In this document: positions 1-64,000 of the stretch, piece after piece
How the letters are laid out: each line of letters opens with the position of its first letter
Position numbering within the stretch: position 1 is the stretch's first letter
Assembly (NCBI GenBank): GCA_019058245.1
Contig: JAHPZJ010000030.1
Coordinates: 155,294-219,293 of the forward strand
DNA length: 64,000 nucleotides
DNA from: Promethearchaeota archaeon
Lineage (GTDB): Archaea; Asgardarchaeota; Lokiarchaeia; Sigyniarchaeales; SOKP01
Reading direction: 5' to 3'
The notes under the pieces: generated by a model
Databases searched by the model: none
Told to the model about the DNA's origin: nothing
Seen by the model: the letters and a program-made list of their open reading frames with translations, nothing else
Program-made: the position numbers and the translations under genes

Positions 1-114
1 TCTAATTTTTTAGATGAACCAATTTTTAGAGCTGTAATAGGAATAACAGATTTGATTCTGATTATTTCTGGGGCTTATTTAATGTATATCGGTGTAGGAC
101 GTCAATTAGAGTGA
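1..114 (+). CDS. 3' end of a gene entering from the left edge (hydrophobic C-terminal fragment, 37 codons, stop TGA 112-114)
   Basis: Frame 1 is open from base 1: SNFLDEPIFRAVIGITDLILIISGAYLMYIGVGRQLE*. It is absent from the ORF track because no start lies in the window. The same frame stays open for 66 more codons after the TGA (see finding). Confidence 0.35.
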   Translation, partial: SNFLDEPIFRAVIGITDLILIISGAYLMYIGVGRQLE

Positions 115-627
115 ATAAATTTAGAGCATATTATAGCGCCATTATCTGCGGGAACACATCATATAAAATTTTTATTGTGGTCAGAGGGAAAAGTAGCCCA
201 AGACCTTAAGTTTATAGCTTCATCTCCCACAACAAGTCGCACTTATAATATAAATCGTATGTTAATTGTACAAGAAAATGTTCACTGTCAATTATTCGCT
301 CCAATAGGTTCTTAAAGAATCCAGCTTAATAATCAATAATATAAATTTTTTATTTATTTAGCCTTCTCTAACCTAAATTATTGTCGTTATCTTTGAATAG
401 AAAATTCTATTATTTTTAATTTTTATTTCTTTTTTATTTAAATAATAATTTATAGAAACACTTTAAGTGTTTGACTAATTCATTTTTAAGGTCTTTGTTG
501 TACTATTAAAACGAATTATCTCCAGAAATGAATAAATTTAAATACTAAGATTTTGTCGTTTGTTACTGTCATTCTACTAAGGATATACATTCATTATATT
601 ATAAGCTATTTAACTCCATAGTTTAAA

Positions 628-1083
628 ATGCTAATTAGAGAAGCTGGTATAATCTTTCAAGGAATTCCAATTATTTTTACTAGTTATCATAGGGCTAGTA
701 AGGAAAAAACAAATTTAACTTGTTCAAGTGGATTATTAGGTGGACTTCTTAATTTTGCTGAATGCCTAATGGAACCGATAGAATATTTTGAAAGTGATAA
801 ATATTCCATAATTTTTAAAAAAGGAACGATAAGGGATTTCTTTGGGGATCTCCAGGAAATTATTGCTTATATTGTTATAGATAAGGACGAAAGACTTGAA
901 AAATATTTAAATAAAACAATTTTTCCTTTGTTAAAGAAAATATTAAAAAAATTCATTTCTCATTTTAATGGGTGCAATTTGACTAAATCAAACCAATTTG
1001 AAAGTTTTAAAAATATCCTTGACAAGTTGTTTAATGTTAGTACGTTGACTTTTGAAGAAAGGGTTGTGTCTTTACTAACTTGA
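628..1083 (+). CDS. hypothetical small soluble protein (possibly a longin/roadblock-like alpha/beta regulatory fold)
   Basis: 151-aa ORF with no TM segment. An alternating strand/helix-like pattern (IIFQGIPIIFTSY, LLGGLLNFAE, YSIIFKKG, IIAYIVID) resembles small alpha/beta regulatory domains. The fold guess is by eye only. Confidence 0.4.
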   Translation: MLIREAGIIFQGIPIIFTSYHRASKEKTNLTCSSGLLGGLLNFAECLMEPIEYFESDKYSIIFKKGTIRDFFGDLQEIIAYIVIDKDERLEKYLNKTIFPLLKKILKKFISHFNGCNLTKSNQFESFKNILDKLFNVSTLTFEERVVSLLT

Positions 1084-1135
1084 ATATTACTCTAACTTAA
1101 GTAATAATATACAATAAGACGAAGTATCTAAAATT

Positions 1136-2236
1136 TTAATTTTGAAATTGTTGCTTTATTCTATTGAAAAGTGGTTTATTTCTATCTATACAGTTTACAT
1201 CTGATAATTTCCAATTTCCATTAGGATAATAGACTAAAATAGTTGAATCAAATAATTTCCAATTTATATTATTAAACCCAATATCATAACCCACCACTTT
1301 AAATCCTTTTTTCAAAGCAAGAGACATTGAGTTTATTCCATTATCTGTAGTTGGAATGTTCCATAGAATTATTCTCCAATTTTTATATCTCTTTAATAAA
1401 TTGTTAAGAGATTTTTCGTTAATATAACCATATAATTTCAAATTCGCCATATAATAATCTTTAGAGACACCATAGAGTTCATAACTTTTGCTCGTATCTA
1501 CTTTTTTAGTAATTAAGGTATCACATTTCATCTTCTTAGATTGATCCTTAATAAATTCATAAGTAGAGATTATATATTCATTATCTAATAGAAAAACAGT
1601 ATTATCCCTTTTTTTCCATAAATTTTTAAAAATTATTGAATATAATATGGCAGATTCTTCTATTTGGGGGGGACTTGGATTGTTATCATTTAATTCAATA
1701 TACCTTTTATCTCCAAAATTGATATACGAAGGAATTATACTTTGTAATATTGCCCCGGCATTTTGAGCAGCGATTTGAACATTAGCCTTAGGACCACGAA
1801 CCTCAGTATCAACCCTCAATACATTTTTAAAACGTGGCATTTTTAAGATAGTTATAAGTCCTGCTCCTACTATTCTTGTAGTAATTCCTTGACCTTGAAA
1901 ATCTTTCCTTACTATCAAACTACCAGCATGACCGATATATCTCTCTTTTTCAACTAAAGCACAACCAACAGTTACTTTGTTTTCTAATAAATCACATAGA
2001 ACCCATAATTTATTTGGATTTACGATATCTTTTTTTAAAAGTTCAATATCATAGACAATAGGATTAATGTAATTATAATTATATACTTCTCTAAACATAG
2101 ATGAGATATTTTTTGCATCTTTTAGGGTGGCAAATCTTATTCCATATTCATTTTCACCTTTAAGAATGAATTTTTGAAAATATCTCTCTTTCTCTTTTTT
2201 TGCGTTTTTTAACTCTATTTTACTAATTGCAGCCAC
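1136..2236 (-). CDS. GNAT-family N-acetyltransferase with an extra C-terminal domain
   Basis: 366-aa ORF. The GNAT acetyl-CoA motif A (Q/RxxGxG/A) is present as VRKDFQGQGITTRIVGAGL. About 180 aa at the C terminus are unassigned. Confidence 0.7.
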   Translation of the reverse strand: MAAISKIELKNAKKEKERYFQKFILKGENEYGIRFATLKDAKNISSMFREVYNYNYINPIVYDIELLKKDIVNPNKLWVLCDLLENKVTVGCALVEKERYIGHAGSLIVRKDFQGQGITTRIVGAGLITILKMPRFKNVLRVDTEVRGPKANVQIAAQNAGAILQSIIPSYINFGDKRYIELNDNNPSPPQIEESAILYSIIFKNLWKKRDNTVFLLDNEYIISTYEFIKDQSKKMKCDTLITKKVDTSKSYELYGVSKDYYMANLKLYGYINEKSLNNLLKRYKNWRIILWNIPTTDNGINSMSLALKKGFKVVGYDIGFNNINWKLFDSTILVYYPNGNWKLSDVNCIDRNKPLFNRIKQQFQN

Positions 2237-2403
2237 TGTACTAATCCCCTTGCCTTTATCGACAAAAATTTGGTTAAGTAATTGTTTTTAATAAGATATT
2301 TAAAATTTTCTAAAATTTCATAGGAAAAAAAAGAAAATTTGTCAAGATATAAAATGATTAGATTTATGAAAAGTCAATCTCTTTAAATTAGAGAAGTATT
2401 TTA

Positions 2404-3078
2404 TCATAATTTTAATTTGGCACCAATTCCGTTATACATAAGATAACCCCAAAGTATTACTGAAACAGAAAGAATACTAATTAATATTCTAAAATTATAA
2501 TCTTTTACCGGATCCAAGAGATTATATACACACAACGAATAAAAAATATAAGCCACTCCTAAAAAACCCACTAAATGATATTTCCACTTTTTTTTTAATG
2601 CACTTGATTCGAACTGAAAATAGATTTTAAAATTTGTATAAATAACTGGAATATTTGTAAAACAGCTTATTACTGTAATTACATACATAAAAAAAATCAA
2701 ACCCCATTTAGGTGCTCCATTAATTATTTGAATTCCCAAAAATGGTTCTAATGAATTATCAAGAATTTCTCCTAGCAGAACTAGTATTATCATACCTGCT
2801 AATAACACAGTTCCATATAGTAAAATAAATTTCAATTGTCGTTTAACAGAATAAACGAGAGTTGATTCTAGTATTATCATATTTACAATAAGAAGAAAAA
2901 TTGGACCTAAAAAAAAAAAGTAATTAGTCAAGAAATTTAGAATTAAAATTGCTAATCTATTACTTATACCAGCATATACCATATTTAAAACAAAACCAAT
3001 TGAATAACAAATAAAAAATCCACTAGCAACAATATTTAGCCGTTGTCTATTTCTTTTTAGAATTTTATAAGCTATCAT
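2404..3078 (-). CDS. hypothetical polytopic membrane protein (about 7 hydrophobic segments)
   Basis: 224-aa ORF, hydrophobic almost throughout. The frame stays open and hydrophobic for about 34 codons upstream of the ATG without a canonical start, so the true start is uncertain. Confidence 0.5.
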   Translation of the reverse strand: MIAYKILKRNRQRLNIVASGFFICYSIGFVLNMVYAGISNRLAILILNFLTNYFFFLGPIFLLIVNMIILESTLVYSVKRQLKFILLYGTVLLAGMIILVLLGEILDNSLEPFLGIQIINGAPKWGLIFFMYVITVISCFTNIPVIYTNFKIYFQFESSALKKKWKYHLVGFLGVAYIFYSLCVYNLLDPVKDYNFRILISILSVSVILWGYLMYNGIGAKLKL

Positions 3079-3378
3079 TGAAAAATAGACAAATGAAATA
3101 GTAAAAACTATATAAATTATTATAGTTCTTGTAAGATCAATCTGAAAAAATACTATTATGTTGCACCAAATATTTGTTAATTAGTTATTTATTTTAGAAT
3201 TCTTTTTTCGTCTATAAATAAATTTCTTATTAATTTATTACAAATAATTATTTGACAATAATGTTATGATAAAAAAATGGCTCTGTTTTCAAAATAATTA
3301 AATTAACTAAATATAAATTCTCTTTTACTTTATAAAAATTAGAGAAAATTAATTAGTATTTAAAAAGCAAAACTAATT

Positions 3379-3954
3379 TTACATAAAACTTAATTTCTTT
3401 AATCTAAGAGGAATATCCCATTGTTTCAAGAATTTTACAACACTATAAGGTAAAAATTGTTCCCATTCCTTATCTTGAATTATAGCTTCACGAATATCAC
3501 TTGAGCTTAACCCTTTCTTCTCAGGCGTAACTTCCCATAGAATGTGAATTTTCAATCCTAATAACTCAAATTTTTTTTTTTTTTCTCTACCCCAATCATC
3601 ATAAATTGTGAGAAAGAATACCGCGTCTATTGGTACATAGTATTTAATTAGTTCTGGTACATTTATAGGGAATGGGACAATAGAAAAATCAGTAAAGTGT
3701 AAGTTTTGTTCTAAAAGAGCTTCTTGTAACATTCTATAACGTTCATAGTATGTTAAGGGATTGGCAATAGGGGTACTCCTATGAGGATTTGTCTCTGAAT
3801 CTCTGGTTAGGGAAGGATCCGGATTGGTAATACCTACTATAAGATGGTTGCATAATTGTTTTCCTGCTAAGAGGTATTTTATATGATCATTATGTAAAAT
3901 TTGGAATCTTCCATGAATCACGCCAATATCGTATTTAGGTTCTTTACTATCCAT
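3379..3954 (-). CDS. cytidylyltransferase-fold nucleotidyltransferase, NMN/NaMN adenylyltransferase-like (NadM-like)
   Basis: 191-aa ORF. The HxGH-type motif GVIHGRFQILHNDH resembles GRFQPxHxGH of archaeal NMNATs. A C-terminal ISxxxxR-like motif is present as LSSSDIREA. pncB lies 5 kb away. Confidence 0.6.
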   Translation of the reverse strand: MDSKEPKYDIGVIHGRFQILHNDHIKYLLAGKQLCNHLIVGITNPDPSLTRDSETNPHRSTPIANPLTYYERYRMLQEALLEQNLHFTDFSIVPFPINVPELIKYYVPIDAVFFLTIYDDWGREKKKKFELLGLKIHILWEVTPEKKGLSSSDIREAIIQDKEWEQFLPYSVVKFLKQWDIPLRLKKLSFM

Positions 3955-4146
3955 TTTATTTATAATTTATAGATAGATTATTGTAAGTTAAATAATTCAA
4001 AAACCATTATAATGTTTTTTTTATTATTATGATTTCTAGTTACCTTTTTAGTACTTCGAACAGTTAAAAAGCTGGTTACGATTTAAAATTATTAAATGAC
4101 AAATTATTTTTAAATAAAAGAAAGAAAGTATAATCAAATAAAGAGT

Positions 4147-4614
4147 TTAAATATAGTATCCCGTGTTATCTTCTTTATATTTATCCTTGTCGTCATCCTT
4201 GTCATCATCATCATTTCCTAGCAATTTTTTATAGAAATATTTCATCATTTTCTCAGGATCACCTTCAAAATCTTTAAGATCTTTTAAATCACGAGGATCA
4301 ATTCGTATAATACCCCCTTTTTTCAAGGGAATAATTTTATTACGAAATGTTTTTTCCATTCTTTCTTGTTCTCTCTCATTTTGAAGTAGTTCTTTTTTCA
4401 TTAAATCTTTCAATTCATTTACGACAAGTTTATCCAAATAACTCGGATCAAATTCAAGAAGTTCTTCTGTACTGTAGAATTTACTAATTCTTTTAATAGC
4501 TCTATCTTTTTTGAATTCAGGGATTTGACTAATGCTTTCAAGATTGAGCAATGATAAAATATTTAACCAATCAAGTTTAGTAGTCCAACAGTATTGTTTA
4601 TCGTCTTCTTCCAT
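4147..4614 (-). CDS. hypothetical protein with an acidic D/K-rich C-terminal tail
   Basis: 155-aa ORF, charged and helical-looking, ending in GNDDDDKDDDKDKYKEDNTGYYI. No motif recognised. Confidence 0.45.
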   Translation of the reverse strand: MEEDDKQYCWTTKLDWLNILSLLNLESISQIPEFKKDRAIKRISKFYSTEELLEFDPSYLDKLVVNELKDLMKKELLQNEREQERMEKTFRNKIIPLKKGGIIRIDPRDLKDLKDFEGDPEKMMKYFYKKLLGNDDDDKDDDKDKYKEDNTGYYI

Positions 4615-4832
4615 TTTTAATACAATTTTTTAGCTAATTGATAAAATGCATTGAATAAAATAAACTTTTTTTAAAAAATACTATTTTGCAAACAACAATA
4701 GAACTTAATAAATTTATTTATTTTAGTATATAATTTTCAGAGATAATGTAATTCATAAATCGCTTGCTCCTTTTTGAATTATTGAACAGAGATTTTTTGA
4801 TTATAAAATAAAAGGAATAATTATAAGAAAAA

Positions 4833-5669
4833 CTAACTCCGGATGAAATCTAGAATTTTTGAAGCTACAAACTCAGGAGCATCATGAGTAATCCAATGAG
4901 TAGATTTTTCATGTTTTTCTATTCGCAAATCCTTGACATAATCAGATAATCCTTCCAATAATTGTGGTCTTAGCGCTAGATCCTTCATACCCCAGAGAAC
5001 TAAGGTTGGAACTTCAATTATTCCAGTCCAATCACTATAATCATTTTTTGCTCTATAATAATTCACCCCTCCTAATATTGCCCCCGGTTGAGACCATGCT
5101 TCAATATATTTCTTCTTATCTAATTCACTAAAATTATCATTGAAGACTACACTTTTCAATGCTTTATAGTTATTTTCTATTAAATACTTCTCACCATTTA
5201 GTTGTTGAAATCTTAAAATATAAGAACTTGCTTTTTGTTGCTCTTTACTTGTTCTTAGAATTTGTGCGAATATTTTATTGTGTGGAGCATTTAATATAAT
5301 TAATTTTTCTAAAAGTTCTGGATATTTTTCAGCAAATAACCAAGATATTACTCCTCCCCAATCATGTCCTGCTAATGAAAATTTTCCTAATTTTAACTTT
5401 TCGCTTAAACCTTTAATGTCCTCTAATATAATTTCTGTTTTATAATTTTCAGCACCCTCTGGTTTATCAGACAAATTATATCCTCTCATATCAGGGATTA
5501 CTAATTTAAAGTTGTCCTTAAGGAGAGGAATAATTCTTGACCAACAATACCAGAATTCTGGAAATCCATGTAATAAGATCAGCGGCTTTCTAGATCCAGC
5601 AATTATAGTATGAAGTTTTATCCCATTAGTTTCAATATATTTCTCTTCTATTCCATTTAGGATTGTCAT
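4833..5669 (-). CDS. alpha/beta-fold hydrolase, epoxide-hydrolase/haloalkane-dehalogenase-like
   Basis: 278-aa ORF. It has the HGFPEFWYCW N-terminal motif, a nucleophile elbow GHDWGG (Asp nucleophile type) and a C-terminal His in STHWITHD. Confidence 0.75.
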   Translation of the reverse strand: MTILNGIEEKYIETNGIKLHTIIAGSRKPLILLHGFPEFWYCWSRIIPLLKDNFKLVIPDMRGYNLSDKPEGAENYKTEIILEDIKGLSEKLKLGKFSLAGHDWGGVISWLFAEKYPELLEKLIILNAPHNKIFAQILRTSKEQQKASSYILRFQQLNGEKYLIENNYKALKSVVFNDNFSELDKKKYIEAWSQPGAILGGVNYYRAKNDYSDWTGIIEVPTLVLWGMKDLALRPQLLEGLSDYVKDLRIEKHEKSTHWITHDAPEFVASKILDFIRS

Positions 5670-5783
5670 AGTTGTTAAAATGTAAACAATTATTAAATAT
5701 TTAATGAAATAGGATTAAGTTAAGGATAAATAAATTGAAAATAAGAGAAGAGTTAGAAATTCTAATCAATAAATATATTGATT

Positions 5784-5999
5784 TTAGAATTCGAAATAAT
5801 TCAAAAATGATTCTTTAAAATCCTTTATATATGAATTGTCAATTTCACCGAATTTATAGTGTCCATGTGGTAATTTAACCTTTCCTGAAAGGTATTTTTT
5901 TAAGGCAAGTTCATAATCATTAATCGCTAAACTATTTTGTTCAGCGAACTTGATTTCACCAAAATATTTTATTAAGAAATCTGGTTCAAATATAATCAC
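5784..5999 (-). CDS. hypothetical small protein
   Basis: 71-aa ORF from the track with no recognisable motif. Coding status is unproven. Confidence 0.3.
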   Translation of the reverse strand: MIIFEPDFLIKYFGEIKFAEQNSLAINDYELALKKYLSGKVKLPHGHYKFGEIDNSYIKDFKESFLNYFEF

Positions 6000-6148
6000 T
6001 TTAGCAAGTTCACCATTATTAAGTATTATTCAAATGTTTTTTTAATTAAATAGTTATTTCGATTATTAAAGATAGGTAAGTATATAAATCTTTTCCTACA
6101 CTTACAATGGATAAAGTTACTTAGTTTTCACCGAATCCTCATTCACTG

Positions 6149-6162
6149 AATGAACGTTCATT
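6149..6162. promoter_or_regulatory. perfect 14-bp palindrome AATGAACGTTCATT, candidate TetR-type operator
   Basis: The sequence is its own reverse complement. It is relatively GC-containing inside an AT-rich divergent intergenic region, 325 bp upstream of the TetR gene and 150 bp upstream of the 71-aa ORF. Confidence 0.25.
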
Positions 6163-6487
6163 TATTAAGTTCTTATCTTTATTATACAAGAAAATAATAG
6201 AAAAAGATAAGATTTTAATACTATTTTAATAATTTGATACATTGAATAAATTTCTAAAATAGTTTCTTTTTATTAATTCCTTATTTTATTTTTATGATTT
6301 TACGTCTTAGGGGTAATATTCAATAAATAAAGAAAAAAAAACTCCAGAACTCTAAGATGCGTGATAGAACAATTTAAATTGAAAATTAAAAAGTAATAAA
6401 TTATAACATAATTTCTTAAAATGTAATAATAATTTTAATGAATTTTGATATAATATAAACTATTTATTATTTTTGAGTTGACTAGAA

Positions 6488-7102
6488 TTGTCGGTGAGGG
6501 CTAGAAAATCTGAAATTATTAAAAAAGAAAAACGCAATTTGTTTATTATATCTTCTCTCTCAGTTTTTGAAGAGAAAGGATTTAATAACGCTCGTATAAA
6601 AGATATCACAAAAAAGGCAGGAACGTCTGTAGGGAACTTCTATAATTATTTTAAAAGTAAAGAGGATGTTATCGAAGTTATAATTAGTGGACTAACTGAG
6701 CTTATGGTTAATAAATTTAAAAGATTATTTATTTATTTTCAGGAAAATAGATTTCCCCCTATTTCTGCGGTCAAGAATCTTTTTCGAGGATATGCTAAAA
6801 TGTTTAAAGAAAAAAAAGAAAGTTTTTTAATTTTCTTTGAGCAGATGGGAGGAATGGATCAGAAATATCGAGACAAAAGAAATGAGATTCTTGACAATTT
6901 TACAAATGAAGTAGAAAAACTTATCTTGAGACTTATAGAATTTGGAGCTCGTAATCAAAATCCTAAAATAACGGCAAGAATCTGGACCTCTACGGTACTT
7001 GGAGTTTTTATTTGGTGGATTCGGAGTGATTTTGAAATTGAAGAAGAAGAACTTATAGAAAATTTAACAGAAGTACTTGTTAAAGGGACTATGTCAAATT
7101 AA
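6488..7102 (+). CDS. TetR/AcrR-family transcriptional regulator
   Basis: 204-aa ORF with a TTG start. The N-terminal HTH KDITKKAGTSVGNFYNYFKSKEDV is typical of TetR, followed by a helical ligand-domain-sized C terminus. Confidence 0.8.
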   Translation: MSVRARKSEIIKKEKRNLFIISSLSVFEEKGFNNARIKDITKKAGTSVGNFYNYFKSKEDVIEVIISGLTELMVNKFKRLFIYFQENRFPPISAVKNLFRGYAKMFKEKKESFLIFFEQMGGMDQKYRDKRNEILDNFTNEVEKLILRLIEFGARNQNPKITARIWTSTVLGVFIWWIRSDFEIEEEELIENLTEVLVKGTMSN

Positions 7103-7276
7103 TTATTTTCAAGATATTCTTTTTTTTGATTTAAAATATTTATTTTGGATATTTTTATATTTTTAGTAGGAGTCTTAATATTCTAAAAATAGTCTTACAA
7201 TAGTTATAATTATAAACAATAAATTTAATTAATACTTGGAGAATTCACATTTTAAAATTATAGGGCTTAAAATTAA

Positions 7277-8224
7277 ATGAATAGAGAAATTGATGATAGA
7301 ACTTACTTGAATTTTCTTTTACAATCTTTAAATGTTGATGATTTGAAACAAATTTGCCGAGATTTTGAGATAAAAGGATTTTCAAAATTCAAGAAATCTG
7401 AGTTAATTGATTATATACTTGATTCATTAGCAGAAGAAGAGTTTAAAGATCTTATACAAAAAAAAGAACTTGAAATTGTAACTGAAGGAATCAATTTAGC
7501 TTTTAAAAAGATTAATGGGGAAGATAGAGAAAGTATTTTAGAAATTAAAATTGTAAATCCTGATAAACATGAAATAGAATTGTTGTTTAAAGGTTTTAGT
7601 TGGGAAGTTCAATCATACTTATCTATTACTCCAAAAAATATTCAAAATCCTGAACGTGATTGTGATTGTCGAATAGGGGCAAATATGGGATTCTGCAGTC
7701 ATTTTTGGATAGGTTTTATCTATTCATTAAAACAGAAATGGTTTAGACTAAAAGATTGGTCTCTAACAGCTCTACCTAATGATTTTGAAGAAAAAATTAC
7801 GTCAATTAAATTAGCTGAAAGTCATATAGGCGAAAAAGGAGATAAAATAAAGGAATCAGTAATATTAATCGATGAATCCTCATCAAGAGTGGAACTCATG
7901 AGTTATTTAAACACATCAATAACTGTATATGAATGCGAAATAACAGATATTCTTGAAAGAGAATCTGACTTTCAGGGGAATATCACGAAGTTTTTTATAG
8001 TTTCGCTTAAAGATTTGAATATTGGTCCAAAATTGAAAAAAAAAAGCGATTTCACTGAAAAAGATATTAAGAATGTTGAAAATTTGAAAGTGAGAATATC
8101 TGAAAAAATTCAATATGAAAATAATTTAATAAACGGAGATAAGATTAATTTCAGTGGAAAGTTAGTAAAAGATAATTATTTAGGGTTTATAATCAAGAAT
8201 GTTCGAAAGGTTTCGAGGATATAA
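7277..8224 (+). CDS. SAP/Rho-N-like plus SWIM zinc-finger protein
   Basis: 315-aa ORF. The N-terminal helix pair LNVDDLKQICRDFEIKGFSKFKKSELIDYIL is SAP/Rho_N-like. The SWIM signature CxCx8CxH is present as CDCRIGANMGFCSH. The C-terminal beta-rich part is unassigned. Confidence 0.6.
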   Translation: MNREIDDRTYLNFLLQSLNVDDLKQICRDFEIKGFSKFKKSELIDYILDSLAEEEFKDLIQKKELEIVTEGINLAFKKINGEDRESILEIKIVNPDKHEIELLFKGFSWEVQSYLSITPKNIQNPERDCDCRIGANMGFCSHFWIGFIYSLKQKWFRLKDWSLTALPNDFEEKITSIKLAESHIGEKGDKIKESVILIDESSSRVELMSYLNTSITVYECEITDILERESDFQGNITKFFIVSLKDLNIGPKLKKKSDFTEKDIKNVENLKVRISEKIQYENNLINGDKINFSGKLVKDNYLGFIIKNVRKVSRI

Positions 8225-8382
8225 TTTATTATTAAATATTTTTTTAATATATTTAGCTATAAAATTGCCCTCCTTAGGAGATTATTAATATAGGAAGTAG
8301 ATTTTATTAATACTAATTTATTCTCTTATATAAACTCCTTCTATGAAATAAGAGTTTAATATTTAGCTGTGGGATATCAATA

Positions 8383-9264
8383 ATGACTAAAACTATGAAA
8401 TATAAACCTAAAATCATGAAAGAAAAGATCTGTATGATTACAGGAGCTAATTCGGGCATTGGTAAAGCAACTGCTATTGAATTAGCACATCTAGGAGCTA
8501 CATTAATTTTAGTATGTCGTAGTCAAATCCGCGCAGAAAAATCTATAAATGAAATAAAAAAGAAAACTGGGAATGAATCAATTGATTTAATATTAGCTGA
8601 CTTATCTTCTCAGAGAGAGATACATAATCTTGTATCAGAATTTAAAAGTAGATATAATAAATTACATGTGCTAATTAATAATGCTGGAGTAAATCTAAGC
8701 AAACGGATAATGACTATAGATGGGATTGAAGCCACCTTTGCTGTAAACTATTTATCTCAATATATTTTATGTAATTTATTGTTTAATACTTTAAAAAATA
8801 GTGCTCCAGCTAGAATAATAAATGTAGCGTCAAGTTATCAAGCTAAAGCTATTAATTTTGAAGATTTAAATGGAGAAAAACATTATAAACAAATGAAAGC
8901 ATATATGCAATCCAAATTGGCAGTTGTTCTTTTTACTTATGAATTTGCTAGAAGAATTAGGGAAAGTGGAGTTTCAGTGAATTGCTTACATCCTGGAATT
9001 ATAAAAACAAATATAGTACGTAATTTTCGACCTTTCGTTAAATATTTTTACCCTTTGATTGGTTTATTTATGAAAAGTCCTAAGCGTGGAGCTAAAACTT
9101 CGGTTTATTTAGCATCTAATCCTGAAGTTGATGGAATAACTGGACAATACTTTAAAAGAAGAAAAAAAGCAAAATCTGTTAAAATTTCATATGATGTAGC
9201 GTTAGCAGAACAGTTATGGGATGTTAGCGTTCAATTAACTAATGTGGATCTCAAAAATAACTAA
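8383..9264 (+). CDS. short-chain dehydrogenase/reductase (classical SDR)
   Basis: It has TGxxxGIG (ITGANSGIGKAT), NNAG (INNAGV) and the catalytic YxxxK (YMQSK). Several in-frame ATGs mean the true start may be at the MKEKICMITG methionine. Confidence 0.85.
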   Translation: MTKTMKYKPKIMKEKICMITGANSGIGKATAIELAHLGATLILVCRSQIRAEKSINEIKKKTGNESIDLILADLSSQREIHNLVSEFKSRYNKLHVLINNAGVNLSKRIMTIDGIEATFAVNYLSQYILCNLLFNTLKNSAPARIINVASSYQAKAINFEDLNGEKHYKQMKAYMQSKLAVVLFTYEFARRIRESGVSVNCLHPGIIKTNIVRNFRPFVKYFYPLIGLFMKSPKRGAKTSVYLASNPEVDGITGQYFKRRKKAKSVKISYDVALAEQLWDVSVQLTNVDLKNN

Positions 9265-9281
9265 TTTAAATAAAAAAGGGA

Positions 9282-10667
9282 TTATTTGTTAATATAATTC
9301 ATTTTTAGTGTATCTGTAAGCTGTTGCAGTTTTTTTGAAACCTTTACATTAGGAACCACAATTTTTTCTAACTTTTTATAAAAATCAGGTAGTTTCTTAA
9401 TATTATCTAAATAGAAGTTTTGGATTTCATTGATATTCGGTATTTTCGATAAAATTTTACCATTTTTCATAACTGGAATTAATAATGGTTCAGCATTAGG
9501 AGGAATAAGTTCATTTTCAAGTGATAGTAAATCCTCTTTGAACATTCCATTTTTATCATAAATTCTATATACTTGTTTTTTCCCAGGATAGGTAATTTTT
9601 TCTTCACTAAACTTTATTTTAGGGATATTATTATATTCTATTATTTTATATACACCAGAGATAGTTGGATCATCTCTAGAGGTAGCTAATTCCGTTCCTA
9701 CACCAAAAGCATCGATAGGGGTGTTTTTATCAATCATTTCTTTAATCTTATATTCATTTAAATCTGAACTTGCTACAATTATTACTTTATCACATCCATT
9801 TTTATCCAAAATCTCTCGAACCCTCTTAGCATGTTCAATGAGATCTCCTGAATCAATTCTAACTCCTTTAATATTATTTCCAAATTTGCACGATTTTTTC
9901 GCTCCAATTTCAGTATCATATGTATCTATGAGAAGTATTGAATCCTTATCATATATTTTATAATATGAATTAAAACTCTCTAACTCATCATCGAATTTTT
10001 GTACAAAGCTATGAGCCATAGTACCTGTAGAATTAATTGCTAATTCTAGATCTGCAATAACATTGCTAGTTCCATTAAATCCAGCAATATAGCTTGCTCT
10101 TGCGGCATAGACTCCCGCAAGAGGGCTGTGAGACCGTCTCGTACCAAATTCAAGAAGAACTTTATTAAGAGCAACATTTTTAATTCGTGACGCTTTGGAT
10201 GCAACAAGAGTTTGAAAATTAATTACATTAAGTAAATATGTTTCTGCAATCTGAGCATGGAAAATAGGACCTTGTATTCTCACTATTGGTTCATTTGGGA
10301 AGAAAAAGTTTCCTTCTTTCATCGCCCATACATCCACATCAAATTTAAATTTTGGTAGGTACTCATCAAAAAAACTCGAATCAATATTTTTAAATACTGG
10401 TTTTTTTCTCAAAAACTCGATCGTTCGTTCTGAAAATTTAGCATTCTGTAAAAAATGTAGAACCTGTTCTAATCCCGCAAATATTAAATAATTACGATTT
10501 CTTGGAAATTTTCTGATAAATAGTTCAAAAGTAGCTATATCATTCTCATTTTCTGTCTTATTATCAAGATAATACTGATAGTATGCCGCACCCATTGTTA
10601 ATTGATAGAAATCTGTGGCTAAAATCATATTACTATCATTAACAAACCCTGAGTTAAAATCATTCAT
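9282..10667 (-). CDS. pncB: nicotinate phosphoribosyltransferase
   Basis: 461-aa ORF. It has the N-terminal LATDFYQLTMGAAYY, the FGTRR motif and a length typical of the family. Its ATG shares one base with the stop of the upstream acyl-CoA synthetase (TAATG). Confidence 0.8.
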   Translation of the reverse strand: MNDFNSGFVNDSNMILATDFYQLTMGAAYYQYYLDNKTENENDIATFELFIRKFPRNRNYLIFAGLEQVLHFLQNAKFSERTIEFLRKKPVFKNIDSSFFDEYLPKFKFDVDVWAMKEGNFFFPNEPIVRIQGPIFHAQIAETYLLNVINFQTLVASKASRIKNVALNKVLLEFGTRRSHSPLAGVYAARASYIAGFNGTSNVIADLELAINSTGTMAHSFVQKFDDELESFNSYYKIYDKDSILLIDTYDTEIGAKKSCKFGNNIKGVRIDSGDLIEHAKRVREILDKNGCDKVIIVASSDLNEYKIKEMIDKNTPIDAFGVGTELATSRDDPTISGVYKIIEYNNIPKIKFSEEKITYPGKKQVYRIYDKNGMFKEDLLSLENELIPPNAEPLLIPVMKNGKILSKIPNINEIQNFYLDNIKKLPDFYKKLEKIVVPNVKVSKKLQQLTDTLKMNYINK

Positions 10668-12448
10668 TATTTAAAACCATAAACTTTACCTATATGTACT
10701 ATCCATTCTTTCGCCATCTTTTCTTTATTCAAATTTGGTAAATTAAACCAATCTAAACTTTTTATCCCCCAAAGATTCTGAAAGTTCCAATCCTTTCTAA
10801 TTTCTTTTCCAACCACGGACTTTGAAAGATCTCTTCTGAATTCATAGATTTTTGGTACTTTATAAGTTGCCAAATTTTTGCTACAAAAGTTTTTTATTTT
10901 GGTTTTTATTTCTTCTGTTACTTTAAAACCATATTTTAATAGAATAAAAGCTTTAACTTCCTCACTTCCGAGTTCTTCAGGATCAGGATTACCAATAACA
11001 GCTGCTTTTTCAATAATTTCATTTTTTAATAATAAATCTTCAACTTCTCGTGGAAATACTTTATATCCATTCATATTAATTATATAATTCTTCCTCTCTA
11101 TGATGTGAAAATATCCTTCCTCATCCATTGTTGCGATATCACCAGTAAGAAGCCATCCATCTTTCAATTGATTAGCGTTAGCCTCAAGATTATTCCAGTA
11201 CCCTTTAAAAACCTGAGGACCTTTAATCATTATTTCACCATATTCACCTTGAGGTACAATTTTTGTATGATCATCAACATCAACTAATTTTACTTCAGTA
11301 TTGGGATATGGCAGTCCTACAGATCCAATCTTTCTTTTTCCCGCAATAGGATTACTCATTACTAATGCTGAGGTTTCTGTCATTCCATATCCCTCTAATA
11401 ATATAGATCCTGTCCTTTTCTCAAATTCTTTAAAAACCTCTAAAGGTATTGCAGCTGCTCCTGTATTGCAAACCTTTAAAGATTTAAGATCATTTAAAAA
11501 ACCTTCAAGGTTCTCTCGATCTATTAAACGCATAAACATTGAAGGTACACCAGGGAAAAACGTAGGATGAGTTTCTTTAAATGTTGCAAATAATATTCTT
11601 TCATTCCCAGGTTCGAGGAGCATAGCTATTGTTGAACCATTATATATATGTAGATTCATACAAACTATTTGGGCATATATGTGATCTAAAGGTAAACAAG
11701 TGAGAATAGTTTCTTTACCTTTTCTCATTCCTGAACCTAACCACTTTTTAATTGCTATAACATTTGATGCAATATTGTAATGAGTAAGCATTGCACCTTT
11801 AGGTTTTCCAGTAGTACCTGGTGTGTATTGAAGGCAAACTAAATCTTCCTTTGCTTTTGTTTCAAATTTAGGAGGATTTGGTTTAGTGTTATTAATCAAA
11901 TTAAGAAATTGAAAACTTTTTGCAATTTTAGGAGGATCACTATTCCCCAATGGATTAGCTTTAGAAGCAAAATCAAATAGATTTGTAAAAATTATTTGAT
12001 TAAGACATGTTCTTTCTACTATGTTATCTATTCTATTTATGTATTTATCCCAAGCAATTAATATTTTGGCTCCAGCATCATTTAATTGATAAGTTAATTC
12101 ACGTTCAGTGGAAAGAATACTAAGTGATGTAACAATACCTCCAGCTTTCAAGATACCAAAATAACTGATTATATATTGCGGAAAATTTGGTATCATAATG
12201 GCAATAACATCTCCTTTTTTAACCCCTATATTTACTAGGGCTGTAGCAAGCCTATCAGTAAAATTTTTTAATTTTTCATAGGAAATTTTCTCTGTTATAA
12301 ACCAAATAGCTGTTCTGTCTCCAAATTCTTTTGCTGAATTATCCAGAAACTCATAAATATTCATTTCGGGATAATTAATAGTAGCAGGAAGGCCCTCATC
12401 ATAATAACTTAACCAAGGCTTTAGCGTGTATGGATCCTTTTCGCTCAT
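10667..12448 (-). CDS. AMP-forming acyl-CoA synthetase (long/medium-chain fatty-acid-CoA ligase type), paralog 1
   Basis: It has AMP-binding motifs YTPGTTGKPKGAMLTH, EGYGMTE, TGDIATMD and a C-terminal KVPK. It is clearly paralogous to 58136-59836, with long identical runs such as KEDLVCLQYT and IMIKGPQVFKGY, and carries an extra ~45-aa C-terminal tail. Confidence 0.85.
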   Translation of the reverse strand: MSEKDPYTLKPWLSYYDEGLPATINYPEMNIYEFLDNSAKEFGDRTAIWFITEKISYEKLKNFTDRLATALVNIGVKKGDVIAIMIPNFPQYIISYFGILKAGGIVTSLSILSTERELTYQLNDAGAKILIAWDKYINRIDNIVERTCLNQIIFTNLFDFASKANPLGNSDPPKIAKSFQFLNLINNTKPNPPKFETKAKEDLVCLQYTPGTTGKPKGAMLTHYNIASNVIAIKKWLGSGMRKGKETILTCLPLDHIYAQIVCMNLHIYNGSTIAMLLEPGNERILFATFKETHPTFFPGVPSMFMRLIDRENLEGFLNDLKSLKVCNTGAAAIPLEVFKEFEKRTGSILLEGYGMTETSALVMSNPIAGKRKIGSVGLPYPNTEVKLVDVDDHTKIVPQGEYGEIMIKGPQVFKGYWNNLEANANQLKDGWLLTGDIATMDEEGYFHIIERKNYIINMNGYKVFPREVEDLLLKNEIIEKAAVIGNPDPEELGSEEVKAFILLKYGFKVTEEIKTKIKNFCSKNLATYKVPKIYEFRRDLSKSVVGKEIRKDWNFQNLWGIKSLDWFNLPNLNKEKMAKEWIVHIGKVYGFK

Positions 12449-12818
12449 TTTTTAATATAATCCTAATTGTTTTGTACTGATGTTAAATTTAAAAGTTTTA
12501 ATATTTAATATATTGGGTAATTTATATAATAACTTAAACTACTAGGAATTCGAGATTAACTTGAATCCAATTAGAAAGAATACTTCTCTCCGCATTAATC
12601 GTCCTAATTATGAAAAGAAACTTTCTTTCTACGTTATTATCTAATTCAAGTAATAATTCTATAATATATAGAGCTTTTAGTAGCATTAAATATCTACTTT
12701 TGATTTTATTAACAAATAATATTATCAAAAGTAGGAAAAGTAGAATAATGTTTAAAAATCATTAAAGTAATTTTTGTATAAATGATCTTTTAACTAAATT
12801 TTATAAAAAAGTGATAAT

Positions 12819-14558
12819 ATGTACCATTTAGATGATGATGAATATTTAAACGTTCCATACTATAGAAAGACTCGGAGTATTTGCCCAGAATGTTTAGAAC
12901 CAATTGGTGCTGAAGTCTATGAGGAAAATGATGAGATTTGGATGAGAAAAACATGCGAAGAACATGGTGATTTCAAAGATAAAATTAGTAGTTCTGCTAA
13001 GTATTATAAATGGACCCATTGGGCAATAAAAGATAAAGATGGGAAGGTTGTATGGCAATTTGAAAAAAATGGAGAAGCTAATCCTCCAGATTGCGCAATT
13101 GAAGACCCGAGAGGGTGTCCCTATAACTGTGGTTTATGTCCAGAACATTTGTCAACTTGCTCACTGGCTCTAATAGATCTAACAAACCGCTGCAATTTTA
13201 ATTGTAACTTCTGTTATGCGAATGTACAAAAATCTGGCTATTTAATTGAACCTTCTCTTGAAGAAATTGATCGAATTATGAAGCATTTCAGAAGTAAACC
13301 AATCCCTGCTATTGCAATCATGTTTACAGGTGGAGAACCAACAGTAAGAAAAGATTTTCCCGAAATTTGTAAAATGGCAAAAGATAATGGATTTAAAGAA
13401 GTCATAGTTGCAACAAATGGTTATGGATTCCAAAAGAAAACTGGAGGCCTTGAATGGACTAAAAAAGTAAAAGAAGCTGGCTTGGATACCTTATATTTCC
13501 AATTTGATGGTATTAATAATACAACTTATGAGAAAACTCGGGGAATCAAAAATCTTATGTCATATAAACAAAGAGTAATAGAAAATTGTCGTAAAGCAAA
13601 ACTTGATTCAATTGTTTTAGTAGCAACGATTGCGAAGGGAGTTACTGATATTGAAGTTGGTAATATTATTCAATATGCTATTGATAATGTTGACGTGGTT
13701 CGGGGAATTACTTTTCAACCAGTATCTCTATGTGGTCGAATAGCATTTGAAGAACGACAAGACTTAAGAATCACTAATGCAGATGTGCTCAAGATTATAG
13801 AAGAACAAACAAAAGGTAAAATTAGCATGGAAAATGCCTGGTATCCTTTGAGTACCATCGTAGAATTTGGCAGAGTTATTGCATATTTATCAGATGTTGA
13901 GCCTATAGAATTTACTTGCCATCCCGACTGTGGTTTTGCAAGTTATATGGTAATTGATCCTGATAGTGGTGAAATGATGCCCATTATGGACTATTTTGAC
14001 CCTCTAAAAGTTATAGATTTTGCTAACCGCTTTTGGGAGAAAATCAAACATAAAGAAAAGAAACAACTTAGATTATTCGAAGATTTATTAGGAGATTTTG
14101 GTAAAACACTTGATAAAGGATTAAACTTTTTAGATAAAACACAATTACGTGCTAGGTTCCTATTGGGCGTATTGCAGTATATGAAAAAGCCAGGAAAGCT
14201 TATGGAGATGTTTTCAAGACTTTTGATGCAAGGAGATTGGGAAAGTGTTAGTTCCTTTAGTTATGGGGCGCTTTTACTATCTAGTATGCATTTTCAAGAT
14301 GCTTATAACATGGATATTGAAAGAACAAAAAGATGTATTGTACACTTTGGTGTTGCAATGCCTGATGGTAGTGTAAAGGAATGCTCTTTTTGCACTATGA
14401 ACACACTTCATAGACCTCATATTGAGAAGCAAGTCGCTAAAAAACTTACCGCTAAGGTAAAGAATGAATTTGACACAACCACTGGTCAACCTGCAGAACA
14501 AATTCAACAAGTAGTAGCTCATAATGGGGGTATTAAAAAAGAGGAGGAAGAATCATAA
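12819..14558 (+). CDS. radical SAM enzyme with N-terminal Cys-ribbon and extra Cys clusters, Tes/GDGT-MAS-like (tetraether lipid synthase family candidate)
   Basis: 579-aa ORF with the canonical CNFNCNFC (CxxxCxxC) motif and GGEP. An upstream CPYNCGLCPEH cluster, an N-terminal CPEC...x20...CEEHG ribbon and C-terminal Cys pairs (CHPDCG, ECSFC) are present. The multi-cluster layout fits the Tes family, but the specific assignment is inferred. Confidence 0.6.
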   Translation: MYHLDDDEYLNVPYYRKTRSICPECLEPIGAEVYEENDEIWMRKTCEEHGDFKDKISSSAKYYKWTHWAIKDKDGKVVWQFEKNGEANPPDCAIEDPRGCPYNCGLCPEHLSTCSLALIDLTNRCNFNCNFCYANVQKSGYLIEPSLEEIDRIMKHFRSKPIPAIAIMFTGGEPTVRKDFPEICKMAKDNGFKEVIVATNGYGFQKKTGGLEWTKKVKEAGLDTLYFQFDGINNTTYEKTRGIKNLMSYKQRVIENCRKAKLDSIVLVATIAKGVTDIEVGNIIQYAIDNVDVVRGITFQPVSLCGRIAFEERQDLRITNADVLKIIEEQTKGKISMENAWYPLSTIVEFGRVIAYLSDVEPIEFTCHPDCGFASYMVIDPDSGEMMPIMDYFDPLKVIDFANRFWEKIKHKEKKQLRLFEDLLGDFGKTLDKGLNFLDKTQLRARFLLGVLQYMKKPGKLMEMFSRLLMQGDWESVSSFSYGALLLSSMHFQDAYNMDIERTKRCIVHFGVAMPDGSVKECSFCTMNTLHRPHIEKQVAKKLTAKVKNEFDTTTGQPAEQIQQVVAHNGGIKKEEEES

Positions 14559-14846
14559 ATGCCTGAAGAATACGTTGAAGATAAAGATGGAATGAAAATT
14601 CGTAAACTGACAGAGCTAAAAACAGTTACAGATAAGGACTATGAAGACGCTATGCTTAGACGCGTAGAAGAATTCAAAACCACCAAAGGAAAAGATTCTC
14701 AATTTAACGACGTTCTTCAAAATACGGTGTTTAAAGCACTAAGCTCTGCCTTAGATTTAAAAGTCCAGGTCGATAAAGCTCTAGGTAAAGATAATTTAAA
14801 AAAACTACATAAAGCGATTGATGATATCCTTCTATTAGGATTATAA
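14559..14846 (+). CDS. hypothetical helical 95-aa protein, translationally coupled to the radical SAM gene
   Basis: Its ATG immediately follows the TAA of the upstream gene (TAAATG). It is charged and helical with no motif recognised. Confidence 0.5.
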   Translation: MPEEYVEDKDGMKIRKLTELKTVTDKDYEDAMLRRVEEFKTTKGKDSQFNDVLQNTVFKALSSALDLKVQVDKALGKDNLKKLHKAIDDILLLGL

Positions 14847-14930
14847 TTATATTTTTCTTTTTAATTTTAGAATTTACTAAGTAATTTTACATAACTTATT
14901 TTTTAATTCATTATTTAGTTTAGTTATACT

Positions 14931-16016
14931 ATGGTTTATAATGCCTTCACCATACCAGTTATGATTTTTTATATTGGGAACGGATTGGCACATTTATATT
15001 TTGCTATTAAGTTAAAACAAAAATTTGCCCTAGAGCATAATTTTACTAATTCTTTTTTGATATCTCTATTATGGATTATTGCTGGTGTTTTATATCCCTT
15101 TTTTTTTATAAGAGATACGAATCAAACAAGATTTTTTCAAGGATTGGCCCTTCAAATTATATGTATATACGCCCCATTGTTAATATTTTTTATTTTATAC
15201 TACCAATCTCAATTTGTATTAAAAAGAGACCCCCAAATAAGAGAAACTCGTACAATTGAAAAGTTTACAAAACAATTTACTTTGATGGATACGAAAAATC
15301 TCGATAATAGAAAAGCTGCTTTAAGAACTGATATTCATCGGAAAGCATTTCATTTATTGCCTGCTATAATAATTATTTTATTATGGCTTTTTGCAGTTTA
15401 TATTTGGGATAATATATGGCAAGCTGATGAATTTTGGGGAATTTCAGGAAAGGAGTACGGCATCTTTTTAATATTAACAGTTGGTTATACAGGTGTCATC
15501 ATATTTGCTGCTTTAGATTATATTCGGTTATCCCATATATTCAATAGAGGAAATATTTTTCATTTACTTCCGACATGTATTTTCAATACATTGGGCAAAA
15601 CTTTAAAAAAAAATGAGATCTATGAATTCACTCGACCCGTAGCATTAATATTATCTCTTGTACCTACGCTTTTCCTACCATTTGGACTATTTACAGCCAC
15701 CGCATTAATCGCTACTCTAGGTGATGGCGCAGCGTCAATATTTGGACTCAAATTCGGAAAGATCCATATACCAAAATCTTCAAACAAGACCTTAATTGGG
15801 TATATTTCTGGATTTATGGTTTCTTTTTTGATCAGTTTTTTAGTTTTATGGCTTTTTGAACAAAAAACTTATAATATTTCACAAATCGTCGTTATTGGAT
15901 TTATTGGAGCACTAACCTTTTTAATTATAGATATTCTAAATCTTAAAATAGATGATAATATTTTAAATCCTATATTTTGTGGATATTTAATGTTCTTGAT
16001 AACGTTAATAATATAA
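14931..16016 (+). CDS. CTP-dependent polyprenol (dolichol/phytol-type) kinase family membrane protein with extra N-terminal TM region
   Basis: 361-aa polytopic ORF. It carries RKAFHLLPA, LGDGAASIFGLKFGKIHIPKSSNKTLIGYISGF and LKIDDNILNP. These match the RKxxH, GDxxAxxxGxxxG...K(S/T)xxG and (I)DN signatures of the dolichol kinase/phytol kinase branch of the CTP-transferase-1 superfamily. Confidence 0.6.
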   Translation: MVYNAFTIPVMIFYIGNGLAHLYFAIKLKQKFALEHNFTNSFLISLLWIIAGVLYPFFFIRDTNQTRFFQGLALQIICIYAPLLIFFILYYQSQFVLKRDPQIRETRTIEKFTKQFTLMDTKNLDNRKAALRTDIHRKAFHLLPAIIIILLWLFAVYIWDNIWQADEFWGISGKEYGIFLILTVGYTGVIIFAALDYIRLSHIFNRGNIFHLLPTCIFNTLGKTLKKNEIYEFTRPVALILSLVPTLFLPFGLFTATALIATLGDGAASIFGLKFGKIHIPKSSNKTLIGYISGFMVSFLISFLVLWLFEQKTYNISQIVVIGFIGALTFLIIDILNLKIDDNILNPIFCGYLMFLITLII

Positions 16017-16592
16017 ATGTGTGAATATGTGTTTGGAATGAGTGAAATTCGAATAAGGCCTCCAGAAGAAGTTGCAAAGAGAGTAGTAGTATTATTAGGG
16101 ATATTTCAAGCTGCTACCGGTAGAGAAAAAAAAGAAATTATAGAAATTTTAAAGGGTAATAATTTATGGGAAAAAACTTCTGAGATTGAAAAAAAATTTT
16201 TGTTAAGTCATAGTGAAGACACAAAATTCGAGGCCATACAATTTGGTTGGCGTTCTGAGACTGTTTTTATATTATTGTGGGCTCTTAAATTAGTTGAGCA
16301 AGAAGAAATCCCTGTAGATGAGACAAATTTAGATTTGATTATTGATCTTTTGAAGGATAGTGAATATTACAAAAAAATAGATATAAAAAATGCTCAATTA
16401 AGAAATAGCGATGAAATTTTAAGATTATTAGATCAAATTCAAATCATTAACTCGGAATTGAGAGATGCTTCAATTAATAACAAGAAACCACCATATAACT
16501 ATCATCCTTCCATTATATACGAATGGAACTATGCTCTAAATTGGTTGGTAAGAATCAATGAAAGCTGGGACTATATAACGACAGATTCATAG
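16017..16592 (+). CDS. hypothetical soluble protein, translationally coupled to the kinase-like gene
   Basis: 191-aa ORF whose ATG directly abuts the upstream TAA. It contains WRSETVFILLWALKLV. It may belong to a DUF family, which I cannot verify. Confidence 0.45.
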   Translation: MCEYVFGMSEIRIRPPEEVAKRVVVLLGIFQAATGREKKEIIEILKGNNLWEKTSEIEKKFLLSHSEDTKFEAIQFGWRSETVFILLWALKLVEQEEIPVDETNLDLIIDLLKDSEYYKKIDIKNAQLRNSDEILRLLDQIQIINSELRDASINNKKPPYNYHPSIIYEWNYALNWLVRINESWDYITTDS

Positions 16593-16810
16593 AAAATTGA
16601 AATGAAATTATGTAAGATTTTCAATAAAATAAAAAATTATGGGACTGTTATTTTAGTTTTTAATGAAAAATTCTAAATGAGGAAATTTAATGGCATTCCT
16701 AATATTAATACTCTAACTTCAGAAATAGATGATTTAATGCTCTTAAATTAAGCATTTTTTCTCATTTATAAAGAATTTTTTTAATAATCAAGTAGGAATA
16801 AATCTCATCC

Positions 16811-17761
16811 TTATATATTCTTTGTAAAATTTTTATGGAGATTGTTTTTTCCCACTATATAAATAATACTCAATATCATAATACTAAATATTAACAGCAA
16901 AAGGCCAAGATTTATTCCAGGTATTCTTGGAGTTTCATCTTCACTATGTCTGTTTTCATTTCCACAAACCCAAAGCATCTCGTTAAATTCAAAATTAATA
17001 GCTTTTTCTGTAATTGGTAAATTAGTTTGATTAATTTCACTGTAGAGATTAAAGTGCAAGTTATCTCCATAATCTAAACCTACTATCGCTTGATTACTAG
17101 ATATACTAAGCACATCTTTATATTGAAATTTGATATCACCAGCGCCAGAGTGAAAAAATAGAATTGCCTCAAAAGATCCTACATATGATGGTCTTGACTT
17201 ATTATAGGTATATACATCTTTATATTCAATTATTAAGCGATTCGGTGATGTAAAAAATTCATAATATACTGTTCCACCTCCTCCTAAACTCTCTGAAGTT
17301 GTTAAGTTATCTACAAATAAAGCTATAGTAGGAGAAATATGAAAGTCTAATGAAGGTATATGCACGCTCATCGAAGTTATGTTTCTACTAGGAAACACCA
17401 AATAACCATTACTTACTACAGTACAGCTGCTATAGTCTCTATCATATATTCTATAATCCCAAGGAAAGAGTAGACTTTGATAATTGAAAGACGTATCTGA
17501 GATTTTCTCTAAAATTGTTCCTGTCTCATTAATCTCAATCCATGAATAAATAGCTTCAGTATCCATAAGATATCCCGCACCACATGAAGAAGAAGCGTTA
17601 ATTTTTTCTTTTTCAATTAAAAACTCATCTTCAAATGATTTATTGATATAAAGTAAATATGAGAAATTAATTGAGAAAATCAGAAAAATAAATACTGTAA
17701 ATATAATATTGTTTTTTTTCAAAGATATACCAAGAAATTTGAAATTATTATAATCTACCAA
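16811..17761 (-). CDS. exported/surface protein with N-terminal signal-anchor and C-terminal TM anchor
   Basis: 316-aa ORF with an N-terminal hydrophobic segment (IIFTVFIFLIFSINFSYLLYI) and a C-terminal one (LGLLLLIFSIMILSIIYIV). The middle part (LFPWDYRIYDRDYSSCTVVSNGYLVF...GGGGTVYYEF) is reminiscent of NIDO-like beta modules; this is a low-confidence impression. Confidence 0.45.
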   Translation of the reverse strand: MVDYNNFKFLGISLKKNNIIFTVFIFLIFSINFSYLLYINKSFEDEFLIEKEKINASSSCGAGYLMDTEAIYSWIEINETGTILEKISDTSFNYQSLLFPWDYRIYDRDYSSCTVVSNGYLVFPSRNITSMSVHIPSLDFHISPTIALFVDNLTTSESLGGGGTVYYEFFTSPNRLIIEYKDVYTYNKSRPSYVGSFEAILFFHSGAGDIKFQYKDVLSISSNQAIVGLDYGDNLHFNLYSEINQTNLPITEKAINFEFNEMLWVCGNENRHSEDETPRIPGINLGLLLLIFSIMILSIIYIVGKNNLHKNFTKNI

Positions 17762-17978
17762 TCAGATTTAGTATATAAATAAACCTTTTTTAAAAATTAA
17801 GTCAATAGTTTTTATGTGTGAGTTATTTGCTATTGAATTTTGACAAGGATTAATTTTTAATTTTGAAAAGTATCTAAATGAGTTAAAAAAAATATTTTTG
17901 GCCTTTATTTTAATACAATAAAAATTTAAGTAATAACTATTTTATCTTTTAATGAAAGAATATACATGAGGAAATTTA

Positions 17979-18470
17979 ATGGCTCAATCAGAAGATGATA
18001 AAAATTTCTGTTGTCCCAAGTGCGGTAAAATTGGTACCATTACCTTTTTAAAAGCAAATGGGGATAAAATTATGGTAAAACAAAAATGTTCACAACATGG
18101 AATAAAAAGTTTTAAGGTGCCTCTATTACAAAAAGATAGTTTTATTCCTCATTTTCGCAAAGGAGTTTTTCGTTGCCCTGAATGTGGACAAAATACTATA
18201 GTGGAAAGCGCCAAAATGTCAGGACCTTGGATGATTGTAAAAAGTGCTTGTCCAACTCATGGTAATAATTTACCAGAACAAAGAATTTGGAGTACCTTAT
18301 ATGTTGATATTTCTAACTATACAGATATATTCAAGAAAGAAATTTCAAAAAAACAAACAGACCAACCCCAACCTACTCTTAGTGATGAAAAAAAGTTTTG
18401 TCCTAATTGCGGAACACCACTAAAAGAAGGTGGTGAATTTTGTGATACATGCGGGGCTAAAATCGTTTAG
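17979..18470 (+). CDS. multi zinc-ribbon protein (two CxxC...CxxHG modules plus a C-terminal double CxxC ribbon)
   Basis: 163-aa ORF. The modules are CPKCGKIGTITFLKANGDKIMVKQKCSQHG and CPECGQNTIVESAKMSGPWMIVKSACPTHG, followed by CPNCGTPLKEGGEFCDTCGAKI. Confidence 0.7.
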   Translation: MAQSEDDKNFCCPKCGKIGTITFLKANGDKIMVKQKCSQHGIKSFKVPLLQKDSFIPHFRKGVFRCPECGQNTIVESAKMSGPWMIVKSACPTHGNNLPEQRIWSTLYVDISNYTDIFKKEISKKQTDQPQPTLSDEKKFCPNCGTPLKEGGEFCDTCGAKIV

Positions 18471-18580
18471 ATAAATAATTTTTATGTTCACCTTTCTTTT
18501 TTCAAAGTATAATAAGAATTATTCAAAACAAAAGATTGATATGATTTTTTACTTTCATTTCAAGGAATTAATATTTATCA

Positions 18581-21496
18581 TTAAAAAAACGCATCCATTT
18601 TTTTAATACCTTTTATCTCTTCATATGTTATACCTAGAGCATCTAAAACCTGTTCTAACGCTGAAATTAGAAGATCTTTGTATTTTTTAGTATCTATATC
18701 TTGGAGTTTAGCTAAGTCAATAGCTTTTGTTCCAATTGATCCCTTACTTTTAATAAAACTTATGGTTTCTCCTTTTTGAAATTCTTTTCCAGTTGCCGCT
18801 TTTAATTCTAATGCTGCTCTTACATGTTGAGGAATAACTTTTGTATAACTCTTAAGATCTTTTTGCAAAGCAATGTTTATAACATAATCTTCTAACTTGA
18901 AAGCATCTGGTTTTCCTATCTTTTTTAGATTGTTCCTTACAATTTCTTTAATCCTATCTTTAGCTTTCAAAAATTCATCATTAGTGGTGATCTGCTTCAA
19001 TATTTCGATCATTTCACTAAAAGCTTTTTTAATAAAGTTAGGTGTGTTTTTCTTCTTAGCAACAAGACCTTTTATATCTACATATTTAGTATTTTTATAA
19101 ATTCCAATATAGTTTTTCTTTCTATCAGAAAGTGCAAGAAACTGATAGGTCTTTTCCTCTTCTAAGTCAAGATCTAATTCTTTTCTGCTCCATTCTGATA
19201 TTATTTTCATCTGATCATTAGTTGGATTTAAAAGAAAAACGCTATCAGTATCCCCATAGAGAACTTTCACACCTATATCTTCCGACTTCTTAATGGTTTG
19301 TTTTATTGAATATTGACCTATTGAAGTAGTACTTTCTGCAACAGGAAGACAAAATAGAGGAAAATTCTGAGAGCCAAAAACACCATAACTTCCATTAATA
19401 AAAACTTTAAGAGCTTGCTGAATCGTATGATAATAACTTCTTTGTTTTTCTGTTAAATTTTTATCGGTTGATTTGGGTTTAAAATATTTAACTCTGATAT
19501 CTCTAAAAAAGCCTACAACATAAGCAAAGATTCCCATTTTTTTAGTACATATATGATAAGGGGTTCCTTTTACAAGATTATCTTCATCTTCTTTATGAGG
19601 ACATAATACTGTTTCGTATGATAAGTTATATTCTTTGATAATAGAAGGGTAAAGTGAAGCAAAATCCATCACTACGACGTCAAAATGAATTCCAGGAACA
19701 GGTGGGATAACATAAGCCCCTGCAAATGTTTTTCCTTCAATAACCGCTTTTGAATAGCCTCCAGTTTTTAATTCAGCGATTTCTGATCTACGAGGTATTA
19801 AATAATTTTTTCTTCTATGTTCAAAATAAAAAATATTTTGAATCCATGTTGATATTTGGCGCCTTACTGTTTCATGAATAGGCATTTTGGTAATTCGACA
19901 TAATAATACAATTAAATTCCAGACAAGTGAGTTATTAAATTTTGTTAATTCTAATGTAAGTATTGAATCTTTTAAATTATACCACGTTAGAACATCATAT
20001 TCCATTTCATGTATTTCTTCTTCATGCGCATATTTCATTTCTCCCAATAATGCATCGCTAATCGCGTTTAATGAACTACTTTCATATGCACCTCCAAAAG
20101 CATATCCAGAAATACTTCGATTAAAGAAAAAATTAAATAGGTCAATATGGATTCCCTTTCTCAAGTCACAATCAGATCTTGATAAGAACCCAAAACCTCT
20201 CTTAATATGGATAGGATTTAAATCTTTATCAATTTTCAATTTATTTGCTCTATGAAACATATAAGTTAGATCAAAATTATCTCCGTTGAAGGTAATAACT
20301 ACAGGATATTCCCATAATAAACGAAAAGTCTCTATTAATAATTCTTTTTCACTTTTAAAGAAAACTAATTTGGCGTCTGACGGAAATCTCTTATGTAGTC
20401 CATGAAAAAGGAATCCTTCTCTTTCTAAAACATATACTAATTTTAATCCATCTGATGCTACAAAAGAAATGCTAATAATTGCTTGTTTTGCCTGACGAGG
20501 ATCTGGGATAACAAAATCTTCTGATCCTAAATTTACTTCGATATCCATAGCTATCCGTTTTACATCTGGAATCGGTGTAAGAAATATATCTAAAAACTTT
20601 TCCGAAAACTCTTGAAGTTCTGACGATTCATTTTTGAACAGATTCCGTAATTCTTTTGCCATATTTTTAGATTCTTCTGAATCCTCTTCAAAACTCAACT
20701 TTTTGATTTGACCACCTTCAATAGAATATATTAATCCAGGAATTAGTTGTCTATCGAAAATATAGTTCAAATGATATCTAATATCTGCTTCCCATGCTTT
20801 TTTATTGTTTTTACTTAAAATATTTCTAATATTTGTACCAGAACCACCAATATCTGACGGTGTTTTACCATATATTTTTGTCATCGATATTTCTGTATCT
20901 TTTAGCAGATCAATTCTCTTAATTTCTTCAAATCTAGTAAAACCTTCATAATCTGTTAATTCTATAATATTCTGTAAATCTGCTATTGATTCCTTACTTA
21001 AGCAATAAGGTTCATGATCAGTAGTATCAATCCATATTCTTATATCATCAGTTTTAAGATCATAAAATTTACAGTATGCTTTATTTTGACTTCCATCATA
21101 ATCAACATCAAGCAATATACCTCTTTCCATATCTTCAACGATTTCTCCTTTTTCAATAAGATAACGAATATATTTTGAAGAAAAATTTTCTCTTAAAACT
21201 TTTGGTAATTTAATATTTCCTTCTTTTAAGCCAAATTGTTTGTCATTCCCTTCAAAAAATAAGTTTGAAGGAATCTCCTCTGAAATAGGCTCTAATTGAG
21301 GCTTTGATTCTTTAGCTTTATGTTCTTTTATAGCTTTCGGTTTATCTTTTGGGCTTTTTTCTGGAGTTTTATCAATTTTTGGTTTCTTTTCTGATTCTGA
21401 CTTCTTTTTTTTCTTTTTTGTATCTTTATCATCAACAAATGAAAATAATGATGTTTGGGATTTATCATCGGGTTTCTTCTTTTTTGAAGGTGGCAT
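18581..21496 (-). CDS. polB: family B DNA polymerase with a Lys-rich N-terminal extension
   Basis: 971-aa ORF. Exo I is AMDIEV, Exo II is FNGDNFDLTY and Exo III is YNLKDSILTLEL. Pol A is MDFASLYPSII, Pol B is KVFINGSYGVFG and Pol C is VLYGDTDSVF. The motifs are contiguous, so no intein is present. Confidence 0.9.
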   Translation of the reverse strand: MPPSKKKKPDDKSQTSLFSFVDDKDTKKKKKKSESEKKPKIDKTPEKSPKDKPKAIKEHKAKESKPQLEPISEEIPSNLFFEGNDKQFGLKEGNIKLPKVLRENFSSKYIRYLIEKGEIVEDMERGILLDVDYDGSQNKAYCKFYDLKTDDIRIWIDTTDHEPYCLSKESIADLQNIIELTDYEGFTRFEEIKRIDLLKDTEISMTKIYGKTPSDIGGSGTNIRNILSKNNKKAWEADIRYHLNYIFDRQLIPGLIYSIEGGQIKKLSFEEDSEESKNMAKELRNLFKNESSELQEFSEKFLDIFLTPIPDVKRIAMDIEVNLGSEDFVIPDPRQAKQAIISISFVASDGLKLVYVLEREGFLFHGLHKRFPSDAKLVFFKSEKELLIETFRLLWEYPVVITFNGDNFDLTYMFHRANKLKIDKDLNPIHIKRGFGFLSRSDCDLRKGIHIDLFNFFFNRSISGYAFGGAYESSSLNAISDALLGEMKYAHEEEIHEMEYDVLTWYNLKDSILTLELTKFNNSLVWNLIVLLCRITKMPIHETVRRQISTWIQNIFYFEHRRKNYLIPRRSEIAELKTGGYSKAVIEGKTFAGAYVIPPVPGIHFDVVVMDFASLYPSIIKEYNLSYETVLCPHKEDEDNLVKGTPYHICTKKMGIFAYVVGFFRDIRVKYFKPKSTDKNLTEKQRSYYHTIQQALKVFINGSYGVFGSQNFPLFCLPVAESTTSIGQYSIKQTIKKSEDIGVKVLYGDTDSVFLLNPTNDQMKIISEWSRKELDLDLEEEKTYQFLALSDRKKNYIGIYKNTKYVDIKGLVAKKKNTPNFIKKAFSEMIEILKQITTNDEFLKAKDRIKEIVRNNLKKIGKPDAFKLEDYVINIALQKDLKSYTKVIPQHVRAALELKAATGKEFQKGETISFIKSKGSIGTKAIDLAKLQDIDTKKYKDLLISALEQVLDALGITYEEIKGIKKMDAFF

Positions 21497-21662
21497 AACA
21501 AACCAATAAAGTATAATATTTTAATTTCTAATATAAATAATTATTGTCTTATTTATTTTAATACTCTCTAATCATTCTTTAATATTTAATTTGAAACTCT
21601 GGAGTAAAGATACTCTGCAAAGAAAGAAGTTCTAGTAATTAGATAAATATAAAAATTCGATA

Positions 21663-22010
21663 CTAATTTCTATTACTTATGATATTCTTTATTTCTTCCA
21701 AAAGAAGGTGCTTTTCAGCGATATACCAATTTATCTGACTTCTACTAGGATTTTCATGATATATTATCTCAGCGACTTTCTTAATTTCATTTTTCGAAGG
21801 AGGAATTAGTTGCCCATTAACATCATCTCTTAATAATAAGATAAGATTATCTGTTTCTAATGGTTTAATATCAAATCCATCCTTGATGTTATTATTAATT
21901 GTCACGCAAAGTTCTGCGAGCCTCCAGACGCTTTTTTCAACGCTTTGGTTCTCTTTATAAATTTTGAATGCTAATTTTGTTACATCTTCTTTTGTAAACA
22001 TTTTGTTCAT
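21663..22010 (-). CDS. hypothetical protein with two DUF2934-like A..Y...W..AE repeats
   Basis: 115-aa ORF. KLAFKIYKENQSVEKSVWRLAEL and KVAEIIYHENPSRSQINWYIAEKHLL look like a duplicated short helical motif. The family name is a guess. Confidence 0.4.
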   Translation of the reverse strand: MNKMFTKEDVTKLAFKIYKENQSVEKSVWRLAELCVTINNNIKDGFDIKPLETDNLILLLRDDVNGQLIPPSKNEIKKVAEIIYHENPSRSQINWYIAEKHLLLEEIKNIISNRN

Positions 22011-22167
22011 TCAGAAACCTTATTTACACTAGAATTATTAATATGTTAATTAATCAACAAAAAGATAAATAACCTTTTAATTATTACGATTGGTTATTTC
22101 ACTGGTCTAAAACCACAAAATTAAAAATTTATAATAGTTTCATATAAAATAATAATTATTAAAAAAT

Positions 22168-22271
22168 GCCTCCGTGGCTTAGTGGTAGAGCAGCAGACAG
22201 GGGTTCATTATTCAACCAACCCTGCATTTGTAATCTGCCGGTCGTGGGTTCAAGTCCCACCGGGGGCTCCA
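22168..22271 (+). tRNA. tRNA-Thr (anticodon TGT at 22229-22231) with a ~29-nt intron (about 22198-22226) and encoded CCA
   Basis: Manual cloverleaf: acceptor GCCTCCG/CGGGGGC, D arm GCTT-AGTGGTA-GAGC. Anticodon stem GCAGA (22193-97)/TCTGC (22234-38), variable CGGTC, T arm GTGGG-TTCAAGT-CCCAC, discriminator T, then CCA. The insert between the stem and the loop contains its own helix CAGGG/CCCTG. Either possible splice register gives anticodon TGT. Confidence 0.85.
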
Positions 22272-22386
22272 TTATTAGTTATTCAATTATAATTCGTCCT
22301 ATTCTCGATTTACTAATTATTAATAGAACTGCACCTCTACCTATTCAGAAATAAAAATAAAAAAATAGTTTTTGGTTTGATTTATA

Positions 22387-22926
22387 TTAAATAACTATTA
22401 TAACTGAAGATTCAAAATCAGTTGAAATCATACAATTTACTAATAAAAGACAGTTATAAATTTCTCCATCGCATTCTCTCAGAGTTTGAACAGTAACAGT
22501 ATGAGATCCTGTGGATAATGAATAATCCGCATATTGTAATGCTACTGAATAAATAAGAGAATTAGCAGAGGAACTTGTTGCTCCTACAGTAGTACTAGCA
22601 TTATCATATGGAACACTATCAATTACTAGACGAAAATGCATATAAGCAACTGAACTAACTGGAACTACATCTGCTGTACATGTGAATAGAAAATATACGC
22701 TTTCTCCCTCTTTTACATCAAAATTAATACTTATACCAGTGATGGTGTACCATGCATCTTCTGCTGTAGATGTGAAATCCGCTTCTCTAAAATCCGTATA
22801 GGTTCGCTTGACTGCTGAACTTGAATCTGAATCTGGACTGAATGTGATAAATGTGAAAACACCAAGACCTATTGCACCAACAGCTACTATTAAAGCAAGA
22901 ATACCTATTCCTGATCCTTTTCCCAT
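22387..22926 (-). CDS. hypothetical exported protein with N-terminal signal-anchor
   Basis: 179-aa ORF with an N-terminal GIGILALIVAVGAIGLGVFTFITF segment. The S/T/A/V-rich beta-looking body has noticeably higher GC than its surroundings. Confidence 0.5.
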   Translation of the reverse strand: MGKGSGIGILALIVAVGAIGLGVFTFITFSPDSDSSSAVKRTYTDFREADFTSTAEDAWYTITGISINFDVKEGESVYFLFTCTADVVPVSSVAYMHFRLVIDSVPYDNASTTVGATSSSANSLIYSVALQYADYSLSTGSHTVTVQTLRECDGEIYNCLLLVNCMISTDFESSVIIVI

Positions 22927-23219
22927 ATTAAATCCTTTCTTTTTATAATTAGATTCTATTTATCTAAAAAAAATTATTAGTTTAATGGTCATTTATAGAT
23001 ATAAATATAAGTAATTTCACTAAACAAAATTGTAAAAAGTTTAAAAAAATTAAATAACAAATTATCCAAATTGATGCTGATGAATTCAGAATTCCTAAAT
23101 TTGTTATTTACCTAATTTTAAATCTAATAGATTAAGACAATTTAATTTAACTTAAATATTCTATTTATTATATTCGAAGAATAAATAAATATAACCTAAA
23201 TTATGTATGATGAAGATTA

Positions 23220-24794
23220 ATGAATAAGATCAATAGGATTATTCTTTGTATCATTGATGATGTTAGGGCTGGGCATTTTTTTGATTTTATTAATAGGGGT
23301 TTACTTCCTAATATAAAGAAATTGATGGAAAATGGAATTTATTCAGAGAATTGCATTACCGATTTTCCTCCTATTACCTATCCTACCCAAGTTTCGTTGT
23401 TAACGGGAACTTACACAGGTAATTATAAAAAGGAATTATGTCATGGGGTTCCTCTCCTTAATTGGATGGATCGTGACATAGTACCACCAATATTGCGAGA
23501 ATATGCCGCTTTAGATTTACAAATATATAAAATCAATGATGATATTGGAAATAACTGTCAAACAATTCTAGAAATGATTGGAGATGAGAATACAGCGAGT
23601 ATCGCACAGTTTATTAATAGAGGTTCCAATTATATTTTTCCTAATAGAAAAACGAAACTTGCAATGTTCTACCTTCTATTAAAATATTATCCTAGTGTTA
23701 AGAAAAGATTTATTAGAGCCAATTCTGTAATTGCCCAGAAATTAATTGAAGTTTTTAAAACACCAAAAAAATTCTTTGATAATGCAGAGCCTCCTATCGC
23801 TTCTTTGATATGGTTTATGTCCTCTGATCTCATAATGCATAAGTATGGATTCGATTCAAATATATATAAATTGAATTTACTTCACATTGATAAGGTTATT
23901 GGAGTTGTAATTAAAAGTTTAGAGAAAATGGGTTATTTGGAAGAGACAGCAATAGCAATTACTTCAGACCATGGAAATTATAAAGCTAAACAAAGAAGTA
24001 GTCTAAATGATTTTTTAAAACAAAATAGGTTAACCAATTATCATCCTCTCAAAAATTTAAAAGGGAATATGGATCTTGCTTATTATTCTGGAGTAGGTTT
24101 TTTTTATTTTAAAGGGAAGAACAATTCAAATAGTATAAATAAGTGGATTCGTCCTACTATTGAAGAACTTAAGAAGTATGGGCCCAAGAGTAAAAATCTA
24201 TTGGAAGAACTTTTTAAAATTCAGGGAAGTCATTTAATGTATTATAGAGACGATAATAACACATATAATAAAGGAGTAATTCATCTTAAAAGAAAGATTG
24301 AATCTACAGGCAAAATTATAACAGGAAGGATTGAATATGAAGGAAAAGGGATTGATTATAAAACACGTTATATTTTAGATAATGATAATAAGGATATATT
24401 TGATTTTATCAATGATAAGCAAGCAAGTAAGTTATTAGATAATAAATTTCACTCACCTCAAGAATGGTTAGAAGCAACTTATCATTTGGATTACCCTATC
24501 TATCCCGATTTAATACCAAGACACTTTAAAAATCCTAGAAGTGCAGATATTATCCTTAGTAATAATGAATCTGTAAAATTTGGAATACATCATGGAAAGC
24601 ATAAAAGCAAAAGCTTGTATGATCACGATATAGGTTTTCGAAAATGTATGGTTGTTCCTTTAATTATAGGTGGTTCGTTAGAAATTCCTCATGAGCACAT
24701 TCAATATTGTAAAATAACAGATATTGTTCCTACGTTATTAAAACTTATTGGAAAAAAACCTCACAACAGTGTAATTGGTTCAAGTTTAGTATAA
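23220..24794 (+). CDS. alkaline-phosphatase-superfamily enzyme, nucleotide pyrophosphatase/phosphodiesterase (NPP)-like, no signal peptide
   Basis: 524-aa ORF. It has an N-terminal metal ligand region CIIDDVRAG, a nucleophile region PPITYPTQVSLLTG (P-x-T-x-P...TG pattern) and ITSDHGN (DHG metal site). Confidence 0.65.
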   Translation: MNKINRIILCIIDDVRAGHFFDFINRGLLPNIKKLMENGIYSENCITDFPPITYPTQVSLLTGTYTGNYKKELCHGVPLLNWMDRDIVPPILREYAALDLQIYKINDDIGNNCQTILEMIGDENTASIAQFINRGSNYIFPNRKTKLAMFYLLLKYYPSVKKRFIRANSVIAQKLIEVFKTPKKFFDNAEPPIASLIWFMSSDLIMHKYGFDSNIYKLNLLHIDKVIGVVIKSLEKMGYLEETAIAITSDHGNYKAKQRSSLNDFLKQNRLTNYHPLKNLKGNMDLAYYSGVGFFYFKGKNNSNSINKWIRPTIEELKKYGPKSKNLLEELFKIQGSHLMYYRDDNNTYNKGVIHLKRKIESTGKIITGRIEYEGKGIDYKTRYILDNDNKDIFDFINDKQASKLLDNKFHSPQEWLEATYHLDYPIYPDLIPRHFKNPRSADIILSNNESVKFGIHHGKHKSKSLYDHDIGFRKCMVVPLIIGGSLEIPHEHIQYCKITDIVPTLLKLIGKKPHNSVIGSSLV

Positions 24795-24843
24795 ATTATT
24801 TAAAACTAAACCTTTACCTTCTTTTATTTAAAAATAGCATCTA

Positions 24844-24857
24844 TATAGAATATATAA
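24844..24857 (+). promoter_or_regulatory. copy of the recurrent intergenic word TATAGAATATATA(A), followed by GATATATAGAG
   Basis: The exact 11-mer ATAGAATATAT lies at 24845-24855. It is 246 nt upstream of the SBP gene and 120 nt upstream of a 32-codon TM mini-ORF. Confidence 0.3.
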
Positions 24858-25103
24858 GATATATAGAGATGTTAGTCAGATTTTATTAAATAAATATAAT
24901 AAATAGAAGATTATATTTTATCACAAACTATAATTTAATTTAGTTTTGATTCATTTACAAAAGAGTAAGGCAATTCTATGGAAAGAAAACTACTATATAT
25001 TATCGCTTTGTCAATTGGTTTATTATGTGGTATAATTTTAGCTTTTATTGATCATTTTATTAGATCTTTCATATAGATAAAATCTTATTAAAATCTGTTA
25101 ATT

Positions 25104-26228
25104 ATGAAACACACACGTAAAGTAAAAAGAGATAGTAAATTTGGAGTTATTTCTGTATTTATAATAGGATTTCTAATAGGGACATTTTCTACTAATTTTG
25201 TACTTCAAAGCAGAGGGGAAAGAACACATATAACAATAATTTATAGTTCTGAAAAGGCAAGTTGGATGACAGTTGCTTATTCTGATTTTATGGATGAGTG
25301 GCAAAATATTCATCCTGATGAACCAATCAGTATTGATATGCATCCTTATGGCTCTTCAAATTCAATCATTAGTATTCTTAATAGAGAAATTTATCCTACT
25401 ATATGGAGTCCTGCAAGTTCTCTTTGGATGCCATTTTTAAACTCTAAATGGGCAGATTTAACAAATAGAAACGATCCAATAGTAAATATTAGTGCAGCAG
25501 TTAAAATAATATATTCTCCCATAGTAATTGCTACTTGGGAATCGTTTAATAATACCTATAATATTAAGGGATTTAATGATGTACATAATCTGACAATAGA
25601 TCCAGATGTGAACATTAGAATGGCTCACACGGATCCCCGTTTGTCAAATTCAGGATTTATGACGGTGATTATGGCATTATCAGCAGCCTCTGGTATCTCT
25701 TCGGAGAATTTATCAATGTCTGATCTACAAGATTTAACTAATCAAAAATGGCTCAGAGAATTTGAATCCAGCGCTGTGGTATATGGGACTTCTACTGGTT
25801 TCTTAGCGCGTTATATGAAAAATGAGGGACCAACTGCTTTAAATATTGCTTTTTTATATGAAAATTTAATAAGAGATATTTCCAGTACTGCTACAGGAGG
25901 AAAAATTATTGCTGTTTATCCAGAGGAAGGAACATTATATAGCGACCATCCTTTTTGTATATTAAATGCTGATTGGATAACTGATCAGCAGAGAGTCGTA
26001 GCTGAAGCATTCCTTAATTTTTTAAATGAGAATGAAACAGTTTATTCTGCAATGGAATATGGATTTAGACCAATTAATCCTTCAATTGCATTAGATCCTG
26101 AAGTTTTTAATTATGAAACTAATGGAATTGCCTATGATCTTAATGTTCCTGAGTTACATATACCATTAGATGAACAAGTATTAATCAAAATCCCTGATTT
26201 ATGGCAATTGTGTAAAGCTACAGCATAA
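25104..26228 (+). CDS. membrane-anchored type-2 periplasmic-binding-protein-fold ABC substrate-binding protein, ligand unknown
   Basis: 374-aa ORF with an N-terminal TM anchor (VISVFIIGFLIGTFSTNFVL). ITIIYSSEK...PTIWSPASSLW and TDPRLSNSGF are patterns typical of SBP_bac_11-like binders. It is the first gene of a four/five-gene ABC operon. Confidence 0.6.
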   Translation: MKHTRKVKRDSKFGVISVFIIGFLIGTFSTNFVLQSRGERTHITIIYSSEKASWMTVAYSDFMDEWQNIHPDEPISIDMHPYGSSNSIISILNREIYPTIWSPASSLWMPFLNSKWADLTNRNDPIVNISAAVKIIYSPIVIATWESFNNTYNIKGFNDVHNLTIDPDVNIRMAHTDPRLSNSGFMTVIMALSAASGISSENLSMSDLQDLTNQKWLREFESSAVVYGTSTGFLARYMKNEGPTALNIAFLYENLIRDISSTATGGKIIAVYPEEGTLYSDHPFCILNADWITDQQRVVAEAFLNFLNENETVYSAMEYGFRPINPSIALDPEVFNYETNGIAYDLNVPELHIPLDEQVLIKIPDLWQLCKATA

Positions 26229-26246
26229 AAAGAAATAATAATTAAA

Positions 26247-27923
26247 ATGATAAAGAAAAATTATAAAAGAAATCAATATTTGAAAGAAAGTTCTCAAGAA
26301 GAAGAGTTGAATTTACCTTTAAGTTTAAAATTAGATAGATTCTTTTCTAAGTCAATATACAGAAAAAGTCTAGATTCTATAGTAATTCTCTTTTTTATTT
26401 TGGTTATTATAGGTCCGATAATCAACATTTTTTCAACGATTTTTCTAAATATTCCTGCTATAAATAAAGATGTTTTTAACGACCCATTGTTGGGAGATTT
26501 ACAATGGCATAATATGTTGAGAGCTTTAGGATCCTCCTTTTCAATTGCATCAATAGCCGTAGGGGTCGATATTATTATTGCTTTTCCCATATCAATCATA
26601 TTAACGAGATATAATTTTAGAGGTAAAAAAATACTTGATGCATTGGTAGATCTGCCAATGGCTGTACCTACTAGTGCATTAGGTTTTTCTATAATGTTAT
26701 TTTGGGGAATATTTGGAATATATCCGGGATTTACATTGATTGTGCTTGGACACATAGTATTCACATTCCCATATATCGTGCGAAACATGAAGATTGTATT
26801 AGAAAAATCCGCTGTTCTATATGAAGATGCCGCTCAAACCCTAGGAGCACCAGGATTCACAGTATTTCGAACTATTACGCTTCCATTGATGAAGGAGGGA
26901 TTAATAGCTGGGGCTATCCTTGCATTTACGAGAAGTTTAGGTGAAACTGGTGCAACAATTATACTTTCAGGTTTAATAGAAACAGCCCCAATTCTGATTG
27001 TGGGATATAGAAGGCAATTAGATTTACCCTCTGCTTCTCTATTAGCTGGAATACTAATAGTAATTTCTCTTTTACTACTCTTTTCAATTAAATTTATAAC
27101 TCGGAAAATAGGATTTCCAGTTAGTTCAGTATGGCCTAGAATAGAAAGATTTTTAAGTAAAAAGAATCTAAGACATATAAGAGATTTTTTAGCTTTAGGA
27201 ATCCTTTTTGTTGTAATTCTTATCCCTGCTTTTTATATTATAGTAGAAATAATTGGTGCAAATTTTGTAGAGGAAGTTTTCTTAGGAAAAGATTATAAGT
27301 GGGCATTTTTATATACGAGTTTTATTTACTCAATTGAAATAGGAGCTTTAGCTGTTTTTATAAATTTAATTTTTGGAATACCTTTTGCATTTATAATTAC
27401 AAAACGAAAGTGGGGAAAAGTAATCACCATTTTAGATACTATTTTAGATATCCCGATTGCAATTCCTTCAGCAGCTTTAGGATTTGCAACATTTTTATTT
27501 TGGGGTCCATCAGGCCTTGGTTTGTTTCAATCTGGATTTTTTATGATATTATTTGTACATATTGCTTTTACATTTCCATATATGGTTCGTCCAATTATTG
27601 GAGTTTTAGAATCTTCAAATAAGGGAGTTGAAGAAGCTGCTCGAACTTTAGGTGCTTCGAATATGACCGTTTTTAGGAAAATTACTCTTCCCAACATAAA
27701 GCAAGGGATTATTGCAGGATGTATAATGACTTTCACTCGCTCATTAGGAGAGACAGGTGCAACTATTGTTGTAATGGGGGGTATAAGAACCATTCCTGTG
27801 CTTATCGTAGATTTTGTTGAGGCAAATGCCTATGCCTCAGCAATATTTGCGAGTGTAATTATTATGATTTTTAGTGCATTCTTAATTTTTGCATTACGAA
27901 CAGTATCAAAAAAAAGAGGATAG
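26247..27923 (+). CDS. fused double ABC permease (two binding-protein-dependent TMD halves in one chain)
   Basis: 558-aa polytopic ORF. The EAA-loop-region motif occurs once per half, as AFTRSLGETGATIILSG and TFTRSLGETGATIVVMG. Confidence 0.8.
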   Translation: MIKKNYKRNQYLKESSQEEELNLPLSLKLDRFFSKSIYRKSLDSIVILFFILVIIGPIINIFSTIFLNIPAINKDVFNDPLLGDLQWHNMLRALGSSFSIASIAVGVDIIIAFPISIILTRYNFRGKKILDALVDLPMAVPTSALGFSIMLFWGIFGIYPGFTLIVLGHIVFTFPYIVRNMKIVLEKSAVLYEDAAQTLGAPGFTVFRTITLPLMKEGLIAGAILAFTRSLGETGATIILSGLIETAPILIVGYRRQLDLPSASLLAGILIVISLLLLFSIKFITRKIGFPVSSVWPRIERFLSKKNLRHIRDFLALGILFVVILIPAFYIIVEIIGANFVEEVFLGKDYKWAFLYTSFIYSIEIGALAVFINLIFGIPFAFIITKRKWGKVITILDTILDIPIAIPSAALGFATFLFWGPSGLGLFQSGFFMILFVHIAFTFPYMVRPIIGVLESSNKGVEEAARTLGASNMTVFRKITLPNIKQGIIAGCIMTFTRSLGETGATIVVMGGIRTIPVLIVDFVEANAYASAIFASVIIMIFSAFLIFALRTVSKKRG

Positions 27924-29073
27924 TCTATTGCCAACTATAGAACTAATAAACGTTACAAAAACTTTTAATGAAGGTAAGGTTCTAGCTGTTGATAATATCT
28001 CTGTGAAAATTGAGCATGGGGAATATGTTTTTTTGATAGGACCTACTGGATGTGGGAAAACCACAACACTTAGAATGATTGCGGGACTTGAAGATCCTAC
28101 TAAAGGTAAATTTTTGATTGATGGAAAAGACGTTAAAGGCATCCCACCAGAAGATAGAGATATGGGTTTTATTTTTCAACATTTTGAAATTTTTGATCAT
28201 TTGACTATATGGGAAAATGTAACCTTTGGTTTAGAAATGCGAGGTTATAACGATAATTATATTATTAAGGAAGCTGAGAAAGCTCTCAAAACAGTTGATT
28301 TATTACAATATGCTGATGAATATCCATCAATTTTTGGAAATCCAGGTTTACAAAAATTAGGAATAGCAAGAGCAATAGCAACAGGTGCTAAAATTTTGAT
28401 TATGGATGAGCCATTAGGATCTTTAGATCCTAAAGTATCCAAAGTTTTTCGTCATGAATTAAGAAATTTAGTAAAAGATTTAGGTCTCACAGCTATACAT
28501 GTCACTCATAATCAAGAAGAAGCGATGGCTATAGCCGATAAAATTATAATTATGAGAGGAGGAAAATTACTTCAGATGGGATCTCCTTATGAGTTATATG
28601 AAAATCCAAATAGTATATTTGTTGCAAATTTTTTAGGAGAAACTAATTTTCTTCAAGGATTTGTTTTAAAATTACTTGAAAATGAAGAAATGGAGATTAG
28701 AATACGTTTAGGAGGTCCAAAATTAAAAACGCATAATTTTGGTAACAAATTTGATTTAGATGATAATATAGTAATCGCTTATCGATTTGAAGATGTATAT
28801 TTATTTCCAGAAGACTATAATTTTAAAAATAGTCAATATGATTGGTCTCAAATGGAATTATTTGAAGTAATTTTAGAAACATCAAGATTTATTGGGGCAA
28901 CAAAAAGATTTTACTTAACATTGGATAACAATGAGAAGTTTATTTCGGTAAAACCAGGAAATTTTGAGGAAAATTTCATCTCTGGAAAAAAATTGATAGT
29001 TGGAATTCACAAAGATGATATTCATGTATTTAAAGCCCCTGATAACTTATTATCTGAACTTTCTTTATCGTAG
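27889..29073 (+). CDS. ABC ATPase 1 with C-terminal regulatory (TOBE-like) extension and a degenerate signature motif
   Basis: Walker A is GPTGCGKTT, Walker B is ILIMDEP and the H-loop is HVTHN. In place of LSGGQ the sequence reads SIFGNPGLQKLGIARA (28330-28362). The listed ATG overlaps the permease by 35 nt. A TTG just after the permease stop (about 27928, MPTIELINV) is an alternative start. Confidence 0.8.
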   Translation: MHYEQYQKKEDSLLPTIELINVTKTFNEGKVLAVDNISVKIEHGEYVFLIGPTGCGKTTTLRMIAGLEDPTKGKFLIDGKDVKGIPPEDRDMGFIFQHFEIFDHLTIWENVTFGLEMRGYNDNYIIKEAEKALKTVDLLQYADEYPSIFGNPGLQKLGIARAIATGAKILIMDEPLGSLDPKVSKVFRHELRNLVKDLGLTAIHVTHNQEEAMAIADKIIIMRGGKLLQMGSPYELYENPNSIFVANFLGETNFLQGFVLKLLENEEMEIRIRLGGPKLKTHNFGNKFDLDDNIVIAYRFEDVYLFPEDYNFKNSQYDWSQMELFEVILETSRFIGATKRFYLTLDNNEKFISVKPGNFEENFISGKKLIVGIHKDDIHVFKAPDNLLSELSLS

Positions 29074-29084
29074 GTGAGAAACTA

Positions 29085-30308
29085 TTGGTAAATATTAAAC
29101 TTAAATGCATCTTTAAAAAGTTTAGAAATTTCACAGCTTTAGAAAATATTTCACTAGAGATAAAAGATAAAGAATATTTTATTATTTTAGGCCCTACTGG
29201 TGCTGGTAAAACTACTTTACTTAAACTTATTGCTGGTCTTCTTAAGCCTGATTCGGGAAAGATATTTTTCGATGAGCAGGATGTTACTAAGAAATCACCT
29301 GGAGAAAGAAATATAGGTTTTATGTTTGAAAACTATGCATTATTTCCTCATATGAATGTTGTCGAAAACATTTCTTACAGTGGAAGAGTTCATGCTAGAG
29401 ATTCTCAAACAACCAAATCATTAGTTGAACAAGTATTAATGATGACTTTATTAACAAGAAGAGACGATGCATACCCAGATGAGCTTAGTGGGGGAATGAA
29501 ACAGAGAGTTGCATTATGTCGGTCTTTACTCAATCTAGAACAAACTAAATTATTGATATTAGATGAACCTCTAAAAGCACTTGATGCCGGACTTAGAATG
29601 AGTTTAAGAAGAGAATTACTTTTAATGGCAAAATCTAAAGAATTAGGATTAACAGTAATTCATGTTACCAATGACGAAAGAGAGGCCATGATGGTAGCTG
29701 ATAGAATAGCTGTAATTAATGAAGGAAAACTTATTCAAGTAGGAAGTCCTCATGAGATATATTACCATCCAATTAATCTTTTTGTCGCAAACTTTATGAG
29801 TGAAATCAATTATTTTGATGGAATTTGTGTTAAAAATAAAAAGCTAGAATGGGATATTCACAGTAAATCTAAACAGGGGGATAAATTCTTCAATGAGATT
29901 CAAGAAGAATCTGTTCCAATGCCAATAGATATTGGTTTTGAAAATACTTTCGCAGGTTATTTAAAAGAATCATTGTATAATAAAATTCAAGATAATGATA
30001 AAGTATTATTAGTTGTTCGAACTAACCACATGAAAATTCGATTGGGTAATCGCGTCAGTGAAAAAAGAAATGCAATACTGGGAACAATACTCCGTCGTAA
30101 ATTTATGGGAGTATTTTACCGATTCGAAATACTTGCAAAGGTAGATCATAAAGATAAAGTGATTATTGTTACTAGATCAGCCACTTATGAAATCCATAAT
30201 GCATTTTTAGAGAATTCTGAGGTAACCGTATATTTTCCTAAAGAATTGGGAATAATATTTGAGCACCCAGGTGATGAAATAATAAGAGAAGTATTAAAAT
30301 TAGAATAA
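29085..30308 (+). CDS. ABC ATPase 2 with C-terminal extension and canonical motifs
   Basis: TTG start. Walker A is GPTGAGKTT, the Q-loop region is FENYALFPHM and the signature is LSGGMKQRVAL (29484 onward). Walker B is LLILDEP and the H-loop is HVTND. Confidence 0.85.
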   Translation: MVNIKLKCIFKKFRNFTALENISLEIKDKEYFIILGPTGAGKTTLLKLIAGLLKPDSGKIFFDEQDVTKKSPGERNIGFMFENYALFPHMNVVENISYSGRVHARDSQTTKSLVEQVLMMTLLTRRDDAYPDELSGGMKQRVALCRSLLNLEQTKLLILDEPLKALDAGLRMSLRRELLLMAKSKELGLTVIHVTNDEREAMMVADRIAVINEGKLIQVGSPHEIYYHPINLFVANFMSEINYFDGICVKNKKLEWDIHSKSKQGDKFFNEIQEESVPMPIDIGFENTFAGYLKESLYNKIQDNDKVLLVVRTNHMKIRLGNRVSEKRNAILGTILRRKFMGVFYRFEILAKVDHKDKVIIVTRSATYEIHNAFLENSEVTVYFPKELGIIFEHPGDEIIREVLKLE

Positions 30309-30360
30309 AAATATTAAATAATATTGAAATAAATAAGAAATTTAAAAAAAAAGAGTTCTC

Positions 30361-31044
30361 ATGAGTTCTTTAATGGAATGGTTTAAATCGCGTAATGAAG
30401 AAAACGCAATGAATTTAACATTAGTTCATACTCAGAAAGTACTTGAATGTATTGTCGAATTTGATAAAGGATTATCCTTCTTACTTGAAGAAAAAAACAT
30501 AGACCTCGCATTAAAGGTTTTTTTTAGAGTCGATGAATTAGAACATCAGGCAGATGGGATTCGAAGAAATATTCTTAACATGTTATCACAGGCAGAACTT
30601 CCATCTAAAATTCGAGAGAATTTAACGCATCTTGTTAAAAGAATTGATGATATTGCAAATGCAGCCAACACGAGTTCAAGAATTCTTATCTCTATGAATC
30701 ATAAGGATTTTATGAATTTAGGAGAGGTTATCCATAAAAATATCTTAGAAATTTCAAAAATTTCGGTAGAAGCTATTAAAAAAGTAAATCTTATGGTAAA
30801 TGAACTTTTAAAAGCAGAAGAAGAAAAAACACAACAGCTAGGGCAAGAAGTTAACCTTTTAGAACACCAATGTGATGAAAAACATTACGCAATCAGTCGA
30901 AGTTTGGTATCAAATAATCTTGATATAAATCCATTTAGTGCAATAGTGATTTATAATTGTATATCAGCTATGGAAGCTATTAGTGACAATGCTGAAGACG
31001 TTGCGGATTATATCATTATGTTGACAGTAGCAAAAAAAATGTAA
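30361..31044 (+). CDS. DUF47/TIGR00153-type PhoU-related protein (putative phosphate-transport accessory regulator)
   Basis: 227-aa helical ORF. VDELEHQADGIRRNI and the C-terminal IYNCISAMEAISDNAEDVADYIIML resemble B. subtilis YkaA-type DUF47 proteins (E..GD and EEI.D..EDVA motifs). Confidence 0.7.
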   Translation: MSSLMEWFKSRNEENAMNLTLVHTQKVLECIVEFDKGLSFLLEEKNIDLALKVFFRVDELEHQADGIRRNILNMLSQAELPSKIRENLTHLVKRIDDIANAANTSSRILISMNHKDFMNLGEVIHKNILEISKISVEAIKKVNLMVNELLKAEEEKTQQLGQEVNLLEHQCDEKHYAISRSLVSNNLDINPFSAIVIYNCISAMEAISDNAEDVADYIIMLTVAKKM

Positions 31045-31051
31045 TTCTAGT

Positions 31052-31660
31052 TTACATGTTTTTTTGCTTTTTTACATTATCCTTTAGAAGAATAATCGAT
31101 TCCTCTCTCGCTTTCAGAAGAGATCTCTCTTTAATTCCTGCCATTTCTTTAGAGGGTAAGATTTTTTCCTTAATTACTTTTTTAAGAAGTAGATACTCAT
31201 CTTTTCTGCTAATAAAAGGATCTACTTTTTCCTCATGAATAAGTTCTTCAATAGTTGTATTTTTTCCATTACAATTGCCTTCTGTTAGATCAAATCTAAA
31301 ATTATTATATACCAAAAAGCAATGTACCATTGGTACATAAGGAATATTATATTTTTTTAAAATTTCATTAGTTCCATTTGAGATTTCTTCCGTAAATTTG
31401 TAAACCCCTACATGCTTATAGAGGGGAATGTCAAGTTCTTCAGCCAAACCTGCAATTATTGCATGCTTAGTTGTACAAGTACCTATATTTTCTTTAAACA
31501 AAATCATCCTATCCTCATAATCGGTATTATATCCATATTCAATATTATGGACAAAATCACAGGCTTCTCTAAATGATTTAATTCCAAGATCTATAAATTT
31601 TTTTGATATTTGTCCAATAGGTTTAATTTGAACATCAGGTAAATTAGAATATGTGTCCAT
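31052..31660 (-). CDS. hypothetical protein, possible transglutaminase-like Cys-His-Asp fold
   Basis: 202-aa ORF. NIGTCTTKHAIIAGLAEELDIP (Cys), then MVHCFLVYNNFRFDLTEG (His...Asp), with the spacing seen in transglutaminase-like cores. By eye only. Confidence 0.3.
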   Translation of the reverse strand: MDTYSNLPDVQIKPIGQISKKFIDLGIKSFREACDFVHNIEYGYNTDYEDRMILFKENIGTCTTKHAIIAGLAEELDIPLYKHVGVYKFTEEISNGTNEILKKYNIPYVPMVHCFLVYNNFRFDLTEGNCNGKNTTIEELIHEEKVDPFISRKDEYLLLKKVIKEKILPSKEMAGIKERSLLKAREESIILLKDNVKKQKNM

Positions 31661-31803
31661 TATAATCTGATTGATTATTTAAATAACTTTTATTCTTATC
31701 ACTTAATTATTATTTATTAAATTAATTCCTAAAAAATATAAGTAAAATTTAAGGAGTAATTTTTTACAAATCTAGATTTTACTCACTAGAGAGAAAAAAA
31801 AAA

Positions 31804-32457
31804 TTAAGAAATCTCTTTATGTTCTCCAGTTACCATGTAATGAACTTTCTCAGCAATTTTACATGCATGATCAGCACTCCTTTCTAAAAATCGTGCAATC
31901 ATACCAAAAAAGGCACAAGATGTTATTGTTTTAGGATCTTCCATCATATATGTTAAACATTCTCTGAATATTGACCATCTCATTTTATCGATTTCATTAT
32001 CCCTCTCCTCAAATTTATCGATGTATTTAATATCCGACTCATCAAAAGCTTTAAGTGCATCTTCAATCATTAGTTTTGTATGTTCCCACATATGCTGTAA
32101 ATTTACAAATGGGGCAGGATAAGGTTGTTTTTTTGAAATTTCCTCCACAACTGATGCAATATCTTTTCCATATCTCCCTATCCTTGCAAGATAAGTAATC
32201 ATTTTTAATATTGTTGCTAACCTTCTGAGATCTATTGCCATGGGTTGATAAAGAGCTATTAATTTCAAAGCCTTCGCTTCAATATTAGCATCCATCTCTC
32301 TTATCTTATGTTTTCTTTTCTCTGTAATTTTAGCTAATTCTATATCCTGAGTAGATAACGCCTTCATTGAATCATCTAACATTCCTAAAGCTAAATTACC
32401 CATATCAAGAACTTCTTTTTTTAATTCAAAAATTTCTCTATGTAATTCTTTAGCCAT
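31804..32457 (-). CDS. phoU: phosphate signalling/transport regulator PhoU
   Basis: 217-aa two-repeat helical protein. It has LIALYQPMAIDLRRL and ARFLERSADHACKIAE motifs and is the last gene of the pst operon. Confidence 0.85.
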   Translation of the reverse strand: MAKELHREIFELKKEVLDMGNLALGMLDDSMKALSTQDIELAKITEKRKHKIREMDANIEAKALKLIALYQPMAIDLRRLATILKMITYLARIGRYGKDIASVVEEISKKQPYPAPFVNLQHMWEHTKLMIEDALKAFDESDIKYIDKFEERDNEIDKMRWSIFRECLTYMMEDPKTITSCAFFGMIARFLERSADHACKIAEKVHYMVTGEHKEIS

Positions 32458-32467
32458 AATAATTCAC

Positions 32468-33301
32468 CTAACCAAATCTTCCAGTTATATAATTTTCTGT
32501 TAATTGATTGTTTGGATTTTCGAAAATTTGCTCAGTATTTCCAAATTCTATCAATTTTCCTAAATACATAAAACCTGTATAATCACTGATTCTTGCTGCT
32601 TGTTGCATATTATGAGTTACAATTATCATTGTCCATTGTTTCTTCAACTCAAGTATTAATTCTTCTATCTTTTGTGTTGCGATTGGATCAAGTGAAGCAG
32701 TTGGTTCGTCCATTAAAAGAATTTCAGGTTCAACTGCTAAAGCTCTTGCGATACATAATCTTTGTTGCTGACCTCCTGATAATCCCATCGCAGATTCATC
32801 TAATCTATCCCGAACCTCATCCCATAAGACGGCTCTCCTAAGGTTTTTCTCTGTAATTTCAGTTAAGATTTTATCGTCAATGATTTTATGAATTTTTGGA
32901 CCATATGTAATATTATCATATACAGACATTGGAAACGGATTAGGTTTTTGAAAGATCATTCCGATTTTTTTCCTATTCAACCTTATGTCTGCATTTTTCG
33001 AATATAGATTCTCTCCTTGAAATAAGACTTCACCCTCAATTCTGCATCCCTCAATTACATCATTCATGCGATTTAGGCAACGTAGTAAGGTACTTTTTCC
33101 GCATCCCGATGGTCCAATGATTGCTGTAACTTCATTCCGTTTGAATTTCATATTTATATCCATTAAGGCTTGAGATTCTTCATACCATAGATTCAAATTT
33201 CTGCATTCAATTACAGTATCATCTTGGTACATATTTGAATCATTTAAATTGTTCTTGTGTTCAATTTCTAACTTATTTTTATTTTTACTTTTAAAGACCA
33301 A
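32468..33301 (-). CDS. pstB: phosphate ABC transporter ATP-binding protein PstB
   Basis: [52 protein letters not shown] and [12 protein letters not shown] form the classic PstB pattern. Confidence 0.9.
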
Positions 33302-33307
33302 AACAAA

Positions 33308-35443
33308 TCACCATTGTTTTCTTTTTTCATATCTAGATCTTATAACAAATGCTACTCCATATAATATTAATACTAGTAATAATAATGTCAAGGCTGTACC
33401 AGCAGCTTCTTCTACAGAGAATAATGCTTCAGTGAGTAATCTATATAAATGGTAAGTTAGAGCCATTACTGGTTGAAAAATAGACAAGGTAATAATATAT
33501 CTAGAAGTTGTTCTAACAGCCGTAAACATAATTGGAGCCGTTTCTCCTGCACTTCTTCCCATTCCTAAGACGGCACCTGTAACAATTCCTGGTAATGCAG
33601 CAGGTAATACAATTTTACTTATTCCCTGCCATTTACTTGATCCTAAAGCTAAACTTCCTTCTCTAAACGACGGGGGAATTGCTTTAACTGCTTCTTCTGT
33701 AGTTCTTATTATTGTAGGAAGAATCATTAGACCTAAAGTTAACATTCCTGCTATTAGTGACTTTTGTAGTCCAAAAACTACTAGAAAGAGCACAACTCCA
33801 AATAAAGCAAATACTATTGAAGGGGTACCATTTAAATTATCAATTCCAGAACGTATAATTTTTGTAACTTTGTTATCCCTTGCATATTCAGAAAGATAAA
33901 TCCCAGCACACATACCAAGGGGTAAAGCAAAAGCAATAGATCCTAAGGTAAGTTGAATAGTACCTGTGATTGCTGGGAGTATTCCTCCTTCCATTGAACT
34001 AGCCGTAAGAAAATTAGGTCGATATGAGTCTTCCATTCCAGGAATTCTTATTAATACAGGAATACCGTTAGCGATAATATAATACAAGAGTGTTCCTACA
34101 GCAATTACAGCAAATGAAGAACATAAATATACAATTATAAACCAAAATTTTTCTTGACCAACAGTAGAAATTCTTTTAAATATAAGCCTAGTTCCAATAA
34201 TTAATGCAATTACAATAACAGTTAGAAATATTCCAATCCAAGTACTAAGTACCCATCCTGCAAATAACAAAATTACTCCATATAGTATCCATTTCTTTTG
34301 ATTTTTTGGTACTATAGTATACATTTGGAAAGTTAACCCTAATCCTATACAAATTATTGCTCCGACAACTTTAGAAATCATATCAGGTAATATGATAGCT
34401 ATAAAGACAGAGATAATTAAAGCTATTAGCAAAATTCTATATTTTAAAACTTGACTATATATCTTAGATTCTTTAAGATTCACATGTTTTTCTTTTACTT
34501 TTTCTCCTGTAAATTTTCTCTGAATTCTATTTAAAATAACATTTGCAATTGTATTTACCATCAATGTCATTATAAATAATGTTATTCCTAATGCAAAATA
34601 ACTCCTCCATTCTATGCTACCAGTCTCAGTTGGTCCCAAACCTAATCCAATAGTTGAAGTAATTACCGCCACACATGAGAACATGTTTGTTAATGGTTCA
34701 GGGAAAACTTTACAATTACCGATTACTAACATCATTGCCATAGTTTCACCTAAAGCTCTACCGATACCTAAAACTAGGGCAGCTGTAATACCAGACATAC
34801 CTGCAGGTATCACTACCTTACGAATAGTTTGCCATTTTGTTGCTCCCATAGCATATGAAGCCTCTCTATAATAATCTGGAACTGCCCTGATTGAATCTTC
34901 ACAGACCGATACAATTGTAGGTAAAGCCATTATTGCTAATATTAAAGATCCTGATAACCATGTATTTCCATGATGTAAACCAAATAAATCTCTTATTATT
35001 ATATTCAAGACCACAAGACCAAAGAAACCAAAGACAATTGAAGGAATACCAGCAAGAATTTCTATGGTAAATTTAAGAACTTTCCTAAGTTTTGGTGGAG
35101 CTAACTCAGCAAGAAATATGGCAGTCATTAATCCCAGGGGTAATGCGATGATTATAGCTCCGAAAGTAACTAAAAGAGTATCAACAATGATAGGTAAAGC
35201 ACCAAAATCTCCATGCGAAGGAAGCCAATTTGTCCCTAAAAGAAATTCTGTGAGAGATACTTCAGTAAAGAAAGGGCCTCCAATCACAAATAAAAAAATT
35301 ATTATTAAAAAAACAAAAATAGTTGCAATGGAGGCAATGAAAAATAGAATTATCTTGATAAGTTTATCTCTGTCTTTTTTTAAATAAGAATAATCTTCAT
35401 CCTCTATAAACACCTCATTTTCGAAAGTAGTTTCTGTGGACAT
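33308..35443 (-). CDS. pstC-pstA: fused PstC-PstA phosphate ABC permease with an extra hydrophobic linker region
   Basis: 711-aa ORF. The N half has the PstC-type GIGRALGETMAMMLV and the C half has the PstA-type GMGRSAGETAPIMFT. About 120 aa of additional TM segments lie between them (KYRILLIALIISVFIAIIL...IVYLCSSFAVIAVGTLLYYII). Confidence 0.85.
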   Translation of the reverse strand: MSTETTFENEVFIEDEDYSYLKKDRDKLIKIILFFIASIATIFVFLIIIFLFVIGGPFFTEVSLTEFLLGTNWLPSHGDFGALPIIVDTLLVTFGAIIIALPLGLMTAIFLAELAPPKLRKVLKFTIEILAGIPSIVFGFFGLVVLNIIIRDLFGLHHGNTWLSGSLILAIMALPTIVSVCEDSIRAVPDYYREASYAMGATKWQTIRKVVIPAGMSGITAALVLGIGRALGETMAMMLVIGNCKVFPEPLTNMFSCVAVITSTIGLGLGPTETGSIEWRSYFALGITLFIMTLMVNTIANVILNRIQRKFTGEKVKEKHVNLKESKIYSQVLKYRILLIALIISVFIAIILPDMISKVVGAIICIGLGLTFQMYTIVPKNQKKWILYGVILLFAGWVLSTWIGIFLTVIVIALIIGTRLIFKRISTVGQEKFWFIIVYLCSSFAVIAVGTLLYYIIANGIPVLIRIPGMEDSYRPNFLTASSMEGGILPAITGTIQLTLGSIAFALPLGMCAGIYLSEYARDNKVTKIIRSGIDNLNGTPSIVFALFGVVLFLVVFGLQKSLIAGMLTLGLMILPTIIRTTEEAVKAIPPSFREGSLALGSSKWQGISKIVLPAALPGIVTGAVLGMGRSAGETAPIMFTAVRTTSRYIITLSIFQPVMALTYHLYRLLTEALFSVEEAAGTALTLLLLVLILYGVAFVIRSRYEKRKQW

Positions 35444-35519
35444 AGATTTGCGAAATTCTCATTTCTAGTATTTAATTTTTATAGAAGTGAAATTTAGACT
35501 TAATATATTGATAATCCTC

Positions 35520-35538
35520 ATAGAATATATTCGAATAT
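35520..35538. promoter_or_regulatory. ATAGAATATAT word overlapping two nested palindromes (GAATATATTC, ATATTCGAATAT) in the pstS/pstCA intergenic spacer
   Basis: Read directly: exact 11-mer at 35520-35530, 10-bp palindrome at 35523-35532 and 12-bp palindrome at 35527-35538. TCTATATAAAATATATAG follows. Confidence 0.3.
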
Positions 35539-35692
35539 TTACTCTATATAAAATATATAGTATTTTACAAATGGGACAAAATATCTATTTAGTGATTTAT
35601 AGAATTAAGCCTAAATTGTGTAAAAAACAAATTATCTAAAAAAAATAATAAAAAAAATAAAGAATTAAGACCTTCTTATTTAAAATGCGATT

Positions 35693-36592
35693 TTATTTCC
35701 AAATTCGGATAAACCCTTCGGCTGCTACTTCTGCTTGTCCATGTGGACCATAAACAAAATCGATAAAAGCTTTAACCCATCCAGAAGCTGGTCCATTTGT
35801 GGTCAGATGTAGAGATCTTGAAATTGGATAAGAACCATCCAATATAGTAGTTTCACTAGATGCAACTCCATTTATAGGAACTGCTATTACACTAGAATCA
35901 ACATAACCTAACCCACAATATCCAAAACCATATTGATTTGCCGCAACAGTTGTGACCATAACAATATTAGAAGCTACTTCTGTAAATCCAATAACTGAAC
36001 TTTCATATCCAGCATCATCTCCTAATTCTACATCAGTATCAGATAAAACTAATTCTTCAAATGTTGCTCTTGTTCCAGAACCATCAGCTCGGGTATGAAC
36101 ATCAATTGTCTCAGATGATAAAGAAACATCAATATCATTCCATGTATCATAAGTACCATTGTAGATTAAAAAGACCTGTTGCATAGTAAGACCATTTGTT
36201 TGTAACCATAGAGCATCTGGATTACTAGCGTCTATAATCACTGCAATACCATCTTTCGCAAACTTATAATCTGTTAAATCATTACCTGCAGTTGTATTTT
36301 CGCTCGGTTTTATATTACGGGATGACATACCAATGTCATTTTGCCCGTCAATTGTGTCAGAGATACCATCTCCAGATCCTGTACCTGAAACAGAAATATC
36401 AACATTAGAATTTATCTCCATAAAATCGGCAGCACATGCAGTTATTATAGGCTCACATGTAGTGGAACCCGTGATAATGATCGATGATGTTCCTGCTCCA
36501 GAAGGAGTGACAAGGCTAGTAACTCCCCAACCGACGAAAAACATGGCAATCATACCAACAACAGCAATAATCCATATACCATTTTTTTCCAT
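35693..36592 (-). CDS. pstS: phosphate-binding protein PstS, membrane-anchored
   Basis: 299-aa ORF with an N-terminal TM anchor. ITGSTTCEPI, SGTGSGDGI and ADGSGTRATFEE are PstS-family phosphate-binding motifs. It is the first gene of the minus-strand pst operon. Confidence 0.85.
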   Translation of the reverse strand: MEKNGIWIIAVVGMIAMFFVGWGVTSLVTPSGAGTSSIIITGSTTCEPIITACAADFMEINSNVDISVSGTGSGDGISDTIDGQNDIGMSSRNIKPSENTTAGNDLTDYKFAKDGIAVIIDASNPDALWLQTNGLTMQQVFLIYNGTYDTWNDIDVSLSSETIDVHTRADGSGTRATFEELVLSDTDVELGDDAGYESSVIGFTEVASNIVMVTTVAANQYGFGYCGLGYVDSSVIAVPINGVASSETTILDGSYPISRSLHLTTNGPASGWVKAFIDFVYGPHGQAEVAAEGFIRIWK

Positions 36593-36701
36593 TTAATTTC
36601 ACAAATTTTTATTTAAAGACTTTTTTTTTAAATTGTTTAATTAGAGGTATTACTGGGAAAATATAAGAAATCACGACATAGATTATGTAGCATTATTTAC
36701 C

Positions 36702-36715
36702 CTATATATTCTATA
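36702..36715 (-). promoter_or_regulatory. 14-mer TATAGAATATATAG (minus strand), 109 nt upstream of the pstS start
   Basis: The plus strand reads CTATATATTCTATA. It is an exact inverted copy of the 14-mer at 36880-36893. Confidence 0.35.
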
Positions 36716-36879
36716 GAGAAATTCTTTATTTGGAATCTTATTCTCGACAAATAATTATTATGAGATTAATAACCATTTTAGTCTAAATCAAAAATTCTAA
36801 CTATATAGATTAAGAGAAATACAATTTTACTTTTTTGTCAATCTTTCTACTAATTAATAAAACATAAATATAGATATAA

Positions 36880-36893
36880 TATAGAATATATAG
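36880..36893 (+). promoter_or_regulatory. 14-mer TATAGAATATATAG (plus strand), 111 nt upstream of the AbrB-PhoU start
   Basis: It is an exact copy in mirror arrangement with 36702-36715. Additional TATATAG-like words lie at 36895-36901 and 36972-36979; the latter, about 30 nt before the ATG, is a likely TATA box. Confidence 0.35.
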
Positions 36894-37004
36894 AGTATAT
36901 AGTTGAAATATAAAATTGATTAATTATTTATTCTATATAATTATTTTGCAGAAATAAAGACATTTATTAATCTATATAGATAAATTAAGAGATAAGGGAA
37001 ATTT

Positions 37005-38009
37005 ATGTCATTTCATATAGAAACAAGAAAAGTACAAAAAACAGGAGGATCTTCCTATATTATATCTCTACCTAAAGTATGGATTGACAAACATGGGGTA
37101 GAAAAAAATGATACTTTAGGAATATTATCACAACCAGATGGAAATTTGTTGATAACTCCTCAGATTGAAAATGAAAAAGGTATTAAGACAAAAGAGATCG
37201 TTGTTGATGATTATAAGGATGAAAATTTTTTATTCCGGGTATTAATTGGAGCATATATTATGGGATTTTCTAGAATTGTATTAAAATCTAGTAAGAAATT
37301 TGAACCTTTAATGAGAGATACTATAACCAATTTCACTCAAATCGCAATAGGGCCAGAAATTATTGAAGAATCTAATAATTTCATTATGATTAAAGATTTA
37401 CTAAATCCTAAAGAAATGCCTTTTGAAAAAACAATAAAAAGAATGTATATTCTTGTACAGGATATGCATGAGGATGCAATCGATGCTCTAGAAACAGGGA
37501 AAAGCGAATTGGCTGAAGAAGTAATCAAAAGAGACGATGATGTTGACAGATTACATTGGTTGATTAGTCGTCAATCCCATATTGTATTGAGAGATATAAT
37601 TCTTTGCCAGAAAATGGGGATAACTTTAGAACAAGCGAGTCATTATCAACAAATGAGTAGATTCCTTGAAAGAATTGGGGATCATGCTTCAAAGATAGCT
37701 AAAAATGTCTTAATTCTTTTAAAACAAAAAATTGATGATAAGTTAAAGGATGAACTAAAAGAAGTAAGTAAATTGTCACTAGATTTATTGAATAAAAGTC
37801 TTGATGCTTGGCTTCAGAAAAGTATTAGTTTAGCGAATGAAAATATTGAAGAGATAAAAATATTAATCTCAATCACAGAGAAGATAAGTCTTAATACAAA
37901 TGTAAATGTGCAAGTTTCAATGGCGATAGGATATATTATTGAAAGTATAAGAAGAACGGCAGAATACTCTGGAGATATTTCTGAAATAATAATTAATAAT
38001 CTAGTATAA
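37005..38009 (+). CDS. AbrB/SpoVT-domain plus PhoU-domain transcriptional regulator (archaeal phosphate uptake regulator type)
   Basis: 334-aa ORF. The N-terminal swapped-hairpin motif is VQKTGGSSYIISLPKVWIDKHGVEKNDTLGI. PhoU repeats follow (DDDVDRLHWLI, SRFLERIGDHASKIAKN). It is divergent from pstS. Confidence 0.8.
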   Translation: MSFHIETRKVQKTGGSSYIISLPKVWIDKHGVEKNDTLGILSQPDGNLLITPQIENEKGIKTKEIVVDDYKDENFLFRVLIGAYIMGFSRIVLKSSKKFEPLMRDTITNFTQIAIGPEIIEESNNFIMIKDLLNPKEMPFEKTIKRMYILVQDMHEDAIDALETGKSELAEEVIKRDDDVDRLHWLISRQSHIVLRDIILCQKMGITLEQASHYQQMSRFLERIGDHASKIAKNVLILLKQKIDDKLKDELKEVSKLSLDLLNKSLDAWLQKSISLANENIEEIKILISITEKISLNTNVNVQVSMAIGYIIESIRRTAEYSGDISEIIINNLV

Positions 38010-38200
38010 TTCCATAGTATTTATCTATATTAATCTTTACATAATTACTTCTGAATATATACTACGTGGAGTTGATTTATTATCTATTTTTTTTAATCCG
38101 TAGTAAATTTCATAAATCCTTAGGGCTCTTTTGATTTTTTAAGTAAATAATCTTAAGCACAAAATAATATAAGAATATAGGTTTAAGGAGAATAAATTAT

Positions 38201-38374
38201 ATGTTAAATCAAGTCCAACATAGAATAAGTAAATTAGAGCTCTCAATCAATCTTTTAGAAGAGCACTTGCGCAAATTTGGTCAACAAATAAAACCAGGAC
38301 CTTTTAAATTTATAAAATATCAAATTGAAAACATGAAACGTGAAATCCAGATAAGGCGAGATTATCCTATATAA
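38201..38374 (+). CDS. possible unannotated 57-aa coiled-coil mini-protein
   Basis: The ATG at 38201 is preceded by AAGGAG 12 nt upstream. Translation is MLNQVQHRISKLELSINLLEEHLRKFGQQIKPGPFKFIKYQIENMKREIQIRRDYPI*. It falls below the 60-aa track cutoff. Confidence 0.25.
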   Translation: MLNQVQHRISKLELSINLLEEHLRKFGQQIKPGPFKFIKYQIENMKREIQIRRDYPI

Positions 38375-38549
38375 TATAAGAGTAGTTTTTTTCTATTTAT
38401 TTCAATGTATAATTAAATTCCTAAAATTTCATATTTACTTCAACTATATATTAGTTCTTTTTTGATGAATTTATCGTTCGAATTATATATATAATAATAT
38501 AAATAATTATAACTCCAAATCTAAATTTATTAGAAAACTATTTTGTTTT

Positions 38550-39860
38550 TTGGTAGCTCTTATGGAAAATAATACAATAGAACTAAAAAAGTTCTATATT
38601 GGAATATTTTCACTAACTTATTTCACTCAAGGTATTACACAGTCATTTTTTACCACAATTATACCAATTTATTTATTACAATTAATTACAACATTAGATG
38701 CTGGTAAGGTTTCTTCAGTTATGTCAATGATACTTCTTCCTTTTGGAGTGAAATTTATCTATGGGATACTTTCAGATAAATTTGGTTTAAAAAAAAGGGG
38801 AAGGAGAAAACCTTGGATAATTTTTCCTTCAATTATATCTGGTTTACTATGGATAATTCTTCCCTTTGTATTAACACCTAGTAATGCTATGTTAATGGTA
38901 ACATTTCTGGGAGTTTTAATTGTTATTGGAGTGGCAATAGTAGACACTGCAATTGATGGTTTTATTCTCGATCTTTATCCTAAAGAAAGACTTGGACGAG
39001 TTCAAGGAATATGTTGGGGATTTAGATCTTTAGGAATTATTGCTGGTGGACCATTACTAATAGTACTTTTTTTAGGTTTGAGAAGTGTTGTAGAATTTTC
39101 TTTTATAATATTAGGATTTGCAATGATTGTCTTTCCTTTTTTAGTTTTAATTATAAGAGAAACAAAAAAGCCATTATCCATAAATGCATTTAAAAATCTG
39201 AAAGAAATTTTTTATGCGCGTAAAAATTGGAAAGTATTTGGTTTTTCATTATTTAATGCAATTAGTGATGGGGTAATTTTTGTAATTCTACCACTTTTTG
39301 TTCTCATTCAATGGGGGTTAGTTGGAGCTACAGGATCTGAAATTGTTCTTATTGAAAATTTTAATTTATATGCTCCGAACGCTCTAGTTGCTTTGATTAT
39401 TGGTTTAGGTATTATTATTGGATCTTTAATTGGAGGAAGAATTGCAGATCTAAAATCTCGAAAACGTAGTGTTTATTATTCTATCATTATTGAAACAGTC
39501 TGTTTTCTACTTTTTCTAATTCCAGTGCCCTGGTATATTTTATTGATATTTTCATTATTTATAGGAATTGCCTCTGGTTGGAAATATTCCGCATATTCAG
39601 CTGTAATTGGTCAGGAATCACAACTTTATCCTGAAATGGACAGTTCCTATTATGCAACCTGTAGTTCTTTTACTAATTTAGGTACTACATTAGGATTACA
39701 ACTCACAAGTATTTTATTCTTAAGTTTCGCTGGTCTCTCGGTATTTGTAACTTATGCGTTTATTTTTTTAATAATGGGAATCTTAATTAATGTAGATCTG
39801 CTTCCCTTTAATTTCATGGATCCTAAGGAATATGAGATAAATAGAGCGTTAATTGAATAA
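38550..39860 (+). CDS. MFS transporter, folate-biopterin (BT1)-family-like
   Basis: 436-aa ORF with about 12 TM segments. LLPFGVKFIYGILSDKFGLKKRGRRKPWIIF resembles the BT1 loop motif (LP...K...G.LSD......RR). The start may be the ATG at 38562 rather than the TTG. Confidence 0.6.
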   Translation: MVALMENNTIELKKFYIGIFSLTYFTQGITQSFFTTIIPIYLLQLITTLDAGKVSSVMSMILLPFGVKFIYGILSDKFGLKKRGRRKPWIIFPSIISGLLWIILPFVLTPSNAMLMVTFLGVLIVIGVAIVDTAIDGFILDLYPKERLGRVQGICWGFRSLGIIAGGPLLIVLFLGLRSVVEFSFIILGFAMIVFPFLVLIIRETKKPLSINAFKNLKEIFYARKNWKVFGFSLFNAISDGVIFVILPLFVLIQWGLVGATGSEIVLIENFNLYAPNALVALIIGLGIIIGSLIGGRIADLKSRKRSVYYSIIIETVCFLLFLIPVPWYILLIFSLFIGIASGWKYSAYSAVIGQESQLYPEMDSSYYATCSSFTNLGTTLGLQLTSILFLSFAGLSVFVTYAFIFLIMGILINVDLLPFNFMDPKEYEINRALIE

Positions 39861-39990
39861 AGAAATTGATTTTCAAAATTTTTTTAATTTTTTCTATCAT
39901 TAATTAAATTTGTGTTCCTTTTTCGTAATGTTTTTATTATTTAGATTATGATTATTCTAATACATTTCTTAACCCAATTTTAAAAAGTAG

Positions 39991-41181
39991 GTGTTTTCAA
40001 TTAAATTAGAATATTCTGAAAGATATAAAAGACTTCCAACCTATATTTTTGTTGAGATAGAACAATTACTTTCAGAAAAAAGAAAAAAAGGGGTTGATAT
40101 TATTCCTTTGGGAATAGGAGATCCTGATATTCCGACTCCTAATTTAATTATCAATGAATTAATAGATCAAGTGAAGAAACCAGAGAATCACCAATATCCC
40201 TCAAGCATGGGAGAAGAAGATTTTAGAGAGGGCGTTGCTAACTGGTATAAGACTAGATTTCATGTTGATTTAGATCCAAAAGAAGAGATTTCAAATATAA
40301 TTGGAGGAAAAGAAGGCGTAGCTAACATTGCTAGAGCATTTGTGAATCCAGGAGATATAGTTCTCTGTCCTAATCCCGGATATCCTGTTTATGAGAACGG
40401 AGCAACAAAATTATGTGATGCCTATCCACATTCAATGCCACTTTTAAAAGAGAACGATTTTTTGCCGGACTTAGATATTATTGATACAAAAATTCTTAAA
40501 AAAGCAAAATTAATGTATTTGAACTATCCTAATAATCCTACTGGTGCGATTGCACCAAAAGAATACCTAAAAAAAGTGGTTGATTATGCTCAAGATTATA
40601 ACTTTTTTATAGTTCATGATAATCCTTATTCAGAATTTACATTTGATGATTATATAGCACCTTCAATTTTACAAATAGATCAGAATCATGTTGAAATCAA
40701 TAGTGCATCTAAAATGTTTAATATGACAGGATTTCGATGTGGATGGATTGCTGGAAATAAAGAAATAATACAAGGAATAAGAAAGATTAAATCTCAAATT
40801 GATTCAGGATGCCCTACTTTTATCCAGAGAGCCGTACTTAAAGGATTAAATGAGTATAACTCTCAAAAAAAACCAGAAATAGTTGAGAAAACAGTAAAAA
40901 TATATGAAAAACGCAGAGATACTATGATTAAAGGATTAAATAATATTGGTTGGTTAACAAATACACCTCAAGCAACGTTTTACGTCTGGATTCAAATACC
41001 TGATAAATATCTTAATAAAGGTTGTATGAATTTTGTAAAATCTTTAATAGAAGTTGGAGTTGTTCTCACTCCAGGGATTGGATTTGGTCAATATGGGGAG
41101 GGTTTTGTTAGAATAGCTTTAACACAGTCAGAACACCGTATAAAAGAAGCAATAGAACGAATTGATAAAGTGATAAATTAA
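39991..41181 (+). CDS. class I PLP aminotransferase, LL-diaminopimelate aminotransferase (DapL)-like
   Basis: 396-aa ORF with a GTG start. It has LPTYIFVEIEQL...IPLGIGDPDIPTP at the N terminus, NYPNNPTG, and the PLP-Lys motif NSASKMFNMTGFRCGW. Confidence 0.7.
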   Translation: MFSIKLEYSERYKRLPTYIFVEIEQLLSEKRKKGVDIIPLGIGDPDIPTPNLIINELIDQVKKPENHQYPSSMGEEDFREGVANWYKTRFHVDLDPKEEISNIIGGKEGVANIARAFVNPGDIVLCPNPGYPVYENGATKLCDAYPHSMPLLKENDFLPDLDIIDTKILKKAKLMYLNYPNNPTGAIAPKEYLKKVVDYAQDYNFFIVHDNPYSEFTFDDYIAPSILQIDQNHVEINSASKMFNMTGFRCGWIAGNKEIIQGIRKIKSQIDSGCPTFIQRAVLKGLNEYNSQKKPEIVEKTVKIYEKRRDTMIKGLNNIGWLTNTPQATFYVWIQIPDKYLNKGCMNFVKSLIEVGVVLTPGIGFGQYGEGFVRIALTQSEHRIKEAIERIDKVIN

Positions 41182-41228
41182 TTAATTTAAAAAAAGTTAA
41201 TAAAATATTAAGGAATCTTATTTTTTTT

Positions 41229-41408
41229 TTAGTCCAGTCTTTTTTTCATTTTTAGTCTCAAGGCTTCTAGTCTTCTCTCATCTTTTGCCTCAAGACTTTC
41301 TGAAAAATCATTAGGAATGTCAATAGACATCATGACTGGAGCTTTATAAGAATCCCAATCTTTATAATAATCCAATATTAGATCAATTTCACTTGATTCT
41401 TCCTCCAA
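41229..41408 (-). CDS. possible unannotated 59-aa acidic/basic mini-protein
   Basis: TTG start preceded by GGAGGTGA. Translation is (M)EEESSEIDLILDYYKDWDSYKAPVMMSIDIPNDFSESLEAKDERRLEALRLKMKKRLD*. It is just below the track cutoff. Confidence 0.25.
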   Translation of the reverse strand: MEEESSEIDLILDYYKDWDSYKAPVMMSIDIPNDFSESLEAKDERRLEALRLKMKKRLD

Positions 41409-41575
41409 GAATTTTCACCTCCATTTTTTATTGAAGCCTTCACAAGGAGAATTAAATCTACAATTGACCAATTTCAAATAAATTTCATTGAGTTGTAGTT
41501 ATAAAAGAGAACAAATCAGGAAAAATTATAAGAAAGAGGTCAAGAGTTTTGATTTATTCTCTCTTAATACCACGG

Positions 41576-41587
41576 ATTACCGGTAAT
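41576..41587. promoter_or_regulatory. perfect 12-bp palindrome ATTACCGGTAAT flanked by TAATACC direct repeats, upstream of the giant gene
   Basis: The sequence is its own reverse complement. TAATACC occurs at 41564-41570 and 41584-41590. It is the only GC-containing island in the 660-bp spacer, 256 nt upstream of the ATG at 41844. Confidence 0.25.
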
Positions 41588-41843
41588 ACCTTACCTTGTG
41601 TCTTACACCAATAATCCATAGTATAATGTGAAAAACTCATTATTTAAAATAAGTTTGAATAGCTATATAAATCTTCCCATTCCAATCCCATTTATCAAAT
41701 TATTTTTAATTTCAATAATTTTTCTCAAGGAATTAAGGAAAGAATAATTATAATGACCTTGTTTTATAGCAAATAAACTAATGATAAATTTATTAACATA
41801 TATTTTTATTATCTTCAAAATAAATTAAAAGATTTATTGGGCG

Positions 41844-44800
41844 ATGAACTCCGAAAATAAAAATTATTCACAAGAAAAAATTAAAAAGGCTACGGAATTT
41901 CTTCAGAAGTCATGGTGGTTTTGTTTTTACTTAGTTATTGCTCCATTGATTATTGCTTTTTTAATAATAGTTATTTTTATTCAATCTGGAGTAAATATTT
42001 ATATCTCATTAGCATTTTCTGTTTTAAGTTTTATTTTTACACTACTTTTCTTTTTTAAAGTATATGATAAATACAGAAGAAAGCCATTTTTTCTAAATAA
42101 AGAGAATAACCCTACAGCCAGAATTCATAGTTTGTTCTTAATTTCTATATTTTCTTTGATAATAACACCAATATTTTACTTAATTTCACTTATGAATATC
42201 CCATTTACTTTACTTCCTCTAATTAGTTATGCTATTCTTTATAATATCATCTATTATTATTATTATCTTCAACCATTAGATTATTTCAACTTAGAAGAGA
42301 AGGAGTTTAAACATACTGAGAATATCAAGTTAATGTTTATACAACCGTATAACTTTATAATATTTCTTAATTATTTAATCCATATCATTTTCTTAGGAAT
42401 TACAGCATCTACAGAATTTTCTTGGCTTTTCAGTTTAATTTCAGATATAGCAGTCTATATACTCACTTTAGTATCAACTAAAGATCAAATTAGGAAGATT
42501 AAGGAACTTATTGCTGAGAATAAGTCAATTGTAAAAGATTTAATTGTTTTTAAAAAGAAATTTGTAGTTTGTATAGTTAATCTTCTTTTTATCTTATTAA
42601 TTCAAATGCCTTTTGTCAGTATCATTATGTTCAGTCTTAGAGGTGTTCTATATTCAAGTTTAGAACTTATAAGTTATGCATTTTTAACAGTAATTTTCAT
42701 CTTGTTCTATTTTAAATCTAGGTACTATATTAGTGTGTACTATAACACAAGACTTAAATTGTATATAGTATCTGATAATATCAATATTTCAAAAGAAAGT
42801 ACGTTTATAGAATATTTCAAGTATCAAAAACATAATTCTTATTTATCCGGAGTGTTAATTCTATTAATTACTATATTCTCTTTTTTAATTGAAATTCCTC
42901 TTTTAAATGTAATTATTCTTCCTTTCATTTTTATTCTTCTTTATTATGAACAAAAATCAGATCTCTGTCCTAAAAAATATAGCAGATTTGTAGCTTTATT
43001 AAATTCAATTTCAATATTGGCTTCTATCGCTTTTGGTTTAATACCATTGATATCTGAGATGCCCTTATTAAACTTTTTAATTTTTTGTCTTTCATTGTAT
43101 TTTGTATTACAAATTTTTGCTAGATATAAATATTTCATTAAGGATGATATTCTTTTATACCAAAATCTACTTGCTATAGCAAGTTTTATATTATTATTTT
43201 ACTCATTCTTTCCGATAGCTATTATCGAATATACAACCTTTACATCAAACCCAATAATAATTCTTATTTCAAATATACTTTTACATTCATTGATTATTTT
43301 AGTAACCTTCTTAATTTCATTATATATTCTAGGGGTTCGATATTTTTATGCTAAGACCCCGAAATCATTTAAGACCTATATTATCATAATAAGTTTTTTA
43401 ATTGAACTTGTTATTTTTGCACTCATCAATTTTAGGAACTTTTTAGTATTGGGATTTATCAATTTTTTATATTCACTTTGCATCTCATCAATTTTATTCC
43501 CAATTGTTTTCATAGTTTTCCTTTTTGTAAATTATAGTCTAAATGCATTCAAATTAGAATATTTCTTAACCTTATGTTATTATATTTTTTGGATTTTTAT
43601 TGTTGATTTCTTCATTTCTCTGCTGATTATCTCTTTACTCAATATTTACATCATTGTTCTAATATTAGATTGTTTAATTTCATCCATTTTTTATTATTTT
43701 ATATTGAAATTTGGTATGGAATTAGAAAAAATAAATGAATCCAAATTTAATACAAATAATAAAATCAATTCCTATTTAATTGGTATTGAGCTTTTATCAT
43801 TATTTTTTACTATTTTTTTTATAGCTTTTCAATCTATCTCCTTAGCAGAAAATTTAATCTATTCATTATATTTATCATTACTAATCGTCGGTGGATTAGT
43901 CAATCTATTTTCAAAAATAGAAATTTTTTCGGAAGACCTCATTCTTAGAATAAATGCATTTATTCTATTATATAGCTCATTAATAGCTTTTTACTTCATT
44001 TTATTACTTACTTTTAATACAACTTATGTTTATATAGTTCCTCTACTGGTCTTTTCTACAATTTTTTACTTACCGCTTTTATTTTTGAAGAAGAAAAGCA
44101 TATTCAAAAACTTTATATCTAAGTTATTAAAAGTAAATAGTCTGCTATTTTCAGCAACATTATCCTTAATTCCCATTATTATAGGTTTGGAAATGTTCAA
44201 TTTAGGATTATATTTTGATTTAATTTTTTTAATATTTTCTGTAATCAATTTTAGCTTATATATTGTATTCGCTCTTCTTGGTATTTACTATTTCTTATTG
44301 AAGAAAATCAAGGTTGATGAAAATCGAGTTAATCTGATTCTTAAATTACATATATTAATAGCAGTAATTATTGGAATTACAACGATATTTTATTATCCAT
44401 TTTTTCTATTAACCGGGACATTCTATTGCATAGTATTACCATTGATTTTTATGTTCTGCTTCTTTTATATACCTCTTTTTTACTCTTACAAGAAACAGTT
44501 GTTTAATGTTAAACTAGTTAAATTAGAAATAGTTTTAATTACTATAGCTTTAACAGGTTTATTTACTTCAATACCTTCAATAGTTAGTTTAGATTTAATA
44601 AATAAAAGTTTGATATTTTATTCTAAGGTTTTACCTGTAAATATTATAAACTTTTCCTTCTACATTTTCTTTATTTTTTTATTAATTCTTAGTAGTCTAT
44701 TTAAAAAATTAGAATTAAAAAGCAAATTTATTTTAAATTTAGGTAGATTACAATTCTTTACCATATTTTGTATTTCTATTACTACACTATTTTTCTACCC

Positions 44801-47800
44801 ATTTTCATTGTTAAGTGGATTTTTTTATAAAATCCTTATTTCTTTCATTGCTTTATTGTCTTCTTGGTTTTTTATTTTCTATTATGCTTATAGAAAAGAA
44901 TATTTCAATCTAGTATTAGTAAGACTATTAACAATCTATAATTTTACTGTATTATCGTGCTTAATTATTTCGTTACCATTTATAATTGGATTAGAAGTAT
45001 TTGGATTCGCAGCTAATTTCATCCTAATAATAACCCTAACACTATTAATTCTATTTGTTTTTCTTAATATTTTTGAGATTATCGCAAATAAAATTAAGTT
45101 AAAAGAAAGATATATAAAATATTCTAAATTGCTTAAACCAATTCTCTTTTTTCTATTATCATTATTTTTGTCTTATTATATATCTACGATTTTTATTATT
45201 AGACTTACACTAACTCCTATAACTTTTCTAGTGTTAAGTTGTAGCTTTTTAGTTTTTTTCTTATTAAGTATGTATACCCTGGAACTTACATTTTCCTATG
45301 ATCCCAAATTATTGACATTAAAAAAGTATAAAGATATTATCATTTATGGAATCATTCTTTCATTATCATCAATTTTTACTTTTTTAAGCATATCAACAAA
45401 TATTCTTTCATCTTTTTTTCTAACTTCAATAATATTTAATTCATCTATTATAATTGGTGTTTTTACTTCATTATTTCTTTTATTTTTGATTCTGGGTGAC
45501 AATTTAATAGAATTGAAATTACCGCAGGTAAAAATAATCTGCGAATTAATTGCATGGGTAATTATAAAGGTAATATTATGCATTTTAACATTTTTTCTTA
45601 TTGACGTTTTTGCGTATCAATTCTTTATTGTAAATAAAATATTGCTAGTTTCATTAATTTTTACCGTTCTTACACCCTTAAGTCTTCATATATTAAAAAA
45701 TCTGAGTTTAGTATCATCTAAAAATAAATTACTAATAAAAAAACTAACTGAAATTGTATTTATTATTTCTTTATTAGGAATTTATACTGAAATTTCTTAC
45801 AATTTATTAAATTTAATACCACTATTTTATCAGAACTCACTTTTGAAAATAGTATCTCTCACTATTAATCTGATTTTAATTTTATATTATTTTTCTATAA
45901 AGTATAATAGAGTACTAGAAGAACATTCTTCACTCAATATTTACAGCTTTTATTTAACATCCTTCTTATTATTTTTCAGCTTTCTTTATTTTAATACTAA
46001 TCTTTCAGTTTTCCTTATATTACTATCGTATGTATTAATTCTTTCTAAGAGGAGCATAATTTCTATTTTTCGGTTTTTATCATATTTCTTACTAAGTTAT
46101 TATACTTTTACTACGATTCTAGTAATTATAAATTTCTATGGGGTTACAATAGCGTTTAATTTAACAAATCTAAGTATATTCATCAATCTATATCTCTTAA
46201 CGACAATTTTCGTTTTGGTTTTCTCTATTATTCTAAATATAAAGAAAAATAATACCCAAGAAAAATTTACATTATATTCTCTAATTTCTATACTCTCTTA
46301 TGTTTCTCTCATGAACTTTACAAATATTTTATCAATTTATAACATTACAATTTCACTTTTCATATTCTTATTCTTTATGGGAATTTACTTTCATCATCAA
46401 AAAGATGAACGTTATAAATGGTTTATTAAGCCTTGTTTAATTTTGTTTATCTTTGACTTTATTAGCTTTCTATCATATTCATGGTTCTTTAATAATCAGA
46501 TTTATGATACTTACAATCCAATTTTAACTTTCACTCTTACTCTTAGTATAACAGGTTTTGGATTCGTTTTATTGTATAATGAGGCTCCAAGAAAATTTCG
46601 AAAGAAATTCTTCTATATTATACTAGCATCAATAGTTATTGCTTTTCCAATCTTTATCTATTTTTTAATGATTGCGTCTTTATCAATGCCATTATTATCT
46701 ATAGTTCCATTAATAGTCGCAATAGATTTTGGTGTTTTTCTTTTTTATCTTTGTATTGCAATATATCACTGGAGGATTTCATGGGCAATTTGGAAATCTG
46801 GATGGTATGTGTGGAATATTCTACCTTTTGTTAACTTCTTTATTATATATCAAAGTTTTACTGGAATTGATGTATTCACTGACTCATTGCAATTTGGATT
46901 AATTCAAGTAGAAGGTTCATTAATAATTTCAATGATAATATGTTCTTTATTTTTCTTGCCAGTATTGTATACAAAAATTAAAAAATATTTTTTTTATATA
47001 ATATTTATTATATGGGGTGAAAGTCTATTTTTACTCTATTGGGTTAACTCAAATTTATTTGTCAGTGATCTAGTATTAAGAAATTTATCTTTTGTTTTAT
47101 TTTCAGTTATACTATTAATGCCTTTATTCGCGGGATTTAAATATTGGAAAATGGTGTCGATATTTTGGCTTTTATTAACTATAATTAATAGTTTATTTTT
47201 ATTGGGCTATTTAGTTTCTATTGGGGTCAATTTAGAAATGGTAATTTCAATTGACATTTTAGTTTTTGGGTTATTTTTTATTGTTTATTCATTTTTTCCA
47301 AATATAAGATCCTATGGAGTTATATTAATAAGTGCCTATCTTATTACACTTTCAGGTATTTTCTCCACAGTTTTATTCATTTTTTATTTATTATTATTAG
47401 ATCCCATATTTTCTGTGAACATTAGTTTTATCATAGTTGGTTTAAGTCTTTTTTCCTCAAAATATTTAAAATTATCGAATAGAATTATAGATCATAGTCT
47501 CTCTTGGGTATTAATATTCAACTTAGCATGGTTAACTTTCAATACTTTCAATCTATTTCCAGGATTTGTTGTGTTTGCATTCTCTTTAGCACTAACTGTT
47601 TTTGGATTTTCATTTTTCATCTTTAATCACTACAAAATGAAAATGCCTATTAGAATTATAATTCCAAGTTCAATTATCACGATTGGGGCTTCTCTTTCAG
47701 TCACCTCTTTTATATCTTTAATTTTTAAAGCATCCCCCGGGATATTAATCTCTACGTTTTCTTCAGTATTTATAGTATTCTTATATTTTTTAATTAAAGA

Positions 47801-56427: not shown

Positions 56428-57861
56428 ATGTCTGAACCATCATTAGAAAATTTGTTAAGGGATGCCAGAGTTGATCTGGTATTATCTAGAATAGAGAGTA
56501 ATCCATCTGTAATTAGTGAAGTTATTAAATATTTGGATAGTTCAATAAGATCTATAAAATTCAATTCAATTAACGTTTTAGGGCAAGTAGGAGACAAATC
56601 CAAAACCGCTGTTCCTAAGTTAATAAAACTTTTAGAGGATGAGGATTGGAGTATTTGTCGAGAAACTGTACGTTCTTTGGGAAATATTGGAGAGCTTGCA
56701 AAAGATGCAATACCCAATCTATCGAAATTGCTTAATAGTAAAGAAATATCTATTCGCAAAGAAGCCGCAATAAGTCTTGGTAAAATAGGAAATCCAACTA
56801 AAGATTCAATTTCAGGTTTAGTTAAGGCATGTAATGATGATAGTGAGGAAGTTCGAACTGAAGCAGCAAGAAGCATTGGAGAACTAGGGCCAGAAGCTCA
56901 AGGATCTATACCACAATTAATGAAGTGTCTTAAAGATGCAGATTGGGCGGTTAGAACAGCTTCTGCTCAATCAATTAGTAAGATTGGAAAAGGATCTACA
57001 ATAGCCATTCCTCAACTGATTCAATCATTAGAAGACAAAGATTGGAGAGTACAATACAGAGTAATAAATACATTGGCGGATATTGGTCGAGAAGCTGTTC
57101 AAAGCCTTTTAGAAGTATTAAACCATAAGAAAAAAAATGTCAGAATTGGAGCAATTGATGCTTTAAGTGAAATGAAAATAAGTGATCCAGAAGTTATAAA
57201 TAGGTTAGCTATTCTATTAAAAGATAAAAAAGAAGCTGTACGAGGAAAAGCCGCATATGCTCTTCGAAATATTGGAAAAGATAGCATTCCAGCCTTAGTT
57301 AAAGCACTTGATACAGCTAATAAAAAAATGCAGATCGTAATTCTTACAGCAATAGGAGGAATTGGTAAGGATGCAGCAGAGGTAATCCCCACTATTATAA
57401 ATTTTCTAAAGCATCCTGAACAAGATAATGAACTTCCACTCTCACAGTCGTTCTTTGGAAGAATAGGACAAGCATTTTCAACATTTTTTACTGATCCAAC
57501 CTCAACAAAAAGTAAAATTCGTGTTGAAGCAGCAAGAACTCTCGGTAGAATTGGACCAGAATCGGAAAATGTTATAAAAGCCCTTGAAATAGCATTAAGA
57601 GATCCAAAGAAGAATGTTCGTCGGGAAGCCGCTCTTGCGTTAGGTAAATTTGGATCATTATCAAAAATGAGTATTCCATCTTTGATCAATGCATTAAATG
57701 ATAGAAGTCCAGATGTAAGATGGAGAATTTCTGAAGCGTTGGGTAAGATAGGTGAAAAAACAACAGAAGTTGTTTCAATCCTAAATGAATTAATACATGA
57801 TAAATGTGATTATGTATGTGAATCAGCTTATAATGCTCTTGATGAATTAACTGGTGAATAA
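56428..57861 (+). CDS. HEAT-repeat (PBS-lyase-type) protein, about a dozen ~31-aa repeats
   Basis: 477-aa ORF starting 11 nt after the livF stop. The repeating pattern is D(x)W(x)VR(x)xAAxSLGxIGxxAxxAIPxLxxxLxD, for example DEDWSICRETVRSLGNIGELAKDAIPNL, DADWAVRTASAQSISKIG and SPDVRWRISEALGKIG. Confidence 0.8.
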   Translation: MSEPSLENLLRDARVDLVLSRIESNPSVISEVIKYLDSSIRSIKFNSINVLGQVGDKSKTAVPKLIKLLEDEDWSICRETVRSLGNIGELAKDAIPNLSKLLNSKEISIRKEAAISLGKIGNPTKDSISGLVKACNDDSEEVRTEAARSIGELGPEAQGSIPQLMKCLKDADWAVRTASAQSISKIGKGSTIAIPQLIQSLEDKDWRVQYRVINTLADIGREAVQSLLEVLNHKKKNVRIGAIDALSEMKISDPEVINRLAILLKDKKEAVRGKAAYALRNIGKDSIPALVKALDTANKKMQIVILTAIGGIGKDAAEVIPTIINFLKHPEQDNELPLSQSFFGRIGQAFSTFFTDPTSTKSKIRVEAARTLGRIGPESENVIKALEIALRDPKKNVRREAALALGKFGSLSKMSIPSLINALNDRSPDVRWRISEALGKIGEKTTEVVSILNELIHDKCDYVCESAYNALDELTGE

Positions 57862-58135
57862 AGAAGATCTTAAGATAAAATTTTAACAATTTATTTAAAA
57901 ACTTTTTAACAATTTAGAGAATTTAAAAAATAACTTATTGAATCTTAAATTCAATTTTTATTAACAAAAATCCAAAATTAATTGATTTTTTACAAAGAAT
58001 ATCGTCTTTATATTTTCTAACTATTTCTTAGTAAAATTGAATTAAAGATCAGCCATAACCTTATTATTGGATCGAAATTTTTATTAATATTATAAATGTA
58101 AATTTAAAAATTATACAATAGATGGTTTTAAGAAA

Positions 58136-59836
58136 ATGAGTGAAACTAATCCCTATGCAAGTAAACCTTGGTTAAAACATTATGATGAAGGAGTTCCAGC
58201 TAGTATTGATTATCCTGAAATTAATATTAGTAAATTTTTAGATGATTCAGCAAAGGAGTTTGGAAGTCGATCAGCTATTTGGTTTTTGAAAGAGAAAATC
58301 TCTTATAAAAAGTTAAAAGATTTCACTGATAGGCTTGCTACAGCATTAGTAGACTTAGGAGCTAAAAAAGGTGATGTTGTTGCTCTAATGATGCCAAATT
58401 TTCCTCAATTTATAATAGGTTATTATGGTATTTTGAAAGCAGGAGGTATTGTTACTTCAGTAAATCCTCTATATACAGAACATGAATTAGCATACCAATT
58501 AAATGATGCAGGAGCAGAAATAATAATTGTCTGGGATAACCAATTAGATAAAGTATTAAAAGTAAAAGAAAGAACTCGTCTCAGATATATAATCATTTCC
58601 AATGTCTTTGATTTTGCTCCAAACGCTAATCCTCTCGGTAAAAGAGAACCTCCTGAAATCGCTGGAACATTGCAACTATTAAATCTGATAAATAAAACCA
58701 AACCTAAACCTCCTAAATTTGAAACAAATGCAAAAGAAGATCTAGTATGCCTTCAATATACCGCAGGTACTACAGGATTACCCAAGGGGGCAATGCTAAC
58801 ACATTATAATATTACATCGAACGTTTATATGGCTGCAGAATGGGTTAAGAATGTACTAACAAGGGGGAAGGAAACTACTCTTACCAGTATGCCTTTAGTT
58901 CACATTTATGCCCAAACAGTCTGTATGAATTTGGGTATATATCAAGGATCAACTCTCGCTTTACATCCTGATGCCAGAGATCAAAGAGCTTTATTTGAAA
59001 TAGTAAAAGCAACTCATCCTACTGCTTTTCCTGGTGTACCGACGTTTTATATGCGATTATTAGAACGCGATGATCTTGAAGATTACGTTAAAGATCTTAA
59101 ATCACTAAAAGTTTGCAATACTGGTGCTGCTCCAATGCCTCCAGAAGTTCTAAATGAATTTGAAGAAAGAACCGGAGCTGTTATTTTAGAAGGATATGGA
59201 ATGACTGAAACTTCACCATCAACAATTTCCAATCCATTCGGAGGACAAAGAAAAATTGGTTCTGTTGGACTCCCATTTCCTGATACTGAAGTTAAGTTAG
59301 TTAATATTGAAGATTATAACCAGATCGTACCTCAAGGGGAATCAGGTGAGATAATGATAAAAGGACCTCAAGTTTTTAAGGGTTATCTTAATAAACCCGA
59401 AGCCACCGCGAATCAATTAAAAGATGGATGGGTTCTTACAGGTGATATCGCAGTAATGGATGAAGATGGCTACTTTTTTATCGTAGATAGAAAGAAAGAT
59501 ATGATTAATGTAAGTGGATTTAAAGTATTTCCAAGAGAAGTTGAAGATCTATTATTTGAACATGAAAAGATAGAAAAGTGTGCTGTTATTGGGGTTCCTG
59601 ATACTCTAAAGCCTGGAAGTGAGAAAGTAAAAGCTTACATTGTATTAAAAGATGATTTTGCAGAATCACCAGAAATAGAAGCTGAAATAAAAGAATATTG
59701 TAGAAAAAATTTGTCTCCTTATAAAGTACCAAAATTTTTTGAATTTAGAAAAGAACTTCCAGAATCTTTTACAGGAAAAGTTCTTAGGAAAGATCTAAAA
59801 GAAATTGAGGCATCGAGAAGAGGAGAAGAAATCTAG
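58136..59836 (+). CDS. AMP-forming acyl-CoA synthetase, paralog 2
   Basis: 566-aa ORF with YTAGTTGLPKGAMLTH, EGYGMTE, TGDIAVMD and KVPK. It is colinear with and highly similar to 10667-12448. Confidence 0.85.
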   Translation: MSETNPYASKPWLKHYDEGVPASIDYPEINISKFLDDSAKEFGSRSAIWFLKEKISYKKLKDFTDRLATALVDLGAKKGDVVALMMPNFPQFIIGYYGILKAGGIVTSVNPLYTEHELAYQLNDAGAEIIIVWDNQLDKVLKVKERTRLRYIIISNVFDFAPNANPLGKREPPEIAGTLQLLNLINKTKPKPPKFETNAKEDLVCLQYTAGTTGLPKGAMLTHYNITSNVYMAAEWVKNVLTRGKETTLTSMPLVHIYAQTVCMNLGIYQGSTLALHPDARDQRALFEIVKATHPTAFPGVPTFYMRLLERDDLEDYVKDLKSLKVCNTGAAPMPPEVLNEFEERTGAVILEGYGMTETSPSTISNPFGGQRKIGSVGLPFPDTEVKLVNIEDYNQIVPQGESGEIMIKGPQVFKGYLNKPEATANQLKDGWVLTGDIAVMDEDGYFFIVDRKKDMINVSGFKVFPREVEDLLFEHEKIEKCAVIGVPDTLKPGSEKVKAYIVLKDDFAESPEIEAEIKEYCRKNLSPYKVPKFFEFRKELPESFTGKVLRKDLKEIEASRRGEEI

Positions 59837-59867
59837 AATAATTTTCAGCGTTTTTTAAAAATATTCT

Positions 59868-60026
59868 TTAAGTAAAATTTTTTTCTTTCCATTTTTTTAT
59901 AAAATCTTTAAAGCTGTTTTCAGGGATACCAAGAGAATTTGCTATTTTATGATTTAATAACTTATTTGATTTAGATTTATCTCCAAAAGACTGTTGCCAA
60001 TCATAATAGCTTATTGCTTTAGACAT
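59868..60026 (-). CDS. possible unannotated 52-aa protein with an HTH-like segment
   Basis: ATG at 60026. Translation is MSKAISYYDWQQSFGDKSKSNKLLNHKIANSLGIPENSFKDFIKKWKEKNFT*. It is below the track cutoff. LLNHKIANSLGIPENSFKDFI looks like helix-turn-helix. Confidence 0.25.
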   Translation of the reverse strand: MSKAISYYDWQQSFGDKSKSNKLLNHKIANSLGIPENSFKDFIKKWKEKNFT

Positions 60027-60272
60027 AATAATAATATTAAAATTTACTTAAATAAACCAAGATAGTGTATCAGTTTTCTAATAATCTATATGATAAATAT
60101 AATCTATCATATCATAATTACAAATTTGTATATTTAGGTTTAAGTCTTACAATCTATTAGTCGTGCCAAAAGGACAAAAAAATGAAATAAGCAAAGATAT
60201 ATAATAGAAAAAGTTCATATACTACGTATTAGAAATATATCCGACAAAAATTATCGATTTCTAATTTTCTAT

Positions 60273-60286
60273 TATAGAATATATTT
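60273..60286 (+). promoter_or_regulatory. another copy of the TATAGAATATAT word, 134 nt upstream of the aldo/keto reductase gene
   Basis: The exact 11-mer ATAGAATATAT lies at 60274-60284. This copy shows the word is not restricted to phosphate genes. Confidence 0.25.
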
Positions 60287-60420
60287 TTTTAGGTCGTCCT
60301 GCTTGTTCTCCTTTTATAATTTTTTCTTCTTTTTTTTTACAATATCCTAATCTTTATATCTTTGTGAATAATTAGTATAAGATAATTAAGAATAAGAGTA
60401 ATATAATTGGTTGAGAGAAA

Positions 60421-61296
60421 ATGATACCTAAGCTGGAATTTGGAAAAACTGGACATTTGAGTACACGAATTATTTTTGGAGCTGCTGCTCTTAGTAATGT
60501 TACTCAAGCTGAAGCGGATCAAACCTTCGAAGTCCTTCTTAAATATGGAATAAATCATATTGATACAGCTGCAGGTTACGGTGAATCAGAATTACGTATT
60601 GGCCCATGGATGGAGAAACATCGTAATAAATTCTTCCTTGCTACAAAGGTATTTAGACGGTCGTATAAAGATGCCCTTAATCAGATAAATAGTTCACTTG
60701 AAAGATTGCGAGCAACTTCAATAGATCTAATTCAATTCCATAATTTAACGTCTAAAGACAGCTGGAAAAAAGTAATGGGGTCTGATGGGGCATTGAAAGC
60801 TGCTATTGAAGCCCGTGAACAAGGATTGGTTAAATATATCGGGGTAACTGGACATGGATATACGGTAGCTGCTATGCACCAGAGAAGTTTAGAACAATTT
60901 GAGTTTGATTCAGTTCTTTTACCCTATAACTATGTTATGATGCAAAATTCAGAATATGCAGCAGATTTTGATAATCTCTTGGAAATATGTAAAGAGCGAA
61001 ACGTAGCAGTACAAACAATAAAATCTTTAGCACGTGGTCCATGGGGGAAAAAGAAAAGGATACGATCTACCTGGTACGAACTATTTAAAGATCAAGCTGA
61101 TATTGACCGTGCTGTTCATTGGGTTTTAGGAAGAGAAGGTATTTTCCTGAACTCTAGCGCCGATATTCATATTTTGCCCAAAATACTTGATGCTGCTATA
61201 CGTTTCAAGAAAGGTCCTCCAGAAGAAGAAATGCAAGGAAAAGTTATTCAGTTAGGAATGAAACCTATATTTGATGGGAGATCTTTAGTCTTGTAA
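60421..61296 (+). CDS. aldo/keto reductase
   Basis: 291-aa ORF with [35 protein letters not shown] and IDLIQFHN, typical of the AKR N-terminal half. Confidence 0.8.
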
Positions 61297-61361
61297 TTTT
61301 GAATTTTAACTAAAATTTTAAAAAAGAAACATTTATATTTTTTATCATTATTATATCAGTC

Positions 61362-61385
61362 ACTGGTAGTCCAGTAACTGGTAGT
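61362..61385. promoter_or_regulatory. direct repeat ACTGGTAGT x2 with embedded inverted repeats ACTGG/CCAGT, candidate PadR operator
   Basis: ACTGGTAGT-CCAGTA-ACTGGTAGT is read directly, 60 nt upstream of the PadR start. It is GC-containing in an AT-rich spacer. Confidence 0.35.
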
Positions 61386-61444
61386 TTTTATAATAAGTAA
61401 AATTTTTAGTCATAAATACAATTGTCTATGATTTTTAGTTAACT

Positions 61445-62026
61445 ATGGTTGAAAATTATCATAAGAATTTTGAAAAAGTAGTAAAAAAAAATTTCATTAA
61501 TATCTTTATCCTTAGTATTCTTGAGAAAGGTCCTTCTCATGGTTATAAAATCGGACGTGAAATAGAAAAGCGTACTCTAGGGATATGGGAACCAAGAGCA
61601 TCAACGCTATATTGGATACTTAATAATCACAGGGAAAAAGGATTTATAAAACTCATTGAAGATGATAAAAATAGAAAAGTTTACAAGATTACTGATAAAG
61701 GTAGAGAAACTTTAAAATTAATGAAACAAACTCAGCGAAACATACGTAAAGCTTATCGTCATTTTTTAACATCTTCAATTATAAACGATGGTTCTATTGA
61801 TATAGAAGAACTCGAGCACTTTAGTGAAGTTCCAAATATCCAGATGTTACCAATTGCATTAAAGGCAGATAAGTTTAATGGGAAATTAACTCTAAATGAA
61901 AGACTCCAGATTTTAGAAAAGATGAAAGCCTCAATTATAGAAAATCGAGATCGCTTGAATAAATATATTACTGATTTTGATAATACAATCTCACAAATTA
62001 AAAATGAATTGGATAAAGAAAATTGA
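61445..62026 (+). CDS. PadR-family transcriptional regulator with a long C-terminal coiled-coil region
   Basis: 193-aa ORF. The winged-helix pattern is ILSILEKGPSHGYKIGREIEKRT...STLYWILNNHREKGFIK...KVYKITDKGRE. Confidence 0.8.
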   Translation: MVENYHKNFEKVVKKNFINIFILSILEKGPSHGYKIGREIEKRTLGIWEPRASTLYWILNNHREKGFIKLIEDDKNRKVYKITDKGRETLKLMKQTQRNIRKAYRHFLTSSIINDGSIDIEELEHFSEVPNIQMLPIALKADKFNGKLTLNERLQILEKMKASIIENRDRLNKYITDFDNTISQIKNELDKEN

Positions 62027-62076
62027 TATAAAACAATTAAGTAAAAAAAAATAAAAAATAGAGTTGAAATAATTAA

Positions 62077-63048
62077 ATGAGTGAAGATATAATTAAAAAA
62101 AAAATTACTTTCCTTACTTTTCTTATATCATATAGATGTACAAATGAATGCAAGCATTATGCATTACAAGCTTCTCCAAAACAAGACAACATTTCAATAG
62201 AATTAGAAGATGTAAAAAGATACATGAAAGATATTACTTCTAATTATGATATAGGGGAAGTAGGTTTTTTTGGAGGAGAACCATTTCTATATTTTGACTT
62301 GTTGGTTAGTCTCGTTGAGGAAGCGAAAAAATATGATATTCCAAAGATTGGATTACCAACAAATGGATTTTGGGGAAAAAATAGTTCAATAGCCAAGGAT
62401 TATGCCTTAAAATTAAAAGAAGCAGGTTTAAATCACATTGGCTTTAGTATTGATGCTTTTCATCAAGAATTTATTTCACTTGATGTCGTTAAGCGTGCGA
62501 TAAAAGCAACTTATGATGCTGGAATTGAATGGATACATTTGATTGCTCATACTGTAGGATCTAAAAATGAGAAAAATTCTTTTAACGAACAAACAAAGAA
62601 AATTATTGATGTTCTTTCAAAAGAATTTGAGTCTTTAGAAACCATCACTACTGATCTACAAGTAAAAGGTAGAGCTGCTAGAGAACTTGAAAGAAACTAC
62701 ACAATGACGACGAAACTCTTTGATAGATGTCTTTACTTTAAGACACCAATGTTTATGATAGATCCTTATGGATGGGTTTTTCATCAATCATGTCTGGGAA
62801 TTTGTATAGGGAATGCTAAGAAAAAATCTTTATCTGAAATAATAGAGAATTTTAACTACAGAAAACATCCAATAATAGGAAAGTTAGTTGCTAAGGGAGG
62901 GCCTCAAAATCTTCTTGAAATGGCAATAGAAAAAGGATATAAACCGCAGGATGGATACGCCGATAAATGTCACCTCTGTTTTAGTGCATTGAATTATCTC
63001 CGCCCTTATTATCCTAATATCATCGAACCTTCTAATTTGTATTTCTAA
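62077..63048 (+). CDS. radical-SAM-like protein whose cluster motif reads CxxxCxxY
   Basis: 323-aa ORF. ISYRCTNECKHYAL has Cys at 62137-39 and 62149-51 and Tyr TAT at 62158-60. It also has GFFGGEPFLYF (GGEP motif) and C-terminal Cys pairs (SCLGIC, DKCHLC). Confidence 0.6.
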   Translation: MSEDIIKKKITFLTFLISYRCTNECKHYALQASPKQDNISIELEDVKRYMKDITSNYDIGEVGFFGGEPFLYFDLLVSLVEEAKKYDIPKIGLPTNGFWGKNSSIAKDYALKLKEAGLNHIGFSIDAFHQEFISLDVVKRAIKATYDAGIEWIHLIAHTVGSKNEKNSFNEQTKKIIDVLSKEFESLETITTDLQVKGRAARELERNYTMTTKLFDRCLYFKTPMFMIDPYGWVFHQSCLGICIGNAKKKSLSEIIENFNYRKHPIIGKLVAKGGPQNLLEMAIEKGYKPQDGYADKCHLCFSALNYLRPYYPNIIEPSNLYF

Positions 63049-63161
63049 GTATTTTCAAAACCAAGCCATTTTGGGAAAATTAATCATTTTTCTTTTTTTT
63101 TAATTCCGAACTTGAAATATTGGTTAAACTTATTTTGTCTTATTTAATTTAAAATCATAGT

Positions 63162-64000
63162 ATGTTTATTTATTTAGAGAATTTAGAAGAAACGGAAAAT
63201 GATAATAAAGAATTACTTTTAATTCCAAAACCTCGCTATTTTAGATTGAAAAATGTTAAAAAATGGAAAATTACAGAAAATTCAATACTATATACGGATT
63301 TGGATCGTGAATATTTCTTTATTATTGAGCAATTCCAAGAAAAGTTGAATTTTTTTGGATTTAGAAAAGAGTTAGAAATCAATCATGTAAATAATTTTAA
63401 TCAATTACCAAAAATCAAATCAATTAAAGATACAGTTTATTCCAATTTTCCTGATGGTTTTTATAACAAAATCTTAGATGAAAAAAATTATATAGAACAA
63501 GGTTATATCTTAATTTCCAATAATTCTACAATCTATATAGAAGCACCATCTTATCAAGGAATATTCTATGGATTCCAAACTTTGATGCAGTCATTAAATT
63601 CAAGTCAAAATAAATTATCCATAGCTGAAATCAATATAATTGATTTTCCTCTATTAAAGATTAGAGGGATCTCTGATGATATTTCAAGAGGTCAATCACC
63701 TACAATTGATAATTTAAAAAAGTTCATCAAAGAATTAAGCTATTATAAAATAAATCAATATTATTTAGCCTTCATAAATGATATGTTTAAATTTTCAAAT
63801 TATCCTGAAATTGGGATAAACATAGGTAGATACTCAAAAGAGGATATATTAGAATTGCAGGAGTTTGCTAATAAATGTTTTATACAGTTGATTCCTATTT
63901 TTCAGACTGTAAGTAATTGGGATAACATTTTACATCATCCTGATTATTGGAAATATGGAGAATTTCCTGGTTCGGATAGTTTAAATTTAAGTAATGATAA
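63162..64000 (+). CDS. glycoside hydrolase family 20 (beta-N-acetylhexosaminidase)-like protein, 5' part, runs off the right edge
   Basis: Open frame from the ATG at 63162 to the window end (279 codons). It has [68 protein letters not shown] and LIPIFQT. These match the GH20 N-domain and start-of-barrel pattern. It is not in the track because no stop lies in the window. Confidence 0.55.

Follow-up and report, generated by a model that had tools for sequence, protein, structure and literature searches.

Conserved PIP-type motifs at both ends of a replicative PolB1 from a Loki-type Asgard archaeon, most likely clamp contacts inherited within the family

On the reverse strand of the window, the whole 64,000-nucleotide stretch of DNA that was analysed, lies a gene for a family-B DNA polymerase whose two ends each carry a short motif of the PCNA-interacting (PIP) type. 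The locus comprises the following features.

18581..21496, reverse strand: polB1 gene, a single 971-aa open reading frame with an ATG start and without intein
18581-18583, reverse strand: stop codon of polB1
18584..18607, reverse strand: C-terminal Q-less PIP-type motif IKKMDAFF, residues 964-971, conserved in homologs
18608..21283, reverse strand: folded core, residues 72-963, with N-terminal domain, 3'-5' exonuclease, palm, fingers and thumb
21284..21433, reverse strand: variable K/E/P-rich disordered linker, residues 22-71, pLDDT <50 and column identity 0.2-0.6
21434..21457, reverse strand: N-terminal PIP-type motif QTSLFSFV, residues 14-21, column identity >0.9
21473..21484, reverse strand: lysine cluster KKKK, residues 5-8, column identity 0.8-0.9 across orthologs
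21494..21496, reverse strand: start codon ATG of polB1, with an upstream in-frame stop and no alternative start nearby
21531..21537, reverse strand: TATA-like TTTATAT, a weakly supported candidate promoter element 35-41 nt 5' of the ATG

The product of 18581-21496 is a normal replicative PolB1 (Dpo1-type) of a Loki-type Asgard archaeon. It matches the Pfam models DNA_pol_B_exo1 (PF03104, E=5.7e-23, residues 233-459) and DNA_pol_B (PF00136, E=4e-46, residues 539-930), and with 952 bits it clears the 780-bit cut-off of the NCBIfam equivalog model NF004417, 'DNA-directed DNA polymerase I'; the Pol II and PolB3-type NCBIfam models reach at most 127 bits for the 971-aa protein. The best sequence match in the PDB is Sulfolobus PolB1 (1S5J, E=1.9e-183), every other match having an E-value of 7.8e-37 or weaker, and the AlphaFold2 model (mean pLDDT 86.8) finds the same structure as its best Foldseek match (E=2.9e-63, TM 0.91). 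Set against the other polymerases, the protein is closest to PolB1 (1S5J; NF004417) and not to PolB3, Pol II or a eukaryotic polymerase.

The initial annotation had described an intact family-B polymerase, and all exonuclease and polymerase motifs are indeed present in the 971-aa frame. Scored in an alignment of 100 diverse PolB1 sequences, the catalytic residues are invariant or nearly so: D318 and E320 in Exo I; N404, G405, D406, F408 and D409 in Exo II; Y506 and D510 in Exo III; D611, S614, L615, Y616 and P617 in Motif A; K697, N701, Y704 and G705 in Motif B; Y747, G748, D749, T750, D751 and S752 in Motif C; and K793, K794, N795 and Y796 in KKxY. The intact Exo I-III and Pol A/B/C residues would fit an active enzyme, unlike many PolB2. 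From residue 72 on, pLDDT is 79-98, and residues 75-133 form a highly conserved block among Loki-type orthologs, of which 75-122 are also predicted to be folded.

The N-terminal extension of polB1 is translated. An in-frame TAA at 21523-21521 lies 8 codons 5' of the ATG, the scanned frame contains no ATG, GTG or TTG between codons 1 and 123, and the next possible start, codon 123, falls within the conserved core. In relatives, both independent gene calls and raw translations of the genomes start at the equivalent position. The TTTATAT string is consistent with this assignment and no proof of it, since such strings are common in a genome of 29% GC. That composition, with its plentiful lysine codons, and a few database entries that start downstream (P0018, P0072, P0110) could suggest that the extension is untranslated and the true start lies downstream, an outcome that the initial annotation had itself raised, or that low-complexity AT-rich DNA produced the motifs by chance. 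There is next to no chance of either: the short entries are fragments or miscalled starts, and the eight codons of the N-terminal motif show 35 synonymous against 11 non-synonymous differences across 11 related genomes, in which Q, S3, L4, S6 and F7 are invariant. A downstream start is ruled out by the lack of any start before codon 123 and by purifying selection on the motif codons, and the start-codon, codon-change and conservation results already contradict the chance reading as well.

Read from this start, the two ends are as initially annotated, with QTSLFSFV at residues 14-21 and IKKMDAFF as the last eight residues; the estimate that lysine, proline, glutamate and serine make up about half of the extension was close, the real share in residues 1-100 being slightly higher (K 28%, P 11%, S 10%, E 10%). 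Both motifs, whose conservation among orthologs was in question, are retained in about 114 of 120 close orthologs. Specifically, Q[TK]S[LI]x[ST][FY]x occurs at 5-30 residues from the N terminus in 114 of the 120 closest homologs, and the protein ends in K[KR][MLI]D[AS][FY][FL] in 114/120 (KKMDAFF in 99, close variants in 15 more). The homologs without the standard motifs are fragments or members of a variant subgroup with a different C-terminal module, which yet ends in QKTLF and is also clamp-motif-like. This conservation is the decisive evidence that the motifs are more than chance; within the ORFs of the window, a relaxed PIP pattern turns up at a rate of 0.3 per 1000 aa, and only 2 of 52 end in [LIM]xx[FYW][FYWL].

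Neither motif is a textbook PIP. At the N terminus, Q14, L17 and F20 fall on PIP positions 1, 4 and 7 and are near-invariant in orthologs, and position 8, where an aromatic residue is the rule, is V21 here and V/I/A/G/L/T/M in orthologs. QTSLFSFV thus reads as a degenerate PIP-like motif that also fits the QxxLF type noted for Sulfolobus PolB1. At the C terminus, M967 supplies the aliphatic position 4 and F970 and F971 the aromatic positions 7-8, all on a flexible end, and I964 stands where Q would be expected. The non-aromatic valine and the missing glutamine are points against PCNA tethering. MDAFF aligns with IDSFF of Sulfolobus PolB1.

In PIP degrons of the CRL4-Cdt2 type, positions 5-6 are TD and position +4 is basic; the N-terminal motif has F-S and D there instead. 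A search of PDB chains with the 40-residue N-terminal peptide, aimed at peptides bound to PCNA, returned just one irrelevant, weak match to a designed lectin (E=0.19); such a search says little about so short a motif. In the AlphaFold2 model, residues 1-71 have pLDDT <50 and are predicted to be flexible, and residues 966-971, of which 967-970 form a helical turn, likewise stay under this value. PCNA motifs mostly reside in disordered regions (PMC6881253), and the motifs at the two ends, short, linear and conserved, lie in tails predicted to be flexible, which is how PCNA-binding peptides look.

The surroundings of the N-terminal motif differ from the initial description. The supposed poly-lysine tail after the PIP is not conserved: between the Q and the core block DVDYDG lie 92-130 residues (median 114; 113 orthologs), and the linkers of these orthologs carry net charges between -17 and +13 (median +1), 41 of the 113 being neutral or acidic. 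The conserved lysine cluster precedes the motif and does not follow it, with 4-8 K/R among the 14 residues ahead of the Q in orthologs; Lokiarchaeum ossiferum has the cluster as PKKKKK and a motif without Q, FTNLNQFM, which is a further point against PCNA tethering.

The conservation of this cluster at residues 5-8 invites the view that the tail acts mainly through its charge or by binding DNA non-specifically, or is a basic patch of proto-NLS type, with the PIP likeness secondary. Its PPxKKKK string fits the classical basic NLS pattern. Nucleic-acid-binding motifs of NLS type are, furthermore, described for archaeal ribosomal proteins (bioRxiv 10.1101/671966). However, the best-conserved element of the tail is the hydrophobic motif and not the charge, the linker is a polyampholyte, and TACK relatives keep the motif with just one or two basic neighbours, some Thermoproteales having acidic tails instead, which makes this view improbable.

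The C-terminal motif raises a different question, namely whether one of the two, likeliest IKKMDAFF, mainly or additionally binds another replisome partner such as primase or a small thumb subunit and leaves the N-terminal motif as the sole PCNA tether. The Q-less C-terminal PIP (cPIP) of PolD binds primase with a KD of 4 uM against 49 uM for PCNA (PMC7101311), a preference for primase which means that a PIP-like end is not necessarily specific to PCNA; moreover, PBP2 binds the PolB1 thumb domain in Sulfolobus (PMC5418573), where the motif experimentally tied to PCNA2 is the N-terminal one. Nevertheless, IKKMDAFF sits at the PCNA-binding PIP site of other archaeal PolBs (3A2F), and some distant PolB1 relatives have fully canonical Q-forms at the same position (QVSIEQFF, QSGLDEFF, QSTLTDFF). 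PBP1 and PBP2 are, in turn, reported as absent from several PolB1-bearing lineages and were undetected outside some crenarchaeal orders (PMC5418573). A main or additional partner other than PCNA for IKKMDAFF is, as such, an unlikely though not far-fetched prospect. The free C-terminal end is not essential, at least in S. acidocaldarius, since PolB1 with a C-terminal myc-His tag there allows normal growth (PMC5418573).

Beyond the closest homologs, the end motifs recur across the family. Taken over 100 diverse PolB1 sequences, the consensus begins with MxxxxxxLxxF and ends with KLDxFF. Among 45 named non-Loki-type loci, [LIM]xx[FYW] lies in open frame upstream of the core in 42, against 23 expected from shuffles, and the full Q-form in 14, against 1.4 expected. 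N-terminal (Q)xxLxx[FY] is also found in PolB1 of Bathyarchaeia, Desulfurococcales, Thermoprotei and Methanomethylicota, and examples of the N-terminal motif come from Sif-, Jord-, Odin-, Thor-, Heimdall- and Hod-labelled genomes; C-terminal [LM][DE]x[FW][FLM] recurs in PolB1 of Bathyarchaeia, Desulfurococcales and Thermoprotei and in Odin-, Thor-, Heimdall-, Hod- and Sif-labelled Asgard PolB1. This spread over Asgard classes was judged from divergent representatives and genome record titles, whose labels are unverified, and the names of close homologs were left out because they conflict: among proteins 73-92% identical to the query, the labels Thor, Odin, Hermod, Hod, Heimdall and Loki occur side by side. 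The examples from Nitrosopumilales and Thermofilaceae have no obvious N-terminal motif, which some lineages can therefore do without.

The two end motifs are therefore an inherited, partly already tested hallmark of the PolB1 family. Sulfolobus PolB1 is reported to bind PCNA2 via an N-terminal 9-residue motif (Gln4, Leu7-Phe8; PMC1636371), the sole precedent for clamp binding by this N-terminal motif, and the expectation that an archaeal PolB usually carries a single C-terminal PIP fails for PolB1. Nor is the arrangement eukaryote-like or particular to Asgard archaea, as had been suggested, since the N-terminal motif occurs in the four non-Asgard groups just named. Two further papers, PMC8782868 on primase hand-off and PMC7544198 on PolB diversity, hold nothing on PolB1 terminal motifs.

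The available data are compatible with a model in which this Lokiarchaeia PolB1 has two end motifs that most likely both enter the PIP pocket of PCNA, a reading to which we assign a probability of roughly 0.7. Homology to the tested Sulfolobus motif, together with the motif type, points to PCNA as the partner. In this model, the N-terminal module would present the lysine cluster and then QTSLFSFV at a distance of some 50 disordered residues from the folded N-terminal domain, IKKMDAFF would follow directly after the thumb domain, and both motifs would most likely insert into the hydrophobic pocket. During synthesis, the C-terminal motif would hold the thumb side on the clamp, as happens in other archaeal PolBs. 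A long polyampholyte leash could let the N-terminal motif grab a second PCNA subunit and so recruit the polymerase, or hold the tether once the C-terminal contact lets go, for example while the enzyme proofreads or is exchanged for another polymerase. Through electrostatics, the lysine cluster probably strengthens binding. PCNA is reported to be mostly single-copy in Asgard archaea (PMC12680538), and positive flanking charges tune PIP affinity across four orders of magnitude (PMC6881253). Both motifs may be bound at the same time. The dual tether is plausible yet ancestral to PolB1, because the motifs recur across the family and PCNA2 is the reported partner of the N-terminal motif in Sulfolobus.

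The wider significance is that the N-terminal clamp motif known from Sulfolobus dates back to the ancestor of all PolB1 enzymes, those of Asgard archaea included, and is paired with a near-universal C-terminal motif. The motifs can serve in annotating PolB1 gene start codons and in interpreting the way a single polymerase contacts a homotrimeric clamp in archaeal relatives of eukaryotes; they are also useful for construct design, since cutting either tail would lose a likely PCNA contact. Gene context adds nothing, because Pfam scans of 40 neighbouring ORFs in the window found no replication partner among them (PCNA, RFC, Fen1, ligase or PBP1/2), these neighbours of polB1 being metabolic, transport and unknown genes only. 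A Pyrococcus RFC-L PIP peptide, KQATLFDFL, was not found in the literature searched and was not used as evidence.

With respect to eukaryotes, the terminal motifs alone say nothing new on eukaryogenesis and present no eukaryote-like novelty. Yeast Pol2 has a PIP, QTSLTKFF, just after its catalytic module, in a position that may be comparable to that of the C-terminal motif here, and we know of no N-terminal PIP in the Pol epsilon catalytic subunit. Pol alpha and Pol delta are present among the PDB sequence matches at E<=1e-10 and Pol epsilon is absent; Hodarchaeal PolB1 has been proposed as the pre-LECA precursor of Pol epsilon (PMC12680538). One could further imagine that the basic cluster and PIP tail of Asgard PolB1, with two-site engagement of a homotrimeric PCNA, are the archaeal forerunner of eukaryotic PIP-plus-NLS modules. 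If so, a P-x-x-KKKK patch and a polyampholyte leash would have been acquired onto an ancestral clamp motif, the basic flank serving clamp or DNA affinity first and being co-opted for nuclear import later; we regard this as highly improbable. Any eukaryotic likeness is convergent or generic to short motifs, since the archaeal motif is inherited in PolB1 including that of TACK.

Among known systems, eukaryotic DNA ligase I, UNG2 and MSH6 have a PIP-type motif close to the very N terminus, within a lysine-rich stretch that is disordered. The likeness to a DNA ligase I-type PIP with a basic tail, which the initial annotation had drawn, is an analogy between short motifs and not evidence of common ancestry: the host proteins are unrelated, the N-terminal motif is widespread in PolB1 and common to TACK, and the basic patch here lies before the motif, the segment after it not being consistently basic.

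PolB3-type archaeal polymerases have a Q-containing C-terminal motif and no N-terminal PIP. Pyrococcus furiosus PolB, crystallised with PCNA (PDB 3A2F), resembles the present protein in overall fold and in carrying its clamp peptide on a short flexible tail right after the thumb, but belongs to another PolB clade (E about 1e-26 to 1e-33). PolD DP2, also an archaeal replicative polymerase, combines an iPIP with a Q-less cPIP, KKRVISLEEFFS, that has the form [L]-E-x-F-F, sits on a variable linker and was crystallised in the PCNA pocket; the two PIPs led to a proposed two-step mechanism of recruiting and then stabilising (PMC7101311). It differs in its unrelated catalytic fold, in having both PIPs in the C-terminal region and in that its cPIP also binds primase.

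The closest parallel is PolB1/Dpo1 of Saccharolobus solfataricus (1S5J), of the same family by sequence and structure, and the C-terminal tail of Sulfolobus PolB1 has been modelled by others as a PIP equivalent to that of Pyrococcus PolB. Gln4 and Leu7-Phe8 of the Sulfolobus protein stand in the same Q-x-x-L-F register as Q14 and L17-F18 here. There, however, the motif begins at residue 4 without a lysine cluster, the linker is shorter, the clamp is a heterotrimer and the polymerase has PBP1 and PBP2 subunits, whereas the Loki-type motif comes after a conserved KKKK patch and also matches the longer PIP spacing Qxx[L]xxF.

The polymerase gene is a single open reading frame, and both PCNA-interacting peptide (PIP)-like motifs were read from its translation exactly where the initial annotation had placed them:

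18581-21496, minus strand: polB1, single ORF of 971 aa with an ATG start
21434-21457, minus strand: N-terminal motif QTSLFSFV, residues 14-21
18584-18607, minus strand: C-terminal motif IKKMDAFF, the final eight residues

The product carries both the family-B polymerase and the exonuclease domain (Pfam), and the labels on its closest homologs read Promethearchaeota or Lokiarchaeia. It scores 952 bits against the NCBIfam equivalog NF004417, 'DNA-directed DNA polymerase I' (cut-off 780), and at most 127 bits against Pol II/PolB3-type models. The closest solved structure by sequence is Sulfolobus solfataricus PolB1 (1S5J, E=1.9e-183); PolB3-type archaeal enzymes and eukaryotic Pol alpha and delta all match at 7.8e-37 or weaker. 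1S5J is also the top Foldseek match (TM 0.91) of an AlphaFold2 model built from an alignment of 100 sequences (mean pLDDT 86.8, pTM 0.83). Across the alignment containing this protein, the residues of Exo I-III and polymerase A/B/C are invariant or nearly so, as the claim of intact catalytic motifs had it. On these data the gene encodes an intact PolB1 (Dpo1-type) replicative polymerase.

The N-terminal extension is translated. An in-frame TAA lies eight codons upstream of the ATG, and after codon 1 the next possible start (ATG, GTG or TTG) is codon 123, inside the conserved core. Orthologs strongly conserve residues 75-133, a segment with a predicted fold, so a downstream start would remove conserved protein. 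In a comparison of 11 related genomes, the eight codons of the N-terminal motif show 35 synonymous and 11 non-synonymous differences; Q, S3, L4, S6 and F7 never vary, though their codons do. The start-codon gap, the conserved segment and the codon differences thus rule out an untranslated extension. A-rich codons also produce an artefactual 57-aa ORF in another frame (21328-21501, minus strand), over the lysine-rich 5' part of polB; codon-level conservation favours the polB frame.

Both motifs are retained among close orthologs. Among the best 120 homologs (70-100% identity), Q[TK]S[LI]x[ST][FY]x occurs at a distance of 5-30 residues from the N terminus in 114, and K[KR][MLI]D[AS][FY][FL] closes the sequence in 114; those that deviate are fragments, have miscalled starts or belong to a small subgroup with a different C terminus. 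Four otherwise close orthologs (P0021, P0023, P0056 and P0121; 74-84% identity) differ over their last ~100 residues and end in ...SVQKTLF or ...SQKKLF in place of GIKKMDAFF, a swapped C-terminal module whose QxxLF end is still clamp-motif-like. Many orthologs reach 1311-1403 aa with intein or homing-endonuclease domains (PF14528, PF14890; P0030, P0068, P0078, P0094, P0105, P0116 and others); the window's gene has no intein.

Column identity exceeds 0.9 across Q14-V21, is ~0.4-0.9 in residues 1-8 (MPPSKKKK; 0.8-0.9 for the four lysines), drops to only 0.2-0.6 in residues 22-74 and is high again from about residue 75. In residues 1-100 of the window's protein, K makes up 28%, P 11%, and S and E 10% each. 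The linker between N-terminal motif and core is a variable polyampholyte with a median net charge of +1 (range -17 to +13), the charge being zero or negative in 41 of 113 linkers; the poly-lysine tail that had been described behind the motif is therefore not a conserved property. The conserved basic feature is instead the lysine cluster before the motif, where the preceding 14 residues hold 4-8 K/R. That the tail serves mainly in DNA binding or as an NLS-like signal is improbable because the hydrophobic motif is conserved and the charge along the linker is not.

The two-ended pattern recurs in two data sets, one of 150 representatives clustered at 50% identity and one of 80 loci from named species genomes, the latter translated directly from DNA independently of gene callers. 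The consensus of 100 diverse PolB1 sequences starts MxxxxxxLxxF and ends KLDxFF.

N-terminal sequences of PolB1 by source label
Bathyarchaeia: MKRRLDDFL, MSSLDQYM, PQKSLFDFS
Desulfurococcales: MGHQLRLDDFF
Thermoprotei: KKLTLDRFL
Methanomethylicota: MAITLDKFI
Sifarchaeum: ETTLDQFF
Thorarchaeota: NQSTLDDFF
Hodarchaeota: SGRLDSFF
Heimdallarchaeota: MGLEDFF
Odinarchaeia: GKLESFF
Lokiarchaeum ossiferum: PKKKKKTPPKGFTNLNQFM (without Q)

In the open frame upstream of the core, 42 of 45 named loci with at most 51% identity to the window's protein contain [LIM]xx[FYW] (23 expected from shuffles) and 14 of 45 the full Q-form (1.4 expected). Among the translated named loci, the Nitrosopumilales and Thermofilaceae examples lack the N-terminal motif. 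Some distant members have fully canonical C-terminal forms, such as QVSIEQFF and QSGLDEFF, and the Q-less Loki form is for this reason best read as a derived version of the standard C-terminal PIP. Proteins 73-92% identical to the window's carry Thor-, Odin-, Hermod-, Hod-, Heimdall- and Lokiarchaeota labels in source records; evidently, these MAGs' names cannot be relied on at phylum level.

In its gene neighbourhood polB1 stands alone, among metabolic, transport and unknown genes unrelated to it. Convergent with its 3' end, 17979-18470 (plus strand) encodes a 163-aa protein containing several zinc-ribbon motifs. PBP1, a subunit of Sulfolobus PolB1, is a small protein with a zinc finger (PMC5418573), but no evidence tying the two was found. 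A tRNA at 22168-22268 (plus strand; Rfam 53.6 bits), overlapped by a spurious 62-aa ORF (22166-22354), spans 101 nt versus a 71-position model and is probably an intron-containing archaeal tRNA; ARAGORN reported no tRNA in the entire window. A 2866-aa ORF (41844-50444, plus strand) matches no Pfam family at E<=1e-3 and may encode a giant protein that is specific to the lineage or located at the surface; its region has the window's lowest GC (22-25%; window ~29%) and strongly negative AT skew. At 56428-57861 (plus strand), a 477-aa protein consisting almost entirely of HEAT/Armadillo-type repeats adjoins a branched-chain amino-acid ABC transporter operon.

In the AlphaFold2 model, pLDDT stays <50 over residues 1-71 and 966-971, and residues 967-970 form a single helical turn. 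Both motifs are thus predicted to lie on flexible ends, as is typical of PCNA-binding short linear motifs (PMC6881253). The two motifs are probably PCNA tethers. The C-terminal motif would seat the thumb side of the polymerase on PCNA. The N-terminal motif is on a leash of ~50 residues predicted to be disordered, long enough to bridge the distance between the N-terminal domain and the face of the clamp, so that it could capture a second clamp subunit. This contact may recruit the enzyme, or keep it tethered once the C-terminal motif lets go of the clamp. Electrostatic attraction by the KKKK patch would strengthen binding. Depending on the positive charge that flanks a PIP, its affinity can vary over four orders of magnitude (PMC6881253). 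Asgard PCNA is reported to be mostly single-copy (PMC12680538). We consider this mechanism as a whole likely, with higher confidence in the N-terminal motif, which is homologous to a tested one, than in the C-terminal motif. The main rival, in which primase or a thumb-binding subunit is an additional or the actual partner of the C-terminal peptide, is unlikely, though the Q-less cPIP of PolD, KKRVISLEEFFS, crystallised in the PCNA pocket, also bound primase (PMC7101311).

A dual PCNA-tethering polymerase with a eukaryote-like N-terminal tail had been suggested, and this is borne out in part. The motifs themselves are real and conserved, but they are no eukaryote-like innovation: PolB1 of TACK archaea has them too, Sulfolobus offers an experimental precedent, and the trait is ancestral to PolB1. 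The nine-residue Sulfolobus N-terminal motif with Gln4 and Leu7-Phe8, a reported PCNA2 binder (PMC1636371), has the register Q-x-x-L-F, the same as Q14-T-S-L17-F18 here. Its C-terminal IDSFF aligns with MDAFF and has been modelled by others as the counterpart of the PIP that 3A2F shows for Pyrococcus PolB with PCNA. PolB1 N-terminal portions diverge in length and sequence, with acidic tails in some Thermoproteales (PMC5911459; PMC5418573). Descriptions of the motifs in Lokiarchaeial PolB1 specifically were not found in the literature searched. The likeness to DNA ligase I is an analogy, and it is very doubtful that the 'basic patch plus PIP' tail is a forerunner of eukaryotic PIP-plus-NLS modules. 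What sets the Loki type apart is its lysine cluster, a longer polyampholyte linker and spacing of PIP length. PolD provides a precedent for two PIPs on one archaeal polymerase (PMC7101311).

Follow-up and report, generated by a model that had tools for sequence, protein, structure and literature searches.

Background

In bacteria, each clade of PhoU-like regulators goes with a single phosphate importer family, and a 2026 survey of these regulators lists no pairing of a DUF47 protein with an ABC importer (PMC13170248). Our literature search likewise found no paper on such a pairing, in agreement with a preliminary description of the DNA studied here, where it was thought to be uncharacterised. 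ModBC, MetNI and MalK are trans-inhibited importers with C-terminal regulatory domains, and the known heterodimeric ABC transporters in which one ATP site is degenerate, e.g. TM287/288, TAP1/2 and the CFTR type, are mostly exporters. In the window analysed here, the whole 64-kb stretch of DNA, we describe a conserved, previously undescribed six-gene importer with a DUF47 partner, lying beside an ordinary phosphate uptake operon. Its descent is from the ABC importers for sulfate, tungstate and molybdate and not from Pst, and it may thus be a further phosphate-type uptake system that evolved independently and has a regulator of its own.

Results

Every gene named in the preliminary description between 23220 and 38009 was confirmed, with coordinates and family assignments all correct (Table 1). 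The Pst system is complete (pstS-pstCA-pstB-phoU), as had been stated, with the correction that the pst-phoU genes lie on the minus strand; the gene list itself was right in what it named but had overlooked a 32-aa gene. No PiT carrier is present within the 64-kb window.

Table 1. Positions of the importer operon, its neighbours and the shared DNA boxes
Feature	Position	Strand	Remarks
NPP-like gene	23220..24794	+	Phosphodiest/NPP family, PF01663, 93 bits
Box cluster TCTATATAGA / ATATAGA, putative regulator sites	24838..24870		upstream of importer operon
32-aa membrane protein gene, first of operon, unannotated	24978..25076	+	precedes SBP gene
SBP (substrate-binding protein), membrane-anchored, new family	25104..26228	+	weak SBP_bac_11 match, 50 bits
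Fused double permease	26247..27923	+	two BPD_transp_1 domains
ABC ATPase 1	27889..29073	+	degenerate signature motif; weak TOBE-like C-terminal domain
ABC ATPase 2	29085..30308	+	LSGGM signature canonical; Q-loop and H-loop substituted
DUF47 / PhoU_div (PitR-type), last gene of operon	30361..31044	+	PF01865, 82.6 bits
202-aa protein, unknown family	31052..31660	-	between DUF47 and phoU; conserved
Classical PhoU, full	31804..32457	-	TIGR02135, 180 bits vs cutoff 130
PstB	32468..33301	-	TIGR00972, 406 bits vs cutoff 343
Fused PstC-PstA permease	33308..35443	-	TIGR02138 424 bits; TIGR00974 415 bits
PstS	35693..36592	-	PBP_like_2 126 bits; TIGR02136 207 bits vs cutoff 206.6
Second box cluster TCTATATAGA / ATATAGA	36800..36980		divergent pstS / abrB-phoU intergenic region
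AbrB/MazE-type + PhoU domain fusion	37005..38009	+	PF04014 40 bits; PF01895 82 bits

The genes from 24978 to 31044 are one conserved six-gene operon for a binding-protein-dependent ABC importer, in the order 32-aa membrane protein, anchored SBP, fused double permease, two different ATPases and DUF47. The SBP-permease-ATPase-ATPase-DUF47 order is kept in 79 loci of Asgard lineages and Bathyarchaeia, including the cultured P. syntrophicum MK-D1 and L. ossiferum, over SBP identities from 92% down to 37%. DUF47 adjoins the cassette in 68 of the 68 evaluable related loci, far beyond chance, and in most loci it follows ATPase 2 on the same strand after 23-80 bp (52 bp here). The co-occurrence survey that the preliminary description had proposed thus bears out the DUF47-ABC pairing in all evaluable relatives, including genomes with no pst or PiT near the cassette (L001, L003, MK-D1 (L062) and L. 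ossiferum (L063)). The wider 15-kb phosphate "super-locus" does not hold as a conserved whole, pst being beside the cassette in only ~7 of the 79 loci.

The overlooked gene encodes a single-pass membrane protein, MERKLLYIIALSIGLLCGIILAFIDHFIRSFI. In the clade with at least 63% SBP identity, 51 loci have it immediately 5' of the SBP gene. Diverged forms occur in L. ossiferum, Sigynarchaeum and the relatives of MK-D1; the locus of MK-D1 itself yielded none. Its codon-position entropy (1.06/0.65/1.39) has the pattern expected for coding sequence. At the corresponding position in L001, a gene call had been placed on the wrong strand.

The SBP is not PstS-like, as had been noted: it matches SBP_bac_11 weakly and no NCBIfam family, the Sbp/CysP, ModA and WtpA models included, and the profile searches suggested earlier returned no match to PhnD, PtxB or UgpB, nor did the PhnS model. 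Its AF2 model (pLDDT 94) is closest to 5UM2 and 1SBP, with the sugar-phosphate binders AfuA and VcA0625 also among the structural neighbours, and among binding proteins in the PDB its profile finds only sulfate-binding ones (1SBP, E = 1e-7, ~15% identity). Clustering with a non-phosphorus ligand family, named in the preliminary description as what would speak against a phosphorus ligand, is therefore seen weakly. SBP residues S49, S84, N182-S183-G184, Y227 and Y252 align with Sbp D11, S45, S130-G131-G132, A173 and W192, S49 having been placed on D11 by hand extrapolation; we take these Sbp positions to be sulfate-contacting. They fall on residues conserved in the SBP family, which has many conserved Trp and Tyr besides, and this favours a small tetrahedral oxyanion over the organophosphate, phosphonate or polyphosphate-derived compound proposed before, which becomes less likely. 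The best NCBIfam matches of the permease are the TIGR00969 sulfate permease (247.7 bits) and ModB (219 bits), whose cutoffs it reaches only with both halves summed, together with CysT, WtpB and CysW; against the PstA and PstC models it reaches only 64-66 bits (cutoffs ~195). The SBP and permease are thus distantly related to the sulfate, molybdate and tungstate systems and not to Pst.

ATPase 1 has a canonical Walker A, Q-loop Gln and H-loop His but a degenerate signature (IFGNPGLQK); alignments to many homologues start at its residue 14, and its true start may be at 27928. ATPase 2 keeps a canonical LSGGM signature, while its Q-loop Gln is replaced by Glu, in all homologues, and its H-loop His by Asn, in nearly all. 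The two are thus an asymmetric pair in which one ATP site is degenerate. DUF47 is also found in some Bathyarchaeia whose cassette has just one ATPase, of canonical type (L077, L082), so the asymmetry is younger than the DUF47 association. Both ATPases bear a C-terminal extension with weak, below-threshold TOBE_2 similarity, that of ATPase 2 being long and divergent, and full-length PotA and GlcV alignments agree with such TOBE-like tails. The top-scoring models are PhnT2 and PotA, and the PstB model gives 128 bits (cutoff 343). In the DUF47 protein, E61/D65, D96, E168/D172, E205/D209 and D216 are invariant and E212 is kept in 27/29; its PDB relatives are 2IIU/2OLT and 3L39.

Phosphate-related genes (AbrB-PhoU, p220-PiT-DUF47b, pst, NPP) recur as neighbours of the cassette in at least three separate lineages. 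AbrB-PhoU, whose PDB relatives are PhoU proteins such as 1T72, adjoins it in Loki-type, Bathyarchaeia (L071, L075) and Helarchaeota (L079) loci and is a candidate transcription factor of the phosphate regulon. The 202-aa gene, whose product has no match in Pfam, NCBIfam or the PDB, is a recurrent neighbour of both the importer and abrB-phoU, with copies 68-86% identical in ~18 loci. The NPP-like enzyme, of the alkaline-phosphatase superfamily with a C-terminal extension of ~240 aa, has its metal-binding IDD motif at residues 11-13, which leaves no room for a signal peptide and upholds its earlier description as cytoplasmic. Its gene lies 5' of the SBP gene in many loci with at least 63% SBP identity and in none below, and is a frequent neighbour outside the core operon.

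An exact TCTATATAGA palindrome lies at 24840-24849, with ATATAGA at 24840, 24843 and 24861, and the pstS / abrB-phoU intergenic region holds seven ATATAGA matches from 36803 to 36974, one of only two 500-bp bins in the window with at least three. Among related loci, which are non-independent samples, this box, AT-rich like the genome, occurs in 42/45 SBP-upstream regions (4.35 per kb) and 19/19 abrB-phoU upstream regions (8-11 per kb), against 20% of 163 other intergenic regions (1.08 per kb). The boxes are common to the importer and abrB-phoU upstream regions, and upstream of the NPP-like gene there is no enrichment (0.86 per kb). Of the proposed Pho-regulon importer, the link to phosphate regulation is therefore supported, through recurrent neighbours and shared boxes, but does not extend by boxes to the NPP-like gene. 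The importer boxes are 110-140 bp upstream of the start codon of the 32-aa gene, far for a simple archaeal repressor site, which counts against a regulatory reading.

Discussion

The reading we favour, at a probability of roughly one half, is that the operon imports a small tetrahedral oxyanion, with phosphate the likeliest candidate, under phosphate regulation and with DUF47 as its gate. The SBP would capture the oxyanion, most likely orthophosphate, through Ser/Thr/Asn/Gly/Tyr loops at helix N-termini. Transport would be driven mainly by one competent site, made of the Walker A, Q-loop and H-loop of ATPase 1 and the LSGGM of ATPase 2, while the other, with the Glu Q-loop and Asn H-loop of ATPase 2 and the degenerate signature of ATPase 1, would bind ATP and hardly hydrolyse it. 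DUF47 might sit on the paired ATPases or on their TOBE-like tails, much as PhoU on PstB or PitR with PitA, throttling import once cytoplasmic phosphate suffices, and it may report transporter status to AbrB-PhoU. The latter could in turn bind the boxes in front of the importer operon and those before its own gene, beside pstS, which would place both uptake systems in one phosphate regulon. A TCDB-based census gives no Pst-family match in MK-D1 (PMC7997004 S1 table), yet MK-D1 carries the cassette, which counts for phosphate. With a complete Pst already in the window, there is no evident need for another ABC importer of phosphate. Also counting against phosphate, the nearest relatives of the SBP bind sulfate and those of the permease carry sulfate, molybdate and tungstate, and we know of no member of this branch that carries phosphate.

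It is possible, though in our view unlikely, that the importer takes up a non-phosphorus oxyanion (tungstate, molybdate, vanadate, sulfate or thiosulfate). In that case DUF47 would regulate transport in general, having been taken over from phosphate systems, and the nearby phosphate genes would reflect a common anion-homeostasis island or simple synteny. The permease scores with halves summed, an SBP profile that finds only sulfate-binding proteins and the matched Sbp ligand positions would fit this, as would a pocket of Tyr and Ser hydroxyls, which we take to be also ModA-like. The cassette has a molybdopterin oxidoreductase gene after it in MK-D1 and tungsten-type AOR genes on its flanks in two related loci of Bathyarchaeia (L071, L075), which weighs against phosphate, and AOR is also found near distant SBP paralogues in L083. 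Such Mo- or W-enzyme neighbours, however, occur in only 3 of the 79 loci, as against the frequent phosphate-related ones in three lineages; the flanks inspected showed no genes of sulfate assimilation, the curated Sbp/CysP, ModA and WtpA models do not recognise the SBP, and the boxes are shared with abrB-phoU. Moreover, characterised PhoU-like regulators all pair with phosphate importers (PMC13170248), and a tungstate/vanadate-type system, unfused, exists separately in Loki GC14_75 (PMC7997004 S1 table).

An importer of organic or reduced phosphorus (phosphonate, phosphoester or phosphite), with cytoplasmic processing by, for instance, the NPP-like enzyme, seems improbable. The NPP-like gene is indeed directly upstream in many Loki-type loci, PhnT2 and PotA lead the ATPase scores, AfuA and VcA0625 are structural neighbours, and the conserved Trp and Tyr could line a larger pocket. 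But small polar residues occupy the Sbp contact positions, as for a bare oxyanion site, no locus with an SBP under 63% identity has NPP, which also lacks the shared boxes, the PhnD, PtxB, UgpB and PhnS models fail to match, and no phosphonate-catabolism or phosphite-dehydrogenase gene was recognised among the window genes scanned. Nor does it seem credible that DUF47 is functionally unlinked to the importer, a remnant or satellite of an adjacent PiT module kept by inherited synteny. A p220-PiT-DUF47b module does sit directly beside the cassette in the closest relative (L004) and ~30 other loci, and in a simple distance tree PiT-linked DUF47 paralogues nest among ABC-linked ones. Where present, however, the PiT module has its own DUF47 paralogue, the importer's DUF47 closely follows ATPase 2, and this idea is largely refuted by the adjacency in 68/68 evaluable loci, including those without PiT within 10 kb and Bathyarchaeia.

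Comparison with known systems

The importer with DUF47 resembles PstSCAB-PhoU (PhoT family) in being a binding-protein-dependent ABC importer whose operon ends with a cytoplasmic accessory gene of the PhoU superfamily, beside phosphate-regulon genes, and the Pst of this window also has a fused double permease. It differs in that its SBP, permease and ATPases do not match Pst models, its accessory is PhoU_div/DUF47 and not a two-domain PhoU, and it has two different ATPases with one degenerate site, as well as the 32-aa membrane protein. With PitA-PitR it shares an accessory of the same family, PF01865, with the acidic E/D motif residues kept, and PiT-DUF47 modules are present in the same genomes; here, however, the partner is an ATP-driven ABC importer and not a secondary carrier. 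The permease is closest in sequence to CysPTWA/Sbp, WtpABC and ModABC, and all PDB sequence relatives of the SBP, as well as its best structural matches, belong to these systems, with anion-contact positions matched. Unlike these, the importer has an SBP at ~15% identity with no curated Sbp, ModA or WtpA match, a fused permease, heterodimeric asymmetric ATPases, a DUF47 partner and a phosphate-gene neighbourhood with shared boxes. As in the heterodimeric degenerate-site transporters, the non-canonical Q-loop, H-loop and signature fall in the same composite site, but here within a type I binding-protein-dependent importer. Finally, both ATPases have C-terminal extensions like those of ModBC, MetNI and MalK, although the TOBE matches are below threshold and the ATPase 2 tail is longer and divergent, and the proposed regulation would act through a separate DUF47 protein.

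Gene content of the region

The window has a G+C content of about 29%, and every open reading frame listed in the preliminary description was found at the coordinates given for it. A complete Pst system is indeed encoded on the minus strand, with all of its components reaching curated cutoffs, and the gene at 31804-32457 encodes a classical PhoU by its two PhoU domains, its TIGR02135 match and its place after pstB. The second ABC importer and the DUF47 gene behind it were likewise recovered with Pfam and NCBIfam, and the binding protein (SBP) of this importer is, as had been proposed, not PstS-like, its only match being a weak one to SBP_bac_11, with neither an NCBIfam family nor a PDB relative in single-sequence searches. 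The NPP-like enzyme had been called cytoplasmic, which agrees with the lack of room for a signal peptide at its N-terminus.

Features of the window, with strand where assigned and the basis of assignment
Feature	Position	Strand	Basis or location
tRNA match	22168-22268	+	101-nt span for a 71-position model
NPP/alkaline-phosphatase-superfamily enzyme	23220-24794		Pfam/NCBIfam; too little N-terminal space for a signal peptide
Box cluster 1	24838-24870 (ATATAGA 24840-24861)		Upstream of importer operon
32-aa membrane protein	24978-25076	+	
SBP	25104-26228	+	50-bit SBP_bac_11 match only
Fused double permease	26247-27923	+	Pfam/NCBIfam
ATPase 1	27889-29073	+	Pfam/NCBIfam
ATPase 2	29085-30308	+	Pfam/NCBIfam
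PhoU_div/DUF47	30361-31044	+	PF01865, 82.6 bits (cutoff 24.4)
202-aa protein	31052-31660	-	No Pfam, NCBIfam or PDB relative
PhoU	31804-32457	-	TIGR02135, 180 bits (cutoff 130); two PhoU stretches; directly after pstB
PstB	32468-33301	-	Curated cutoff reached
Fused PstC-PstA	33308-35443	-	Curated cutoffs reached
PstS	35693-36592	-	Curated cutoff reached
Box cluster 2	36800-36980 (ATATAGA 36803-36974)		pstS / abrB-phoU intergenic region
AbrB/MazE-PhoU fusion	37005-38009		Pfam/NCBIfam
2866-aa ORF	41844-50444	+	No Pfam domain; most AT-rich part of window (~22% G+C)
Liv-type ABC importer genes (Peripla_BP_6, two BPD_transp_2), 477-aa HEAT-repeat protein, AMP-binding enzyme	50617-59836	+	

Directly upstream of the SBP gene lies an unannotated gene for a single-pass membrane protein of 32 residues. 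The gene was found in 51 close-clade loci, and diverged forms occur in relatives of MK-D1, in Lokiarchaeum ossiferum and in Sigynarchaeum loci; a scan of the locus of MK-D1 itself (L062) found none. Variation of 1.06, 0.65 and 1.39 bits at the three codon positions is a coding pattern, and the gene call made at this position in one related locus (L001) is on the wrong strand.

Elsewhere in the window, the tRNA gene is probably an intron-containing archaeal one, judging from the length of its match relative to the model. The genes at the far end, including the Liv-type importer, are ordinary neighbours without an evident link to the importer described here. The gene for the 202-aa protein recurs in about 18 related loci at 68-86% identity, adjoining either the importer or abrB-phoU, which suggests that its product is a further member of the phosphate island.

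Conservation of the DUF47-importer cassette

SBP homologues were aligned down to 34% identity, 79 loci were retrieved from species-representative genomes, and the proteins of the window were placed on them by tblastn. Close homologues came almost only from Asgard MAGs (labelled Promethearchaeota, Loki-, Thor-, Odin- or Hermodarchaeota), from which the window is assigned to a Lokiarchaeia-type Asgard archaeon. The gene order (SBP, fused permease, ATPase 1, ATPase 2, DUF47) was kept over SBP identities of 92% to 37%. The cassette was found in Loki-type genomes, in the cultured Promethearchaeum syntrophicum MK-D1 and L. ossiferum, in Thor-, Odin-, Hermod-, Hod-, Heimdall-, Hel-, Sigyn-, Sif- and Borrarchaeal bins, and in several Bathyarchaeia. 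The DUF47 gene adjoins it in 68/68 loci with enough sequence, usually 23-80 bp past ATPase 2 on the same strand and, in a few lineages, inverted or just upstream of the cassette, so that the adjacency on which the preliminary description had made its proposal depend extends to all evaluable relatives. We regard the architecture of the cassette and its conservation as solid.

The same does not hold for the phosphate gene group at 23220-38009 that had been described as one super-locus, as pst genes adjoin the cassette in only about seven loci. No pst, PiT or NPP genes were found near the cassette in L001, L003 and the two loci of the cultured species, and the DUF47-ABC pairing is therefore independent of the rest of the group. 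Nor is this DUF47 paired with a PiT (PHO4) carrier: none occurs anywhere in the 64-kb window, the cassette DUF47 accompanies ABC ATPases in all 68 loci, and the PiT modules of relatives carry a DUF47 paralogue of their own. The protein is a PF01865 member with the acidic motif; in 29 diverse sequences linked to the cassette, every E/D residue of this motif is invariant apart from E212 (27/29). It scores below the TIGR00153 cutoff (62.6 vs 104.3). Its relatives in the PDB are uncharacterised PhoU-like proteins; a distance tree of DUF47 sequences was not relied on because it had no bacterial outgroup.

The transporter-linked SBP clade is limited to Asgard archaea and Bathyarchaeia, since more distant relatives do not have cassette-type genes alongside. 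These relatives (~30% identity; L083, L084, P0139-P0190) are fused to VWA, Ser/Thr kinase or other binding domains and form paralogue arrays, with an unrelated ABC system about 3 kb from the paralogues in L083. As no cassette-type permease, ATPase pair or DUF47 adjoins them, they are uninformative on the ligand; as a group they look like a large uncharacterised sensor-like family.

Binding protein, permease and ATPases

At E < 0.01 the SBP matched no NCBIfam model, and it is recognisable by these models neither as Sbp/CysP, ModA or WtpA nor as a PstS-type protein (PBP_like_2; TIGR02136 or TIGR00975); hhalign against the window's own PstS gave a probability of 5%. PDB searches with the single sequence or a profile of close homologues retrieved no relevant relative. 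Among binding proteins of the PDB, SBP-family profiles matched only sulfate-binding ones (1SBP, 5UM2, SubI), the remote similarity to 1SBP, 5UM2 and 6DDN having E values of 1e-7 to 2e-5. An AF2 model built from a 60-sequence alignment reached a pLDDT of 94 (a model from 26 close homologues, with a pLDDT of 46, was unusable), and its closest structures were again 5UM2 and 1SBP, at an rmsd of 3.2-4.3 Å and TM-scores of 0.72-0.74 normalised by target length. Other cluster-D proteins followed, e.g. AfuA, PotD/F, FbpA and TbpA, with no PstS among the 50 best structural matches listed.

The HMM alignment to 1SBP places S84 on S45, N182-S183-G184 on S130-G131-G132, Y227 on A173 and Y252 on W192 and, by extrapolation, S49 on D11, positions of Sbp which we take to be those contacting sulfate. 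Their counterparts in the SBP belong to the best-conserved stretches of the family and lie, in the AF2 model, at strand-to-helix junctions. This correspondence of conserved residues with the presumed sulfate contacts argues for a small tetrahedral oxyanion as the ligand, the species of which is not specified by the alignment. The extra hydroxyls would suit phosphate, as in PstS, or molybdate and tungstate, as in ModA.

The permease hints at the same branch of importers. Its best NCBIfam models are those of sulfate CysT/CysW, ModB and WtpB; summed over its two fused halves it scored 247.7 against TIGR00969 (cutoff 240) and 219 against ModB (cutoff 182.6), and it falls below the equivalog cutoffs of CysT, CysW and WtpB. 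Against the PstC and PstA models it scored 64-66 bits, with cutoffs of about 195, and the one cassette ATPase with PstB among its listed hits scored 128 bits against a cutoff of 343, all models that the real Pst genes of the window pass.

ATPase 1 keeps the Walker A motif, the Q-loop Gln and the H-loop His, and its signature is degenerate in a lineage-dependent manner (IFGNPGLQK, GWGNGDLQR or LSAPELQR). ATPase 2 keeps an LSGGM signature, with the Q-loop Gln replaced by Glu in all cases and the H-loop His by Asn in nearly all. As all three changes share one composite site of the ABC dimer, one ATP site would be canonical and the other degenerate, and the ATPase pair is thus predicted from its motifs to be asymmetric. 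Weak TOBE_2 similarity was seen in the C-terminal tails of both. In L077 and L082, both from Bathyarchaeia, a single, fully canonical ATPase (LSGGMMQR, HVTHDQ) is followed by DUF47, which is possibly the ancestral homodimeric form. Since these two loci have one canonical ATPase yet a DUF47 gene, the DUF47 association probably predates the asymmetry.

Evidence for a link to phosphate

ATATAGA, the core of the palindrome TCTATATAGA, occurs in at least three copies per 500 bp at only two sites of the window, upstream of the importer operon and between pstS and abrB-phoU, the latter encoding a candidate phosphate regulator. Across 53 related loci, counts from which are not independent, the box was present in 42/45 regions upstream of the SBP gene (4.35 per kb) and in 19/19 upstream of abrB-phoU (8-11 per kb), compared with 20% of 163 other intergenic regions (1.08 per kb); regions upstream of the NPP gene were not enriched (0.86 per kb). 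The full palindrome, allowing one mismatch, is not enriched in the window as a whole (9 matches vs 7.45 expected), so that only the clustering is informative. That the box persists where the spacers have diverged is a footprint, and the clusters may be a candidate Asgard 'Pho box'. A further cluster at 63490-63535 was dismissed as lying inside a coding region.

The neighbours of the cassette point to the same connection. Many Loki-type loci have AbrB-PhoU next to it, as do, independently, loci of Bathyarchaeia (L071, L075) and Helarchaeota (L079), and pst and NPP genes also recur beside it. About 30 loci have, next to the cassette, a three-gene module that encodes a 220-aa protein lacking any Pfam match, a PiT carrier (PHO4) and another DUF47 paralogue. 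In the closest relative, L004, this module (16227-18717) lies between the cassette DUF47 and the 202-aa gene, and it is missing from the window between 31044 and 31052.

Candidate function

In the likeliest case the cassette imports a tetrahedral oxyanion under phosphate regulation. Orthophosphate is the leading candidate, at even odds or a little less, and an organophosphorus compound is an improbable substrate. DUF47 would work on the asymmetric pair of ATPases in the way that PhoU acts on PstB. Counting against phosphate are the complete Pst system already present in the window and the absence of any Rfam match to a riboswitch or leader RNA in the vicinity of the operon. The branch to which the permease and SBP belong carries sulfate, thiosulfate, molybdate, tungstate or vanadate, and import of tungstate, molybdate or sulfate would agree with a molybdopterin oxidoreductase gene directly after the cassette of MK-D1 (L062 16358-17392) and with tungsten-type aldehyde:ferredoxin oxidoreductase genes flanking that of two related Bathyarchaeia loci (L071 7085-8944 and 18330-20204; L075 18054-18482). 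However, such neighbours occur in only 3 of the 79 loci, all of which were checked, and we consider this alternative unlikely. The 'vanadate' system of the Asgard transporter census is a different, unfused one.

A bolder reading is that of a previously unrecognised phosphate ABC importer family of Asgard archaea and Bathyarchaeia, arisen from the sulfate/tungstate branch independently of Pst, with DUF47 as gatekeeper, a degenerate ATP site and the 32-aa protein as a membrane subunit, to which we tentatively assign a probability of about 0.38.

Implications and relation to known systems

The mechanism by which PhoU-like proteins control phosphate uptake is poorly understood, and the DUF47-ABC cassette would offer a simple system for studying how they gate a transporter. 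If the substrate is phosphate, high-affinity phosphate import would have arisen twice among ABC importers, and a gap in Asgard physiology would be filled, because a transporter census reports Pst-family hits for Odin and Thor only and none for Heimdall, Loki or MK-D1 (PMC7997004 S1 table). MK-D1 carries the cassette despite this, and in lineages of its kind, where no Pst was found, the importer proposed here would possibly be the main ATP-driven route of phosphate uptake. Were the ligand tungstate, molybdate or sulfate instead, the regulatory scope of PhoU-family proteins would reach beyond phosphate transport. Both cultured Asgard archaea possess the operon, and these ideas are therefore experimentally testable. 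Annotators of related genomes can make direct use of the 32-aa gene and of the putative regulator boxes.

According to a 2026 study, PhoU-like regulators of bacteria form three clades, each bound to one phosphate importer family, the PF01865 proteins (PitR) being tied to PitA (PMC13170248). This scheme would reach archaea with a DUF47 protein that accompanies an ABC importer other than Pst in all genomes examined, and on the bolder reading PhoU-type regulators would have a fourth kind of phosphate transporter as a partner. In the searchable literature we found no description of the importer system as such, of the DUF47-ABC pairing, of archaeal AbrB-PhoU or of the SBP-VWA proteins. In its general type the cassette is a known one, an ABC importer with an accessory protein of the PhoU superfamily.

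Follow-up and report, generated by a model that had tools for sequence, protein, structure and literature searches.

How a membrane protein of several thousand residues comes to be built, and whether repeated helix blocks account for its size, is the question raised by a gene at 41844..50444 (+ strand) of the window, i.e. the whole 64,000-nucleotide stretch of Promethearchaeota archaeon DNA analysed here. According to the ORF list and its translation, the gene encodes a giant protein of 2,866 aa. An earlier note on this DNA had placed at least four consecutive four-helix units at 43938-45533, correctly read in frame as aa 699-1230 of the 2,866-aa ORF, and had proposed that the entire chain grew from such a unit. 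Based on profile comparisons, structure prediction and analysis of relatives, we consider it highly probable that the region holds a tandem-duplicated array of three modules, which may form a length-tunable section of a membrane ribbon.

The giant protein and its family

The giant protein is membrane-embedded almost throughout, with roughly 86-90 predicted TM helices (a crude count gives ~86 TM segments), and Leu, Ile and Phe together account for 47% of its residues, at a gene G+C content of 22%. K/R-rich loops follow a ~64-aa hairpin period along the entire chain, the computed basic-loop periods being 64-69 aa and 133-134 aa. The homologues (n=74) range from 1,662 to 3,754 aa, the best matches align across most of the length, and those named belong to Lokiarchaeia, Promethearchaeota, Hodarchaeota or Thorarchaeota. 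Since the bias filter of phmmer discarded almost all family matches under default filters, the option --nobias was used. A search with the core profile among 1.84 billion representatives returned 53 clusters, all of them giant proteins or their fragments, and every named or located member stems from Promethearchaeota or another Asgard MAG; as far as its members are named or located, the family occurs only in Asgard archaea.

The most conserved part of the family lies outside the array, at aa ~1450-1960 (46191..47723, + strand, from the conservation profile), where all 73 of 73 homologues align and a Trp-rich motif is found (Y1641-x-W-xx-SW-x-IW-xx-GW-xx-W-xxx-P-xx-N1664). The AlphaFold2 (AF2) model of this core comprises 19 helices at a pLDDT of 76, and no match to a PDB fold was found for it. 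Scanned against Pfam with E-values of up to 1 admitted, the complete giant protein gave only a chance sub-threshold match to ATG7_N (11.5 bits), the NCBIfam search gave none, scans of six divergent relatives against Pfam returned nothing besides a zinc-ribbon insert in P0070, and no PDB chain was matched in sequence by phmmer with the whole protein or by hmmsearch with the module profile. The family is hence without a recognisable domain or fold relative among the Pfam, NCBIfam, PDB and Foldseek matches listed, and literature searches on giant multi-pass Asgard proteins and on Piezo brought up no description of it.

In the window, the genes around the giant gene encode Pst/PhoU, MFS and aminotransferase proteins, and those near the genes of relatives a uronate isomerase, an FG-GAP protein or an ABC transporter. 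The neighbourhoods differ between relatives, with no informative conserved neighbours, and no functional link emerged from them.

Three homologous modules

Three segments on the + strand make up the array: U1, of type A, is the first (aa 702-829, 43947..44330), followed by U2, of type B (aa 836-963, 44349..44732), and by U3, of type B/C, as the last (aa 970-1091, 44751..45116), with scores of 105, 113 and 99 bits, respectively, against an iterated module HMM. They are arranged head-to-tail, successive units being 134-135 aa apart. In Smith-Waterman comparisons, U2 and U3 score 191 (z=16), U1 and U2 155 (z=9.5), and U1 and U3 112 (z=6.1), values reached by none of 300 shuffles; when each unit is compared with 57 further real 134-aa windows taken from the giant protein itself, the best scores are 73-84. 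Of the 74 homologues, 72 contain matches to an HMM derived from U1-U3, 165 domains in total, whereas the reversed and the shuffled family sequences contain none. When hhalign window profiles are compared all against all, scores of 57-302 are obtained inside aa ~700-1095, with module E-values of 1e-31 to 1e-53, as opposed to a maximum of 26 for reversed profiles; against the module profile, U1 and U3 reach E-values of 9e-38 and 6e-38. A periodicity beyond that of shuffled TM sequence, as the earlier note anticipated, therefore holds for U1-U3 under the shuffle, reversed and within-protein controls. On sequence grounds, U1-U3 represent three head-to-tail homologous modules of ~134 residues each.

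The amino acid identity between the three is 24-34%. Near-identical nucleotide repeats, said earlier to be missing, are indeed absent: TRF finds no ~400-nt period, and 117 of 403 columns are invariant among the aligned unit DNAs. The array in the giant protein arose by tandem duplication of coding DNA, and the low amino acid identity together with the absence of a DNA repeat indicates that these duplications are old rather than recent, as had been suggested for this protein.

The fourth unit of the original proposal (U4, aa 1096-1230, 45129..45533, + strand), by contrast, is at background in every test, so that three of the 'at least four' units are verified. Its pairwise z-scores to U1-U3 are -0.1 to 2.5, with scores of 65, 82 and 65 that fall inside the null range or at its margin (maxima 73-84), and its hhalign score of 10.8-11.9 against the module profile equals that of the reversed-profile control. 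As the similarity is at background level, we reject U4 as a degenerate module copy; AF2, hhalign and Smith-Waterman together describe it as a constant four-helix segment adjoining the array, which resembles the module only topologically, in its four predicted helices. A segment of about this length stays between the anchors regardless of module number, and the lowest conservation in the giant protein is found here, at aa 1101-1250. The landmark motifs, reported as shared by all four units, follow the same division in part: they are exact in U2 (4/4) and U3 (3/4, the tail NKIKLK being relaxed relative to the KK-x-x-K pattern), U1 has only relaxed versions (the helix-3 motif SLIPIIIGLE plus a variant of the KK-x-x-K tail), and U4 has none.

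Module anatomy and predicted structure

The module consists of two TM helical hairpins, H1-H2 and H3-H4, with a short extra helix after the conserved Ile/Leu-Pro kink that ends H3. H1 carries an aromatic FYY stretch and H2 a nearly invariant proline (P733 is conserved); further landmarks are a G-T-x-Y turn, IPTxIxLE where H3 ends, a loop with L-G-xxx-D and, where H4 begins, N-x-(S/T)-L-Y. Lys/Arg-rich loops follow H2 and H4. Our confidence in this anatomy and in the duplication history, taken jointly, is high.

Prediction of U1-U4 with AF2 from a shallow input alignment of 16 sequences yielded a model (pLDDT 82.3, pTM 0.60) in which each unit has four long helices, 16 in all. In model residues, these are 2-24, 33-52, 57-76+78-88 and 95-123 in U1, 128-157, 166-186, 191-210+212-222 and 232-257 in U2 (pLDDT 85-93), 262-291, 298-320, 325-355 and 361-385 in U3, and 390-419, 427-454, 459-486 and 498-523 in U4. 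Foldseek returned no significant PDB fold match for either AF2 model (E at least 0.08; TM-scores 0.1-0.2); the matches listed for both are soluble helical-repeat (solenoid-like) proteins, all non-significant, and no Piezo chain is among the best 50 listed. The module contains no soluble domain and matches no transporter, channel or enzyme family, and nothing resembling a soluble cap domain can be seen in the sequence of the giant protein. By the positive-inside rule, both basic loops of the module should face the cytoplasm. A unit would thus start and end on the same side, allowing whole four-helix units to be gained or lost without inverting the remaining chain.

Copy-number variation among relatives

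Among relatives with a length of 2,400 aa or more, the HMM counts no module in 3, one in 19, two in 33, three in 14, four in 9 and six in 1, two being the commonest number; 76 of these 79 full-length relatives accordingly keep at least one module. The anchor-to-anchor length is quantised in steps of ~134 aa (about 280, 384-419, 532-538 or 634-682 aa), and in 4-unit relatives the units start at aa 702, 836, 970 and 1104, the type duplicated again being that of U2. HMM counts and anchor-to-anchor lengths agree, bearing out the expectation that relatives differ by integral numbers of modules. No module is detectable in the three most distant full-length relatives, from which it follows that the family can perform its core function without the array.

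Several lineages contain duplicates of recent origin: adjacent units are 66-78% identical in P0003, P0004, P0006, P0008 and P0011, 82% in P0030 and 73% in P0069. Lineage-specific duplicates with 51-82% identity occur in P0030, P0039 (arranged as (A-B)x3), P0069 and P0074, where the units have their nearest counterparts among their own paralogues within that protein. The arrays of P0003 and P0005 are unequal by one whole unit, yet the flanking units of the two are 95-96% identical. Judging from these sequences, the array is still dynamic across the family, with units gained or lost at least once between relatives that are nearly identical. At the same time, orthologues preserve the sequence of their modules (U1, for example, shows 49-63% identity across the P0001-P0016 group), which argues against neutral filler.

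A module-profile search of 5.8 billion proteins gave only two extra matches, both fragments of giant genes, and missed even the full-length family, probably through the bias filter; it weakly suggests that the module is absent outside the giant family.

Growth of the whole protein

A second internal repeat, identified with hhalign, consists of two ~250-aa copies at aa ~2173-2375 and ~2424-2623 (48360..49712, + strand). Windows 2171 and 2381 match with an E-value of 2e-6 (score 41), and windows 2241 and 2451 as well as 2241 and 2521 score 32-33, the controls reaching 26 at most. The offset of 248-254 aa recurs in most relatives, and recent extra copies are present in P0030, P0039 and P0074. This C-terminal repeat does not match the module profile. 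A ~179-aa repeat family represents an additional segmental duplication in the giant protein and its relatives. The chunked self-BLAST was run without composition correction and yields many weak chance matches, so only recurring offsets were used.

Could the whole protein nevertheless derive from one 4-TM unit, with the other copies, among them U4 and an upstream half-unit at aa ~655-700, diverged beyond recognition? The uniform ~64-aa period of basic-loop hairpins throughout the protein and the matching four-helix pattern of U4 would fit, as would a weak in-register hint upstream of U1 (aa 667-700 versus 930-963), a self-BLAST offset of ~128 starting near aa 651-666 in several relatives, and marginal module-profile matches at aa 361-405 and 2551-2636 (scores 25-26). 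However, none of these hints is significant, U0 (13.5) and U4 (11-12) scoring like the reversed controls, and the C-terminal ~250-aa repeat is unlike the module; we therefore regard this origin as unlikely. The upstream half-unit 'U0' (aa 636-700) is rejected as a candidate, as it aligns in register but its score of 13.5 is non-significant. Degenerate copies had been expected across the rest of the protein, but all other 140-aa windows remain at or near control level against the module profile, the best scores of 25.7 and 24.8 comparing with up to 19.7 for the reversed module in the same run and up to 26 for the all-versus-all reversed control. Serial 4-TM duplication thus describes the growth of the array region, where it still brings about change, and is unsupported for the protein as a whole. 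The sequence comparisons indicate that the giant protein grew by duplications, though not of one traceable single unit.

Proposed function of the array

As a candidate function, which we put forward tentatively, the array may serve as a length-tunable structural spacer. It would form a length-setting section within a long ribbon of TM hairpins, and the number of modules would adjust how long the giant protein is in the membrane plane, or how large its footprint, an effect that we liken to that of repeat number in soluble solenoids and of the nine 4-TM units in the Piezo blade. This reading follows from the module being without a soluble domain or family match, and from Foldseek matches that are solenoid-like only and non-significant. 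Ribbon-like rather than bundled packing, like the superposition of the units, is inferred from the DSSP strings and the kind of insignificant Foldseek matches.

Polar residues are conserved in the module (Asn in H3/H4 and Glu/Asp at the outer ends), and binding or transport would also fit them. Each module could accordingly be an autonomous functional unit, e.g. a lipid-, isoprenoid- or ion-binding bundle, with copies scaling capacity and not length. The Asn in H3, the N-x-S/T starting H4, the Glu/Asp at the H3 end and in the H3-H4 loop, and the conservation of modules between orthologues are compatible with such a role, but the module is not found stand-alone or in another family (within the bias-filter limits of the search of 5.8 billion proteins), has no similarity to a known 4-TM domain, transporter or channel, and is missing from the most distant relatives; we give this possibility a low probability.

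Similarly doubtful is that the array is tolerated filler, its units lacking an individual role and coming and going by replication slippage or unequal recombination, in a gene that is repetitive and very AT-rich. Copy number does vary widely, even among close relatives, conservation in the protein is lowest in the adjoining U4 region, and the ~179- and ~250-aa segmental duplications lie elsewhere in the gene. On the other hand, the retention of at least one module in nearly all full-length relatives, the conservation of motifs and prolines down to ~30% overall identity, and the survival of old units with an unbroken reading frame and an unchanged helix pattern point to purifying selection. That the U1-U3 similarity stems from convergence of hydrophobic helices or from their biased composition, instead of common descent, might be suspected from the Leu/Ile/Phe and A+T content, from the HMMER bias filter removing most family matches and from many weak off-diagonal BLAST matches without composition correction. 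This origin is refuted, and retains a negligible probability, as neither composition-preserving shuffles nor reversed sequences or profiles come near the observed scores, the 57 other real TM windows score at most 84 versus 112-191 between units, and the module alignments are collinear over ~125 columns with non-hydrophobic landmarks common to the units.

The length-tunable spacer may be extended to a bolder reading, which we consider improbable: a single polypeptide of ~44 TM hairpins would constitute an Asgard-only membrane 'solenoid' ribbon, a new architectural class that would shape or stiffen the membrane or sense its curvature, for instance at the long protrusions of Lokiarchaeia cells. 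Its in-plane length would be adjusted evolutionarily by gain and deletion of four-helix modules, and it would be a functional analogue of the Piezo blade of independent origin.

To our knowledge, arrays in which sequence-recognisable modules vary in number are well known from soluble and surface proteins but scarcely described for blocks of TM helices. The array illustrates a growth route for an extremely large polytopic protein, in whole even-numbered blocks that preserve topology, with module gain and loss still visible among living relatives. Natural 1-, 2-, 3-, 4- and 6-module versions offer an experimental handle on the role of the protein. Asgard archaea are the closest known relatives of eukaryotes, and if the giant protein scaffolds or senses membrane shape, it bears on how Asgard cells build complex morphology.

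Comparison with known systems

Little mutual sequence similarity is known among the transmembrane helical units (THUs) of Piezo channels. The comparison with Piezo, drawn earlier solely as an analogy, stands as such: both are very large polytopic proteins with head-to-tail four-helix TM units, an even helix number keeping the topology, and tandem four-helix units are present here in the AF2 model of U1-U4, with a 133-134-aa periodicity. Nevertheless, no sequence, profile or fold relationship was detected, as neither the Pfam and PDB-sequence searches nor the Foldseek matches listed contain Piezo. Piezo is eukaryotic and has a fixed set of nine units, whereas 0-6 sequence-homologous units vary between orthologues of the Asgard family, and no pore module, cap or beam of the Piezo kind was found in the giant protein. 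The blade of Piezo1 and Piezo2 comprises nine tandem 4-TM THUs in a 38-TM protomer (PMC12377734), the roughly 86-90 helices predicted here being more than twice that number.

MARVEL, tetraspanin, claudin/PMP22 and MS4A proteins share four TM helices with both ends in the cytoplasm, but have no Pfam match to the giant protein at E up to 1. We know of no tandem arrays of them in one polypeptide. Internal-repeat transporters and channels (4x6-TM voltage-gated Na/Ca channels, LeuT, MFS) are also polytopic and built by TM-block duplication; however, their copy number is fixed at 2 or 4 and their repeats are placed around a central pathway, often inverted, whereas the units of the array are parallel, open-ended in number and without a family match.

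Soluble alpha-solenoids (TPR, HEAT/ARM, designed helical repeats) are likewise duplicated tandem helical hairpins whose repeat number sets array length, and they are the best Foldseek matches listed for both AF2 models, a non-significant resemblance of kind given the TM-scores of 0.1-0.2. They are water-soluble with repeats of 34-50 residues, whereas the helices of the giant protein, ~20-31 residues long in the models, are hydrophobic and alternate across the membrane, with loops following the positive-inside rule.

Giant gene and its product

The whole repeat array resides in the product of the giant membrane-protein ORF (41844-50444, plus strand; 2,866 aa), a gene with a G+C content of ~22% compared to ~29% in the remainder of the window, and a protein in which Leu, Ile and Phe make up 47% of the residues. 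A crude count gives ~86 hydrophobic segments, and Lys/Arg-rich loops recur with a ~64-residue spacing along the entire chain, a period that corresponds to ~44 transmembrane hairpins and hence roughly 86-90 predicted TM helices. In other words, to judge from its sequence, the giant protein would be a nearly loop-less chain of transmembrane hairpins. No relative was found when all PDB chains were searched with the giant protein (phmmer) and with a profile of its module, the NCBIfam scan gave no match, and the Pfam scan yielded nothing beyond a sub-threshold chance match. Two antisense ORFs lie within the gene (47630-48016, 128 aa, and 49466-49801, 111 aa, both minus strand), both probably chance ORFs.

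Three related four-helix modules

For aa 699-1230 (43938-45533), an earlier note had claimed at least four related units sharing four landmark motifs. Three units, U1, U2 and U3 (aa 702-829, 836-963 and 970-1091), form a real repeat far above chance, and the number is three rather than four or more. Pairwise local alignments score 191 for U2-U3 (z=16), 155 for U1-U2 (z=9.5) and 112 for U1-U3 (z=6.1); across 300 composition-preserving shuffles no score came up to these, and a stricter within-protein null, drawn from 57 other real windows of 134 residues in the giant protein itself, has maxima of 73-84. As a substitute for HHrepID, orthologues were aligned for each 140-residue window and all non-overlapping window profiles compared by hhalign, with reversed profiles as control: windows inside aa ~700-1095 match each other with scores of 57-302 (E down to 2e-53), and the control never exceeds 26. 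An HMM of U1-U3 detects 165 domains in 72 of the 74 homologues and none in their reversed or shuffled sequences. Pure compositional convergence is excluded, the observed scores surpassing those of shuffles, reversed profiles and within-protein windows alike. Exact matches to the motifs, as worded in the note, occur in U2 and U3 but in no other unit. At the DNA level, no ~400-nt tandem repeat was found and the units differ strongly in nucleotide sequence, in agreement with the note's statement that near-identical nucleotide repeats are lacking.

The proposed fourth unit (U4, aa 1096-1230) fails every test. Its pairwise z is at most 2.5, its pairwise scores lie inside the within-protein null or just reach its edge, and its score against the module profile (10.8-11.9) is identical to the reversed control, so that it is not a detectable copy of the module. 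A candidate half-unit upstream (aa 636-700), which aligns in register to the module, was not significant.

Module anatomy and topology

An AlphaFold2 model of aa 699-1230, built from a 16-sequence alignment, comprises 16 long helices (mean pLDDT 82.3, pTM 0.60). U1 and U2 are modelled as helix, loop, helix, short loop, helix, a kink with an 11-residue helix, loop and helix; U3 and U4 as four long helices apiece. In a 35-unit alignment, the first helix (H1) carries an FYY stretch followed by a G-T-x-Y turn; H2 a nearly invariant proline (P733), with a Lys/Arg-rich loop after it; H3 IPTxIxLE at the kink and then an L-G-xxx-D loop; and H4 N-x-S/T-L-Y at its start and a second basic loop after its end. 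The N-x-S/T-L-Y stretch, present at the outer start of H4 in most modules of the alignment of module units (e.g. aa 801-806 and 935-940), may serve as a helix N-cap or as an N-glycosylation sequon.

According to the positive-inside rule, basic loops of membrane proteins are expected to be cytoplasmic. Both basic loops of the module would therefore face the cytoplasm, and each unit would begin and end inside the cell. Start and end on the same side would explain why only whole four-helix units are duplicated, or, elsewhere in the family, blocks of ~179 and ~250 residues, which probably represent six and eight helices, respectively.

Module number and history of the array

The 74 homologues span 1,662-3,754 aa, most full-length ones 2,500-3,750 aa. 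Between conserved flanking anchors, the stretch matching aa 699-1230 falls into discrete length classes (~280, 384-419, 532-538 and 634-682 residues), i.e. a constant 'U4' segment of ~135 residues to which one to four ~134-residue modules are added. An iterated module HMM, run with the bias filter off and without hits on reversed sequences, places unit starts 134-135 residues apart in multi-unit proteins and counts no module in 3 full-length relatives, one in 19, two in 33, three in 14, four in 9 and six in 1. Homologues hence differ by whole modules, so that the check proposed in the note, whether their lengths differ by integral numbers of modules, came out positive.

Typing of each homologue unit against U1, U2 and U3 reveals a widespread pair, with an A-type first and a B-type second unit; in the clade of the giant protein, U2 and U3, at 34% identity, are the products of an earlier split of the B unit. 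An additional U2 copy, 66-78% identical to its neighbour, is present in P0003, P0004, P0006, P0008 and P0011. Independent expansions occurred in P0030 (neighbouring units 82% identical), P0069 (73%), P0039 (the A-B pair three times) and P0074 (78%, with a 250-residue period), and in these four homologues the nearest kin of the units are paralogous units in the same protein. P0003, with four modules, and P0005, with three, differ by one middle unit and are 95-96% identical in their first and last modules; one whole module has thus been gained or lost very recently, by unequal recombination. Assemblies from different sources show the same architectures, so that assembly artefacts are an unlikely explanation.

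At one DNA locus (L007:1-7949), a gene related to the giant one is spread over four successive ORFs on the same strand (279, 155, 1,469 and 697 aa), the 155-aa ORF being one module; either the copy is frameshifted or interrupted, or errors in sequencing have produced this picture.

Remainder of the protein and conserved core

The note had supposed more degenerate copies over the rest of the giant protein, and growth by serial duplication of a single four-helix unit. No module is detectable elsewhere in the chain, the best profile scores (25.7 at aa 361-405 and 24.8 at aa 2551-2636) lying at the edge of the control. A second internal repeat of ~250 residues (48360-49712, plus strand; aa ~2173-2375 and ~2424-2623; hhalign E 2e-6, offset 248-254 aa) is unrelated to the 134-residue module; the same offset is found in most relatives too, and P0030, P0039 and P0074 carry recent extra copies, 66-72% identical. 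The giant protein did grow by internal duplication, of several different even-numbered helix blocks rather than of any one traceable 4-TM ancestor; the absence of the module elsewhere and the unrelated ~250-residue repeat speak against an origin of the entire chain from one unit.

A third repeat length, ~179 residues, is seen near the C-terminus of P0003-P0006 (aa ~2540-3130; recent, 52-67% identical) and, as an older duplicate, near the N-terminus of P0053, P0056 and P0059-P0063 (aa ~250-835). P0017, P0022, P0024-P0027 and P0036 have a ~246-residue duplication of an upstream segment together with U1.

Conservation is highest outside the module array, in a core at 46191-47723 (plus strand; aa ~1450-1960) rich in near-invariant Pro, Gly, Asn and aromatic residues and bearing a Trp-rich motif (46764-46835; Y-x-W-xx-SW-x-IW-xx-GW-xx-W-xxx-P-xx-N). 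Its AlphaFold2 model contains 19 helices (pLDDT 76), and a PDB fold search with it gave no match, an outcome of the same sort as for the module-array model. The protein's function may centre on this core. Among 1.84 billion representative proteins its profile finds 53, all giants of the same family or fragments thereof, the named members being Promethearchaeota. Likewise, all named members among the 74 homologues come from Asgard archaea, and all 12 species-representative genomes with close relatives are Asgard MAGs. Just one soluble domain could be recognised across the family, a zinc-ribbon (CxxC...CxxC) inserted in an N-terminal loop of the divergent member P0070 (aa 159-190), and it scores below the Pfam cut-off.

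Conservation of the gene neighbourhood does not extend past close relatives. Upstream in the window (~32468-38009) lies a minus-strand phosphate-uptake cluster, comprising a PstB-like ABC ATPase, a fused permease of 711 aa (33308-35443) and a periplasmic phosphate-binding protein, followed by a plus-strand MazE/AbrB-PhoU fusion (37005-38009); between this fusion and the giant gene lie genes for an MFS transporter and an LL-diaminopimelate aminotransferase.

Discussion

Based on these analyses, aa 702-1091 of the giant protein form an array of homologous four-helix membrane modules, placed head to tail, varying in number and kept under conservation, and we hold the array anatomy and evolutionary history described here to be very probably correct. 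What the array does is a far more tentative matter. Most likely among the readings considered, though with low confidence, is a spacer role: the array would be a structural part of a long ribbon of transmembrane hairpins, with the number of modules setting the ribbon's length or footprint. Specific evidence speaks against two other readings, i.e. that the modules are autonomous binding or transport units, and that the array is neutral filler. A protein search with the module profile returned no stand-alone or foreign copy, only broken giant-gene fragments, a negative weakened by the HMMER bias filter.

Internal repeats are a known phenomenon in proteins, and arrays of 4-TM units are already familiar from Piezo. 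To our knowledge, neither an array of sequence-recognisable TM modules ranging from 0 to 6 copies between orthologues, nor a host protein predicted to have roughly 86-90 TM helices, nor the restriction of such a protein to Asgard archaea has been described before, and our literature search found no description of the family. A Foldseek search of the module-array model against the PDB gave nothing with E <0.001; the matches listed, soluble helical-repeat proteins (TPR and designed repeats), reach TM-scores of 0.1-0.2 and include no Piezo chain. By sequence and profile searches, the giant protein did not qualify as a member of the Piezo family. Piezo has 38 TM helices, with a blade of nine 4-TM units (PMC12377734), so that the number predicted in the giant protein is more than twice as large. 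In kind, the module array would be analogous both to the Piezo blade and to soluble solenoid repeats.

Follow-up and report, generated by a model that had tools for sequence, protein, structure and literature searches.

A giant Asgard archaeal membrane protein with about 89 predicted transmembrane helices, built as a conserved core between two arrays of four-helix units

Introduction

Piezo channels are composed of 38 transmembrane (TM) helices per chain; the pore is formed by the last two, and the N-terminal 36 are arranged in nine four-helix units (THUs) that make up blades, which are curved and bend the membrane (PMC12377734). In Caenorhabditis elegans, PEZO-1 isoforms lacking THU1–4 retain the response to mechanical stimulation, and the curvature imposed on the membrane varies from isoform to isoform (PMC12951647).

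Here, we describe a gene in an Asgard archaeon that is located at positions 41844–50444 (+) of the window, i.e., the whole 64,000-nucleotide stretch of DNA analyzed, and encodes a protein (P0001) of 2866 amino acid residues; by ORF and topology scans, the protein is predicted to have about 89 TM helices, with its N terminus inside and its C terminus outside. To our knowledge, no characterized protein exceeds about 40 TM helices per chain. Like Piezo, the Asgard protein is a giant single chain with tandem four-TM units, the number of which is variable in both cases (among the PEZO-1 isoforms and among the homologs of the Asgard family, respectively), and neither possesses a soluble catalytic domain. 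The two nonetheless differ in several respects. The predicted helices in the Asgard protein are more than twice as many as the 38 of Piezo, which is the largest known channel; the pore (OH/IH) is C-terminal in Piezo, whereas the Asgard arrays flank a central core; Piezo is equipped with an extracellular cap, but the Asgard protein has no cap, its outside loops amounting to only 271 residues in total; and the Asgard family is found only in archaea and not in eukaryotes.

Results and discussion

An intact gene of 2866 codons

The ORF of the giant gene runs from ATG to TAG without interruption, while the other five frames over the same span contain at most 131 codons between stops. In 200 composition-preserving shuffles, furthermore, the longest ORF was 133 codons, and an ORF of 2866 codons is hence far beyond chance. 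An earlier reading of this DNA, made from the sequence only, had described one uninterrupted ORF among otherwise chopped frames, and this description was confirmed. The GC content of the gene (23%) is lower than the 26–32% across the window, but its GC3 (0.20) resembles that of the neighboring genes (0.17–0.26). The low GC content is therefore ascribed to the amino acid make-up of the protein and not to foreign DNA; indeed, Leu (18.3%), Ile (16.9%), and Phe (12.3%) together account for 48% of the residues.

The gene is single-copy in the host genome (contig C30; 3.09 Mb in 31 contigs, 76% complete) and is contained whole in two independent public metagenome studies (sediment, 2021; soil, 2023). 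A 7.7-kb contig from soil covers positions 41661–49361 with three SNPs and no insertions or deletions. Because independent metagenome contigs reproduce the sequence free of indels, the giant gene is neither an assembly artifact, a concern raised in the sequence-only reading, nor a frameshifted fragment; the gene is real and intact. Full-length homologs are also located on many further contigs. The three SNPs relative to the near-identical soil contigs of the same organism (45787 C>T, 46491 A>T, and 46838 C>T) fall inside the gene and appear to be strain variation.

Membrane topology

TM helices were called in a topology scan by dynamic programming with Kyte–Doolittle hydropathy, TM segments of 17–26 residues, loops of at least 2 residues, and a positive-inside bonus. 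At every threshold tried, 89 TM helices were predicted, close to the roughly 90 previously counted by eye, and this number rests on hydropathy and charge bias. TM residues amount to 62% of the protein. The N terminus is placed in the cytoplasm, and the final TM helix at the very end of the chain leaves the C terminus outside. In the inside loops, 178 of the 812 residues (22%) are Lys or Arg, as compared with 11 of the 271 residues (4%) in the outside loops, which have about six residues on average and are all shorter than 20 residues. Even when charges were left out of the calculation, a plain hydropathy scan gave 172 Lys/Arg residues in even loops versus 13 in odd loops, and this alternation showed no parity break in any stretch along the whole chain. 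One missed or extra helix would break the parity, and the segmentation is hence internally consistent across the protein. There is thus strong sequence evidence that nearly all of the predicted segments are real TM helices, and the giant protein is likely to span the membrane about 89 times. By hydropathy, TM helices are indistinguishable from helices that are re-entrant or that lie, as amphipathic helices, in the membrane plane, and the true number could be somewhat below 89 if such helices are among the predicted segments.

The longest polar stretches are 39–42 residues long (residues 291–331, 2034–2072, and 2680–2721) and are all cytoplasmic, in good agreement with the 30–45 residues estimated by eye. 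With the longest loop being 42 residues, a soluble catalytic or binding domain is absent from the protein, for which the sequence-only reading had also seen no room. This absence makes a role in structure, in transport, or as a channel more plausible than an enzymatic one. Alternatively, the protein might anchor cytoplasmic machinery to the membrane or offer it a platform, and would then be a structural hub and not a transporter or a mechanical device. Such a role would be compatible with the Lys/Arg-rich amphipathic segments on the cytoplasmic side and also with a small cytoplasmic zinc ribbon of about 40 residues, which is inserted near residue 152 in some homologs (e.g., P0070). Cytoplasmic loops of at most 42 residues, however, provide scant surface for binding, and no soluble module is conserved; we hence regard a platform as very improbable.

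Family and distribution

A protein homology search retrieved 74 homologs of 1600–3750 residues (E up to 1e-124), every one of which derives from Asgard metagenome-assembled genomes (MAGs) labeled Lokiarchaeia, Promethearchaeota, Hodarchaeota, or Thorarchaeota; relatives had been suspected in archaeal MAGs, and this guess proved right. The nearest homolog is 71% identical to the giant protein, and another, P0067, bears the database name “membrane protein of unknown function.” When a profile of the core (see below) was searched against 1.84 billion cluster representatives, 67 proteins were matched, all from Asgard archaea where the source is named, and these include a distant subfamily (P0105–P0113) of 3100–3900 residues. 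Among 201 sampled genomes of the host phylum, furthermore, the profile matched 30 of the 40 genomes in the host's own family and two of the three from a sister family within that order, but none in the other 25 families. These matches indicate that the protein family is confined to one Asgard lineage, that of the Lokiarchaeia/Promethearchaeota.

The family members of 2400–3900 residues have 77–121 predicted TM helices, and the count scales with the length. The extreme composition is also common to all homologs, with Leu, Ile, and Phe accounting for 42–48%. Uncharacterized Asgard proteins such as P0067, P0005, and P0113 belong to the same family, as they fall in this length range, align over the full length, and conserve the core; their database entries come with no described function. 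We also noticed that a public gene call, P0133 (1574 residues; L008:3744–12725, GCA_048937405.1), has a mis-called internal start and that the stop-to-stop ORF at the same locus is an intact family member of 2993 residues; the lengths registered in the database can therefore be artificially short for this family.

Pfam and NCBIfam scans of the giant protein gave no match above chance, and no transporter domain (ABC permease, MFS, BPD_transp, etc.) was found therein. Neither did the profiles of the core and of repeat array 1 match any PDB sequence at E ≤ 10, nor did a Foldseek search with the model of residues 1401–2600 return a PDB structure beyond weak matches, and no feature neighbor at 0.9 or higher was found in the ESM Atlas. 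DUF2339 (PF10101), a type of family that the sequence-only reading had proposed to check, was not matched in the Pfam scan and appeared in the ESM Atlas as a neighbor at 0.79, which is below significance. The earlier statement that the protein matches no characterized family hence holds for Pfam, NCBIfam, PDB sequences and structures, and the ESM Atlas. Giant membrane proteins of this type, conserved throughout a family, are not known to have been described before.

Modular architecture and conserved residues

Repeats in the protein were detected by profile–profile comparison (hhalign) of sub-alignments of the family. The N-terminal region (residues 1–672; 41844–43859, +) has about 19 predicted TM helices and includes the site at which the zinc ribbon is inserted in some homologs. 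It is followed by repeat array 1 (residues ~673–1140; 43860–45263, +), which consists of about 3.5 tandem units of ~134 residues with four predicted TM helices each; the units, starting near residues 699, 831, 971, and 1100, align mutually with an hhalign probability of 94–99%. The central core (residues ~1141–2129; 45264–48230, +) is the most conserved part, has about 32 predicted TM helices, and contains a Trp-rich loop as well as the cytoplasmic amphipathic segment at residues 2034–2072. Repeat array 2 (residues ~2130–2640; 48231–49763, +) is composed of four tandem units of ~130 residues, starting near residues 2146, 2279, 2405, and 2526, with 16 predicted TM helices in total; its period is the same as that of array 1 but the signal is weaker (hhalign probability of 62–89%), and each unit again has four TM helices. 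The C-terminal region (residues 2641–2866; 49764–50444, +) comprises the cytoplasmic amphipathic segment at residues 2680–2721 and six predicted TM helices, one of which terminates the chain.

In the 67 full-length homologs, the length of the segment matching residues 1200–2050 of the core is nearly constant (840 ± 31 residues), whereas the segments of arrays 1 and 2 range from 334 to 988 and from 449 to 1411 residues, respectively, in steps of about 130 residues. The plan of the family is therefore an invariant core of ~850 residues and ~32 TM helices, placed between two arrays of four-TM units with variable copy number.

Most of the invariant positions are found in the core and are mainly Trp, Tyr, Pro, Gly, and Asn, which fits a structural membrane protein. 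In the Trp-rich loop RISWAIWKSGWYVWNILP (residues about 1643–1681), W1650, W1657, P1661, and N1664 are invariant; this loop shows low pLDDT in the AlphaFold2 model described below. Conserved charged residues are also present within the TM segments of the core, including K1242 and R1403, and conserved intramembrane residues in array 2 are E2249, E2287, H2441, D2447, and D2569.

Structure model and comparison with Piezo

An AlphaFold2 model of residues 1401–2600 was built with a family alignment of 61 sequences and was found to be wholly helical (pLDDT 77.8, pTM 0.48). It contains 44 helices, many of which are 25–36 residues long, versus the 39 TM helices called by the topology scan in the same region. 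The modeled region is elongated, and its best Foldseek matches, while all weak, were solenoid proteins; that is, the model looks like an array of helices and not like a compact fold. Confidence is low in its outer part (pTM 0.48), which is uninformative on curvature. A single-sequence model covering repeat array 1 (residues 1–1200) had a pLDDT of 41.

At the level of architecture, the repeated four-TM units of a Piezo-type blade are found in the Asgard protein as units of ~130 residues in two arrays, and the comparison with Piezo drawn in the sequence-only reading was apt in this respect. Homology, in contrast, was not detected: no Piezo match was obtained in the Pfam hmmscan of the whole protein, the profiles of the core and array 1 matched none of the PDB sequences, Piezo1/2 included, at E ≤ 10, and Piezo was not among the top Foldseek matches of the model of residues 1401–2600 (pTM 0.48, all matches weak). 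The C-terminal module of Piezo that forms a trimeric cation channel (OH, extracellular cap, IH, and CTD) is also absent, as the outside loops, all shorter than 20 residues, hold no extracellular domain and the chain ends with a TM helix. With similarity detected neither in sequence nor, for the modeled region, in structure, the likeness is limited to an analogy; Piezo may thus be taken as a guide to a possible working mode of the giant protein but not as its family.

By this analogy, we tentatively favor, albeit at less than even confidence, the reading that the giant protein would be a scaffold within the membrane or a lateral “blade” device, the functional core of which is conserved. The four-TM arrays would be lateral, blade-like structural arms with tunable length, as in the Piezo blades, and may organize or bend a large patch of the membrane, sense it, or pass on force within its plane. 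The conserved activity would reside in the invariant core and might be that of a channel or transport path with mechanical or lateral coupling; such a path is considered because of the conserved intramembrane K1242 and R1403 and the Trp-rich loop. Conservation of the intact ORF across many Asgard genomes and in independent metagenomes, strong positive-inside alternation over the 89 predicted TM helices, and the lack of a soluble domain together with invariant residues that are mostly Trp, Tyr, Pro, Gly, and Asn are all consistent with a scaffold or blade, and so is the elongated, all-helical model with its solenoid-like matches. The variable copy number in the arrays and the constant length of the core match the principle of the Piezo blade. 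No resemblance of the protein to Piezo or to any other solved protein was detected, however, in sequence or, for the modeled region, in structure, the low-confidence outer part of the model says nothing on curvature, and a scaffold leaves unexplained the metabolic or transport context that is suggested by the neighboring genes, which are missing around the distant subfamily (see below).

Long membrane protrusions are typical of Lokiarchaeia. A more specific form of the blade device is conceivable, in which an Asgard-specific membrane-sculpting machine would use the tandem four-TM arrays as long and curved intramembrane blades to bend the membrane or sense its tension and may serve these protrusions; we consider this form possible but rather unlikely.

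Gene neighborhood

Upstream of the giant gene, a DapL-like LL-diaminopimelate aminotransferase is encoded at 39991–41181 (+; PRK09276 passes the cutoff), and a Liv-type ABC transporter follows downstream at 50617–56416 (+), comprising a substrate-binding protein (SBP; Peripla_BP_6, 50617–52041), two BPD_transp_2 permeases, and two ABC ATPases. Just past this operon is a protein of 477 residues with HEAT/PBS-lyase-like repeats (56428–57861, +), the counterpart of which in four relatives (L001, L003, L007, and L008) is an ORF of 474 residues with no Pfam call, and then an AMP-binding enzyme resembling long-chain fatty acid (LCFA)-CoA ligases. The aminotransferase and the transporter are syntenic in close relatives, and the same gene order is seen in relatives labeled Lokiarchaeia, Promethearchaeota, and Hodarchaeota. 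The same four relatives also encode a GH4 glycoside hydrolase, upstream of the giant gene and next to the aminotransferase on its other side; GH4 is absent from the window, where a gap of 660 bp is left instead, and none was found in the 76%-complete genome. The neighborhoods of the distant subfamily, on the other hand, share none of the DapL and Liv-cluster genes, and the synteny is also absent downstream of P0067. The DapL and Liv neighbors named in the sequence-only reading were thus correctly identified, but their synteny does not extend beyond close relatives, and the link to amino acid transport is hence specific to one clade.

Given this neighborhood, the giant protein might act as a transporter or channel, with a substrate that is hydrophobic or derived from amino acids, and work with the neighboring amino acid and fatty acid genes; the core would then be the translocation path, and the arrays an accessory or regulatory membrane surface. 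The order of genes in close relatives, running from the DapL-like enzyme through GH4, the giant gene, and the Liv SBP, permeases, and ATPases to the HEAT-repeat and LCFA-CoA-ligase-like proteins, is in favor of this idea, as are the conserved charged intramembrane residues (K1242, R1403, E2249, E2287, H2441, D2447, and D2569). No signal of a transporter family was detected at any level, however, and the Liv ABC transporter by itself already constitutes a full system for uptake. Together with the absence of synteny around P0067 and the distant members, these points make a giant transporter doubtful in our estimation.

At the locus of a distant-subfamily member, P0105, two lysophospholipid-acyltransferase-like genes (PF01553; L010, 5915–7697) adjoin the giant gene. 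These neighbors are a weak hint of a lipid context, unlike the amino acid context in the close clade. The protein could accordingly be imagined as a scramblase, flippase, or lipid-organizing array by which archaeal ether lipids are moved or sorted across a wide area of membrane, as might be needed to supply the protrusions of Lokiarchaeia. Being almost fully embedded in the membrane, with its outer face bare and with numerous Trp and Tyr residues at the interface, the protein would suit such a role, and the acyl-CoA ligase in the close clade may be added to the acyltransferases; but the protein carries no signature of a lipid enzyme or scramblase, and the evidence from the neighborhoods is inconsistent and weak. 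Lipid handling is, therefore, quite unlikely in our view.

Several other genes in the window are also worth recording. At 18581–21496 (−), about 20 kb from the giant gene, is the gene for a family B DNA polymerase (an archaeal PolB that exceeds the cutoff of PRK05761), and PolB is also near the giant gene in a relative (locus L005); this proximity is probably a coincidence. A radical SAM enzyme with an N-terminal zinc ribbon of the HMPTM type is found at 12819–14558 (+), and a MazE-like antitoxin domain is fused to a PhoU domain at 37005–38009 (+).

Conclusion

Among the readings considered, a scaffold or blade device remains the one that we favor for the giant protein. Lokiarchaeia are now in culture, and the localization and role of the protein are hence directly testable. 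With its tunable, Piezo-blade-like arrays of four-TM units, the protein could be a membrane-shaping or force-sensing device without a known counterpart; if this is true, a membrane-sculpting machine with about 89 TM helices would be the most TM-rich protein characterized, and the family would push out the limits assumed so far for how large polytopic membrane proteins can become and how they can evolve by modules.

What the first reader, a model, noticed from the sequence alone, without database searches (positions are those of the whole stretch)
41844..50444. 8.6-kb gene encoding a 2866-aa protein that is almost wall-to-wall transmembrane helices (about 90 by eye)
Seen in sequence: one uninterrupted ORF runs through DNA where stop codons (TAA/TAG/TGA) are compositionally favoured. 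Every other frame over the same span is chopped into 128 aa or less, so the ORF is under selection. My manual segmentation gives roughly 90 hydrophobic 18-25-residue runs separated by short K/R/N/E loops. The longest polar stretches are only about 30-45 aa. Examples are KRSIQKETHKIQEEAQEIKNSIFAIYKDKNQLKW near aa 2036 and the amphipathic EQLKELFNWLVDTILKIFKNLKIMIKNFLLKISHFIKIHYKT near the C terminus. That leaves no room for a conventional soluble catalytic or binding domain. Established knowledge: the best-known extreme polytopic proteins, Piezo channels, have 38 TM helices per chain, built from repeated 4-TM bundles. This protein would exceed that more than two-fold. Inference: it may be a membrane-embedded scaffold, curvature or mechanics device, or a lipid-organising array rather than a classical transporter. 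I cannot assign a function and know no characterised family it matches.
Basis: partly seen in the sequence, partly recalled or inferred. Interest (0 to 1): 0.85.

Follow-up and report, generated by a model that had tools for sequence, protein, structure and literature searches.

The report
Giant ~90-helix Asgard membrane protein
This is a real, conserved gene of Lokiarchaeia-type Asgard archaea, including the cultured strains, for a 2866-residue protein that is almost entirely membrane-spanning helices (about 90, more than twice the 38 of Piezo); it matches no known family or fold and its function is unknown.

Summary
Window 41844-50444 (+) is one 2866-codon ORF. It is under purifying selection (core dN/dS 0.12-0.26) and has host-like GC3. 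A second study assembled it independently with no indels.

Three crude methods give 63-91 membrane helices, most likely about 89. They form about 45 hairpins with K/R-rich cytoplasmic loops and outer turns of 1-5 residues.

It is the single-copy member of an uncharacterised family of 2500-4900 aa proteins with 80-127 predicted helices. The family was found only in one Asgard order: 50/68 and 12/14 genomes of two families, 0/226 elsewhere in the phylum. Members include DSAG12_00898 of P. syntrophicum MK-D1 and NEF87_002906 of Ca. L. ossiferum.

The protein is modular. Four tandem 134-aa four-helix repeats (1-6 copies in orthologues) and a second repeat array flank a length-invariant 650-aa core rich in invariant Trp, Pro and Asn. 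A conserved C-terminal module follows.

Pfam, NCBIfam, PDB sequences, an exhaustive HMM scan of 1.84 billion proteins and fold searches gave no known relative.

Best guess at low confidence: an in-membrane helical-repeat scaffold. A Piezo-like channel is the main rival. The family is uncharacterised, and cultures exist in which to test it.

The parts
41844..50444 (+). Whole gene: 2866-aa giant polytopic membrane protein (P0001), about 89 predicted TM helices
   Evidence: Homologues. Single copy in its genome.
41844..43772 (+). N-terminal region, aa 1-643: about 18 predicted helices. Aa 1-300 is variable in the family. Aa 314-640 is weakly related to the A repeats.
   Evidence: Conservation profile. 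Self hhalign 625-1136 vs 314-874, E 1e-13.
43773..45380 (+). Repeat array A: four tandem units of about 134 aa (aa 644-782, 777-916, 911-1050, 1045-1179). Each unit is one short interfacial helix plus four TM helices. Orthologues carry 1-6 units.
   Evidence: jackhmmer E 4.5e-15 to 1.8e-40. hhalign probability 97.9-99.8%. AF2 two-unit model pLDDT 91, pTM 0.82.
46011..47963 (+). Conserved core, aa 1390-2040: 21-23 helices. Length is nearly fixed, about 640-665 aa in all but one of the 82 aligned homologues (one has 689). Mean column identity is 50%.
   Evidence: dN/dS 0.12-0.26.
46461..47723 (+). Sub-core, aa 1540-1960: the part still recognisable in the sister family (MK-D1, L. ossiferum, H. 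repetitus).
   Evidence: Tile HMMs, E 9e-12 to 8e-35. Alignment A3.
46764..46919 (+). Aa 1641-1692: helix with conserved Trp at 1643, 1647, 1650 and 1657 (spaced 3-4 or 7 apart), followed by invariant P1661 and N1664 and the longest K/R-free (outer) loop, with D1676 and G1691-S1692. The in/out alternation of loops slips here. AF2 confidence is low just after it.
47952..48050 (+).
48144..49847 (+). Repeat array B, aa 2101-2668: 2101-2238 resembles 2227-2366, and 2242-2420 resembles 2491-2668. Weakly related to array A.
   Evidence: jackhmmer E 2.5e-15 and 1.5e-26. Tile hits. hhalign 2298-2594 vs 1051-1380, E 1e-4.
49611..50441 (+). Conserved C-terminal module, aa 2590-2866. It includes a long amphipathic K-rich cytoplasmic segment (aa about 2680-2722; window 49881-50009) and the invariant E2680, E2828 and R2838.

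Best explanation
What it is (shown): a genuine, vertically inherited, single-copy gene for a giant polytopic membrane protein of about 89 TM helices. The helices form about 45 hairpins. Cytoplasmic loops are 10-40 residues and rich in K/R. Outer turns are 1-5 residues, so almost nothing protrudes from the cell. The gene belongs to an uncharacterised family confined, among the genomes searched, to one order of Lokiarchaeia-type Asgard archaea. The protein is modular. Arrays of about 134-aa four-helix repeats, whose copy number changes between species, flank a length-invariant 650-aa core. A conserved C-terminal module with a long amphipathic cytoplasmic segment follows.

How it most likely works (inferred, low confidence): it acts inside the bilayer as a structural helical-repeat array, a 'transmembrane solenoid or palisade'. 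By ordinary helix packing it would cover roughly 90-110 nm2 of membrane. Its role would be to stiffen, shape or partition the membrane, or to anchor cytoplasmic partners on its K/R-rich loops. The conserved core and C-terminal module would serve as the fixed hub, and repeat gain or loss would tune the array length. On this reading it does not work as a conventional transporter or enzyme. Its hairpins have very short outer turns, so they could insert by an Oxa1/YidC-type route (inference from established knowledge).
For: Real gene:
- Chance probability of an open frame this long is about 2e-97.
- 86 homologues at E = 0 to 1e-150.
- dN/dS is 0.12-0.26 over the core, including an unsaturated pair with dS 0.19.
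- GC3 is 0.199 against 0.16-0.26 in neighbouring genes.
- An independent contig carries it without indels.
- The MK-D1 orthologue DSAG12_00898 has RPKM 152 in Imachi et al. 2020, Supplementary Table 3 (PMC7015854). This is weak evidence because the table is very flat.

Topology:
- 89-91 helices are predicted.
- In the charge-blind segmentation, long K/R-bearing loops alternate with 1-5-residue K/R-free turns over dozens of consecutive loops.
- The charge-aware model places 175 K+R inside and 12 outside.

Repeats and modularity. Unit copy number ranges from 1 to 6 across orthologues, which is typical of structural repeat arrays.

The two-unit AF2 model is confident (pLDDT 91, pTM 0.82). Its only, weak, structural neighbours are helical-repeat or solenoid proteins: designed DHR/DHF repeats, Bro1, 14-3-3 and TPR.

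Invariant core residues are Trp, Pro, Phe, Tyr, Ser, Asn and Arg. The one mid-helix acidic position (E1726) is Leu, Phe, Ile or Val in 34 of 82 sequences.

No soluble domain and no Pfam hit, even at E <= 1 on tiles. There is no conserved operon partner.
Against: - No direct evidence of any function. 'Scaffold' is largely an argument from the absence of catalytic or transport signatures.
- The core is far more conserved than a passive spacer would need. It is nearly fixed in length and carries invariant R1403, N1664, N1737 and S1816, a conserved outer loop and a helix with conserved Trp. That pattern fits a specific binding or conducting site.
- The core model has pTM of only 0.49.
- The helix counts come from crude home-made predictors.
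- Protein-level expression is not shown.
Confidence: 0.4

Rival explanations
1. Channel or mechanosensor analogous to Piezo. The four-helix repeat arrays would act as membrane-embedded 'blades' that sense tension or curvature. The conserved core and/or C-terminal module, possibly after oligomerisation, would form an ion-conducting or otherwise gated pathway.
For: - Tandem four-helix units match the organising principle of Piezo blades (established knowledge: 9 four-helix units plus a C-terminal pore module, 38 TM in all).
- Two modules stay conserved across both families while the arrays vary.
- Invariant N1664 and N1737, a conserved outer loop (D1676 in 68/82, Asn in 11), and a topology slip that could mark a re-entrant element.
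- A long amphipathic cytoplasmic segment lies near the C terminus.
Against: - No Piezo Pfam domain matches, even at E <= 1.
- No invariant intramembrane charged residue; E1726 is variable.
- There is no extracellular cap-like domain, since the outer loops total only about 200 residues.
- Nothing here shows that the protein oligomerises.
Confidence: 0.2
2. Membrane-embedded enzyme or lipid-handling machine. Examples would be a polyprenol-, lipid- or glycan-processing activity, a scramblase, or a lipid conduit. The activity would sit in the conserved core, with the repeat arrays as anchoring or substrate-gathering extensions.
For: - Invariant interfacial R1403, E1473 (E 79, D 3) and R1586, plus invariant Asn, Ser and Trp in the core. 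Trp-rich faces often contact head groups or sugars (general knowledge).
- The core is under strong purifying selection.
- In L. ossiferum an acyltransferase gene lies near the gene on the opposite strand, and in MK-D1 a flotillin/SPFH gene lies directly upstream. Each is a single case.
Against: - No sequence or fold similarity to GT-C glycosyltransferases, scramblases, MBOAT, CDP-alcohol transferases or any other enzyme family.
- No DxD, His or Asp/Glu motif conserved inside helices.
- No extramembrane catalytic domain.
- Neighbouring genes are not conserved.
Confidence: 0.12
3. Not a functional cellular protein. Either it is a composition-driven open frame or assembly artefact in AT-rich DNA, or it is cargo of a mobile element like the giant 'aloposon' genes reported in Heimdallarchaeia.
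For: - The coding strand is T-rich (46% T, 54% at codon position 2), which by itself favours Phe, Ile and Leu.
- Asgard genomes do carry giant genes on mobile elements (PMC8813620).
- No RNA holder was listed for this exact sequence.
Against: - Chance probability of the open frame is about 2e-97.
- The protein is conserved at 30-77% identity across two families, with a core of nearly fixed length.
- dN/dS is 0.12-0.26.
- A second study assembled it without indels.
- GC3 equals that of the neighbours.
- It is single copy, and local synteny is shared with relatives.
- Rfam (gathering threshold, whole window) and ARAGORN found no tRNA nearer than 22168-22268, and no integrase or ParA-type domain turned up among the ORFs of 140 aa or more scanned between 31 and 61 kb.
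Confidence: 0.02

Closest known systems
Piezo mechanosensitive channels (eukaryotes; 38 TM per chain)
   Same: A very large polytopic protein partly built from tandem four-helix transmembrane units. It has conserved non-repeat modules, one of them C-terminal. Extramembrane mass is minimal over the arrays.
   Different: - No sequence match to Piezo Pfam models.
- About 89 helices here, and up to about 127 in relatives, against 38.
- No extracellular cap domain.
- The most conserved module is central rather than C-terminal.
- Trimerisation and conductance are untested.
- The host is archaeal rather than eukaryotic.
Soluble alpha-solenoid / helical-repeat proteins (TPR, 14-3-3, Bro1, designed DHR/DHF repeats)
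   Different: Those proteins are water-soluble, whereas here every long helix is hydrophobic and of membrane-spanning length. The scores are below the level that indicates a shared fold for helical proteins. There is no sequence similarity.
Large bacterial multi-TM DUFs (DUF2339 PF10101, DUF2157 PF09925) and EccD of type VII secretion
   Different: No HMM match. They are several-fold smaller. The similarity is within the range seen for unrelated helical bundles.
Giant genes of Asgard 'aloposons' (Otus/Ephialtes, Heimdallarchaeia; Wu et al. 2022, PMC8813620)
   Same: Very long ORFs (3000-6000 aa) in Asgard genomes. That paper's Extended Data Fig. 7b lists giant proteins above 3000 aa for selected Asgard representatives, without characterising them.
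   Different: Aloposon giants come as tandem pairs next to a tRNA integration site with a ParA/MinD-type gene set. This gene is single, lies among housekeeping transport genes, has host GC3 and follows the species' families.

Membership tests
Piezo channels | Sequence match to Piezo family profiles | tested here: not met
   hmmscan against Pfam-A: no family for the whole protein at E <= 0.01 or for six tiles at E <= 1.
Piezo channels | Blade built from tandem four-TM helical units | tested here: met
   Four tandem units of about 134 aa. Each unit is modelled as four long helices plus a short one (pLDDT 91). This is an architectural analogy only.
Piezo channels | Structural superposition of the repeat unit on a Piezo THU | tested here: inconclusive
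   Foldseek, VIA-wide and VIA second-look lists show no Piezo chain among the rows displayed. A targeted superposition could not be run.
Piezo channels | Large extracellular cap domain and C-terminal pore helices forming a trimer | tested here: not met
   Cap: the longest K/R-free (outer) loop is about 17-24 residues and all outer loops together total about 200 residues, so there is no cap-like domain. Trimerisation was not tested.
DUF2339 / DUF2157 membrane proteins | Match to PF10101 or PF09925 | tested here: not met
   No Pfam hit at E <= 1. Only weak shape or feature neighbours: feature score 0.81-0.83, TM-score by query 0.23-0.37.
EccD (T7SS membrane scaffold) | EccD/YukD profiles; 11-TM fold | tested here: inconclusive
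GT-C type membrane glycosyltransferases | Conserved acidic motif in the first outer loop plus a sizeable outer domain; family profiles | tested here: not met
   No Pfam or NCBIfam hit. There is no outer domain and no invariant acidic residue in outer loops of the core; D1676 is Asp in 68/82.
Aloposon giant genes (mobile element cargo) | Tandem giant genes beside a tRNA integration site with a ParA/MinD gene set | tested here: not met
   Single gene. The nearest tRNA is at 22168-22268. Neighbours are Pst, MFS, aminotransferase and Liv genes. GC3 is host-like.
The new family itself (Promethearchaeales giant polytopic protein) | 650-aa core with invariant R1403, W1650, P1661, N1664, P1706, W1724, W1768, W1775, S1816, F1818-P1819 and Y1832; conserved C-terminal module; more than 75 TM helices | tested here: met
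   Alignments A1 and A5. Orthologues in MK-D1, L. ossiferum and H. repetitus.

The most novel reading that the evidence does not exclude
This family is a new class of membrane-architecture protein. A single chain of 90-127 transmembrane helices would form an in-plane helical-repeat palisade, either a ribbon or a closed fence. It would mechanically support, shape or compartmentalise the membrane of Lokiarchaeia-type Asgard archaea. In the cultured strains these cells form long protrusions and have no detected S-layer. That would make it an intramembrane skeleton with no known counterpart, in the closest prokaryotic relatives of eukaryotes.
Probability: 0.25. Interest if true: 0.92.

Novelty: categorically new. 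Interest (0 to 1): 0.8.

Why it matters
If the helix count holds, these are by a wide margin the most membrane-spanning single polypeptides I know of: about 89 helices here and about 100-127 in MK-D1, L. ossiferum and H. repetitus, against 38 for Piezo.

This raises basic questions. How is such a chain inserted and folded? What can 100 nm2 of pure protein-in-bilayer do? The family is restricted to, and nearly universal in, the Asgard order that contains the only long-studied cultured relatives of eukaryotes. The membrane behaviour of those organisms (protrusions, vesicles, no detected S-layer) is central to models of eukaryogenesis.

Because MK-D1 and L. ossiferum can be grown and imaged by cryo-ET, the question is directly testable. 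The orthologues DSAG12_00898 and NEF87_002906 give experimenters a handle. Even if the function proves mundane, the confident four-helix repeat model offers a natural template for membrane-embedded repeat-protein design.

Tried and rejected
- Self-BLASTP with composition correction found no internal repeats. Profile tiles were needed to see them.
- Pfam on the whole protein and on six tiles at E <= 1, and NCBIfam at E <= 1, gave nothing for P0001. In homologue P0080 the only hits were a weak zinc-ribbon/TcaA-like stretch at aa 160-225.
- A PDB sequence profile search with the core gave 0 hits at E <= 1.
- The exhaustive HMM search with the core profile over 1.84e9 representatives found only 53 proteins, all giants or their fragments, and no smaller or more distant family.
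- A profile of the single four-helix unit against proteins of 70-261 aa gave no hit at E <= 0.01, so no free-standing precursor was found.
- Complex prediction on core (1540-1960) plus C-terminal module (2590-2866) returned 'no answer' with score 0.00. This is no evidence either way.
- The look-up of sequencing runs listed no RNA holder for this sequence, which is no evidence on expression.
- Six literature searches found no paper describing the family or its locus tags. The 'huge proteins' survey covers only proteins above 5000 aa.
- I first read E1726 as an invariant intramembrane glutamate from an 8-sequence alignment. I rejected this after the 82-sequence alignment showed E in only 48/82.
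- The bacterial-type promoter/terminator scan was uninformative: counts were as in shuffles, and the scan does not model archaeal promoters.
- A conserved-operon hypothesis was rejected because neighbours differ between loci.
Full report
1. THE OBSERVATION.
Window 41844-50444 (+) is a single ATG-initiated ORF of 2866 codons. In the other five frames the longest stop-free stretch is 131 codons and the longest ORF is 128 aa. The ORF's own composition is A 31% and T 46%. At that composition a stop is expected in 7.5% of codons, so the chance of 2866 stop-free codons is about 2e-97.

The overall GC of the gene is low (23% against about 30% for its neighbours). This comes from codon positions 1 and 2, that is, from the amino-acid composition. 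GC3 is 0.199, within the 0.16-0.26 of the 15 neighbouring genes. So the gene is native and not recently acquired.

Contigs from public runs cover the whole stretch. One run (X1) may be the source of the assembly. A run from a different study (X2) holds a 7701-base contig over 41661-49361 with only three substitutions (T1315I, N1550Y and a synonymous F1665) and no insertion or deletion. The long frame is therefore not an assembly artefact.

2. IS IT REALLY WALL-TO-WALL TRANSMEMBRANE?
The protein has GRAVY +1.19, and L+I+F make up 47.5% of residues. DeepTMHMM and TOPCONS were not available, so I used three crude and independent estimates.
- A Kyte-Doolittle greedy scan (19-residue window) gives 63, 72, 80 and 85 segments at thresholds 2.0, 1.8, 1.6 and 1.4.
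- A duration-HMM with my own rough emission tables gives 89 helices. A version blind to charge gives 91.
- AlphaFold2 secondary structure on the two modelled tiles (925 residues in all) shows 28-29 helices of 17 residues or more. That is one per 32-33 residues, or about 88-90 for the whole chain.

The charge-blind segmentation is the most telling result. Loops alternate regularly between 10-40-residue loops carrying K/R and 1-5-residue turns with none, over dozens of consecutive loops. This is the positive-inside rule repeated about 45 times. The charge-aware model places 175 K+R inside and 12 outside, with only about 200 residues outside in total.

The protein is thus a chain of tight helical hairpins. 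Its only extramembrane mass is short cytoplasmic loops.

3. RELATIVES.
A word-indexed search of 5.8 billion proteins returned 86 clusters of 1626-3754 aa at E = 0 to 1e-150. All are 'hypothetical' or 'membrane protein of unknown function', and all come from Asgard MAGs. The window's genome (3.09 Mb, 76% complete) has one copy.

I then searched 301 genomes of the phylum with the core profile. Matches occurred in 50/68 genomes of the window's own family and 6/7 of a sister family. None occurred in 226 genomes of 28 other families. A fuller search of the sister family gave 12/14.

Exact look-ups name the sister-family members:
- Ca. Harpocratesius repetitus FW102 (MCF2139232.1, 4296 aa).
- Promethearchaeum syntrophicum MK-D1 (DSAG12_00898 / QEE15075.1, 3940 aa).
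- Ca. Lokiarchaeum ossiferum B35 (NEF87_002906 / UYP46621.1, 3146 aa), plus a second paralogue of 4908 aa.

NCBI taxonomy places H. repetitus in the Promethearchaeaceae, Promethearchaeales. Some MAG homologues are labelled Hodarchaeota or Thorarchaeota by their submitters. The genome search does not support presence outside this order.

The sister-family proteins are just as hydrophobic. GRAVY is 0.86-1.01, with 79-115 segments by the greedy scan and 99-127 helices by the HMM.

An exhaustive HMMER scan of 1.84 billion representatives with the core profile found only 53 proteins, all giants or fragments of giants. Nothing scored weaker than E of about 4.5e-9 within the 0.001 cut-off. The family is sharply bounded.

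4. ANATOMY.
A MAFFT alignment of the 86 homologues shows the most conserved stretch at aa 1400-2030. The 82-sequence core alignment (aa 1390-2040) has 50% mean column identity. Its length is nearly constant: about 640-665 residues in all but one homologue (689). The sequence before the core varies from about 930 to about 1780 residues.

Part of that variation is explained by a tandem repeat. Aa 644-782, 777-916, 911-1050 and 1045-1179 are four copies of a unit of about 134 aa (jackhmmer E 4.5e-15 to 1.8e-40; hhalign probability 97.9-99.8%). Orthologues carry 1-6 copies.

An AlphaFold2 model of two consecutive units is confident (pLDDT 91, pTM 0.82). Each unit is a short helix followed by four long helices. 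The sequence shows K/R loops after helices 1 and 3, and tight turns (TGT and GLE-type) on the other side.

A second repeat system lies after the core. Aa 2101-2238 resembles 2227-2366 (E 2.5e-15), and 2242-2420 resembles 2491-2668 (E 1.5e-26). Profile self-comparison suggests that aa 314-640 and the B array are more distant copies of the same kind of unit (E 1e-13 and 1e-4). Much of the protein therefore probably arose by internal duplication of a four-helix module.

Between the two Asgard families only three parts remain recognisable:
- the sub-core aa 1540-1960 (E down to 8e-35);
- the C-terminal module aa 2590-2800 (E down to 7e-14);
- faintly, the N terminus.

5. THE CORE.
The AF2 model of the core is moderately confident (pLDDT 78.7, pTM 0.49). 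It is all-helical with 20-21 long helices, and it has a low-confidence stretch at model residues 286-345.

Invariant residues in 82 sequences are R1403, W1650, P1661, N1664, P1706, W1724, W1768, W1775, S1816, F1818, P1819 and Y1832. Nearly invariant are E1473, R1586, W1657, N1737 and others.

Aa 1643-1657 carry conserved Trp at 1643, 1647, 1650 and 1657, spaced 3-4 or 7 residues apart, which would put them on one face of a helix. They are followed by P1661 and N1664 and by the longest K/R-free loop of the protein (1669-1692). That loop carries D1676 (Asp in 68/82, Asn in 11) and G1691-S1692. The in/out alternation of loops slips exactly here. This could mean an interfacial or re-entrant element.

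An 8-sequence alignment suggested an invariant mid-helix glutamate, E1726. The 82-sequence alignment shows Glu in only 48, with Leu, Phe, Ile or Val in 34. So the core has no strictly conserved intramembrane charge.

dN/dS over the core against 11 congeners is 0.12-0.26. This includes an unsaturated pair with dS 0.19 and dN/dS 0.26.

6. COMPARISON WITH WHAT IS KNOWN.
Pfam-A gave no hit for the whole protein or for six tiles, even at E <= 1. NCBIfam gave none. A profile search of all PDB sequences gave none.

Fold searches with both models gave no Foldseek match at E <= 0.001.

For the two-unit model the best rows are:
- soluble helical-repeat proteins by Foldseek: designed DHR/DHF repeats with probability up to 0.98 and TM-score 0.32-0.44;

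A profile of the single unit found no free-standing protein of 70-261 aa.

Six full-text searches found no paper on the family or its locus tags. Wu et al. 2022 (PMC8813620) tabulate giant proteins above 3000 aa for selected Asgard representatives in an extended-data figure. They discuss only the unrelated 'aloposon' giants.

7. CONTEXT.
In the window the gene sits among the following genes:
- a Pst phosphate-transport operon (31.8-36.6 kb, minus strand);
- a PhoU-AbrB protein (37005-38009);
- an MFS transporter (38550-39860);
- a class I/II aminotransferase (39991-41181);
- then, downstream of the giant gene, a Liv-type ABC transporter (50617-56416);
- a HEAT-repeat protein;
- an acyl-CoA synthetase.

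A close relative keeps the aminotransferase, the Liv operon and the AMP-binding gene. A second keeps only the upstream part. A third has an unrelated neighbourhood.

The sister-family loci differ again. MK-D1 has a flotillin/SPFH gene upstream and an amidohydrolase downstream. H. repetitus has a PhoU-domain gene downstream. L. ossiferum has an acyltransferase nearby. There is no conserved partner, and the gene looks monocistronic. A 662-nt AT-rich region lies upstream and contains TATA-like runs about 30-45 nt before the ATG (inference only).

8. EXPRESSION.
No RNA run was listed for this exact sequence (this is no evidence either way). For the MK-D1 orthologue, Supplementary Table 3 of Imachi et al. 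2020 (PMC7015854) gives RPKM 152 for DSAG12_00898. This is the third-lowest of the 116 genes on that part of the table, where values range from 109 to 375 and SecY has 345. The table has very little dynamic range. I therefore take it as weak evidence that the 11.8-kb gene is transcribed at somewhat below typical level.

9. HOW IT PROBABLY WORKS.
Shown:
- It is a real, selected, lineage-restricted protein made of about 45 membrane hairpins.
- It is organised as variable repeat arrays around a fixed core and a conserved C-terminal module.
- It has essentially no exposed domains and no detectable relative.

Inferred: the features fit an in-membrane structural array better than a transporter or enzyme.
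- Repeat number changes freely between orthologues.
- Invariant positions are dominated by Trp, Pro, Phe, Tyr, Ser and Asn, which are packing and interface residues.
- No intramembrane charge is conserved.
- There is no catalytic motif, no partner gene and no soluble domain.
- The confident repeat model looks like a solenoid of stacked hairpins.

At about 1-1.2 nm2 per helix the chain would occupy roughly 90-110 nm2 of bilayer. As a two-row ribbon it would be about 40-45 nm long. This is arithmetic from standard helix packing, not a result.

Cultured members of this order form long protrusions. In a proteomic study of MK-D1 no candidate S-layer protein was detected (PMC11284389). An intramembrane scaffold is therefore an attractive idea, but it is untested. 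I put this mechanism at about 0.4.

The main rival (0.2) is a Piezo-like device in which the arrays serve a conserved conducting or sensing core. The nearly fixed length of the core, the helix with conserved Trp, the conserved outer loop and the topology slip all argue that the core does something specific. A lipid- or glycan-handling activity (0.12) cannot be excluded. Artefact or mobile-element cargo is effectively excluded (0.02). The remaining probability lies with functions I have not thought of.

I tested whether the two conserved modules pack together with complex prediction. It returned no answer and carries no weight.

10. NOVELTY AND VERDICT.
The family is present in databases only as 'hypothetical protein'. 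In the literature searched it is undescribed. It has no sequence or fold relative.

I rate it categorically new as a kind of protein, while stressing that the function is unknown. Interest is 0.8. It is surprising, it sits in the organisms most relevant to eukaryogenesis, and it can be tested directly because orthologues exist in culturable strains.

Noticed in passing
window 22168-22268 (+): Rfam calls a tRNA of 101 nt (53.6 bits, full model 1-71), so it probably contains an intron. ARAGORN found no tRNA in the whole window.
   Followed up: partly
window 41229-41408 (-): A 59-aa ORF lies in the 662-nt intergenic region upstream of the giant gene. It has an acidic N-terminal half and a K/R-rich C-terminal tail. 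It is unannotated and could be a small regulator or chance.
   Followed up: no
window 31804-38009; L018:3021-4088 (-): The window has a Pst phosphate operon with a fused 711-aa PstC/A-type permease (33308-35443), a PhoU gene (31804-32457) and a PhoU + AbrB/MazE-type fusion protein (37005-38009). A PhoU-domain protein also lies directly downstream of the giant gene in Ca. H. repetitus. This may be remnant synteny or coincidence.
   Followed up: partly
L019:2206-3441 (+) (P. syntrophicum MK-D1): A flotillin/SPFH (Band 7) gene, DSAG12_00897, lies directly upstream of the MK-D1 orthologue on the same strand. A membrane-microdomain scaffold next to a giant membrane protein is suggestive, but it was seen in only this one locus.
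   Followed up: partly
L020:4778-19504 (+) and L021:3326-12766 (+) (Ca. L. ossiferum B35): L. ossiferum carries two paralogues (4908 aa and 3146 aa) about 240 kb apart, whereas almost all other genomes have one copy. The 4908-aa ORF as I called it is not in the protein collection under that exact sequence.
   Followed up: partly
P0080 aa 160-225 (homologue, Promethearchaeota MAG): One family member has a weak zinc-ribbon/TcaA-like insert in an N-terminal cytoplasmic loop (NCBIfam E 5e-4 to 0.1) and is named 'zinc ribbon domain-containing protein' by NCBI. Sister-family members have polar inserts of 60-115 aa with no Pfam hit.
   Followed up: partly
Imachi et al. 2020 Supplementary Table 3 (PMC7015854): The MK-D1 RPKM values are unusually flat, 109-375 over 116 consecutive genes including ribosomal protein and SecY genes. 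The table discriminates expression levels poorly.
   Followed up: no
window 52042-52967: A 926-nt stretch between the Liv solute-binding gene and the first permease gene has no ORF of 100 aa or more. It is unusually long for an operon, and the permease start may be mis-called or a small gene or RNA may lie there.
   Followed up: no
window 56391-57861: The 477-aa HEAT-repeat protein (56428-57861, +) is overlapped by two antisense ORFs of 161 and 196 aa. These are probably spurious frames over a repeat gene.
   Followed up: no
homologue names: Some close homologues are labelled Hodarchaeota or Thorarchaeota by submitters. Yet the genome search finds the family only in one order (two families) of the phylum. 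The MAG labels are probably wrong or outdated.
   Followed up: partly
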